Below, piece by piece: positions 1-38,664 of a DNA stretch of 38,664 bases. Each line of letters opens with the position of its first letter. Within the stretch, counting starts at the first letter, position 1. The position numbers and the translations under genes are program-made. Below the pieces are notes generated by a model. The model was not told where the DNA came from. It saw only the letters and a list, made by a program, of their open reading frames with translations, and did not search any database. Source of the DNA: Clostridia bacterium (lineage in GTDB: Bacteria; Bacillota; Clostridia; Lutisporales; Lutisporaceae); assembly GCA_029256365.1 (NCBI GenBank), contig JAQSYB010000002.1, forward strand, positions 1 through 38,664. Reading direction: 5' to 3'.

Positions 1-1
1 A

Positions 2-322
2 GATAGGATTGTGATATCTGTGAAGGACAATGGCATTGGTATTCCAATTGATATGCAGCAGAGTGTTTTTGATCACTTTGTGCAAGTTGACAACTCTCTG
101 AAACGTAGAGCAGAGGGCAGTGGCATTGGACTTTCTATTGTAAAGTCACTTGTTGAGCTGCATGGAGGTTCTGTAATGGTAAACAGTGATTATAAAGAGG
201 GCTGTGAGGTTATCATTGAGATTCCTATTGTTATCATTGAGCATGAGGATGCTTCGGATACTATGATTTCAATTAGCAATGCTGAAAGAGTTAGTATTGA
301 ATTATCAGATTTATATATTTAG
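2..322 (+). CDS. Sensor histidine kinase, C-terminal HATPase_c fragment (5' end lies outside the window)
   Basis: The frame is open from base 2. G1 box DNGIGI, F box VFDHF and G2 box GSGIGLSIV are typical of the GHKL ATPase domain. Stop codon at 320-322. Confidence 0.85.
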   Translation, partial: DRIVISVKDNGIGIPIDMQQSVFDHFVQVDNSLKRRAEGSGIGLSIVKSLVELHGGSVMVNSDYKEGCEVIIEIPIVIIEHEDASDTMISISNAERVSIELSDLYI

Positions 323-334
323 AACAAATACTTT

Positions 335-368
335 GAAGGAATAGCAATAAGCTGTTCCTTCTTTTTTT
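335..368 (+). terminator. Rho-independent terminator after the kinase gene
   Basis: 11-bp stem gaaggaatagc / gctgttccttc (one G-U pair), 5-nt loop, then a run of seven T (362-368). Confidence 0.8.
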
Positions 369-459
369 ATAAATTGTATAGAGTGATGATCTAATGGAAA
401 GCTATATATGAAAATCAATTAATGAACAGCCGGCTAAGGTTATGTTTAGGAGTGAGGAT

Positions 460-903
460 ATGGCATATATCGTTGGAGATGAAATAATAAGTGAAGAAAT
501 CCCTGAGGAAATTAAGGCAATAACTGATAAGCTAAAAGAAAATACCAAACAGAAAGCTTTGGTGTTAATGCAAACCATTGCCGATAACGATGATTTGCTG
601 GCATATATTATTCCGGAAGCGGGTATGGTGCTTTTCGCCAATGAGATAAAAGATGAGAACAAGGTATTTCGATTTCTTGTAGGACAAAACGGTGGGTTAT
701 ATATCGATAACAAGCAGCGAAGAGGTGAAATGTTTTGTCCATTGTTTCCAATATTAGAGGAAAAAATAAAGAGTTTGACTGGTAGGGAAGCAGAAACTGT
801 GTTGAATGACAATGAATACAGGGTGTATGACAGCTTTATGCCAAAAATTGTAGATGCAATCAATCAAATTTTAACAACCAAACCAATGGCATTTCATCAC
901 TAA
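460..903 (+). CDS. Hypothetical acidic protein, no recognisable family
   Basis: The ORF track gives 442-903. I prefer the ATG at 460 because AGGAG at 448-452 sits 7 nt upstream. No motif recognised and no TM segment or signal peptide. Confidence 0.55.
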   Translation: MAYIVGDEIISEEIPEEIKAITDKLKENTKQKALVLMQTIADNDDLLAYIIPEAGMVLFANEIKDENKVFRFLVGQNGGLYIDNKQRRGEMFCPLFPILEEKIKSLTGREAETVLNDNEYRVYDSFMPKIVDAINQILTTKPMAFHH

Positions 904-911
904 ATAAGAAA

Positions 912-936
912 GGCTGTCATTGTTATCATGACAGCC
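912..936. terminator. Hairpin between convergent genes, probably the terminator of the minus-strand HD-GYP gene
   Basis: 9-bp stem ggctgtcat / atgacagcc with a 7-nt loop. The T-rich tail exists only on the minus strand (complement of taaataagaaa). The + strand tail is A-rich. Confidence 0.55.
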
Positions 937-953
937 AAATAATCTTATGATCG

Positions 954-2471
954 CTATATCATATTTTTATTATATAGATTTATCATGATTTCAACTAATT
1001 TTGGGCTAAACTGTGTGCCACTGTTTAAAACCAACTCCTCGAGAGCCTCCTCCTTAGTCATAGGGAGCTTATAGGATCTATTGGAGGTCATTGCATCATA
1101 TGCATCAGCAATACATATTATATTTGCATAAAGCGGCAGTTCAGTAGGATTTTCATCCTTTGGATACCCCGTGAGATCATAACGTTTATGGTGGAGCAGG
1201 GTAGCATTTATAATATTTTCAGATAAGCCTATAGGCCTTAGGATATGACATCCAATGCCTGGATGATTCATAATAACCTCATATTCATGGGGCTCTAGAA
1301 TCCCGGGTTTTGTTAATATGGTGTCGCTTATTCCTATCTTTCCTATGTCATGCAGTATGCCTGCGATTTCAATTTCCTCAACTTCTGCCGAAGTCATGCC
1401 AAGCTCTTTGGCTATGGTGACTGCGTATTGTGCTACTCTGACAGAATGACCTTGTGTATAGGGATCCTTGGCTTCTATTGCGGCTACTAATGTCTTAATG
1501 GTTTTTAAATAATATTGTTTTATTTCTGAATAAAGATCAAGCTTCTCTATAGCAAAAGATATATTGTTTGCTATGGACCCAAGCATATCAATGTAATCCT
1601 CATCCAACTGATCGTTGCAGAGCAGAGAAATAATGCCTATGGGCTTGCCATTTCCTAAAAGTGGAACAAAAATCATATTATCAATATGAGCTCTATTATT
1701 AAAATCCAAATTTTTGTCATAAATATAATCCTTGCAGATTTGGTTAAATTGATATATATTACTCTTTTTTGTGAGATAATCAAAATCGTTCTTATCAATT
1801 GCAATAGGGGATAAATCTACATTGTCCGTAGAACTCCCTGCAGCAGATATACATTGCAATTTGCCCTTTTCATCAATCAGTCTGATGGAGCAGAAAGGAA
1901 TGTGTATGGTATCAACTATTTTCTTTGTTATATTGTCATACAAGTCTGCAATATTTAATGATATCTTATTCGAGGCTATTGCGCTGCTTAATTCGTTTAG
2001 CATGAGCAGCTGTCTGTTTTTCTTATTGAGCTTACGCTCCATTTTTATTCGTTCTGTAACATCTCGACCTACACCTTGTATACCAATCAACGTGCCATTG
2101 CTATAAAGTCTTTTGGTATTGGTTTCAATGACTTTTCTTGTTGTGCCATCTGCATGAATCATCCAAAGCTCTTGCCTGTGAAAATCCATATTGCTCATTT
2201 CTTTGATAATGTCGCTGCAATTCTCATATTGGTGAATAGGACATAAAAATTGAAATAGAGGCTGCATCAGCATTTCTTCTTTTTTGTGACCAAGTACGTT
2301 TTCTACCTCATCATTTATGAAGGTTATGACGCCTTTGCAATCGACGATCCAAACGATATCAGACATATTCTCTATTAACAGCTGATACTTTTGTTGTGAT
2401 TCATTTAACCTCTCAGTGGCTGCTTGAAGCTGCTTATTCATATATTTATTGGAAAAACGCAGTCGTTTCAC
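954..2471 (-). CDS. PAS-GAF-HD-GYP domain protein (putative c-di-GMP phosphodiesterase)
   Basis: HDIGKIG, HHKRYDLTGYP and IADAYDAMTSNRSY motifs mark a C-terminal HD-GYP domain. The N-terminal part looks like PAS followed by GAF. GTG start with AAGGAGGTG 6 nt upstream on the minus strand. Confidence 0.88.
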   Translation of the reverse strand: MKRLRFSNKYMNKQLQAATERLNESQQKYQLLIENMSDIVWIVDCKGVITFINDEVENVLGHKKEEMLMQPLFQFLCPIHQYENCSDIIKEMSNMDFHRQELWMIHADGTTRKVIETNTKRLYSNGTLIGIQGVGRDVTERIKMERKLNKKNRQLLMLNELSSAIASNKISLNIADLYDNITKKIVDTIHIPFCSIRLIDEKGKLQCISAAGSSTDNVDLSPIAIDKNDFDYLTKKSNIYQFNQICKDYIYDKNLDFNNRAHIDNMIFVPLLGNGKPIGIISLLCNDQLDEDYIDMLGSIANNISFAIEKLDLYSEIKQYYLKTIKTLVAAIEAKDPYTQGHSVRVAQYAVTIAKELGMTSAEVEEIEIAGILHDIGKIGISDTILTKPGILEPHEYEVIMNHPGIGCHILRPIGLSENIINATLLHHKRYDLTGYPKDENPTELPLYANIICIADAYDAMTSNRSYKLPMTKEEALEELVLNSGTQFSPKLVEIMINLYNKNMI

Positions 2472-2604
2472 CTAAACACCTCCTTAAGAAATCCTAACTA
2501 TATTGTATAACAAATATTGCTAAATTTCTACAAAAGATGACTATTTTGAATAAAGAGGTAAAAAAAGTAAAAGATGCTGATGGTTATTCAGTGAATTTAC
2601 ATTG

Positions 2605-3315
2605 TCATATTTTTGCTTGCTTAAACTGTCTAGGGGTAAGCCCTGTTTGCTTTTTAAACACACTGGAGAAATATCCTGGGCTGCAAAAATTGAATAGAAA
2701 TGCAATATCCGATATGGACATATTGGAATACTTTAAAAAATACTTGGATTCCTCAATTTTGTTATAATTAATATATTCTATAATACCTAAACCTACGTTT
2801 TTTTTAAACATAGAGCATATATACTCCTTGGACATATTGACTATTTTAACCAAATCCATAAGTGAAATATTTTCGGTTATGTTTTCATGTATGTATTCAA
2901 TAATTCTTATCGTTATGGTGTTATAGCTTTGTATTTTATTCTCATGAATTACATGAATATAATCATCAAGCATTTGATACTCATAATCCTGAAGCATTTT
3001 AATATTTGTAATCCTTTCTATTTCCAGAATGCAAAAGTCGCACAATGAAAATGCGTCTTCAGGTGGAACATTTGCTTCAATGGCAGCTCGAGTAAAAAGC
3101 GTAGCAGAGGCAATTAACGAATTTTTGATAGAACGTATTGGCGTATCTGCCAGTCGAGCTCTTTCCAGCTTATTGACAGAGCGAAGGGTTTCGTGGGCGG
3201 CATCTCTCAACTCACGCTTCATCTCGTTTAACAAACGTTTTTCCAGGTAATAAGATGGATGCATATAATGGTTGTTATGCTTTTCAATTTTTGTCAGTAT
3301 TAGTTTTTGGCTCAT
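2605..3315 (-). CDS. AraC/XylS-family transcriptional regulator
   Basis: C-terminal double HTH (MSKEYICSMFKK...IEYINYNKIEESKYFL...ISDIAFLFNFCSPGYFSSVFKKQTGLTPRQF). The N-terminal domain is helical rather than cupin-like. Divergent from the sugar operon at 3445. Confidence 0.85.
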   Translation of the reverse strand: MSQKLILTKIEKHNNHYMHPSYYLEKRLLNEMKRELRDAAHETLRSVNKLERARLADTPIRSIKNSLIASATLFTRAAIEANVPPEDAFSLCDFCILEIERITNIKMLQDYEYQMLDDYIHVIHENKIQSYNTITIRIIEYIHENITENISLMDLVKIVNMSKEYICSMFKKNVGLGIIEYINYNKIEESKYFLKYSNMSISDIAFLFNFCSPGYFSSVFKKQTGLTPRQFKQAKI

Positions 3316-3330
3316 ATACGTCCCATCCTC

Positions 3331-3382
3331 ATATTAATATTTTGTAAATATTGTTAATATATTATAATTATATTAATATTTT
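3331..3382. promoter_or_regulatory. Direct repeats in the araC / binding-protein divergent control region
   Basis: The exact 13-mer atattaatatttt occurs at 3331-3343 and 3370-3382. The TTAATAT core is at 3334, 3354 and 3373 (20- and 19-bp phasing). A TATAAT follows at 3389-3394. Confidence 0.35.
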
Positions 3383-3444
3383 TAATTATATAATGTCAAT
3401 GAAAGTAAAAATACATAGATTGTATTTTGTGGAGGAGGCAAATC

Positions 3445-4686
3445 ATGAAAAAGTTATTGGCAATGGTTTTAGTCCTAGTGATGGTATTGGCAGTTGGGTG
3501 CCAAAGCACACCAAAGGTGGCTCCAGTTACCACTGAGCCTACACAACCCGCAGCCCCTGTTGAGAAAGTAACAGTTAAATTTGCAGTACAGGCAGACTCA
3601 ACAGATGCACTGAATCAGCTTGTTAAGGCTTACAATGATTCTAGTGACAAGTATCAGGTAGAAGCAGTTGTAATGACAAATGATTCTGGTAATATGCATG
3701 ATCAATTGATCAACTCTTTATCCAGCAAATCCGGTGAATATGATGTAATTTCCATGGACGTTGTTTGGGCTGGCGAATTTGCAGCAGCTGGATATTTAGA
3801 ACCTATTGATACGCTAATCAAAGACAATGGCTGGCTGCCAACAGATTTTAATGCTGGATCCATGGCATCAGGGAAATATAAAGGTAAAAACTATGTATTG
3901 CCTTATTTCTCAGATTTGGGATTCTTATTCTTCCGTAAAGATATCCTGTCAGCAGAAGATGCAAAGAAGCTTGAAGAAGGCGGATATACATGGGCAGAGC
4001 TTCTCAAAATGGCAGAAGGTTATATGGGACAAAAGGGAACAAAGTATGGACACGTATATCAATCAAAGCAATATGAAGGTTTAACCTGCAATTTAAATGA
4101 ATTTACTGCCAACTGGTCTGACATCAAAGGTGGACTTGAGACCATGGCTAAATTTGTGAAATCCAAGGCAACCCCAGAAGATATTTTAGCTTATACTGAA
4201 GGTGAGACTCACAATGCATTCTTAAACGGTGAAGCAGTTTTCGCAAGAAATTGGCCATATATGAACGGTATGGCAGCTAGCGGCGAATATAATGTAAAAG
4301 CTGAGCAAGTAGGCTTTGCGCCACTACCAACAGGCAGTACAGTTGGTGGATGGATACTAGGAGTAAATGCCAACAGTACAAAGATGGATGGAGCGAAAGA
4401 CTTTTTATCCTTCATCGCTGGTCCAAAAGGTCAAAAAATCAATGCTACAGTTGGAAGCTATATGCCTGGCTTTAATGCTTTACTAGCTGATAGTGATGTT
4501 TTGGCAGCCAATGCGTTGCTTACAAATACAGGTTTCCAAAATGCATTGAAAGCAACCATAGCTAGACCGGTTGTTGCAAATTATTCAGAGGTTTCTGATG
4601 TAATTCAAATCAAAGCCCATGAATTCTTATCAGGCAATGGAAAGCTTGAAGATGCTGTAAAAGCAATAGAAGAAAAGTTAAAATAA
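3445..4686 (+). CDS. ABC sugar-binding lipoprotein, CUT1 family (trehalose/maltose-binding-protein-like)
   Basis: ATG at 3445 with GGAGGAGG at 3431-3438 (the track starts earlier at 3427). Signal peptide with lipobox LAVGC. VISMDVVWAGEFAAAGYLEPID is typical of family-1 alpha-glucoside binding proteins. Confidence 0.88.
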   Translation: MKKLLAMVLVLVMVLAVGCQSTPKVAPVTTEPTQPAAPVEKVTVKFAVQADSTDALNQLVKAYNDSSDKYQVEAVVMTNDSGNMHDQLINSLSSKSGEYDVISMDVVWAGEFAAAGYLEPIDTLIKDNGWLPTDFNAGSMASGKYKGKNYVLPYFSDLGFLFFRKDILSAEDAKKLEEGGYTWAELLKMAEGYMGQKGTKYGHVYQSKQYEGLTCNLNEFTANWSDIKGGLETMAKFVKSKATPEDILAYTEGETHNAFLNGEAVFARNWPYMNGMAASGEYNVKAEQVGFAPLPTGSTVGGWILGVNANSTKMDGAKDFLSFIAGPKGQKINATVGSYMPGFNALLADSDVLAANALLTNTGFQNALKATIARPVVANYSEVSDVIQIKAHEFLSGNGKLEDAVKAIEEKLK

Positions 4687-4723
4687 GCAATTCCACTTTT
4701 TGATCCAAGTATTGATTTAAAAC

Positions 4724-4761
4724 AAAAGAAGCTTTAGCCTATTACTAAAGCTTCTTTTTTT
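4724..4761 (+). terminator. Intercistronic hairpin or partial terminator after the binding-protein gene
   Basis: 14-bp stem aaaagaagctttag / ctaaagcttctttt, 7-nt loop and T-rich tail, directly before the AAGGAG RBS of the permease gene. Confidence 0.6.
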
Positions 4762-4773
4762 AAGGAGATTGCG

Positions 4774-6015
4774 ATGAGTAAAATACTTAAATTCTTTGAT
4801 CGGCATTTAGCATATGTAATGATTATTCCAGCCATTATTCTTATATTGCTGTTTTCTATTTTGCCTATTTTAGAGTCCACAAGATATGCATTTTTTGATT
4901 TTCAATTAAATGATCAAAAGAAATCAGGTATATATATGACCTCAAATTATAATATGCCGCTTTCTGATGAAACCTTTGAATACATAGACTATTATTTAGA
5001 AATAGAGGCAGCCACAGTACAAAAGGCAGATACCATTCAATACATCAACAGGATGAGAGACGATATAAAAGGTTATCAGCTGAATTTAAAGTCCATTTTG
5101 GGCAGCCAAACCGGTGTTGTAGAAACAAGCAGAGAAAACATTCAGGTCATTCAAGCTATCAATAAGGACATTAAATTTGCCATTGATTTGCTGTATTCAA
5201 TGGATGATGTATTCTATTCCGAAGAAGATATGCAGGCAGTTGCCTCAGAATTAGAAACATGCATCATTGAGTCTAATTTTATTGGTTTGGATAATTTTAA
5301 GCAAATCTTAAGTGATCCAAGAGTAATTTATACTTTGTCTATCACATTGATATTTACTTTTATCTCTGTATTTTGTGAATTGCTCCTTGGGCTTGCGCTG
5401 GCACTTATTATGAATAAAGCGATGAAGGGTAGAGGACTAATCAGAACATTTTCTCTGATTCCTTGGGCAATCCCAACCTCTGTGGCAGCTCTAATGTGGT
5501 CTTATTTATACAATGGCTCCAGTGGTATCGTAGCAACTGCCTTTTCTAATATTGGGTTGATTGGACAGCCAACAGAATTATTGCTTACAGCAAAAGCAGC
5601 CTTGGGATCCATTATTATGGCAGACGTATGGAAGACTACCCCCTATATGGCATTGCTGATTTTAGCAGGTTTACAGGTTATTCCAAATGCCCTATATGAA
5701 TCTTCTTCCCTAGATGGTGCAAACAAAATCATGCAGTTTAGACACATTACATTGCCATTATTAAAGCCTTCCATTTTGGTAGCTTTGCTGTTTAGAACCT
5801 TAGATGCATTTAGAGTATTTGACTTAATATGGGTTCTTACAGGTGGAGGACCTGGAGGTACGACAGAATCAATTTCTGTCTATGCATATAAGGTGATGTT
5901 TGCTCAAACCAGGTTTGGATATGGTTCAGCAATGGTGTTGATCATGGCTATTGCCGTGGGAATGATATCCTATGCTTATATCAAAATACTAGATGTCAAA
6001 TTAATAGGGGAGTAG
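4774..6015 (+). CDS. ABC sugar permease (BPD_transp_1) with a large insertion in the first extracytoplasmic loop
   Basis: C-terminal half has the typical MalF/UgpA-like membrane core (SSLDGANKIMQFRHITLPLLKP EAA-type loop). About 125 extra residues lie between AFFDF and FIGLDNFKQILSD. Confidence 0.88.
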   Translation: MSKILKFFDRHLAYVMIIPAIILILLFSILPILESTRYAFFDFQLNDQKKSGIYMTSNYNMPLSDETFEYIDYYLEIEAATVQKADTIQYINRMRDDIKGYQLNLKSILGSQTGVVETSRENIQVIQAINKDIKFAIDLLYSMDDVFYSEEDMQAVASELETCIIESNFIGLDNFKQILSDPRVIYTLSITLIFTFISVFCELLLGLALALIMNKAMKGRGLIRTFSLIPWAIPTSVAALMWSYLYNGSSGIVATAFSNIGLIGQPTELLLTAKAALGSIIMADVWKTTPYMALLILAGLQVIPNALYESSSLDGANKIMQFRHITLPLLKPSILVALLFRTLDAFRVFDLIWVLTGGGPGGTTESISVYAYKVMFAQTRFGYGSAMVLIMAIAVGMISYAYIKILDVKLIGE

Positions 6016-6025
6016 GTGGTATAAC

Positions 6026-6850
6026 ATGGTTAATAAAAGAGCAGAAAGGCTATTCGCAATTATTATCGTGCTTTACCTACTTATCATCGTATTTCCTTTC
6101 ATATGGGTAGGAATTACATCATTTAAGCCGGAAAGCGAGATATGGGGAACGGAAGCATTAAATGTGTTTTCCAGCAATTCAACAATGGAGCATTATTTGG
6201 CTTTGTTTAAGGCCAATATATTGAATTCCTTGAAGAACAGCTTAATCATATCTTCCATCACAACATTGTATGTTACATTTGTTGCATCTTGCTGCGCCTA
6301 TGCCATAGCTAGGCTTAAATTTATTGGTAAGAATCTATTGCTGGCAGTTGTATTGGCCACTTCAATGTTTCCACAAATGATTGTAGTGGGACCAATTTAT
6401 AATATTTTCGTAAAACTTGGATGGACGAATTCATACTTTATAACCTTGCCTTATTCCATGATTACGTTACCAGTTGCAATCTTTATACTTGTTACGCATT
6501 TTGCAAAGGTTCCAAAAGAGATGGAGGAATCCGCCAGCATAGATGGGGCATCAAAAATGAGAACCTTTATAAAAATTATACTTCCCTTGGCATTGCCTGG
6601 AATTTTCACAGCAGCAATCATTACCTTCATAGGCGTATGGAATGAGTTTTTGCTTTCCTTGACATTAAACAGTGACAGCAATTATCATACTGCAACTGTT
6701 GCGATTTCGTTTCTGAGAGGACAATTCCAGATATTCTGGGGGCAAGTAACAGCGGCGACAATGGTGGTAACAATTCCTACATTAATTATTGTAATTTTAT
6801 TCCAAAAACAAATTATATCAGGCTTGACATCAGGCGCAGTGAAGGAGTAA
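6026..6850 (+). CDS. ABC sugar permease (MalG/UgpE-like)
   Basis: Six predicted TM segments and the EAA loop ESASIDGASKMRTFIKIILPLALPG. Confidence 0.88.
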   Translation: MVNKRAERLFAIIIVLYLLIIVFPFIWVGITSFKPESEIWGTEALNVFSSNSTMEHYLALFKANILNSLKNSLIISSITTLYVTFVASCCAYAIARLKFIGKNLLLAVVLATSMFPQMIVVGPIYNIFVKLGWTNSYFITLPYSMITLPVAIFILVTHFAKVPKEMEESASIDGASKMRTFIKIILPLALPGIFTAAIITFIGVWNEFLLSLTLNSDSNYHTATVAISFLRGQFQIFWGQVTAATMVVTIPTLIIVILFQKQIISGLTSGAVKE

Positions 6851-6854
6851 AAAA

Positions 6855-9116
6855 ATGTGGCAATTAAAAAGCAATGACTTAAGTATAGAAAGATTATTAC
6901 TAGAAGAAAGCCTTTTTACCATTGGAAATGGTTATATTGGAATCCGGGGCTGCTTTGAGGAAGCTCCTGCGCTAATTGACGATACCATAAGAGGCAGCTA
7001 TATCAACGGTTTTTATGATAGAGTTCCAATCATTTACGAGGAAAGTGCTTCGGGCTTTCCAAGTGTTAAGGACAAGCAACCAAGAGTAATGGACACACAG
7101 ACTTCACTTATTTTTCTAGACGGAGAGATGATAGCAATCAATGCCTCACAGATTCGTGATTACTATAGAGTGCTGGATTTGCAAAAAGGCGCACAACAGC
7201 GTGGCTATACATATATCACGAAAAAAGGAAAGGAAGCAAAGCTTATATTTAGAAGGTTGGCCTCCTTCATAGCCAAGAACATCTTGTGCTATGAAATGGA
7301 TATTACATATCCTGGGGACATTGAAGTGATTTCTTATGTCGATTCAGACGTGCGCAATCATTCCAATGCAGAGGACCCAAGAGTAGCTGCGGGTCATGAT
7401 GTATTATTAAATTTAAATAAGCTATCAGCACAGGGGAATTTGGTATTTTGCGAAATGGAGACAATCACAACAAAAATTCCAGTATTGATGGCTGCAGATT
7501 ATAAATTGATATGTTCTATGGGGGACTACTCTCTTGAGCATAGTCTAGAAAAACAACTTATCGCTACAAAAGCAAAAGGCAGAGGACACATAAAGCTTCA
7601 GAAAAAGTGTATCTTCATTGATGGCACTAGATCTGCCCATTTATATGAGGATGCGATGGAGCTTTATTCTAAATACCAGAATCACACCTTTGATGATTTC
7701 ATAAGGCTGCAGGAAGCTTATCTGGATCAGTTTTGGAAGGCATCAAATATTGAGATATATGGCAGTGAAAGCATCCAGGAAGCTGTTCGGTTCCAGTTGT
7801 TTCAGCTACTGCAATCCCTTGGAAAAGACGAGATATCCAATATTTCAGCAAAAGGCTTAAGTGGAGAGGGCTATGAAGGTCATTATTTTTGGGATACGGA
7901 AATATACGTGCTTCCGTTGTTTCAAATGACTCAGCCAGAGCTTGCCAAGCAGCTTCTTTTGTACCGATATCACATATTGCCTCATGCAAAACAGAGGGCT
8001 AAAGAAATGGGACATAAAAAAGGTGCGGCATATCCATGGCGAACAATATCCGGTATTGAATGTTCCTCATACTTTCCCGCTGGAACTGCTCAGTATCACA
8101 TCAATGCAGATATAGCCTATGGTTTTATTCAATACCACTTGTATCATCAGGACAGATGCTTTATGCTAGAAGCAGCAGCTGAGGTTATCTTTGAAACTGC
8201 GAGAATTTGGCTGGAAATTGGTCATTGGCACAAGGGTGCTTATCACATAGATAATGTAACTGGGCCAGATGAGTACACGGCTATTGTAAATAACAATTAT
8301 TATACCAATGCCATGGCGAAATATCATATGTATTGGGCACATAAGATTTATTTTGAATTGCAGCAATACAATCCAAATGATTTTGAAGGCTTATGTCATA
8401 GAATAAATCTATCTCTTGATGAAATCAAAGAGATGAAGCTTGCCTCAGAAGCTATGTATCTGCCCTATCATGAAGAGTTAGGCATACATGCACAGGATGA
8501 CAGCTTCTTAAGCAAGGCAGTATGGGACTTTGAAAATACTGCTGAAGAGCAGTACCCCCTGCTGCTGCATTTTCATCCCTTGACCATATATCGTTATCAG
8601 GTGCTCAAACAGCCAGATACCGTATTGGCGCACTTCTTATTAGAAGACTATGCAGATTTGGAGATCATGAAAAAGTCCTATGATTATTATGAAAAAATAA
8701 CAACCCACGATTCTTCCCTTTCCTCTTGTGTTTACGGAATTATGGCATCAAGGTGCGGCTATTATGACACCGCTTATGCGTATTTTATAGAAAACCTTAG
8801 ACTGGATTTGGATGATAAGCATGGAAATACCAAGGATGGACTGCATATGGCAAGCCTTGCAGGCAGCTGCTTGGGAGTTATCAATGGATTTGCAGGATAT
8901 AGAATAAAGGAAAGCGGGATATCCATTTCGCCAATTGTCCCCAAACAATTTGAGGGATATTGCTTTAAAATCCAATTCAGGGGCTCTTTGTTGGAGATCA
9001 AAGTAAAGGAGCTTATTACCATTAAGCTTCTGCATGGAAACCCCACTAAAATAACAATTTATGATCAGGAATATATGGTAGAGGAAACAATTGAAGTAGA
9101 AAGGAAGCAACTATGA
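6855..9116 (+). CDS. Glycoside hydrolase family 65 alpha-glucoside phosphorylase (kojibiose/nigerose/maltose/trehalose phosphorylase family, specificity not assignable)
   Basis: 753 aa. GEGYEGHYFWDTEIYVLPLF and TGPDEYTAIVNNNYYTN are characteristic of the GH65 catalytic domain. Followed by beta-phosphoglucomutase. Confidence 0.9.
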   Translation: MWQLKSNDLSIERLLLEESLFTIGNGYIGIRGCFEEAPALIDDTIRGSYINGFYDRVPIIYEESASGFPSVKDKQPRVMDTQTSLIFLDGEMIAINASQIRDYYRVLDLQKGAQQRGYTYITKKGKEAKLIFRRLASFIAKNILCYEMDITYPGDIEVISYVDSDVRNHSNAEDPRVAAGHDVLLNLNKLSAQGNLVFCEMETITTKIPVLMAADYKLICSMGDYSLEHSLEKQLIATKAKGRGHIKLQKKCIFIDGTRSAHLYEDAMELYSKYQNHTFDDFIRLQEAYLDQFWKASNIEIYGSESIQEAVRFQLFQLLQSLGKDEISNISAKGLSGEGYEGHYFWDTEIYVLPLFQMTQPELAKQLLLYRYHILPHAKQRAKEMGHKKGAAYPWRTISGIECSSYFPAGTAQYHINADIAYGFIQYHLYHQDRCFMLEAAAEVIFETARIWLEIGHWHKGAYHIDNVTGPDEYTAIVNNNYYTNAMAKYHMYWAHKIYFELQQYNPNDFEGLCHRINLSLDEIKEMKLASEAMYLPYHEELGIHAQDDSFLSKAVWDFENTAEEQYPLLLHFHPLTIYRYQVLKQPDTVLAHFLLEDYADLEIMKKSYDYYEKITTHDSSLSSCVYGIMASRCGYYDTAYAYFIENLRLDLDDKHGNTKDGLHMASLAGSCLGVINGFAGYRIKESGISISPIVPKQFEGYCFKIQFRGSLLEIKVKELITIKLLHGNPTKITIYDQEYMVEETIEVERKQL

Positions 9117-9793
9117 TTACACTTGAAGCTGTGATATTTGATATGGATGGAGTTTTAACAGAAACCAGTCGACAGCACTATTTGGCATGGAAACAGCTTG
9201 CCCGAGATTTGGGTTTCGACATTTCAGAGGCTATCAATGAGCAAGTAAAGGGAATATCCAGGCTGGAGTCCTTAGAAATCGTTTTAAGCGCTGGCGGAAT
9301 GGGTGAAAGATTTTCAGAAGCCGAAAAAATTGAGCTGGCAGATAAAAAGAATCTAATATATCAATCTCTAATTAAAGAATTTACAAAGGAAAATCTTTCG
9401 GTAGGGGCTTTAGAACTCTTGACCTCTTTAAAAAGCAACAATATAAAGATTGCCTTGGCATCGGTATCCAAGAATGCTCAGTTTTTATTGGAGGCGATGG
9501 AGATAAGTAGTTATTTTGATGTGATCGTAGATCCAAGAGAAGTGAAGCACGGTAAGCCGGCACCGGATATATTTCTGATGGCGGCAAAGATGCTGGGAAT
9601 AAAGCCAAAAAGCTGCATAGGCATTGAGGATGCATTTGCAGGGGTTGAATCCATCAAGAGTGCAGGGATGCAGCCAATAGGCATTGGCAGCAAAGCTCAT
9701 CTTTATAACTGCAATCATGTTTATTCAAGTCTAACTGAAATAAATATTGATACCATAAGAAAAATAATATATGAAACTGAATGTTGCCAGTAA
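9113..9793 (+). CDS. pgmB: Beta-phosphoglucomutase (HAD superfamily)
   Basis: N-terminal FDMDGVLTET (DxDG nucleophile motif), KGKPAPDIF and EDAFAGVESIKSAGM. ATGA start/stop overlap with the GH65 gene. Confidence 0.88.
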   Translation: MITLEAVIFDMDGVLTETSRQHYLAWKQLARDLGFDISEAINEQVKGISRLESLEIVLSAGGMGERFSEAEKIELADKKNLIYQSLIKEFTKENLSVGALELLTSLKSNNIKIALASVSKNAQFLLEAMEISSYFDVIVDPREVKHGKPAPDIFLMAAKMLGIKPKSCIGIEDAFAGVESIKSAGMQPIGIGSKAHLYNCNHVYSSLTEINIDTIRKIIYETECCQ

Positions 9794-9809
9794 TTTGTTA
9801 CTGGCTTTT
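9786..9809 (+). terminator. Rho-independent terminator of the GH65 operon
   Basis: 8-bp stem gccagtaa / ttactggc spanning the pgmB stop codon, 4-nt loop, then TTTT. Confidence 0.6.
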
Positions 9810-10046
9810 AAATTTCACGGCTATTTTTTATAGTTGTCTCATATATATAGAATAAGCCTAAACTTTAGAAAAATATTTTTCAGATTTTTCAGAAATAATT
9901 TTGAGGGTCTGAAGGATTTTACGAAGAAATGCCGTATATTAAAATATGTAAATTGAAATTAAAAACACCCATGGCAGGGATTGTCTGTCATGATGATTTT
10001 TAATGATCAATTGCTGCGTCATTTATAAATAACGTAAATGAAATTC

Positions 10047-10078
10047 GGCAAAAAGGCTAGTCCTTTTTGCCTTTTTTT
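10047..10078 (+). terminator. Orphan Rho-independent terminator about 50 nt upstream of the peptide-permease start (attenuator or end of a small transcript)
   Basis: 10-bp stem ggcaaaaagg / cctttttgcc, 5-nt loop, then seven T. No annotated gene ends here. Confidence 0.7.
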
Positions 10079-10129
10079 ATTTTATAAGGCATTTTGGCTG
10101 CTTGCATATCAATATTGGAGGTGCTGTGC

Positions 10130-11047
10130 TTGATAAAATACGTGATAAAAAGATTGTTTATATCAATTATTACAGTTTGGCTTCTTGCAACTATCGTATT
10201 TTTTCTTATCAGAATATTGCCGGGAGATCCATTCTCCGGGGATAAGATTACTCCTCAAATCAAGGAAAGTATGATGAAATATTATGAGCTCGATAAACCT
10301 TTACCGGTTCAATATGCAAAATATATGAAAAATCTACTTCAGGGAGAAATGGGATATTCTCTAAGATATAAGAACAGGACTGTGAATCAGGTCATAGCAG
10401 ATGCTTTTCCAAAGTCTGCAGATCTGGGGATTAGAGCACTTTTGCTTGCGATTCCGATTGGAATTCTGCTAGGTATATTTTCAGCCCTTCATCACAATCG
10501 ACTTTGGGACTATTTGTGTATGATCATCGCGGTGATTGGAGTATCCGTACCCAACTTTATAATAGGTGGAATGCTTCAATATACACTGGCTGTAAAGTTG
10601 AGAATTTTTCCTGTTGCAGAATGGAGAGGTTTTGAATATACAGTACTGCCTTCCATTGCTTTATCCCTAGGAACCCTAGCCTTGGTGGCAAGACTGATGA
10701 GAGCAAGCATGCTAGAGATTACAGGGCAGGACTATATCATCACTGCAGAAGCCAAAGGGCTGCCTATGATAAAAATCATATGGAAGCATTTAATAAGAAA
10801 TGCCATATTGCCTGTAGTTACTGTGCTTGGACCCATAGTAGCAGCCGTGGTAACAGGCACCTTTGTCATTGAGCAGATATTTGCGATTCCTGGTCTTGGC
10901 CGTCATTACGTACTGGGAATTCAAAATCTTGATTATACCCTTGTATTGGGTTTAACTATTTTCTTTGGTGCATTTGTTGTATTCATGAATTTTGTTGTAG
11001 ATATCATTTATGGATTGGTTGATCCAAGAATCAGGGTTGCGAAGTAA
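10130..11047 (+). CDS. Oligopeptide/dipeptide ABC permease (OppB/DppB-like)
   Basis: I place the start at TTG 10130, with GGAGGTG at 10117-10123. This gives the canonical N-terminus (M)IKYVIKRLF. The track start at 10094 has no RBS. Confidence 0.88.
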   Translation: MIKYVIKRLFISIITVWLLATIVFFLIRILPGDPFSGDKITPQIKESMMKYYELDKPLPVQYAKYMKNLLQGEMGYSLRYKNRTVNQVIADAFPKSADLGIRALLLAIPIGILLGIFSALHHNRLWDYLCMIIAVIGVSVPNFIIGGMLQYTLAVKLRIFPVAEWRGFEYTVLPSIALSLGTLALVARLMRASMLEITGQDYIITAEAKGLPMIKIIWKHLIRNAILPVVTVLGPIVAAVVTGTFVIEQIFAIPGLGRHYVLGIQNLDYTLVLGLTIFFGAFVVFMNFVVDIIYGLVDPRIRVAK

Positions 11048-11059
11048 GGAGGGGATAGT

Positions 11060-11977
11060 ATGGTTGAGGTTACCAGAGATCTTTTTGAACATATAGGTGT
11101 CGATGAAGGTTCTCAGGATGCAATTAGCAGGCCTAGTATCACATACTGGCAGGATGCTTGGAGAAGGTTAAAGCTGAATAAGGTTGCAATGATAGGTCTT
11201 GTGCTGCTTTCTATCTTCTCGTGCATGGCTATTTTTGGACCTTATATGACGGAGTTTACATATAATGCGAACAATTTGGATTATACCAATCAGCTTCCAA
11301 GTAAGAGTCATTGGTTTGGTACGGATGGACTTGGTAGAGACCTGTGGGCAAGGGTTTGGATGGGTGCCAGAGTATCGCTGTTTATTGGCTTAGCAGCAGC
11401 GGTAATTGAAACCTGCATAGGGGTAATCATTGGAGGTTTATCAGGTTATCTAGGCGGCAAAATTGATATGGTTATTATGAGATTTATCGACATTTTGATT
11501 TCTGTGCCGGATTTAATTTTCATTATTCTAATTATGGTGATTGTTGGGGCAGGAATTTTGCCCATTATCATAGCTTTTGCACTGACTGGCTGGCTTAGAA
11601 TGGCACGTCTGGTTAGAGGGCAGGTGCTCCAGATGAAGGAGCAGGAATTTGTTTTGGCTGCCAAAACACTCGGCGCAGGCACCATGCGATTGGTCTTTCG
11701 GCATTTGATTCCAAATACACTTGGTGTGATCATTGTTACTTTAACTATGGCGGTACCTGGAGCGATTTTTTATGAAGCTTTCTTAAGCTTCATCGGTATA
11801 GGTATAAAGCCACCTCTGGCCAGTTGGGGGCAACTGGCATCCTCCGGAGCAAAGGTATTACAGGTTTATCCTTTTGAACTAATCATACCTGCAATATTCA
11901 TAAGCTTGACGATGCTTTCCTTGAACCTTCTCGGTGACGGGTTGAGAGATGCATTGGATCCGAGATTAAGAAAATAG
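11060..11977 (+). CDS. Oligopeptide/dipeptide ABC permease (OppC/DppC-like)
   Basis: HWFGTDGLGRDLWARV motif and BPD_transp_1 core. AAGGAGGGG RBS. Confidence 0.88.
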   Translation: MVEVTRDLFEHIGVDEGSQDAISRPSITYWQDAWRRLKLNKVAMIGLVLLSIFSCMAIFGPYMTEFTYNANNLDYTNQLPSKSHWFGTDGLGRDLWARVWMGARVSLFIGLAAAVIETCIGVIIGGLSGYLGGKIDMVIMRFIDILISVPDLIFIILIMVIVGAGILPIIIAFALTGWLRMARLVRGQVLQMKEQEFVLAAKTLGAGTMRLVFRHLIPNTLGVIIVTLTMAVPGAIFYEAFLSFIGIGIKPPLASWGQLASSGAKVLQVYPFELIIPAIFISLTMLSLNLLGDGLRDALDPRLRK

Positions 11978-11990
11978 GGAGGTGCTTTGA

Positions 11991-12992
11991 ATGGGAAAAG
12001 AACGAATACTGGAATTAAATGACCTGCATGTTTCCTTCGACACATACTCTGGAGAGGTTCATGCTGTAAGGGGTGTATCCTTTCATTTGGACAAAGGGGA
12101 AGCAATCGCCATAGTTGGTGAATCTGGCTGTGGTAAAAGTGTAACAGCTAAATCTATTATGAAGCTTATACCAATGCCTCCAGGAAGAATCAAAAAAGGA
12201 AACATATTATTTAATGGCAAGGATATCACCAATTATACAAAAAAACAAATGGAAGTCATAAGAGGGTCAGAAATAGGTATGATTTTTCAAGATCCCATGA
12301 CATCCCTTTCACCTACAATGCTGGTAGGCAAACAAATTGCAGAAGGCTTGATACAACATCAGAAACTGTCAAAAAAACAAGCTCACACAAGGTCGATTGA
12401 AATGCTTAGAATGGTAGGTATTCCAAATCCCGATAAAAGAGTGAATCAATACCCACATGAGTTTAGCGGCGGGATGAGGCAGCGGGTCATGATTGCCATA
12501 GCCCTTGCCTGTAATCCTAAGGTGCTGATAGCAGACGAACCGACTACTGCTCTAGATGTTACCATACAGGCTCAAATACTTGATCTGATGAAGGAGCTTA
12601 AGAAGCAGATAGATACTTCAATTATTCTGATAACCCATGACCTAGGTGTTGTGGCAGGAATGGCTGACAGAGTATTGGTGATGTATGCAGGTAAGGTTGT
12701 AGAGTCAGGTAAGGTGGAGGAACTATTTAAGAACCCAAAGCATCCTTACACTGTGGGTTTGCTAAAATCTGTGCCAAGACTAGATCTGGAGAACAAGGAA
12801 GAGCTGATACCAATAAGCGGTACACCACCAGACCTGTTTGCACCTCCTACGGGCTGCGGCTTTGCGGCAAGGTGCGTTTACGCAATGAAGGTATGTTATT
12901 TGCTGCAGCCACAGACGGAAGAATGCGGGGAAGGGCATCATGCTGCCTGTTGGCTTCTACATCAATATGCTCCAGCAGTATCGTGGGTATAA
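11991..12992 (+). CDS. Oligopeptide/dipeptide ABC ATPase (OppD/DppD-like) with a Cys-rich C-terminal extension
   Basis: Walker A GESGCGKS, signature FSGGMRQR, Walker [12 protein letters not shown]. The oligo_HPY-type tail contains [15 protein letters not shown]...EC...AAC. Confidence 0.9.
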
Positions 12993-13024
12993 AAATATTG
13001 TAAATGCAAGGAAGAGAGGTTCTT

Positions 13025-14323
13025 ATGAATACGAAAGAATTGACAGCAATAAATGACAAAGGGCATATTGTTTTTGAGGGCTGCGATGTTGTTGAATTGG
13101 CAAATAAATATGGCACACCTCTTTACGTGGTCAGTGAAAGTGAAATACGAAAGAGATGTAGACGGATTCAGAAATATTTCACAAACAAATATACTGATAC
13201 CCAAGCATTATATGCTAGTAAGGCAATGAGCAGTCTTGCACTCTATAAAATCATTGAGGAAGAAGGCATGGGAATTGATGTAGTATCTGGTGGAGAGTTG
13301 TATACAGCGATTCATGGGGGCTTTCCTGCAGGAAACATCTATTTTCATGGAAACAACAAGACCCCAGATGAGATAAGGCTTGCAATAGACCATAATATAG
13401 GCTGTTTTGTAATAGACAATGAATATGAGATTGATTTGCTTCAAACCCTAGCATTTGAAAAGGGCAAGAAGGTGAAGGCTCTGCTTCGAATCACGCCTGG
13501 TGTCGCTGGTCATACCCATGCATATATTTCTACAGGGCAAGTAGATTCGAAGTTTGGCTTTTCAATTCAGGATGATATGGCATTGAAGGGGATTAAAAAA
13601 GCTTTGGATTGCCCGAATATCCATTTTGCAGGTGTTCACTGTCATATTGGCTCCCAAATTTATCGAACTGAGGCATATGTGGAAGCGGGGAAGGTAATGA
13701 CCACTTTGCTGCAGCGGATAAAACAAGAATTTGGCATTGTGGTGGAAGAGCTGAATATGGGAGGAGGCTTTGGTGTTTTTGATTATGAAGAAAATAAGCA
13801 TGTTGATATCATAGATTTCATTGATGCAATCATGGGCACGATAGAAGAGCAGTGCAGCATCAAAGATATCAACAGACCGAGAATAATCATTGAACCTGGA
13901 AGGTGGATTGCAGCGGAGGCAGGGATAACCCTTTATACTGTAGGAGCGATAAAAGAAATAAAAGGGGTACGCAAGTATGTAAGTGTTGATGGTGGAATGA
14001 CAGACAATCCGAGACACGCACTTTATCAGGCTGTTTATAGGGCTTTTGTAGCAAATAAAGCAGAAGAGCCTAAGACAGAAATCGTGACCATTGCTGGAAA
14101 GTGTTGCGAATCCGGGGACATATTAATTCGGAACTTGAAGGCTCCTGTCATGGAGGCTGGAGATATACTGGCTGTATATGGAACAGGGGCATATAACTAT
14201 TCCATGGCTAGCAACTACAATAGAATGACGAGGCCAGCCCTGATTATGGTCAAGGATGGAAAAGCCAAGGTAACGATTCGAAGAGAGAGCTATGAAGATT
14301 TATTAAGATATGAATTGCTTTAA
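13025..14323 (+). CDS. lysA: Diaminopimelate decarboxylase-like PLP enzyme (fold type III)
   Basis: YASKA (PLP lysine), GGGFG, EPGR, CESGD and GAYNYSMASNYN motifs. ATG 13025 is preferred over 13004 because gaagagagg lies upstream. Confidence 0.8.
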   Translation: MNTKELTAINDKGHIVFEGCDVVELANKYGTPLYVVSESEIRKRCRRIQKYFTNKYTDTQALYASKAMSSLALYKIIEEEGMGIDVVSGGELYTAIHGGFPAGNIYFHGNNKTPDEIRLAIDHNIGCFVIDNEYEIDLLQTLAFEKGKKVKALLRITPGVAGHTHAYISTGQVDSKFGFSIQDDMALKGIKKALDCPNIHFAGVHCHIGSQIYRTEAYVEAGKVMTTLLQRIKQEFGIVVEELNMGGGFGVFDYEENKHVDIIDFIDAIMGTIEEQCSIKDINRPRIIIEPGRWIAAEAGITLYTVGAIKEIKGVRKYVSVDGGMTDNPRHALYQAVYRAFVANKAEEPKTEIVTIAGKCCESGDILIRNLKAPVMEAGDILAVYGTGAYNYSMASNYNRMTRPALIMVKDGKAKVTIRRESYEDLLRYELL

Positions 14324-14375
14324 TATATGAATACCTCAAGTTTTAAGTATTGTGATTTGATGGGGGCGAATAGAT

Positions 14376-15728
14376 GTGGAGCTGGCGATAAACAATGGCT
14401 TGGTAATTGATCCAAAGAACAAGATGCATTCAAAGTTAAATATAGGAATTCGCAAGGGAAAAATAACAGAAATAACACAGAAAACACTGTCTGCTGAGGT
14501 AACAATTGATGCTTCAGGGATGATAGTAGCTCCAGGCTTCATAGACGCTCATATGCATGAAGGGAATTATAACAAGACATCTGACAGAATTGACACAGGG
14601 ATATTTGAATCCATGCTGAAAATGGGAGTTACAACAGGCATCGGGGGGAATTGCGGCTCAGGCCCCGAAGACCCTATTGATTACTTGGATGCAGCAGATC
14701 GTTTGGGCTTGCCAATCCATCTTGCATTGTTGGTACCTCATAATTCTTTGAGGCGTAAAGTAAAGGCAGTTGATAAATATCTTCCTGTAAATATTGCAGA
14801 TATTTATATCATGAGTAAGCAGGCTGAGAATTGGCTGAATTGTGGCTGCATTGGCATATCTTTTGGAATAAGGTATATACCTGGTATAGACAAGAATGAG
14901 CTTCATATCATATCCCAGGCTGCTGTGAAAAGCAGGAAAATAATCGCAGCACATATTAGGGATGATGCAGACATGGTGCTGCCATCCATCGTTGAACTAA
15001 TGGAGATTGCAGATGAATATAAAATACCAGTCCAGATTTCACATATAGGAAGTATGGGTGGTTATGGTCAGATGGATGAAGTTCTATCTTTCATTGATTT
15101 GAACAAGTCAAAGGGGCTTGATGTAGCAGCAGATTGTTATCCCTATTCTGCTTTTAGCACCTCCATAGGAGAAACAACCTATGACGAGGGCTTTTTAGAA
15201 CGATATCACACTTCCTATGACAAAATAGAGATTGCTGACGGACCTTATAGGGGAACCAGATGTAATGAAGAGCTTTTTAAAAAGCTGAGGGCTGAAGCTC
15301 CCGATATCATAACAATAGGGCATGTCATGCAGGAATCAGATGTTGAGAAGGCAATTGCCCACCCCGGAGTACTGATTGGGAGTGATGGTTTTATGTTTGA
15401 GGGTGCAGGGCATCCCCGTGCAGCTGGAACATTTCCAAGAGTTATTTCTGAGTATGTGAATAAGAGGAAGCTGATGAGTCTGAATGAAGCCATAAGCAAA
15501 ATGACATGGCAAACAGCTGAGCGTTTTGGTATACCTGGTGGAGAATTAAGTGTGGGATGCAACGCAGATATCGTAATCTTCGATGAGAAAAAGCTTGAAG
15601 ATCAAGCTACTTTTGAAAATCCTACACTGCCTCCAAAGGGAATAGAATTTGTATTGCTAAATGGAAAAGTAGCAGTTAGGGATGGAAGAATTATAAATCA
15701 TAACCTAGGCAGAGCAATCAGAAAGTGA
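14376..15728 (+). CDS. D-aminoacylase family amidohydrolase (N-acyl-D-amino-acid deacylase-like)
   Basis: GTG start. GFIDAHMHE (HxH), GGNCG, DCYPY and GSDG motifs match the D-aminoacylase branch of the amidohydrolase superfamily. Confidence 0.78.
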   Translation: MELAINNGLVIDPKNKMHSKLNIGIRKGKITEITQKTLSAEVTIDASGMIVAPGFIDAHMHEGNYNKTSDRIDTGIFESMLKMGVTTGIGGNCGSGPEDPIDYLDAADRLGLPIHLALLVPHNSLRRKVKAVDKYLPVNIADIYIMSKQAENWLNCGCIGISFGIRYIPGIDKNELHIISQAAVKSRKIIAAHIRDDADMVLPSIVELMEIADEYKIPVQISHIGSMGGYGQMDEVLSFIDLNKSKGLDVAADCYPYSAFSTSIGETTYDEGFLERYHTSYDKIEIADGPYRGTRCNEELFKKLRAEAPDIITIGHVMQESDVEKAIAHPGVLIGSDGFMFEGAGHPRAAGTFPRVISEYVNKRKLMSLNEAISKMTWQTAERFGIPGGELSVGCNADIVIFDEKKLEDQATFENPTLPPKGIEFVLLNGKVAVRDGRIINHNLGRAIRK

Positions 15729-15731
15729 TGA

Positions 15732-16070
15732 TTATAGCTCGAGAGGCTTACCGCTTTTAAAGTCGATGTATTTCTTTTGTGCATCCTTAAAAGCCACCAA
15801 AATAGCTTTTTGCGAGGAGCCAAGATAGCGCTGGGTAATTTGATTCTTAATGGTTTCGTAATCAGAGGTTATTTTTTCGCCAATCAAGATATCTTTTAAT
15901 ATTTTGTTTGTCAAAGATATAATGGCATTGCACTCTACATCGATAATCTTACTGCTTTCAATTTCTACAACGAAGCCGATAAAGAACTGACCATAGAGCT
16001 GAGTAATTGGATTATTCAGCTGAGATTTTGAATTTCCAACGATATAAAGTGAATTCTCGGGATAATTCAT
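15732..16070 (-). CDS. Small conserved-looking protein of unknown function (possibly DUF3870-like)
   Basis: The only minus-strand gene in the block. GAGGAGG lies 6 nt before the ATG at 16070 (the track starts at TTG 16085, inside the SD). No HTH, TM segment or signal peptide seen. Confidence 0.6.
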   Translation of the reverse strand: MNYPENSLYIVGNSKSQLNNPITQLYGQFFIGFVVEIESSKIIDVECNAIISLTNKILKDILIGEKITSDYETIKNQITQRYLGSSQKAILVAFKDAQKKYIDFKSGKPLEL

Positions 16071-16096
16071 ATTCATCCTCCTCAATAAGCAAGTTT

Positions 16097-16105
16097 ATTA
16101 TATCA
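16097..16105 (-). promoter_or_regulatory. Candidate extended -10 (TGaTATAAT) for the small minus-strand gene
   Basis: The minus strand reads tgatataat about 27 nt upstream of the ATG. The -35 is weak. Confidence 0.35.
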
Positions 16106-16233
16106 ACACTATACAATAAACTATAACAAATTGGTAGTAAATAGGAAGAATAATATTTTAACAAATTAATATGTAAGCGATGCTGTAAAGATGCAAAATC
16201 AAGTGAAATGATACAACGAAAGGTGGGTGTTGA

Positions 16234-17019
16234 ATGATAGAAAAGGTGATAAAAAGCGTATTGGAGACGATGGAGGGAGATTTTTCTATTATACTAAAAG
16301 ATTTGAAAAGTGGTAGGGTGTTATTTGAAAAGAATGCAGACAGACAAGTTCCATCAGCTAGTACGATCAAAATACCAATTATGATAGAAGCTTATAGATG
16401 TTTTTTAGCTGGAAGCTTGGATTTGAATGATAGAATTTCTATTGGCAATGAAAAAAAAGTAGAATTCAGCTTGATTACAGCAATGAACACAGACCACTAC
16501 ACAATAAGAGATTTAATACTTCTGATGATGACGATCAGTGACAACACAGCTACAAATATTCTGATTGAGATTCTAGGGATGGAAAACATAAACAAAATGA
16601 GCAGATCCTTGGGATTAGAGGGTACAATTCTTCAAAGAAAGATGATGGATTTTGAAGCTGCAAAGCAAGGCAGGCAAAATCTAACGGTACCTAGAGAAAT
16701 GTTGATGGTGATGGAAAAACTATATAAGAGTAAGATTCTAACAAAGGCGGCTTGTACTGAGATGTTGAAGATTATGAGCACTGTGGTATGCAGGGATTTT
16801 ATGATACGAGACCTGCCTGAGTATATCAAATGTGCTCATAAACCTGGTGAGTTAGAGGGAGTCAATCACGATGTAGGAATTGTCTTTGCATCAGCAACAG
16901 ATTATGTTCTGGGAATATTCGCCACTAGGCTGAAGGACAATATTTCTGGCAGAAATGATATCGCTCAACTGTCAAGAGTAATATTTGACCAAATAGATAG
17001 GTTAGGAGGACAAGAATGA
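16234..17019 (+). CDS. Class-A beta-lactamase-fold serine hydrolase, no signal peptide (predicted cytoplasmic)
   Basis: STIK (SxxK), SDN and KPG (KTG-like) motifs at class-A spacing. The N-terminus MIEKVIKSVLETMEG is not a signal peptide. Confidence 0.75.
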   Translation: MIEKVIKSVLETMEGDFSIILKDLKSGRVLFEKNADRQVPSASTIKIPIMIEAYRCFLAGSLDLNDRISIGNEKKVEFSLITAMNTDHYTIRDLILLMMTISDNTATNILIEILGMENINKMSRSLGLEGTILQRKMMDFEAAKQGRQNLTVPREMLMVMEKLYKSKILTKAACTEMLKIMSTVVCRDFMIRDLPEYIKCAHKPGELEGVNHDVGIVFASATDYVLGIFATRLKDNISGRNDIAQLSRVIFDQIDRLGGQE

Positions 17020-18089
17020 AGATTACAGATATTGAGATTATGGAGCTTAGCACTCCTCTCAAAAAGCCATTTAAGACAGCTCTTAGGCAGACCAGTGTAT
17101 CGGAAAGCATCATCGTAAAAATTTATACAGACGATGGTCAGGTCGGTTTTGGGAGTGCTCCTCCCACGGCTGCAATAACTGGTGATACCATTGATTCAAT
17201 AAGTGGTGCCATAGTGGATTTTATCGGTCCAGCAATAGGGGGAATGGATATAGAGGAATTTGAACCTATTATGCATAGGCTCCATGGTTCCATTTATCGC
17301 AACAGCAGTGCAAAGGCTGCCGTAGATATGGCTTTATATGATTTATATGGAAAGCATTTTAAGCTGCCATTATATAAGCTTTTTGGAGGGGCAAGGAGAG
17401 AGCTTGAATCGGATATTACTGTAAGTGTAAACTCACCTGAGGAAATGGCTGGGGATGCATCTGAATATATTAAAAGGGGCTATACTACCCTGAAAACAAA
17501 AGTAGGGGTAGACAGCAAGCTGGATATTTTAAGAGTAAAAAGCATTAGAGAAGCGGTGGGGATGGATATCAAGCTGCGCCTTGATGCAAATCAAGGGTGG
17601 AGTGCAAAGGAAGCTGTACGCACCATAAGAATTCTTGAGGACATGGGAATGGATATTGAGCTTGTAGAACAGCCAGTAAAAGCCCATGATATGGAAGGCT
17701 TGAAATATGTTACTGACAACGTAGATACTCCTATTATGGCGGATGAGTCATTGTTTATGCCTGAGGATGCATTCAGAATATTGAAGCTGAGAGCTGCTGA
17801 TATTTTGAACATTAAGCTTATGAAATGCGGAGGATTGCACAATGCCCTCAAGATAAATGCCATGGCAGAAAGCTGTGGAGTAGAGTGTATGCTGGGAAGC
17901 ATGATTGAGAGCAAAATAGGAATTACAGCAGCAGCGCATCTAGCATGCGGAAAGCTGAATATAACAAGAGTAGATCTAGATGCAGTGGACTTGATGGCAG
18001 AAGACCCCATAGAGGGAGGCGTAATCGTAACAGGCAGCAGACATGCAATACCTGAAGAATATGGTTTGGGAATAGTTGGATTGAAGTAG
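17016..18089 (+). CDS. ykfB: Dipeptide epimerase of the enolase superfamily (L-Ala-D/L-Glu epimerase-like)
   Basis: KTKVG, LDANQGW, VEQP, MADES and NIKLMKCGG carry the KxK / D / E / D / K catalytic set. PFKTALR is in the 20s loop. ATGA overlap with the upstream gene. Confidence 0.85.
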   Translation: MKITDIEIMELSTPLKKPFKTALRQTSVSESIIVKIYTDDGQVGFGSAPPTAAITGDTIDSISGAIVDFIGPAIGGMDIEEFEPIMHRLHGSIYRNSSAKAAVDMALYDLYGKHFKLPLYKLFGGARRELESDITVSVNSPEEMAGDASEYIKRGYTTLKTKVGVDSKLDILRVKSIREAVGMDIKLRLDANQGWSAKEAVRTIRILEDMGMDIELVEQPVKAHDMEGLKYVTDNVDTPIMADESLFMPEDAFRILKLRAADILNIKLMKCGGLHNALKINAMAESCGVECMLGSMIESKIGITAAAHLACGKLNITRVDLDAVDLMAEDPIEGGVIVTGSRHAIPEEYGLGIVGLK

Positions 18090-18102
18090 GGGGGTGAAAA
18101 AA

Positions 18103-18921
18103 ATGGAAAGAGCTATCGTGTTAAAAAGTGTAGCAGCGGTAAACCTGACACCAGATTTGAACAGTGAGCGTGCGGATGAAGTGCTCCATGGTATGGTGGT
18201 GGAGATATTAGATAAGCAGGAAGATCCTTGGTATAAGATAAAGACGAAATACGATTACTTTGGTTATATGCATAAAAATGATTTGCTCATGAATCAGAAT
18301 GAAGCCCTAAAATGGCTAAAAGAGAATTATACCATTCAAAGATTGATTGTGGATGTAATGTCTGAAGCGAAGTATGGAAGCAAAGTGACTGCAACCTTAA
18401 CAAAGGGCTGCTTGGTAAAGCATACAGGTATTTTTCAAGATAAGTGGGAAAAGATTGGATTGGCAGATGGAAGCTGGGGCTGGATTCGGATCGGCTTTGC
18501 ACATTCCTCTGAAGCCTTAGATACCAATACCAATGAAGAGGAGCTGCGCAAAAGGATTGTAGCAGTGAGCTTGGAATATTTGGATACACAGTATAGATGG
18601 GGAGGGAAAAGTCATTTTGGCATTGACTGCTCTGGATTGGCTTCCATGGCATATATGCTGAATGGTTTGCTGATTCCGAGAGACGTAGATCAACAGAGGG
18701 AATACTTAAGGCCCATTGCTAGAGATGAGGCAAAGCCTGGTGATTTATTTTTCTTCCCTGGGCATGTGGCTGTTTGTATTGGTGAAGGACGATATGTACA
18801 TGCAACAGGCAGAGAGGGCTATACCCTTATCAACAGCTTTCATAAGGGAAGTGAAGAGTATAGAGAGGATCTTGATCAGATACAGACCGGTACCGGTACA
18901 ATATTTGGAATGGAGGTCTAG
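18103..18921 (+). CDS. ykfC: SH3b + NlpC/P60 cysteine peptidase (gamma-D-glutamyl-L-diamino acid endopeptidase, YkfC-like)
   Basis: YRWGGKSHFGIDCSGL (catalytic Cys) and PGHVAVCIGEGRYVHA (His). No signal peptide. ATG 18103 preferred because a G-rich SD lies at 18088-18094. Confidence 0.82.
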   Translation: MERAIVLKSVAAVNLTPDLNSERADEVLHGMVVEILDKQEDPWYKIKTKYDYFGYMHKNDLLMNQNEALKWLKENYTIQRLIVDVMSEAKYGSKVTATLTKGCLVKHTGIFQDKWEKIGLADGSWGWIRIGFAHSSEALDTNTNEEELRKRIVAVSLEYLDTQYRWGGKSHFGIDCSGLASMAYMLNGLLIPRDVDQQREYLRPIARDEAKPGDLFFFPGHVAVCIGEGRYVHATGREGYTLINSFHKGSEEYREDLDQIQTGTGTIFGMEV

Positions 18922-18923
18922 CT

Positions 18924-19766
18924 ATGAAGAAGATTTATGTTTCTGTGGATTTAGAGGGTATAGGAGGTATCGTTAGTACAGAGCAAGTAGGGATTGTCGA
19001 AAATGTATTTTACGAAGAAGCTAGGAGGCTAATGGCAGGGGAAGCCAATGCAATCATTGAAGGGATAAACCTAGGGGGCGGTCTTGCTGTAATAGGCGAC
19101 TCCCATGGAAATATGCTAAATATTCCTATTGAGCTTCTAAAGGGAGATTTTCTACTATGCTGCGGCAGCGACAAAGCACTTTCTATGATGGGTGGAATGG
19201 ATGAAACCTATGATGGTGTGATGTTCTTGGGCTACCATGCACGTTTTGGTACACCAAATGCCATCATGGATCACACCTATAGTCCAACTACCCTAAGGGA
19301 GCTTAGAATAAATGGAAAACCTGTTGGGGAGACCGAGATAAATGCGGAGGTTGCAGGATATTTCAATGTACCTGTGCTATTGGCAACAGGGGATGATGTA
19401 ACCATGGAACAGCTTAGAATATCCTTTCCAAACATTGAAACGGTAACAGTAAAAAAGAGTATAGGCAGGTATTCAGCCTTATGTGAGCCCGTTGATAAAG
19501 TAAGGACAAAGATAAGAGATGCAGCAAGAAAGGTTACTGAGAACATAGAGAGCTATGGCTTCTTATATAAATCTAAGGCGCCAATAAAAATGGAATTTGA
19601 TTGGAACACTGCCATCATGGCGGAGGTGTGCACTTATGTGCCTGGAGTTGTGAGGAGCGGAGATCGATCAACCTCATACCAGTGTGATGATTATATCCAA
19701 GCCTTCAAGCTGTTTACAGTCCTAAGGAGACTTGCTAGCTCGGTAACAAATACATCTTATCTATAA
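18924..19766 (+). CDS. dppA: D-aminopeptidase, peptidase family M55
   Basis: The N-terminal MKKIYVSVDLEGIGGIV, GDSHGNM and GYHARFG motifs are typical of DppA. Confidence 0.85.
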   Translation: MKKIYVSVDLEGIGGIVSTEQVGIVENVFYEEARRLMAGEANAIIEGINLGGGLAVIGDSHGNMLNIPIELLKGDFLLCCGSDKALSMMGGMDETYDGVMFLGYHARFGTPNAIMDHTYSPTTLRELRINGKPVGETEINAEVAGYFNVPVLLATGDDVTMEQLRISFPNIETVTVKKSIGRYSALCEPVDKVRTKIRDAARKVTENIESYGFLYKSKAPIKMEFDWNTAIMAEVCTYVPGVVRSGDRSTSYQCDDYIQAFKLFTVLRRLASSVTNTSYL

Positions 19767-19828
19767 GATTTTAAATTACACTACTGGCTATAGGCCATCA
19801 TATAAACAAAATAAAGGGGGAAGCGTTA

Positions 19829-21481
19829 ATGAAAAAAAGTACATTTTCCATTTGCCTAGCTATGCTCTTGGCACTGAGTATTCTTCTGTCAGCATGTACT
19901 GCTAAAGTCCCAACCCAAGGAGATAACCTGCCTGCTGAGCCAACAGAAAAATCAATGAGGCTGACGATTGACTCAGAACCGCCAAACATTGATCCACAAA
20001 TTGGTACAGATTTGTACTCCATCATGATTGGTGGCCATGTACTGGAAGGTTTGGTACGTGTATATGATGGAAAAGTAATACCGGGTATTGCAGAGAAGTG
20101 GGATATCTCAACGGATGGACTTACATATACCTTCCATCTTAGAGACTCAAAATGGAGCGATGGCGTTCCTGTCACTGCACAAGACTTCTATTATTCCATC
20201 ATAAGATTGCTGGATCCTAAGACAGCTGCTGGCTATGCAGAGGTAATGGGATTCTACATCAAAAATGCCGAAAAATTCTATAATGGCGAGATAACTGACA
20301 AAGCACAGGTTGGTGTCAAGGTAGTTGATGAAAAAACCTTGGAAATTACACTGGAAAATCCAACAGGTTATTTCATAAGGCTATTAGGCTTTATGTGCTT
20401 CCTGCCAGCAAGGGAAGACATGGTAACAAAGCATGGAGAAGCTTATGCTTCAGAACCTGACAAAATGGTATTTAATGGACCATATATTGTGAAGGAATGG
20501 AAGCATGAAGAAGCAGTTGTATTGGCTAAGAATCCCAATTTCTGGGATAAGGATAAGGTAAAGATGGATATTATCGATCTGCCCATCGTTACGGAAGCAA
20601 CTACTGCAATCAATATGTATGAAACAGGTGAAATCGTTACAGCAGCAATTCCAGAGGAAATGCTGGACCAGTATATTCAGAATGGGAAGGCAAAGCTGAT
20701 GCCAAATGGAGGACTTTTCTGGCTTCAGTTTAATTTCAGCAGTAAGAGCAACGGTGACATTCTTGCAAACACAAACTTCAGAAAAGCTGTGTCCTATGCA
20801 ATTGACAGGGAATCACTAATGAAGGCAGTAGTAAAGCGCGGATTGCCAGCATCAAGGTATGTACCAAACAATATTATGGGTTTAAGTGATAAGTATGCCG
20901 CTGAGAATCCAATGGATGTTCTTCCAGCGAAAGCTGATACTGCCAAGGCGAAGGAATACTTTGAACTGGCACTGAAAGAGCTTAACCTCACTGCAGATAA
21001 ATTTCCTACGATTAAGCTTTTAGGAGCGGATTCATCATCAGCTAGAAAAGTCTGTGAGGCAGTGCAGGATATGCTTCTTAACAATTTAGGTGTAAAACTA
21101 GAGCTGATCAATGTTCCATCAAAGCAAAGACTGCAGCTCGTGAATGAAAGAGACTATGAGATGGCTTATGCAAATTGGTTCCCAGATTATGATGATCCAA
21201 TGACATATTTGGATGTATGGGTAACTGGCGGGGGCTTCAATCGTTCTGATTACAGCAACCCAAAATTTGATAGTCTGATAAAGGAAGCAAAGGCAGCAAC
21301 AGATGAGAAGGTTAGACAGCAGAAGATGTTAGAAGCAGAAAAAATACTAATTGAAGATATGACTGTTGTACCAGCGTATTGGGGTGCAAATGCATATGTT
21401 CAATCCGACAAGCTTGTGAACTATGTACGTTCCATGGTAGGAGCGGACCCAGATCTTACTTATGTCGATATAAAGGAATAA
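19829..21481 (+). CDS. Peptide ABC substrate-binding lipoprotein (family 5, OppA/DppA-type)
   Basis: Signal peptide with lipobox LSAC. 550 aa with typical SBP_bac_5 segments (GIAEKWDISTDGLTYTFHLR, WFPDYDDP). Confidence 0.88.
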   Translation: MKKSTFSICLAMLLALSILLSACTAKVPTQGDNLPAEPTEKSMRLTIDSEPPNIDPQIGTDLYSIMIGGHVLEGLVRVYDGKVIPGIAEKWDISTDGLTYTFHLRDSKWSDGVPVTAQDFYYSIIRLLDPKTAAGYAEVMGFYIKNAEKFYNGEITDKAQVGVKVVDEKTLEITLENPTGYFIRLLGFMCFLPAREDMVTKHGEAYASEPDKMVFNGPYIVKEWKHEEAVVLAKNPNFWDKDKVKMDIIDLPIVTEATTAINMYETGEIVTAAIPEEMLDQYIQNGKAKLMPNGGLFWLQFNFSSKSNGDILANTNFRKAVSYAIDRESLMKAVVKRGLPASRYVPNNIMGLSDKYAAENPMDVLPAKADTAKAKEYFELALKELNLTADKFPTIKLLGADSSSARKVCEAVQDMLLNNLGVKLELINVPSKQRLQLVNERDYEMAYANWFPDYDDPMTYLDVWVTGGGFNRSDYSNPKFDSLIKEAKAATDEKVRQQKMLEAEKILIEDMTVVPAYWGANAYVQSDKLVNYVRSMVGADPDLTYVDIKE

Positions 21482-21490
21482 AAGCTTTGA

Positions 21491-21527
21491 GAGGTGCTAT
21501 TCAAGCAGGATAGTACCTCTTTTTTTA
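21491..21527 (+). terminator. Rho-independent terminator of the peptide block
   Basis: 10-bp stem gaggtgctat / atagtacctc (one G-U pair), 9-nt loop, then eight T. Confidence 0.8.
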
Positions 21528-21564
21528 TTGCAAGCAATCCAATTATATTCCTGCTGCAATATTA

Positions 21565-21573
21565 TGATATAAT
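21565..21573 (+). promoter_or_regulatory. Candidate extended -10 (TGaTATAAT) for the two-component operon
   Basis: tgatataat lies about 65 nt upstream of the kinase start. The -35 is weak. Confidence 0.3.
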
Positions 21574-21639
21574 TACAATGAAAACAAAAGTTAAATAAAT
21601 TCATAGAAATATGATTTGAAATAGGTTAGGGGTGTTTCT

Positions 21640-22935
21640 TTGAAGAACAGAGTAAAAGAGGTTATGATGGTAGGGTTGTTTACTGCTCTGATGGGGCAGG
21701 TAAACTTTTATCCCTTTGGTACTGATTTTAGAATTACAATTGGAGTTGTAATGTTTTCTTTCCTCTTACTGTATTTTCATTCGGTTCCCATCATTGCCAC
21801 CGCAATTGTGACAGGGGTTTCTGTACTGTTTATTAGAATGGGATTTGACTTATTTGCCAATGAAGTAAGAGTTGATACAGCAATTTACAGGCATATACCT
21901 GCTATGATGTATTATATTTCCTATGGTATTATATTAGAGGCAGCAAGCTTTAGAAGATTCTTTGAAAAGCCCATTTATTTCATTACAATACTTACTACTG
22001 CGGATATCATGTCAAATTTTTTGGAGCTCTTGATTCGGAATCAATCCAATAGCAAATCTTTTGACGAGATTTTCTCAACGATTATGCTGGCGGCTGTAAT
22101 TCGGAGCAGTCTAGTACTGGCATTGTTTTGGATTATAAAATATTACAGCCTTTTTATTACAAAAGAAGAGCATCAGAAAAGGTATAAGGAATTGCTTCTG
22201 CTTACTGCAAAGCTTAAGTCCGAAGTTTTCTTTCTGAAAAAATCAATGCAGGATATTGAAGGTGCAATGGTTAAGAGTTATTCCATATACAATACCCTGA
22301 AGGAAAACGATACCATGTCTAAAGAAAATCTCAACAGGATTATGGCAGACAGTCTGAATTTATCTATAGACATACATGAAATAAAAAAGGACTATAATAG
22401 AATCGTAATCAGTATGGAAAAACTTATGCCGACAAGTGAAATAAGTAAGACCATGAAAATGAGTGAAATATTCGAGACCATTAATGATGTATTCACAAGA
22501 TATATAGAAGTAATCAATAGAGAAATCAAACTCAGGTTTGAAATAGATCGTGATTTCAAAACCAGCGAGTATTTTATCATAATGTCTGTACTGAATAATT
22601 TGATACAAAATGCGATTGAAGCATGTTATAGAAATGATTCCTACGTTAATGTAAGGTGTTTCATACAAGATAATATGGTGATTTTTCGCATTCAGGACAA
22701 TGGAAAAGGTATCAATGAAAAGGAACAAAGTCTTATTTTTGAGCCGGGATTTACTACGAAGTTTAATCCTGAGACAGGACAAGTATCTACTGGACTAGGA
22801 CTGGCACATATTAAGATATTGACGGAGCACTTAGAAGGAAGAGTTCGCTTGGTAAATGATGTAGAAGGTATGACAGAGTTTAGACTTGAGCTTCCAGAAG
22901 GTGTAATAATTTGCAAGGAGGATTGCGATGTCTAG
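21640..22935 (+). CDS. glnK: Membrane sensor histidine kinase, GlnK/YcbA-like
   Basis: About 170-aa polytopic N-terminus. H-box DIHEIKKDY, N-box LNNLIQNAIEA, G1 QDNGKGI, G2 GLGLAH. TTG start with AGGGGTG upstream. Confidence 0.7.
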   Translation: MKNRVKEVMMVGLFTALMGQVNFYPFGTDFRITIGVVMFSFLLLYFHSVPIIATAIVTGVSVLFIRMGFDLFANEVRVDTAIYRHIPAMMYYISYGIILEAASFRRFFEKPIYFITILTTADIMSNFLELLIRNQSNSKSFDEIFSTIMLAAVIRSSLVLALFWIIKYYSLFITKEEHQKRYKELLLLTAKLKSEVFFLKKSMQDIEGAMVKSYSIYNTLKENDTMSKENLNRIMADSLNLSIDIHEIKKDYNRIVISMEKLMPTSEISKTMKMSEIFETINDVFTRYIEVINREIKLRFEIDRDFKTSEYFIIMSVLNNLIQNAIEACYRNDSYVNVRCFIQDNMVIFRIQDNGKGINEKEQSLIFEPGFTTKFNPETGQVSTGLGLAHIKILTEHLEGRVRLVNDVEGMTEFRLELPEGVIICKEDCDV

Positions 22936-23821
22936 TTTTATTGTAATTGATGATGATATAAGTGTTAGAAGTGTCCTTACTAAGATAATTGAACAGTATA
23001 ATCTTGGTGATTTGTATGCTGAAGCCGATAATGGACTACTAGGAGAGGAACTAATATTAAGATATAAACCTGATATTGTGATGATAGATCTGCTGCTTCC
23101 TGAGCAGGATGGCATCTCCATAATTAAAAATATCAAGGCTTCCAACGTAAAGAGTATGTTTATTATGCTTTCTCAGGTCAGCGACAAGGATATGATAGCA
23201 AAAGCCTACGAATATGGAATAGAATTTTTCATAAGCAAGCCTATTAATGTCATTGAGGTTGTAAATGTTGTTAGGAAAGTAAATGAATATCTTTCTATGA
23301 AGAAAACCTTTGAAGCAATTGAATCTACGGCTTTGACCCTAGGTAGAAGCAGCATAGGGAATAATGGTAGAAAACTAGGAAATGCCAAGAGGGTATTAAA
23401 TCAACTGATGGCTGACCTAGGCATATTGGGAGATTTAGGCAGCAGAGATATTATAAATATTTCCACTATGCTTTATGATGATCCAGACTTGGGTGAATCC
23501 TTGGAGGAGACGCAGCTCAGCGAGTTGTTAAAGCTGCTGCAAAGCAAGTATTCTTCAGAGGGAAAAGCATCTACCAGTGATTTCAAGGCAATTGAGATGA
23601 GAATGAGAAGAACAGTTGGCAAAGCAATGAAAAATATTGCAGCTATGGGAATAGAAGACTTCAGCAATGACAAATTCATTCTTTATAGCTCCTCTTTATT
23701 TGATTATAGCGATATAAAAATGGAAATGGATTTTATAAGGGGCAAGGCTAAGTATGGCGGTAAAGTCAATATAAAGTCCTTTATTAAGAGATTGCTGGTA
23801 ATGTTAGAGCAAGGTGCATGA
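22928..23821 (+). CDS. glnL: Response regulator with REC plus a YcbB/GlnL-type output domain
   Basis: REC domain (IVIDDD...DIVMIDLLLPEQDG...K). The roughly 170-aa C-terminus is not OmpR, NarL, LytTR or AraC type and resembles GlnL/YcbB. 8-nt overlap with the kinase gene. Confidence 0.65.
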   Translation: MSSFIVIDDDISVRSVLTKIIEQYNLGDLYAEADNGLLGEELILRYKPDIVMIDLLLPEQDGISIIKNIKASNVKSMFIMLSQVSDKDMIAKAYEYGIEFFISKPINVIEVVNVVRKVNEYLSMKKTFEAIESTALTLGRSSIGNNGRKLGNAKRVLNQLMADLGILGDLGSRDIINISTMLYDDPDLGESLEETQLSELLKLLQSKYSSEGKASTSDFKAIEMRMRRTVGKAMKNIAAMGIEDFSNDKFILYSSSLFDYSDIKMEMDFIRGKAKYGGKVNIKSFIKRLLVMLEQGA

Positions 23822-23837
23822 TGAGTGGAAAAAGAAG

Positions 23838-23855
23838 TCAATTTTCTCAATTTTC
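23838..23855 (+). repeat. Perfect tandem 9-mer TCAATTTTC x2
   Basis: Read directly: tcaattttc at 23838-23846 and again at 23847-23855, upstream of the TAXI gene. Confidence 0.6.
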
Positions 23856-23886
23856 AAACCAACACATGTTAATTTGCGTTCCTTTC

Positions 23887-23916
23887 TGTTACTATGTGTT
23901 ACGAAGATTGTAGAAT
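23887..23916 (+). promoter_or_regulatory. Direct repeat TGTTAC-N4-TGTTAC overlapping the -35 position, followed by a TAGAAT -10
   Basis: tgttac at 23887-23892 and 23897-23902 (10-bp phasing). tagaat at 23911-23916. RBS agaggagggg at 23931-23940 and ATG at 23947. Confidence 0.45.
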
Positions 23917-23946
23917 TAAAATATCAAATTAGAGGAGGGGATTTTC

Positions 23947-24903
23947 ATGAAAAAGTACATAGTACTAGCTTTAGTCTTAGTATTCATATTATCCGTAGCT
24001 TTAACAGGCTGTGCGGCACCAAAGTCTAATCTTATATTAGCAACTGGTGGAACTTCAGGTACTTACTATCCATTTGGAGGCGCTATGGCGCAAATATTCA
24101 ACTCAAAGATAGCAGATATGAATGTAACTGCTCAATCAACTGGTGCTTCAGTTGAGAACCTTAAGCTTATAGGCAAGAAGGAAGCTGAATTAGCAATCGT
24201 TCAAAATGATATGACTGATTATGCTTACAATGGTTTAGAATCCTTTAAGGATGGCAAGATCGAAAATGTTAGAGCTATCGCAACACTATATCCAGAGGTA
24301 ATACAAATAGTTGCATCTGAAGATAGTGGAATCGTTACAATGAATGACATCAAGGGGAAGAAATTCTCTGTTGGTGCTCCAGGTAGCGGTGTTGAAGCAA
24401 ATGCTAGACAAATACTTGACGTTTTAACTATGACTTACGATGATTTCGCAGCAAACTATCTATCTTTTTCTGAGTCAGCAGATTCTTTAAAAGACAAGCA
24501 CATTGATGGTTTCCTATTTATGTCAGGTATCCCTAATGCAGCGATACAAGATACAGCTACAACATCAAAACTTAAGTTTGTATCACTTTCAGATGATGTA
24601 GTAACTCAATTGACAACTAAGTATCCTTTCTTTACTGCATTTACTATACCTGCAGGAACATACAATGGACAAGATACAGATGTTAAAACTGTAGCAGTTA
24701 AGGCTACTTTAATAGTTGGTGCAGAAGTATCAGAAAAAGTTGTATATGATTTAACAAAAGCTTTATTTGAAAACCAACCAGAATTGGCAACAGGCCATGC
24801 AAAGGGCAAAGAGTTAAATCTTACAGATGCAGTACAAGGTATATCAGTTCCATTCCACCCAGGTGCTGAGAAGTACTATAAGGAAGTTGGAGCAATTAAG
24901 TAA
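23947..24903 (+). CDS. TRAP transporter solute receptor, TAXI family (lipoprotein)
   Basis: Lipobox LTGC. LATGGTSGTYYPFGGAMAQ and HPGAEKYYKE are typical TAXI motifs. Confidence 0.88.
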   Translation: MKKYIVLALVLVFILSVALTGCAAPKSNLILATGGTSGTYYPFGGAMAQIFNSKIADMNVTAQSTGASVENLKLIGKKEAELAIVQNDMTDYAYNGLESFKDGKIENVRAIATLYPEVIQIVASEDSGIVTMNDIKGKKFSVGAPGSGVEANARQILDVLTMTYDDFAANYLSFSESADSLKDKHIDGFLFMSGIPNAAIQDTATTSKLKFVSLSDDVVTQLTTKYPFFTAFTIPAGTYNGQDTDVKTVAVKATLIVGAEVSEKVVYDLTKALFENQPELATGHAKGKELNLTDAVQGISVPFHPGAEKYYKEVGAIK

Positions 24904-24914
24904 TTAGGAGGATT

Positions 24915-24950
24915 GCCGGGCTGGAAATATCCGGTCCGGCTTCTTTATTT
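24915..24950 (+). terminator. Intercistronic hairpin or partial terminator after the TAXI gene
   Basis: 10-bp stem gccgggctgg / ccggtccggc (two G-U pairs), 6-nt loop, T-rich tail ttctttattt that abuts the next ATG. Confidence 0.5.
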
Positions 24951-25451
24951 ATGAAAAAGAATGCATCGATACTAAGTTTTCTTATATTATGTATCATTAT
25001 TTTGAATATACCAATGTTTAGCAAGTTTACGATTTCCCATGGTAAAACTGGAGAAATCGTTTATGTTGATGATATTGAAGAAGCGAAGGAGTTTGTAATA
25101 AGCTTCAAGCATTCAGTAAATCGTACCCTAGTCAATGAGTTCATAAAGATACAAGGAAATAAATTTTTAGTTTACAAAACCACTTTCTATTCATATGGGG
25201 CAGGTATGCCTGAGTATGATCCGGGAAGCGGACAGAAGTTAACAATCGTTGACGGACTTGTTCAGATTGAAAATATAGACAGGGAGCTTGAGGATTTTAC
25301 CTATTTAGTGGGAACCTATGCAGATCACGCACTAAGCTATGGAGATAAGAGCATGAAGCTTTCACAGTATATTGAACCGCAGAATCCTGCATTTTTCAGT
25401 ATAGATAAAATGACGCTCTTTGAATTAATAAAATATAAATTAAGAAAATAA
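24951..25451 (+). CDS. DUF1850-family protein (function unknown, TAXI-TRAP associated)
   Basis: One N-terminal TM segment. FKHSVNRTLVNEF motif. Sits between the TAXI receptor gene and the fused permease gene. No obvious SD. Confidence 0.75.
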   Translation: MKKNASILSFLILCIIILNIPMFSKFTISHGKTGEIVYVDDIEEAKEFVISFKHSVNRTLVNEFIKIQGNKFLVYKTTFYSYGAGMPEYDPGSGQKLTIVDGLVQIENIDRELEDFTYLVGTYADHALSYGDKSMKLSQYIEPQNPAFFSIDKMTLFELIKYKLRK

Positions 25452-25513
25452 GTAACTGTAAAGATATCATCTGAAGATTCTTTTCAGAATGAAGTAAATT
25501 GAGGAGGGATTTC

Positions 25514-27466
25514 ATGGACGAGAATAAGATTCTCAAAGAACAGGTTCAAGAGCTAGATTTAGATGAAATTATAGCCAAGTATGACAAAGAATCTAATTTT
25601 AGAAAGCTTTCTGGCTTTCCACTTAAAATTGTAACATCACTAGCAATTATGTTTTCATTATTTCAATTATATACTGCAGTTTTTGGTGTATTGCCAGCTC
25701 AATTACAAAGGTCAATTCACCTTAGCTTTGCCTTTGTTTTGGCATACTTAATGTACCCAGGCAGCAAGAAAATGTCAAAGAATAAAATGCACTGGCTGGA
25801 TATTGGTTTGGCTGTTATCGCAGGACTAGTAGGACTTTATATTACCTTCAATTACAACGCACTTATTATGAGAGCCGGTGATCAAACACCAATCGACATA
25901 TTTGTTGCGATACTTGCCATTCTATTTGTACTAGAAGCAGCAAGAAGAGTAGTTGGATTGCCAATCGTTATTATAGCAAGTACATTCTTGCTTTATGCTA
26001 AAATTGGTCCATATTTACCTGGATTTTTAAATCACAGGGGTTATTCCATAGAGAGAATAGCAAGTCATATGTATTTCACAACTGAAGGTATACTAGGAAC
26101 GCCAATCGCAGTTTCCTCAACCTTCATATTCTTATTTATATTATTTGGAGCCTTCTTGGATAAGACTGGTATAGGCAAGTTTTTCATCGATCTTGCAAAT
26201 GCCATTGCCGGAAAAGCTGTAGGTGGTCCAGCAAAGGTTGCTGTACTAAGCAGCGCGTTGACTGGTACAATATCAGGCAGCTCCGTTGCAAACACTGTAG
26301 GAACAGGAAGCTTCACAATACCACTAATGAAGAGCTTAGGATATAAGCCAGAATTTGCCGGTGCCGTTGAGGCAGCCGCTTCTACTGGTGGACAGATCAT
26401 GCCTCCTATCATGGGAGCAGCAGCATTCTTAATGGCTGAGTTTATAGGTATACCATACAGCTCAATTGCTAAGGCAGCTATCATACCTGCATTGCTATAC
26501 TTTACTGGCATATGGATCATGATTGATCTTGAAGCAAGAAAGACTGGCATGAAAGGTCTTGATGAATCAAAGCTTCCAAAGCTTGCAAGAGTTTTAGCTG
26601 AGAGATGGTATCTGATCACACCTATATTTGTAATCGTATATATGCTAATGAGCGGTACTACACCAATTAAGGCTGCTCTTTATGGAATTTTGTCAGCAGT
26701 AATTGTTGGCATGTTTAGAAGAGAAACAAGAATGAACTTTAGAACATTGCTCGAAACACTTGAGATGGGTGCTAAGGGTGCATTGGGTGTTGCTATTGCC
26801 TGCGCTTGTGCTGGTATCATAGTAGGTACTGTAACACTTACTGGATTAGGTCTTAAGATGGGGAATGGACTTGTTGAATTGGCTGGAGGATACTTACTAC
26901 CAACACTAGCATTAACAATGATATCTTCTATCATACTTGGTATGGGTGCTCCAACAACAGCGAACTACATTATAACATCCACAATAGCAGCACCAGCGCT
27001 ATTAAAATTGGGTGTAAATCCATTGACAGCCCATATGTTTGTTTTCTATTTTGGTATCATAGCTGATATCACACCACCTGTTGCTCTTGCAGCCTTTGCG
27101 GGATCAGCAATTGCGAAGGCGGATCCGATAAAGACGGCCTTTAATGCCAGTAAGCTTGCGATAGCGGCATTCTTAATACCTTATATGTTTGTAATCAATC
27201 CACAGTTGCTGCTTATCGATACAACTGGGCTTGAAATAGTACAAATAACAATTACATCCCTTATTGGTATGTTGGGTATAGGTATCGCAATGCAAGGATA
27301 TATTTTAGGAAAAGTAAATGTAATCCTAAGAGTAATATTCATGCTTGGTGGACTTGCACTGATTGACCCAGGTTTGTATACTGACATTATTGGTATCACT
27401 GCAATCAGTTTAGGTATACTATTCCAATGGTTTAAGTATAGAAGACCATCAGCAAAGGTGAGCTAA
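25514..27466 (+). CDS. TRAP transporter fused 4TM/12TM permease (TAXI-type)
   Basis: About 650 aa and highly hydrophobic. ATG 25514 with GAGGAGGG at 25501-25508 (the track starts at 25499). Confidence 0.88.
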   Translation: MDENKILKEQVQELDLDEIIAKYDKESNFRKLSGFPLKIVTSLAIMFSLFQLYTAVFGVLPAQLQRSIHLSFAFVLAYLMYPGSKKMSKNKMHWLDIGLAVIAGLVGLYITFNYNALIMRAGDQTPIDIFVAILAILFVLEAARRVVGLPIVIIASTFLLYAKIGPYLPGFLNHRGYSIERIASHMYFTTEGILGTPIAVSSTFIFLFILFGAFLDKTGIGKFFIDLANAIAGKAVGGPAKVAVLSSALTGTISGSSVANTVGTGSFTIPLMKSLGYKPEFAGAVEAAASTGGQIMPPIMGAAAFLMAEFIGIPYSSIAKAAIIPALLYFTGIWIMIDLEARKTGMKGLDESKLPKLARVLAERWYLITPIFVIVYMLMSGTTPIKAALYGILSAVIVGMFRRETRMNFRTLLETLEMGAKGALGVAIACACAGIIVGTVTLTGLGLKMGNGLVELAGGYLLPTLALTMISSIILGMGAPTTANYIITSTIAAPALLKLGVNPLTAHMFVFYFGIIADITPPVALAAFAGSAIAKADPIKTAFNASKLAIAAFLIPYMFVINPQLLLIDTTGLEIVQITITSLIGMLGIGIAMQGYILGKVNVILRVIFMLGGLALIDPGLYTDIIGITAISLGILFQWFKYRRPSAKVS

Positions 27467-27575
27467 TATTCCAAAGGAATCTTTATAATTAAATTTAGTT
27501 ATGTTAATATTGTAATATTAAAGAATAATACAATGATTGAGATATAAAGAATAACTTCGAGACAAAGCAGGTGAA

Positions 27576-29075
27576 ATGATGGTTAAAAATATAATTGTAT
27601 TTATTTTAGCATGTACCATGCTTACATCCTGTTCCTACAAGCCGATAGAAAAGGAAGCTATGCCTTCTGAGAGTGTTGTTTCTAAGGAAAACACGAATCT
27701 GCAAGGAACAAATTTTGAAAACTTACAGCTGCCAGATAATTATAATATCAAACAATTTGAAGGTATGACATTAAATTTCATTGTAGAGAATAATTTGTAT
27801 GCCAGTATTCTTTCTCATGAAAGTGAAGAGTTTTCTGAAATAACAGGGATTAATGTGAAGATTCGATCCGTTGATTTTGACACATTGGTTCAAAAAGTGA
27901 ACTTGGATTTTATAGGACAGGCGGGAGAGTATCAACTGATTTATGTAGATCCTTATCAAACCCTAAATAGATTCTATCCGTATTTAGAGATATTGAATCC
28001 TTATAATAAAAATGCAAATTTACCACAAATCAAAGGTTTTCCAGAAGATTTTTTTGAAAATCAAACTGCTGTATGCTCCTATTTTGAGGATGATAAAGAT
28101 GTTTATACTGTTCCTTTTGACAGTACAACAATGATTTTATATTATAGGAAAGATATATTTGATAAATATAGAGACCGTTTTTACTTGGAGAAAGGCTATG
28201 ATTGGACTCCGGGTACTAGTGAATTCACATGGGAGAGATATTATGAAGCCGCAAAGTGGATTGATGAAAATGTTCCCAATCATGAAGTGGAATATGGCAG
28301 CGGGCTTATGGCACAGCAGCATAACTCCATATTCTGTGAATTTTCAAATATACTAGCTTCCTATGGGGGAGATTATTTTCTAGATGAAAAGGTCAATACC
28401 TTGGGAATAAAGACCTTTGAGCAGATTCATGTATTAGATGAGAATTTTATACAAGCAGCAGATATGTATAAAAAGATTGCAGGTGTTTCTGCGCCTCAAA
28501 GTGTGAATTGGAATTGGACGGATTTGGCTAGAGTTTTTCGCGATGGGGACATTGCAATGATGGCAAATTGGGATGAAAATTACACCTATGTTGAGGATCC
28601 AGTGAATTCAAAGGTAGCTGGCAATGTAGGATATGCTATATTGCCCTACGGGGATGTAAGAAGTGCGAACATCTATGGCGGCTCAGGTATTGGTATTAAT
28701 AAATATGCGACGGAAAGTGAGAAGCAGGCAGCATGGCTGTATATCGTTTGGGCAACATCAAAGGATATGCAATTAAAAGTACTGAAGCACCCAGAGGGTG
28801 GAAGCCTGCCAACTAGAAAATCGGCATATGAAGACCCCTATATTTTGAATCAAATAAACCAATCCGATGAGAATCTTCAATTAAAACATATGAAGGCAGT
28901 GTTAAATGCATGGGAAACAGATCATATTTATTTGCGGCCAAAGCTTTCTAACTTCTATGAAGTGGAAAAGGTTCTTATCAGTAATTTGCACAATATGATT
29001 GTAAATAATTTAGATAGTATAGATACAAGTCAGAAGATATATGACGAATTAGAACGCATCAAAATAGATGAATAA
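27576..29075 (+). CDS. Extracellular solute-binding lipoprotein (family 1), probable sensor partner of the downstream kinase
   Basis: Lipobox LTSC. 499 aa. No permease gene adjacent. Immediately followed by YesM/YesN-type genes. Confidence 0.8.
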   Translation: MMVKNIIVFILACTMLTSCSYKPIEKEAMPSESVVSKENTNLQGTNFENLQLPDNYNIKQFEGMTLNFIVENNLYASILSHESEEFSEITGINVKIRSVDFDTLVQKVNLDFIGQAGEYQLIYVDPYQTLNRFYPYLEILNPYNKNANLPQIKGFPEDFFENQTAVCSYFEDDKDVYTVPFDSTTMILYYRKDIFDKYRDRFYLEKGYDWTPGTSEFTWERYYEAAKWIDENVPNHEVEYGSGLMAQQHNSIFCEFSNILASYGGDYFLDEKVNTLGIKTFEQIHVLDENFIQAADMYKKIAGVSAPQSVNWNWTDLARVFRDGDIAMMANWDENYTYVEDPVNSKVAGNVGYAILPYGDVRSANIYGGSGIGINKYATESEKQAAWLYIVWATSKDMQLKVLKHPEGGSLPTRKSAYEDPYILNQINQSDENLQLKHMKAVLNAWETDHIYLRPKLSNFYEVEKVLISNLHNMIVNNLDSIDTSQKIYDELERIKIDE

Positions 29076-29085
29076 AATGAACACA

Positions 29086-29167
29086 CACAGCCGGCTAACT
29101 ATATGTAATTTTTTGCTCTACGTCAGCTCTGCATCCTGAGCAAAAACATATAGTAACCCTTGCTGTG
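29086..29167 (+). other. Long imperfect intercistronic stem-loop (about 82 nt)
   Basis: Three helices: 29110-29118 with 29138-29146 (9 bp), 29098-29105 with 29147-29154 (8 bp), and 29086-29091 with 29162-29167 (6 bp). 19-nt apical loop. No T-run. The kinase RBS starts at 29172. Confidence 0.6.
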
Positions 29168-29187
29168 CGTTTAGGAGGAGTAAATAA

Positions 29188-30930
29188 GTGAAAACGAAAG
29201 TATATAATTCGCTGCGTGTGAAGCTTGGCATTTTGGCAATCGTTTTAATCGCGATTCCAATAATCGTTATTTCATTTACTTATTCCCGTACTGTAAAAGA
29301 GATTATTAAGAATAAGTATACAGAATCAGCCATTCAATCGGTATATGAAACTGGGGAGAAATTGGACTTTGTATTAAAGGATGTGCAAGAATTCTCTACT
29401 GTGATCATTTCGAATAATGAATTGTTGGAAATGTTAAACAAAGAGGCAGCCTTTAAAACTGAGGATTTTAATCGAGTATTAAGAGGATTTATTACGTCAA
29501 GAGACGATATTGAAGTGATTGATTTGGTTTTGGAGGATGCCTACTCCTATTACTCAGTTGGTGCAAAAAAAATAAGTAGAATGCAGCGTCTAAACGAGAA
29601 TCTGAGGGAGTCTTCAGGACAACCTTTGTGGCTGCCGACAAATATGGAAGAAATAGAAATTCTATCAGGGAAATTTAAAAAAAATTACTTCACCCTTGCT
29701 CGAAAAATTGTGGATTTTAACACACTTGAGAATTATGGCTTTTTAATGATAGATTTGGAGGAGGTATTGTTAGAACAAGCATATTCAGGACTCCTTGACC
29801 ATGAAGATGCAGAGGTGTTTATATGTGACAGCCAAGGCTACATTATCAGTCATCCTGATAAAACGAAAATTGGAAGTACAATCCAGGAGGAACCCTACGC
29901 AAAAGAGGTACTAGCTGATCGTTTCGGTCATAGCTATGTTCAATACAATACCAGTATAGGTAAGGTTGCAATATACTCTACAATTGAGGTGAATGGTTGG
30001 AAGCTGATCAAGACAATCTCAACAGATTATTTGTATGAAGAGATTAATCGAATGCAGAAATACTTTATCGTTGGAGGCATTATATATGGGCTTGTAATCA
30101 TATTGTATATGCTGTTTTTCTCAATTCGGTATACTGAGCCTATGATGAGAATGATGAGTGTGATTAAAAGGGTTGAACAAGGAGACCTAAAAGCAAGAAC
30201 GGAGATTCAGTCCAATGATGAAGTTGGGCAGCTGGGGCATAGCCTAAACAATATGATTTCAGAGATGGAAAATCTGATTGATAAATTGGTTAGAGAAGAG
30301 CAAGAGAAAAAGGAAGTGGAGCTGGAAGCACTTCATGCTCAAATCAATCCTCATTTTCTTTATAATACATTAAACACTATCAAATGGATGGCAAAAATCC
30401 AAGGGAATAACAGCATAAGCAAAGCCATAACTGCACTTGTAAAGCTTCTTAGAATCAGTACAAATTTGGGTAGAGATATGATTTCTCTAGAGGAAGAAAT
30501 TGATTATGTGAAGAATTACATTGTCATTCAAAAACTGCGCTTTAGTAAATCCATCAATATTGTTTATCAAATAGATGAAAATTGCATGAAGCTATCAGTG
30601 CCGAAATTGATTTTACAGCCAATTGTTGAGAATTCCTTTATTTACGGTATGGAAGATGAACATCATGAGTTAAATATTGAGCTAAAAGCCTATATACGGG
30701 AAAATAGGTTAATGATAGAGGTTCGCGATGATGGACCAGGCATTGAAGAAGCGGTATTGAAGAATATCTTAACAAATGCTACAGATAAGGCTAGATTTAG
30801 TAAGGTGGGTTTGAATAATGTCAATCAAAGGATTAAGATTTATTGTGGCAATGAGTATGGATTGCAAATTGAGACTGAACTTGGAATTGGAACGATTGTA
30901 ATCGTAACCTTACCCATAAATCCGATGTAG
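29188..30930 (+). CDS. yesM: Sensor histidine kinase, YesM-like (two TM, extracellular Cache-like domain, HAMP, His_kinase, HATPase)
   Basis: GTG start with TAGGAGGAG upstream. HAMP segment, HAQINPHFLYNTLN phospho-acceptor box and a C-terminal GHKL domain. Confidence 0.85.
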   Translation: MKTKVYNSLRVKLGILAIVLIAIPIIVISFTYSRTVKEIIKNKYTESAIQSVYETGEKLDFVLKDVQEFSTVIISNNELLEMLNKEAAFKTEDFNRVLRGFITSRDDIEVIDLVLEDAYSYYSVGAKKISRMQRLNENLRESSGQPLWLPTNMEEIEILSGKFKKNYFTLARKIVDFNTLENYGFLMIDLEEVLLEQAYSGLLDHEDAEVFICDSQGYIISHPDKTKIGSTIQEEPYAKEVLADRFGHSYVQYNTSIGKVAIYSTIEVNGWKLIKTISTDYLYEEINRMQKYFIVGGIIYGLVIILYMLFFSIRYTEPMMRMMSVIKRVEQGDLKARTEIQSNDEVGQLGHSLNNMISEMENLIDKLVREEQEKKEVELEALHAQINPHFLYNTLNTIKWMAKIQGNNSISKAITALVKLLRISTNLGRDMISLEEEIDYVKNYIVIQKLRFSKSINIVYQIDENCMKLSVPKLILQPIVENSFIYGMEDEHHELNIELKAYIRENRLMIEVRDDGPGIEEAVLKNILTNATDKARFSKVGLNNVNQRIKIYCGNEYGLQIETELGIGTIVIVTLPINPM

Positions 30931-30962
30931 AGGTTAATTTTTCAAGGAGATTGAGGTGCTTT

Positions 30963-32591
30963 ATGTATAAGGTTCTAATTGTAGACGATGAATTGCTGGT
31001 CAGAGTTGGACTTAAAACGACAATCGATTGGGAAGCAAATGGCTTCAAGGTTGTTGCGGAAGCATCCAATGGAGAGCAAGGCTTTGATCAGTACAAAAAA
31101 CATATGCCTGATGTGATTATCACGGATATCAAAATGCCCAAAAAAGATGGACTTTGGTTGGTAGAGGAAATAAGAAAAGAAAATCATCACGCCAAAATAT
31201 TGGTTTTGACATGCTACGATGAGTTTTCATATGCCAGAAGAGCATTAAAAATTGGTGCAGATGACTATATTTTAAAATCAGAAATTGAGGACGAAGAACT
31301 TGTTGCAATTATGCGATCCATAAAAAAGAAGATGGATTTGGATAATAAGACCAGAAATATGAAAGATAAGGTGCTGACAAGTAGAAATGATATCAAGAGA
31401 TCCATATTTACTGATATGATTAAGTCGGGTTTTCATATTGATGCCAATCTCTCAGAACGATGTGCAGGCATTGAATTCCCGTTGATCAACACAAGATTTG
31501 CATTTGCTAGTATCGCTATAAACGATACCCTAGATGAATTGCATATGGACTCAGGGCAGTTGAAGCAAAGGAATCACGTTGTACGTAATATTCTACTGGA
31601 CCTATTTGCAGAACGAACCTTTGACTATGTATACAGCCATCAGACCAAGAGATATATATTCTTTTTATCATCTCCTATGCTGAATGAAACAGAATTGAAA
31701 AAAATGTTTGCTGCGGCAATGAATTCTGTAAAGCAGTATTTCGATTGCTCCTTGAATGTTGTATATACAGATGTATTTGATCATTTACAAGATGCCTTAG
31801 GGGTATATAAGACTTTTATAGAGAAGTCCCAGATATTATTCTATAAGAATGAGAAATCGTTCTATATATCCGATATGCACAGCATAAGCTTTGGTGAGCC
31901 CAAGGTCTTTCACCTAGAAAAGGAATATAATAAGCAGTTCATTGAAGCCATAGGACAAGAAAGTCTCGAAAGAATGAAGGAGCTCATCCGTGAAGTCGGC
32001 CGTTATTTTGAGGATAACAATGTAAACCCAATGATAGTAAAAATTTTCATTTCAGAATTAATTGGAAATATTTTTAGCAGCTATGGTCTTTTTTTAGAAA
32101 ACAACGTTCAGATTAAAAACAATGAGCAATATCATCAACAGATTCAAATTTCAGAGAATCTGAGGGGTGTTATGAACTTGCTGCTTGATTTCACAAGCAA
32201 AGTCATAGGTGTTATACAGCAAATGAGATATACCAATTCAAAATTGTTAATCAATAGAGCACTGAATTATATTGACTACCACTATGATGAAAAAATATCC
32301 TTGGATGATGTAGCGCAGAATATTCATCTGTCAAAGCATTACCTGTGCAATGCCTTTAAAAAGGCCACCGGTGAGAATATGTCATTATACATCAACAAGC
32401 TTAGGATAGAAAAGGCAAAGAGATTGCTGTTGGAATCCGACGGTAAGATAAAAGAAATCTTTGAAGAAGTCGGATATTCAAACCAACAATATTTTAGCAA
32501 GGTATTTAAAAGAATCACTGGAATGACTGTAATGGAATATAAAGAAAGTATGTCACCCAAGATAAAAGTGAAAACAAAGGAACCTTCCTAA
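30963..32591 (+). CDS. yesN: Response regulator, REC + AraC-type HTH (YesN-like)
   Basis: MYKVLIVDDE...DVIITDIKMPKKDG...K receiver domain and a C-terminal AraC double HTH (LSKHYLCNAFKK...GYSNQQYFSKVFKRITGMT). ATG 30963 preferred. Confidence 0.88.
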   Translation: MYKVLIVDDELLVRVGLKTTIDWEANGFKVVAEASNGEQGFDQYKKHMPDVIITDIKMPKKDGLWLVEEIRKENHHAKILVLTCYDEFSYARRALKIGADDYILKSEIEDEELVAIMRSIKKKMDLDNKTRNMKDKVLTSRNDIKRSIFTDMIKSGFHIDANLSERCAGIEFPLINTRFAFASIAINDTLDELHMDSGQLKQRNHVVRNILLDLFAERTFDYVYSHQTKRYIFFLSSPMLNETELKKMFAAAMNSVKQYFDCSLNVVYTDVFDHLQDALGVYKTFIEKSQILFYKNEKSFYISDMHSISFGEPKVFHLEKEYNKQFIEAIGQESLERMKELIREVGRYFEDNNVNPMIVKIFISELIGNIFSSYGLFLENNVQIKNNEQYHQQIQISENLRGVMNLLLDFTSKVIGVIQQMRYTNSKLLINRALNYIDYHYDEKISLDDVAQNIHLSKHYLCNAFKKATGENMSLYINKLRIEKAKRLLLESDGKIKEIFEEVGYSNQQYFSKVFKRITGMTVMEYKESMSPKIKVKTKEPS

Positions 32592-32611
32592 GAGGAAGGT
32601 TCCTTTGTTTT
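32575..32611 (+). terminator. Rho-independent terminator of the sensor operon
   Basis: 14-bp perfect stem caaaggaaccttcc / ggaaggttcctttg. The 5-nt loop contains the TAA stop. Followed by TTTT. Confidence 0.8.
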
Positions 32612-32624
32612 CTGCGGAATTCTT

Positions 32625-32663
32625 AATATAGTGCACAACAATAGCAATATAGTACAAAAATAG
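32625..32663 (+). promoter_or_regulatory. Two phased direct repeats AATATAGTRCA-AA...AATAG (candidate YesN-type regulator boxes)
   Basis: aatatagtgcacaacaatag starts at 32625 and aatatagtacaaaaatag at 32646, 21 bp start to start. A third aatatag core lies at 32717-32723. All are upstream of the ABC ATPase gene. Confidence 0.45.
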
Positions 32664-32815
32664 GAGGTTTGCCCTAAGCTTTTGTCGCATAGAGCAAAAT
32701 TTTACTCTAGTAAAATAATATAGAATATTTCATTTATTTCTGATATTAACTATCATTGAGATAACAGAAACAAGGTACACAAACAAAAAACTGATAAAAG
32801 GAGAATCTATAAGCT

Positions 32816-34315
32816 ATGAATCTGGATATAAAATTAAGAGTGTCTAATATTGAAAAATTTTTTCCAGGTGTTAAGGCATTAGATAAGATAAATTTCGCAG
32901 TAAAAAAGGGAACAGTTCATGTTTTATGCGGAGAAAATGGTGCTGGAAAATCTACCCTAATGAAAGTGATTAATGGGATTTACAAGCAGGATGCAGGTCA
33001 AGTACTAATCGATGAAAAGGTTGTAGATATTAAAAATCCTATTGAAGCTAGAAGTCATGGTATATCTATGATATTTCAAGAGCTGAACTATATGCCTGAA
33101 ATGACCATTGAAGAAAGCCTTTTTGTAGGCAATTGGCCTAGGGACAAATTTGGCCAGGTTGATTGGAAGGAAATAAGAAAGCGTACGCTGCAATTGTTGG
33201 AGAAGGAGAATCTCAGCTATTCGCCTGAGACAAAACTCAAGGATCTAACTGTTTCAGATATACAAATGCTGGAGATTTTAAAAGCCATTTCATATAACTC
33301 AGATATTATCATTATGGATGAACCAACATCAGCGATTACTCAGAAGGAAGTTGAGGTTCTTTTTAAGAAAATCATCGAACTGAAAGAGCGTGGGGCATGC
33401 ATCATATATATATCACACAAAATGGATGAAATATTTCGAATTGCAGATGAAATAACTGTATTTAGAGACGGCTGTGTTGTGGATTCAAGGCCCATAGCAG
33501 ATTACGACATGGAAACCGTGATTACACAGATGGTTGGTAGAAAACTAGAAAGTGTTTTCCAGAAGGAAGACATTGCCATCGGTGAGCAAGCACTGCAGGT
33601 AAAAGGACTAACAAGTGCGGGCAAATTTAAAAATGTTAGCTTTGAAGTCAGCCAAGGTGAAATAATCGGTTTTGCAGGACTTATGGGTGCTGGTAGAACA
33701 GAGGTTATGCGTGGGTTGTTTGGACTGGATGAATATCAAGGCGGAGAAGTAACGATTAGAGGAAAAAAGGTTCATATCAAAAACGTTAGGGACAGCATAG
33801 GGCATAAGATGGTTATGCTCTCGGAAGATAGAAGACGATTTGGAATCATTCCGGTAAGAAGTGTAAGAGAAAATGTTTCCCTGTCCAGCTTGAAAAAATT
33901 CATCTATAAGGGAAGACTGCACGCAGAGGAAGAAAATCAAGTTGTTGAAGACTTATGCAAGAAAATGAATGTAAAGACACCATCCTATGAAACCTCCATT
34001 GAATCACTAAGTGGAGGCAATCAACAAAAGGTGATATTGGCCAAATGGATGGCAACGAATCCAGATATATTAATTTTAGATGAACCTACTCGCGGGATTG
34101 ATGTAGGGGCGAAGCATGAAATATATAAGCTTATGACAATGCTAGCCAAACAAGGAAAGGCAGTAATCATGGTTTCTTCTGAATTACCAGAACTAATCAT
34201 GATGTGTGACAAGATCTATGTCATGGCAAAAGGTGAAGTGACAGGAATGTTGACAAGAGACGAATTCACCCAAGAGAAAATCATGGCATATGCAACTGCA
34301 ACGATCACTCAATAG
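32816..34315 (+). CDS. Sugar ABC transporter ATPase with duplicated NBDs (RbsA/MglA-like)
   Basis: Two Walker A sites (GENGAGKST and GLMGAGRT) and two signature/Walker B sets (LSGGNQQK, ILDEPTRGIDV). Confidence 0.9.
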   Translation: MNLDIKLRVSNIEKFFPGVKALDKINFAVKKGTVHVLCGENGAGKSTLMKVINGIYKQDAGQVLIDEKVVDIKNPIEARSHGISMIFQELNYMPEMTIEESLFVGNWPRDKFGQVDWKEIRKRTLQLLEKENLSYSPETKLKDLTVSDIQMLEILKAISYNSDIIIMDEPTSAITQKEVEVLFKKIIELKERGACIIYISHKMDEIFRIADEITVFRDGCVVDSRPIADYDMETVITQMVGRKLESVFQKEDIAIGEQALQVKGLTSAGKFKNVSFEVSQGEIIGFAGLMGAGRTEVMRGLFGLDEYQGGEVTIRGKKVHIKNVRDSIGHKMVMLSEDRRRFGIIPVRSVRENVSLSSLKKFIYKGRLHAEEENQVVEDLCKKMNVKTPSYETSIESLSGGNQQKVILAKWMATNPDILILDEPTRGIDVGAKHEIYKLMTMLAKQGKAVIMVSSELPELIMMCDKIYVMAKGEVTGMLTRDEFTQEKIMAYATATITQ

Positions 34316-34329
34316 GGGGAGAAAATAAT

Positions 34330-35313
34330 ATGAACGCAGTGAATAAGGACAAATTGTGGACTAATCTAAAAAGTAAATACAGTATCTACATGGTATTGCT
34401 TGCACTTTTTATCATTAGCTGGATGGCAAATGAGAACTTTGTGTCAGCAGAAAACTTAAAGAACATATCGACACAGATTTCAGTTGGTACAATTCTGGCT
34501 TTTGGCCAAACCATTTTGATTATCTGTGGAATGCTGGATTTATCATCTGCTTCTGTACTAGCTTTGGCTGGTGTGCTATCGGTATCAGTTTATAAAATGA
34601 CTGGATCATTGACCATAGCATTTGCAGTAGCAATCATAGTTGGAGTACTGTGCAACATATTAAATGGACTAATGGTTACAAAGTTTAAAGCACCACCATT
34701 TATTGCAACCCTTGCGATGATGACAATGGCTCGTGGTGCTGCACTGATGTATACAAATGGACAAAATATCTACCAAATTGGTGGTTATACAGTATTTGGC
34801 CAAGGAAGAATCTTCGGAATGCCAGCACCAATTATCTTTATGATTGGATTATTGATCATTACGTGGTATATCCTGAAGCATACAGTATTTGGAAGATCTG
34901 TATATGCAATTGGCGGCAATGAAGAAGCTGCAAATGCATCAGGTATTAACGTCGATAAGATAAAGATGCGCGCTTTCATCATCAACGGTATATTCGTTGG
35001 TATCGCCGGTGTGCTATTCATGTCCCGTATCAATGGGGGAATGCCCAACGGTGCAATCGGTTATGAATTCAAAGCACTTACGGCTGCCGTCATTGGCGGA
35101 ACGAGCTTTACAGGCGGAATTGGAACGGCATCAGGCACCTTAGCCGGTGCGTTCATCGTAGGATTTTTAGACAACATTATGGTACTGGTAGGTGTGAATT
35201 CTTACCTCCAGCAGATTGTACGTGGTGCAATCATTGCCCTTGCTGTTATTTATGACATATGGGCAAAAACAAAGAAAAGAAAACCCAAGCTTGCAAGCAT
35301 TGAAGCAAAATAG
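34330..35313 (+). CDS. Sugar ABC permease (RbsC-like, BPD_transp_2)
   Basis: 327 aa with about 9-10 TM segments. Typical motifs: FGRSVYAIGGNEEAA and GGTSFTGGIGT. Confidence 0.88.
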   Translation: MNAVNKDKLWTNLKSKYSIYMVLLALFIISWMANENFVSAENLKNISTQISVGTILAFGQTILIICGMLDLSSASVLALAGVLSVSVYKMTGSLTIAFAVAIIVGVLCNILNGLMVTKFKAPPFIATLAMMTMARGAALMYTNGQNIYQIGGYTVFGQGRIFGMPAPIIFMIGLLIITWYILKHTVFGRSVYAIGGNEEAANASGINVDKIKMRAFIINGIFVGIAGVLFMSRINGGMPNGAIGYEFKALTAAVIGGTSFTGGIGTASGTLAGAFIVGFLDNIMVLVGVNSYLQQIVRGAIIALAVIYDIWAKTKKRKPKLASIEAK

Positions 35314-35366
35314 TCTATAATAGAGCAATCTATTTAGATAAATCAAAAATTTAAGGGGGAAGTAAA

Positions 35367-36359
35367 TTGAAGAAGATTTTAGTAATTACTCTTATCGTTT
35401 CATTAATGGCAGCATTGTTTACTGGTTGCAGCCAGCCTGCACCTGAAGCAACACCAGCACCAGCACCAACAGAGGAGAAGACAGTATACAAGGTTGCATA
35501 CATTGCAAGAGCACAAGCAGACTCCTTTGCAGCATGGATGGCAAATGCCGTTATTGAAGAAGCAGCAAAGTACGACAACATTAAGTTAGATGTATTTGAT
35601 GGTCAAGCATCAGACGATACTGAAAACTCATTAATCGAAAATGCAATCACAAACAAGTATGATGTAATCATCGTTCAACCGAACAATGGTGAAGCACAAA
35701 GACCTTACGTTGAGAAAGCAGTTGCTGCAGGTATCAAGGTTATTACAACAAATGCACGTATCAGCGGTATCGAAGGTTCATCCTCCGTTGACGCAGATCC
35801 ATACATGCAAGCAAAGGTTAATGCAGACTTAGCAGTTACACAAATCCCTCAAAATGCGAACGTAGTAGTATTGATGGGCCCTCCAGGAAACTTCCATGCT
35901 GACGCAAGACGTGAAAGTTGGAAGAAAGAGTTCTTCGAAAAGCGTCCTGATGTAAAGATCGTTGGAGAAGAAATTGCAAACTGGAACAAAGACGAAGCAA
36001 TGAACTATATGGAAACTTGGGTACAAGCAAATGACAAAATTGATGCAATCATAGCTATGAATGATAACATGGCTGCTGGTGCAATAGAAGTTGTTAAGGA
36101 CAATCCAAAGTTCAAGGGTATCCTTGCATATGGTGTTGACGGAACAGCAGAAGCAGCACTTTTAATCAAAGAAGGATTAATGACTTCAACAAGCTTACAA
36201 AGTGCATACGATCTTGCTACATCAATCCTAGACACAGCGAATAAGCTTGCAACTGGTGCAGAAACAGAAATCAACATGGATATCGATTGTCCATTGATCA
36301 CAAAGGACAATGTTGATCAGTACATTGAAATGCACAAGAAGGCTGGCGCAATAAAGTAA
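35367..36359 (+). CDS. Sugar-binding lipoprotein (RbsB-like, Peripla_BP_4 type)
   Basis: TTG start with AAGGGGGA upstream. Lipobox FTGC. Pro/Ala/Thr-rich linker followed by a type-I periplasmic binding fold. Confidence 0.85.
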   Translation: MKKILVITLIVSLMAALFTGCSQPAPEATPAPAPTEEKTVYKVAYIARAQADSFAAWMANAVIEEAAKYDNIKLDVFDGQASDDTENSLIENAITNKYDVIIVQPNNGEAQRPYVEKAVAAGIKVITTNARISGIEGSSSVDADPYMQAKVNADLAVTQIPQNANVVVLMGPPGNFHADARRESWKKEFFEKRPDVKIVGEEIANWNKDEAMNYMETWVQANDKIDAIIAMNDNMAAGAIEVVKDNPKFKGILAYGVDGTAEAALLIKEGLMTSTSLQSAYDLATSILDTANKLATGAETEINMDIDCPLITKDNVDQYIEMHKKAGAIK

Positions 36360-36386
36360 TATATTACAATCTATAAGTAAAACATT

Positions 36387-36413
36387 GGTACGCGAATGAA
36401 AAATTCGCGTACC
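36387..36413 (+). terminator. Hairpin after the ABC operon (weak terminator)
   Basis: 11-bp perfect stem ggtacgcgaat / attcgcgtacc with a 5-nt loop. The tail taaatttg is only moderately T-rich. Confidence 0.5.
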
Positions 36414-36532
36414 TAAATTTGTATTATCGGTTAATGTAAAAAATGCAGTATAAGTAATCTTAAAAAAAGTATTATAATGGACTTCCCTGGTCTTGAAATA
36501 TAAAAAAATGAATAATATGGAGGGCAATCAAT

Positions 36533-37573
36533 ATGAATAACAAAGCGATTTTTATGCACGGAACCAATCAAATGATATGGAAAGATGTTCCGGTGCCGGT
36601 TATAAAGGAAAATGAAGTACTTGTAAAAATTGAAGCAGTTGGAATCTGTGGTTCTGATGTTCACTATTTCCAACATGGAAGAATTGGCGACTTTGTAGTA
36701 GAGGGCGATTTTATACTAGGACATGAATGTGCTGGTGAGGTTGTTGAAGTTGGCAGCAGTGTGAAGAACTTAAAGATTGGTGACCGTGTTGCCTTAGAAC
36801 CAGGCAAAACCTGCGGCAAATGCGAGTTTTGCAAGACAGGACGCTATAATCTTTGTCCTGATGTAGAATTTTTTGCTACACCACCTTATCACGGGGTATT
36901 CACAAATTATGTATCACATCCAGAGGACATGTGCTTCAAGCTGCCAGAAAACGTTTCAAATGTAGAGGGTGCACTTGTTGAGCCCCTTGCTGTTGGACTC
37001 CACGCAACGGACATAGGCGGGGTAAAGCTTGGAGACACAGTTGTAATATATGGATCAGGCTGCATAGGCTTGGTAACATTGCTTGCAAGCAAAGCGAAGG
37101 GTGCTTCTAAGATTATATTGGTAGACGTTTTGAAGAATCGACTTGAGACTGCTATAAAGCTAGGTGCTACCCATGTTATTAATCCAATGGAGTCTGATGT
37201 GGTAAAAACAATCCATGAGATTACAGAAGGAAAAGGTGCTCATGTGGTAATTGACACTGCTGCAGCAGTTGTAACTGTTAAGCAGACTGTAGATGTCCTT
37301 AAAATCGGCGGTACAATTGTACTTGTTGGTATGACACCAAAGGATGAAGTGGAATTTAACTTTATGAAGCTAATGGGCAAGGAAGGCGTAGTAAAGACAA
37401 TTTTCCGTTACAGAAATCTTTATCCAGTAGCAATTAACGCAATTGCAAGCGGTGCCATCAATGTAAAGGATATTGTAAGTCATGAGTATGATTTTGAAGA
37501 TACAGAGGAAGCCTTCGATTTCGTAGTAAACAATGCGAAGGACGTTGTAAAGGCTGTAATAAAGATAAAATAA
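36533..37573 (+). CDS. Zn-dependent medium-chain polyol dehydrogenase (sorbitol/xylitol/L-iditol dehydrogenase family)
   Basis: GHECAGEVVEVG catalytic Zn motif, structural Zn cysteines CGKCEFCKTGRYNLC, and Rossmann GSGCIGL followed by LVDV (an Asp suggests NAD preference). Confidence 0.85.
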   Translation: MNNKAIFMHGTNQMIWKDVPVPVIKENEVLVKIEAVGICGSDVHYFQHGRIGDFVVEGDFILGHECAGEVVEVGSSVKNLKIGDRVALEPGKTCGKCEFCKTGRYNLCPDVEFFATPPYHGVFTNYVSHPEDMCFKLPENVSNVEGALVEPLAVGLHATDIGGVKLGDTVVIYGSGCIGLVTLLASKAKGASKIILVDVLKNRLETAIKLGATHVINPMESDVVKTIHEITEGKGAHVVIDTAAAVVTVKQTVDVLKIGGTIVLVGMTPKDEVEFNFMKLMGKEGVVKTIFRYRNLYPVAINAIASGAINVKDIVSHEYDFEDTEEAFDFVVNNAKDVVKAVIKIK

Positions 37574-37597
37574 TGATTTTGCGAAGGAAGGATAGCT

Positions 37598-38664
37598 ATG
37601 TATTTTATAGGGATTGATATAGGGACAACTTCGGTAAAGCTCATTGCTGTAGATGAAAAAGGCAATGTAGTAAAATCAGTTGGCAAAGAGTATCCGTTGT
37701 ACTTTCCAAAGCCCCTTTGGTCAGAACAAAATCCTGAGGACTGGTGGAAGCAAACGCTTGTTGGAATGAAGGAGCTTTTAGAAGGTCTTGATAAAGATGA
37801 AGTAAAAGCTTTGAGCTTCAGCGGGCAGATGCACGGGATGGTTGCACTGGATAAAAACGATCAAGTCATCAGACCTGCAATTCTTTGGAATGATCAAAGA
37901 ACAGAAAAAGAGTGCAGATACCTCAATGAGGAAATTGGACAAAAACGCATATCTGAGTGGACAGGGAATTTGGCTCTTACTGGCTTTACGGCTCCTAAGG
38001 TACTATGGCTGAAAGAAAATGAGCCGGAGAACTTTGCAAAAGTAAATAAAATCATGCTTCCAAAGGATTATATTGCATATAAAATATCCGGTGTATTTGC
38101 CACAGACATGTCTGATGCATCCGGCACCCTATACTTAGATGTAAAAAATAGAGCCTGGTCTAAGCCAATGCTAGAGCTATTAGGAATAACAGAAGATCAG
38201 CTGCCGAAGCTGTATGAATCCTATGAGGAAATCGGTACAATAAAACCGGATGTAGCAAAGGAATTGGGCCTAAACGACATGGTAAAGGTTGTAATCGGCG
38301 GCGGAGACCAAGCTGTTGCAGCAGTTGGCGGCGGCGTTGTGAAGCCTGAAACCTGCTCCTTGTCTCTAGGGACCTCCGGTGTTGTCTTTGCATCAACAAG
38401 TCAATTTTTTGTTGATGAAAAAAACAGCCTGCATTCCTTTTGTCATGCAAATGGAAAGTTCCATCTAATGGGCGTAACCCTAGCTGCAGCGGCATCATTG
38501 AAGTGGTGGGTTGAAGAAGTAAATCAATCAGAGGACTTTGACGGCATGTTGGCTGAGGCAGCAGAAGCTACTATAGATGATCATGTATTCTATTTGCCAT
38601 ATTTAATGGGTGAAAGAACACCTCACAATGATCCAAACTGCAGAGGAACCTTTATCGGCATGAA
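37598..38664 (+). CDS. xylB: Xylulokinase (FGGY family), 3' end outside the window
   Basis: Not in the ORF track. My own translation from ATG 37598 (RBS gaaggaagga) is open to the window end: MYFIGIDIGTTSVKLIAVDEKG...WSEQNPEDWW...SGQMHGMV...ILWNDQRT...GGGDQAVAAVGGG...PYLMGERTPHNDP. Confidence 0.88.
   Translation, partial: MYFIGIDIGTTSVKLIAVDEKGNVVKSVGKEYPLYFPKPLWSEQNPEDWWKQTLVGMKELLEGLDKDEVKALSFSGQMHGMVALDKNDQVIRPAILWNDQRTEKECRYLNEEIGQKRISEWTGNLALTGFTAPKVLWLKENEPENFAKVNKIMLPKDYIAYKISGVFATDMSDASGTLYLDVKNRAWSKPMLELLGITEDQLPKLYESYEEIGTIKPDVAKELGLNDMVKVVIGGGDQAVAAVGGGVVKPETCSLSLGTSGVVFASTSQFFVDEKNSLHSFCHANGKFHLMGVTLAAAASLKWWVEEVNQSEDFDGMLAEAAEATIDDHVFYLPYLMGERTPHNDPNCRGTFIGM

Follow-up and report, generated by a model that had tools for sequence, protein, structure and literature searches.

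A two-operon gene block of a Clostridia bacterium that probably serves uptake and cytoplasmic breakdown of peptidoglycan stem peptides

The locus described here raises the question of whether an 11-kb run of transporter and peptidase genes in an uncultured Clostridia bacterium serves one pathway, and which peptides would feed it. In the window, by which the whole 38.6-kb stretch of analysed DNA is meant, ten named genes were found on the plus strand at 10130-21481. All of the predicted domains were recovered in the ten ORFs by Pfam profile searches with scores far above the gathering thresholds, which confirmed the ten-gene composition given in a preliminary description. The picture of one co-localised block held for the common direction of the ten genes, but the run was found to be interrupted by a minus-strand DUF3870 gene (15732-16070), which had been overlooked together with a leader RNA (9964-10081). 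The DUF3870 gene splits the block into two operons, with the permease and ATPase genes in the left half and the gene of the solute-binding protein (SBP) in the right half. No terminator was found between the two operons, and an intrinsic terminator containing a 14-bp stem followed by a T run (21489-21530, plus strand) closes the block. Judged from sequence, the block is probably a module of two operons through which free peptidoglycan stem peptides are taken up and degraded in the cytoplasm, a richer variant of dpp-ykf; the coherent murein-peptide module akin to that of B. subtilis, as first proposed, was upheld by the domains, the signature residues and the conservation.

The left operon was found to contain an OppB/DppB-type permease gene (10130-11047, BPD_transp_1), whose ORF opens at 10094 and whose likely start is the TTG at 10130 preceded by GGAGGTG, followed by an OppC/DppC-type permease gene (11060-11977, OppC_N and BPD_transp_1) and an OppD-type ABC ATPase gene (11991-12992, ABC_tran and oligo_HPY), the sole NBD gene of the block. 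The family-5 solute-binding lipoprotein (OppA/DppE-like; 19829-21481, SBP_bac_5, lipobox LLSAC) is the binding component of this left-half-encoded transporter. Both the single NBD gene and the far-end binding protein, as described earlier, were evident from the ORF positions and Pfam. The presence of only one NBD gene was counted against the murein-peptide reading; the single NBD is a derived state, a relative, L214, containing oppF, the second NBD gene, at the position held here by lysA and the amidohydrolase gene.

The gene of the diaminopimelate decarboxylase LysA (13004-14323) was found to match Orn_Arg_deC_N and Orn_DAP_Arg_deC (Pfam) and TIGR01048 (NCBIfam), the last with 468.8 bits against the lysA equivalog cut-off of 297.9. 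No other lysine-biosynthesis genes were found in the window. LysA could be just the housekeeping copy of the organism, which counts against the murein-peptide reading. It is followed by the gene of a D-aminoacylase-family metallo-amidohydrolase (N-acyl-D-amino-acid deacylase-like; 14376-15728, Amidohydro_3/1 in Pfam, NCBIfam), which scored under the NCBIfam subfamily cut-off, also counted against that reading, and was aligned with PDB 1M7J (E=5e-50) at the HxH, bridging Cys, His, His and Asp ligands and the YPY motif. The decarboxylase and the D-aminoacylase-like enzyme, both earlier named as additions, were thus recognised by Pfam and NCBIfam. The amidohydrolase gene was found to adjoin the gene of LysA or of meso-DAP dehydrogenase in four independent arrangements, DAP dehydrogenase taking the place of LysA as the linked mDAP enzyme in L213, and this repeated position beside an mDAP-consuming enzyme suggests that the amidohydrolase releases mDAP.

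The right operon was found to contain the gene of a cytoplasmic class-A-beta-lactamase-fold serine hydrolase (PBP-A-like; 16234-17019, Beta-lactamase2 in Pfam) with SxxK, SDN and K-P-G; no signal peptide was found, and the mature domain starts at the N-terminus. In the alignment, Glu166 was found to be an invariant Met and Asn170 to be deleted, both residues being absent across the family, and the bla_class_A profile (NCBIfam) gave 111.9 bits, well under its threshold of 200. The nearest characterised relative was the DD-peptidase PBP-A (sequence match, E=1e-21); the structural-genomics relatives 4EWF and 4HES are closer, and both are uncharacterised. A beta-lactamase identity was rejected because Glu166 and Asn170 are missing and the closest characterised relative is PBP-A. 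No S66 gene was found in the whole 38.6-kb window by tblastn with E. coli LdcA as query, in agreement with the reported absence of an S66 LD-carboxypeptidase. The accompanying idea that the beta-lactamase-fold enzyme replaces S66 was not supported, because an S66 LdcA homologue shares the locus with the beta-lactamase-fold gene in 8 other loci, directly adjoining it in L013, L017, L028, L054 and L072, and both genes are also present in L210. The enzyme would thus be an additional activity and no substitute for S66. The Acidobacteriota homologues were mostly found without murein-peptide neighbours, which was counted against the murein-peptide reading; the family is therefore not exclusive to that pathway.

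The YkfB-type L-Ala-D/L-Glu epimerase of the enolase superfamily (17016-18089, MR_MLE_N/C) was found to match B. subtilis YkfB (1JPM/1TKK) with 415 bits and about 60% identity, with conserved Arg24, KxK motif, Lys268, metal ligands and DxD in the alignment. The YkfC / dipeptidyl-peptidase-VI-type gamma-D-Glu-L-diamino-acid endopeptidase (18094-18921) contains two SH3b domains (SH3_3/SH3_16) followed by NLPC_P60 and is cytoplasmic, no signal peptide being found and the mature domain starting at the N-terminus. All of the YkfC signature residues of the reference set (PMC2954226), namely Y-x-W, D-C-S, R-D and His/His, were present, including those recognising the free L-Ala amine and gamma-D-Glu. 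The peptidase M55 (DppA-type D-aminopeptidase; 18924-19766, Pfam E=1.9e-81) scored 182 bits, below the DppA equivalog cut-off of 430 (NCBIfam), which was counted against the murein-peptide reading.

These enzymes could instead form, with the importer, a general catabolic set for environmental oligopeptides containing D-amino acids, not specific to stem peptides. The substrate range is broad in Opp/Dpp systems and M55 peptidases, the dipeptide epimerases of the enolase superfamily have diverse specificities, DUF3870 genes elsewhere also adjoin S58, M19 and M20 peptidases and other transporters, and the beta-lactamase-fold family often lacks murein genes in Acidobacteriota. The retained Arg24 and the closeness of the epimerase to YkfB, the YkfC recognition residues of the NlpC/P60 protein, and the repeated linkage of an equivalog-grade LysA, or of DAP dehydrogenase in L213, which indicates mDAP, make this general set unlikely.

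The stem-peptide module was also found to contain elements outside the ten genes. The DUF3870 protein (112 aa, Pfam E=7e-33, good RBS) is encoded convergently with the amidohydrolase gene and divergently from the beta-lactamase-fold gene, and is conserved together with the module, in which an accessory or regulatory role is proposed for it. Just 5′ of 10130-21481, outside the range of the preliminary description, is a 290-nt leader that contains an intrinsic terminator. A promoter-like block, CTGAAGGATTT ... GCCGTATATT (9905-9945, plus strand), was assigned with low confidence from the alignment with L083 and L084; a consensus scan placed the promoter site at 9918-9945, the exact -35/-10 hexamers being uncertain. 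The conserved leader RNA itself (9964-10081, plus strand; covariance model R1, 111.6 bits) ends directly 5′ of the first permease gene and contains the P1 hairpin (9970-9992), followed by the antiterminator P2, UGCUG..UCAUUUAU / GUAAAUGA..CGGCA (about 10011-10051), and a mutually exclusive intrinsic terminator (10047-10071 and a T7 run). Folding predicted a switch between antiterminator and terminator (z = -3.7 to -4.0), and the antiterminator was found to covary, with 97% of cells paired and compensatory changes in 5/13 pairs. The leader matched none of 4227 Rfam families and is a candidate for an undescribed RNA switch or RNA sensor. The relatives without the leader contain sigma-54 activators instead.

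The full 11-gene order was found to be kept at two different chromosomal sites in the related metagenomic Clostridia L083 and L084, which runs against the refuting outcome named beforehand, a lack of conserved gene order. The same families occur reshuffled in L085 and L210, with genes of both halves interleaved, the whole set being found in altered order in a more remote relative, and the module core is kept in L214 and Lutispora. When 24 Firmicutes loci were collected around the beta-lactamase-fold gene, the neighbours within 10 kb were NlpC/P60 (18/24), Opp ATPase and SBP5 (15/24 each), the epimerase (13/24), and DUF3870 and M55 (11/24 each). In L083 and L214 the leader stands before each of the two operons, in this window before the first operon only; the divergent intergenic region (16086-16233, 148 bp) contains no leader copy, in contrast to L083, L214 and Lutispora.

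Two unrelated neighbouring operons, permease/lysA/amidohydrolase on the left and beta-lactamase-fold/epimerase/NlpC/M55/SBP on the right, would agree with the opposite-strand gene and the 148-bp promoter region that part the halves, with the right half alone in the Lutispora loci and with the leaderless right half here. However, no SBP accompanies the permeases and ATPase on the left and no permease the SBP on the right, and the halves travel jointly, share a leader and interleave as described, which leaves such a coincidence quite improbable. A beta-lactam-related locus (a class-A-fold resistance enzyme or sensor), or a lysine-biosynthetic one with a housekeeping LysA nearby by chance, is hardly credible: the Beta-lactamase2 match, the weak class A match and the full LysA equivalog stand against the missing signal peptide, the family-wide loss of Glu166 and Asn170, the sub-threshold bla_class_A score, the YkfC-type genes consistently adjoining the beta-lactamase-fold gene and the lack of further lysine-biosynthesis genes in the window. 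Because the gene set recurs in relatives and the same leader precedes both halves in two of them, the stem-peptide block appears to be one functional unit.

We infer the enzyme order and all substrates of the following route from homology and gene linkage. Extracellular stem peptides would be captured by the lipoprotein SBP and imported by the OppB/C-like permeases and the single OppD-like ATPase, followed by the PBP-A-like serine hydrolase trimming D-Ala-D-Ala-type ends or opening D-Ala-mDAP cross-bridges. The third step would yield L-Ala-D-Glu and mDAP or mDAP-D-Ala. The epimerase would then make L-Ala-L-Glu for housekeeping dipeptidases, and the D-aminoacylase-family metallohydrolase would cut the acyl-D-amino-acid bond, most likely in mDAP-D-Ala and alternatively in L-Ala-D-Glu, freeing mDAP for conversion to L-lysine by LysA. 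N-terminal D-Ala peptides, e.g. D-Ala-D-Ala, would be removed by the M55 D-aminopeptidase. For the complete route to L-Ala, L-Glu and L-Lys drawn earlier, a housekeeping enzyme would be needed to give free L-Ala and L-Glu, because the window contains no gene for an L-Ala-L-Glu dipeptidase; the lack of this dipeptidase and of an S66 LD-carboxypeptidase was counted against the murein-peptide reading. Expression of the first operon would be gated by the terminator/antiterminator leader, and transcription would reach the second either from a separate promoter or by reading through the antisense DUF3870 gene, which is conceivable because no terminator separates the operons. As the leader is missing from the right operon here, co-regulation in this window would depend on the presumed read-through, which was also counted against the murein-peptide reading.

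The known murein-peptide catabolic cluster dppABCDE-ykfABCD of B. subtilis (PMC2954226, PMC3305447) shares with this block a co-located Dpp/Opp-type ABC importer and family-5 SBP, the M55 DppA, the YkfB epimerase and a cytoplasmic YkfC. The block differs in lacking the S66 LD-carboxypeptidase (YkfA) and the second NBD (YkfD), in the added PBP-A-like serine hydrolase, D-aminoacylase-family amidohydrolase, LysA and DUF3870, in the last position of the SBP gene, in its two operons with an antisense gene between and in the terminator/antiterminator leader control. The overall logic is common to the murein tripeptide route of E. coli (MppA/Opp, LdcA, MpaA, YcjG, PepD, LysA), namely import of stem peptides, release of mDAP and L-Ala-D-Glu, epimerisation and hydrolysis, and passage of mDAP to LysA, whereas in E. 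coli the genes are dispersed, the metallo-carboxypeptidase MpaA acts as the endopeptidase in place of an NlpC/P60 protein, and LysA belongs to no operon for recycling. PBP-A (Tll2115 of Thermosynechococcus elongatus; PDB 2J7V), a class-A-beta-lactamase-like DD-carboxy/endopeptidase (PMC11189452), shares the fold, the SxxK, SDN and KTG-like motifs and the missing omega-loop catalytic Glu; PBP-A is membrane-anchored and acts on the sacculus in the periplasm, whereas neither a signal nor an anchor is present in the protein of this block, whose gene lies in a cytoplasmic catabolic operon. The amidohydrolase keeps every metal ligand as well as the YPY motif of the bridging-Cys subtype of known D-aminoacylase-type enzymes, but it is about 450 aa long and belongs to a distinct subfamily of Clostridia and Tissierellia, with linkage to LysA or DAP dehydrogenase as well as to peptide transporters. 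The leader resembles riboswitches, T-box elements and protein-dependent attenuators in its mutually exclusive antiterminator and terminator helices directly before an operon, and is set apart by its lack of a match among the 4227 Rfam families.

The block at window positions 10130-21481 was found to contain the ten co-directional + strand genes that the preliminary description had placed there, and each ORF was matched by the Pfam profiles that had been predicted for it, with scores clearly above the gathering thresholds. The transport genes contained BPD_transp_1 (two genes, one with OppC_N), ABC_tran with oligo_HPY, and SBP_bac_5, the last with the lipobox LLSAC. The enzymes contained Orn_Arg_deC_N/Orn_DAP_Arg_deC, Amidohydro_3/1, Beta-lactamase2, MR_MLE_N/C, SH3_3/SH3_16 with NLPC_P60, and Peptidase_M55. 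The DAP-decarboxylase-like enzyme was found to be a full-length LysA equivalog (NCBIfam TIGR01048, 468.8 bits against a cut-off of 297.9) and was alone in this, the remaining block proteins scoring below the NCBIfam equivalog cut-offs. A single nucleotide-binding domain (NBD) gene had been described, and one NBD was indeed present in the window along with the binding protein (SBP), the two permeases and the M55 protein; a second NBD was absent from the window and was found in the related loci L085 and L214. The reported lack of an S66 LD-carboxypeptidase also held, as tblastn with E. coli LdcA gave no match in the window at E<=0.01 and matched 8 other loci. Two features had been overlooked, namely a minus-strand DUF3870 gene (15732-16070; Pfam E=7e-33; strong RBS), which splits the block into two operons, and, in the 290-nt region preceding the first permease gene, a hairpin plus a strong intrinsic terminator.

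The contig of the window is metagenomic (JGI 3300042922). The upstream flank was found to contain a sugar ABC/GH65/HAD operon unrelated to the block, preceded by an equally unrelated PAS-GAF-HD (HD-GYP-like) signalling protein (954-2471) and AraC-type regulator (2605-3315), both on the minus strand. The downstream flank, likewise unrelated, contained a histidine kinase, a YcbB(GlnL)-type response regulator and a TAXI-TRAP transporter (NMT1_3, DUF1850 and fused DctM) at 21640-27466, which form an insertion relative to the syntenic locus L084. The histidine kinase and the YcbB-type regulator (21640-23821) were considered as regulators of the island and rejected, as they do not adjoin it in L083, L084 and L214. 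The island (11000-21000) is richer in G+C, at 0.40-0.43, than most of the flanking DNA, at 0.32-0.38; neither an integrase nor a transposase was visible.

The comparison across genomes was anchored on the beta-lactamase-fold family in 80 genome loci, with the window proteins mapped by tblastn and by unbiased ORF clustering. NlpC/P60 was found no more than 10 kb from the anchor in 18 of the 24 Firmicutes loci, followed at the same distance limit by the Opp-type ATPase and SBP5 (15/24 each), the permeases and the epimerase (13/24 each), DUF3870 and M55 (11/24 each), LysA (5/24) and the amidohydrolase (4/24). The nearest species-representative genome was that of Lutispora, with only 49% identity on the beta-lactamase-fold protein; Lutispora contained the right-hand operon only, with a divergent DUF3870. 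Most Acidobacteriota homologues of the beta-lactamase-fold gene were without such neighbours, and a subset was accompanied by epimerase and NlpC/P60 genes. The expected co-occurrence of the gene set in related Clostridia was found in the metagenomic loci L083 and L084, where the entire 11-gene order was conserved (beta-lactamase-fold protein identity 66%, on a 741-kb contig, and 74%, respectively). The island of L083 lies between ackA and yceD-plsX-fabH and that of L084 within the sugar-operon flanks of the window; since the two occupy different flanks, the block has moved as a unit.

The locus L085 (54%) contained the same families in another order, with a sigma-54 activator and a second NBD. 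The locus L214 (63%), at the same site as L083, contained the permeases, two NBDs, DUF3870, the beta-lactamase-fold gene, the epimerase, NlpC/P60 and SBP, and was without lysA, the amidohydrolase and M55. From the gene content of the compared loci, the core of the module consists of the transporter, DUF3870, the beta-lactamase-fold gene, the epimerase and NlpC/P60, and LysA, the amidohydrolase, M55, S66 and M20 are accessory. The single NBD of the window lineage is a derived state. In Negativicutes and some Clostridia, the Opp-type ABC importer was replaced by a DcuC/NhaC-like carrier of the ion-transporter superfamily, encoded next to epimerase, beta-lactamase-fold or amidohydrolase genes (L062 2422-3714; L207 8527-9987; L212 10368-11798); in L074 and L080 the carrier gene lies between those of the epimerase and the beta-lactamase-fold protein.

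The epimerase aligned with B. subtilis YkfB (1JPM/1TKK) at 415 bits, in agreement with its earlier naming as an L-Ala-D/L-Glu epimerase. It was found to contain the conserved Arg24 (Glu-binding), K-T-K (KxK), Lys268 (IKLMK), the three metal ligands and D-L-D (DxD), and on these residues it is treated as a genuine L-Ala-D/L-Glu epimerase. The alignment of the NlpC/P60 protein with dipeptidyl-peptidase VI structures from Bacteroides covered its full length. The YkfC subfamily is defined by a Cys-His-His triad, Tyr226/Trp228/Asp237/Ser239, Asp256 and an SH3b tyrosine (PMC2954226). The signature Y-x-W, D-C-S, R-D (Asp256) and the two His were present in the motifs QYRWGG, GIDCSGL, IPRD, GHVAV and YVHAT, as expected of the YkfC-like endopeptidase that had been proposed. 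SH3_16 scored above its gathering threshold, the SH3b Tyr was assigned by eye only (FGYMH), position 257 was occupied by Val instead of Ser/Ala/Thr, and no signal peptide was found in this protein.

The beta-lactamase-fold protein was found to contain S43-T-I-K46, S102-D-N and K203-P-G (family consensus K-T-G). Its homologues (605 at E<=1e-10) are signal-less proteins of about 260 residues in which SxxK and SDN are invariant and the third motif is K-[TPS]-G. The omega-loop general base Glu166 and Asn170 were lacking; in the hhalign profile alignment to TEM-1, position 166 is an invariant Met and position 170 falls in a gap. The class A beta-lactamase model NF033103 (NCBIfam) gave 111.9 bits against a cut-off of 200, and no signal peptide was found. 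The nearest solved relatives were 4EWF and 4HES, both uncharacterised structural-genomics entries, and the cyanobacterial PBP-A (2J7V), a DD-carboxy/endopeptidase that is likewise without the omega-loop Glu (PMC11189452). The fold and the missing Glu are common to PBP-A and the window protein, whereas PBP-A is extracytoplasmic and the window protein is predicted to be cytoplasmic. Because of the Met at 166, the gap at 170 and the PBP-A relative that also lacks the Glu, the protein is, as judged from its sequence, not a beta-lactamase and plausibly a DD-peptidase working in the cytoplasm. In metagenomes, caution is advised against taking members of this widespread 'class A beta-lactamase' family for resistance genes.

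The beta-lactamase fold had been described as standing in the block instead of an S66 enzyme. This replacement was contradicted by the presence of an S66 homologue near the beta-lactamase-fold gene in L006, L009, L011, L013, L017, L028, L054 and L072, the two being directly adjacent in five of these (L013, L017, L028, L054, L072), and by the presence of both genes in Alkaliphilus pronyensis (L210). Since the genes occur side by side, one does not replace the other, and the two enzymes would most naturally act in series, with DD- followed by LD-trimming. A substitution of S66 by the amidohydrolase was likewise considered. It was suggested by a complementary pattern in the first 12 informative loci, but both genes are present in L210 and L212, and the idea was dropped for a link of the amidohydrolase with mDAP-consuming enzymes.

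The amidohydrolase matched the Alcaligenes D-aminoacylase 1M7J at E=5e-50 and also the N-acyl-D-Glu deacylase 3GIP, so that the earlier term D-aminoacylase-like was apt; the NCBIfam score (PRK09061, 238.6) was below the cut-off of 340. The motifs listed for the N-acyl-D-amino-acid deacylase subtype are HxH, the bridging Cys, two His, the Asp ligands and YPY (PMC12149444). All metal ligands, the bridging Cys and YPY were conserved in the alignment to 1M7J (FIDAHMH, GGNCG, AAHIRDD, QISHIGS, GSDG, CYPY). The gene adjoins lysA in the window, L083, L084 and L212, shares a cluster with it in L085 and L210, and adjoins meso-DAP dehydrogenase domains in L213. D-aminoacylases cleave acyl-D-amino-acid bonds, and their relatives reportedly (a finding ascribed to Cummings et al. 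2009) also hydrolyse L-Xaa-D-Xaa dipeptides. On account of this bond specificity and of the recurrent adjacency to an mDAP-consuming enzyme, the most economical reading is that the amidohydrolase frees mDAP, for example from the mDAP-D-Ala remaining once YkfC cuts the tetrapeptide; L-Ala-D-Glu is an alternative substrate.

DUF3870 was found to be more conserved than the surrounding enzymes; its identity in L083 and L084 was 77-86%, and that of the beta-lactamase-fold protein 66-74%. In other genomes it invariably neighbours genes of D-peptide or dipeptide catabolism, and in most cases the leader too; S58, M19 and M20/M28 peptidases, dipeptide epimerases, DcuC-like carriers and a chemoreceptor were found next to it. 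In this chemoreceptor, a methyl-accepting chemotaxis protein (L208 2518-5019; L209 3733-6246), the sensor domain is SBP_bac_5; its gene adjoins those of an M20/M28 peptidase, a dipeptide epimerase and DUF3870, and the protein may be a receptor for the same peptides. The AlphaFold model of DUF3870 was confident (pLDDT 87.5) with a beta3-alpha3 arrangement; no Foldseek match in the PDB was better than E=0.015, with a TM of about 0.4-0.5 (IscU-like or enolase-N-terminal-like beta3-alpha3), and phmmer of the sequence against the PDB gave no match to solved structures. Because DUF3870 is almost always found next to the leader, a regulatory role is attractive for it, though speculative.

The leader upstream of the first permease gene (9964-10081, + strand) was conserved block by block in L083 and L084, whereas the surrounding intergenic DNA was not. 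The motif was also found upstream of the beta-lactamase-fold gene in L083 and three Lutispora loci, and across loci it precedes the permease operon, the beta-lactamase-fold operon or both (L083 3471-3588 and 9819-9970; L214 5164-5280 and 9824-9961; L085 9403-9521; L003 4277-4394; L004 9849-9966; L005 9850-9966). A covariance model built from 11 instances scored 111.6 bits for the window leader and 108.5 bits upstream of the first permease gene of L214, followed by 74.1 bits upstream of its beta-lactamase-fold gene and 73.7 bits between lysA and DUF3870 of L085. Weak matches with the appropriate neighbours, DUF3870 on one side and the epimerase or a transporter on the other, were found in Sporomusa, Propionispira, Thermovenabulum and the metagenomic L207. 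In a pattern scan of metagenomes, only L091, L107, L129, L160, L204 and L205 were genuine among the matches listed, most others being chance or coding. A further copy in L084 (1697-1814) precedes two proteins without a Pfam family (2050-2904, 284 aa; 2974-3543, 189 aa), and therefore the leader regulon extends beyond the island. In L204 the leader (3365-3480) was fused to a 60-codon 3' remnant of lysA (3177-3359, minus strand), followed by a convergent DUF3870, the epimerase and NlpC/P60 with the beta-lactamase-fold gene absent; this locus is a deletion derivative of the window-type island.

The leader was found to contain a variable P1 hairpin followed by the helix P2, in which UGCUG...UCAUUUAU pairs with GUAAAUGA...CGGCA, and the terminator uses the 3' strand of P2 as its 5' arm. 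In RNAfold, P2 formed without the 3' arm of the terminator and the terminator formed with it (z = -3.7 and -4.0). The P2 positions were 97.2% paired, against 33-50% in slid controls, and 5 of 13 pairs were changed on both sides, in a hand-trimmed alignment of 11 distinct strand pairs with the register chosen by the analyst. Because of the small sample and the chosen register, this covariation is supportive, not conclusive, of mutually exclusive antiterminator and terminator helices. A leader peptide was rejected, as the short ORF inside P1 varies in frame or length across the window, L083 and L084; a sigma-54 promoter was rejected, as GG-N10-GC was absent by eye and sigma-54 activators were found only in loci without the leader. 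A known RNA family was rejected on Rfam, in which the window had no match at gathering, 9780-10140 gave just noise at E<=1 and the leader positions in 7 related loci had no match. The leader is a candidate for a new riboswitch or protein-dependent attenuator.

In the window the leader precedes the left operon only. No terminator was found after the amidohydrolase gene, the stop of which lies 3 nt from that of DUF3870, and transcription could therefore continue through the antisense DUF3870 gene and reach the right operon. Loci without the leader often contain a sigma-54 activator instead. Sigma-54 enhancer-binding proteins, some with PAS domains, were found beside the same enzyme set in L006, L010, L014, L085, L210, L211 and L212, in lineages without the leader RNA, and seem to be another way of controlling the same module.

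Taken by its genes, the block probably serves the uptake and catabolism of murein peptides. A wider reading is offered tentatively and is rather doubtful as a whole. Here the leader would represent a new class of RNAs that sense peptidoglycan turnover, either a riboswitch for a murein metabolite (mDAP, L-Ala-D-Glu or tripeptide) or the target of DUF3870 as a ligand-responsive anti-terminator/terminator factor; the operons would be coupled by antisense transcription across DUF3870; and the PBP-A-like hydrolase and the D-aminoacylase-like enzyme would supply the cytoplasmic DD-peptidase and the mDAP-D-Ala dipeptidase that are missing from stem-peptide catabolism in Gram-positive bacteria. To our knowledge, the reuse of and feeding on peptidoglycan peptides in Gram-positive and anaerobic bacteria is poorly mapped beyond E. 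coli and B. subtilis. The module nominates candidates for missing steps, namely a cytoplasmic PBP-A-like DD-peptidase, a D-aminoacylase-family enzyme probably freeing mDAP, and a dedicated LysA that may turn wall-derived mDAP into lysine. It also gives genomic context to the uncharacterised family DUF3870, and the leader, a compact RNA outside Rfam, could be the first known RNA element responding to cell-wall fragments.

In the literature, only work on B. subtilis, B. cereus and PBP-A was found, in which this arrangement, DUF3870 in such a role and a cytoplasmic PBP-A-like enzyme in stem-peptide catabolism are undescribed. The closest known system is dppABCDE-ykfABCD of B. subtilis, with which the block has in common the importer type, M55, YkfB and YkfC. 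The block differs from it in the absence of YkfA and of YkfD, the second NBD, in the presence of four additional conserved components and in a different control element, so that its composition is both different and richer, as the preliminary description had stated.
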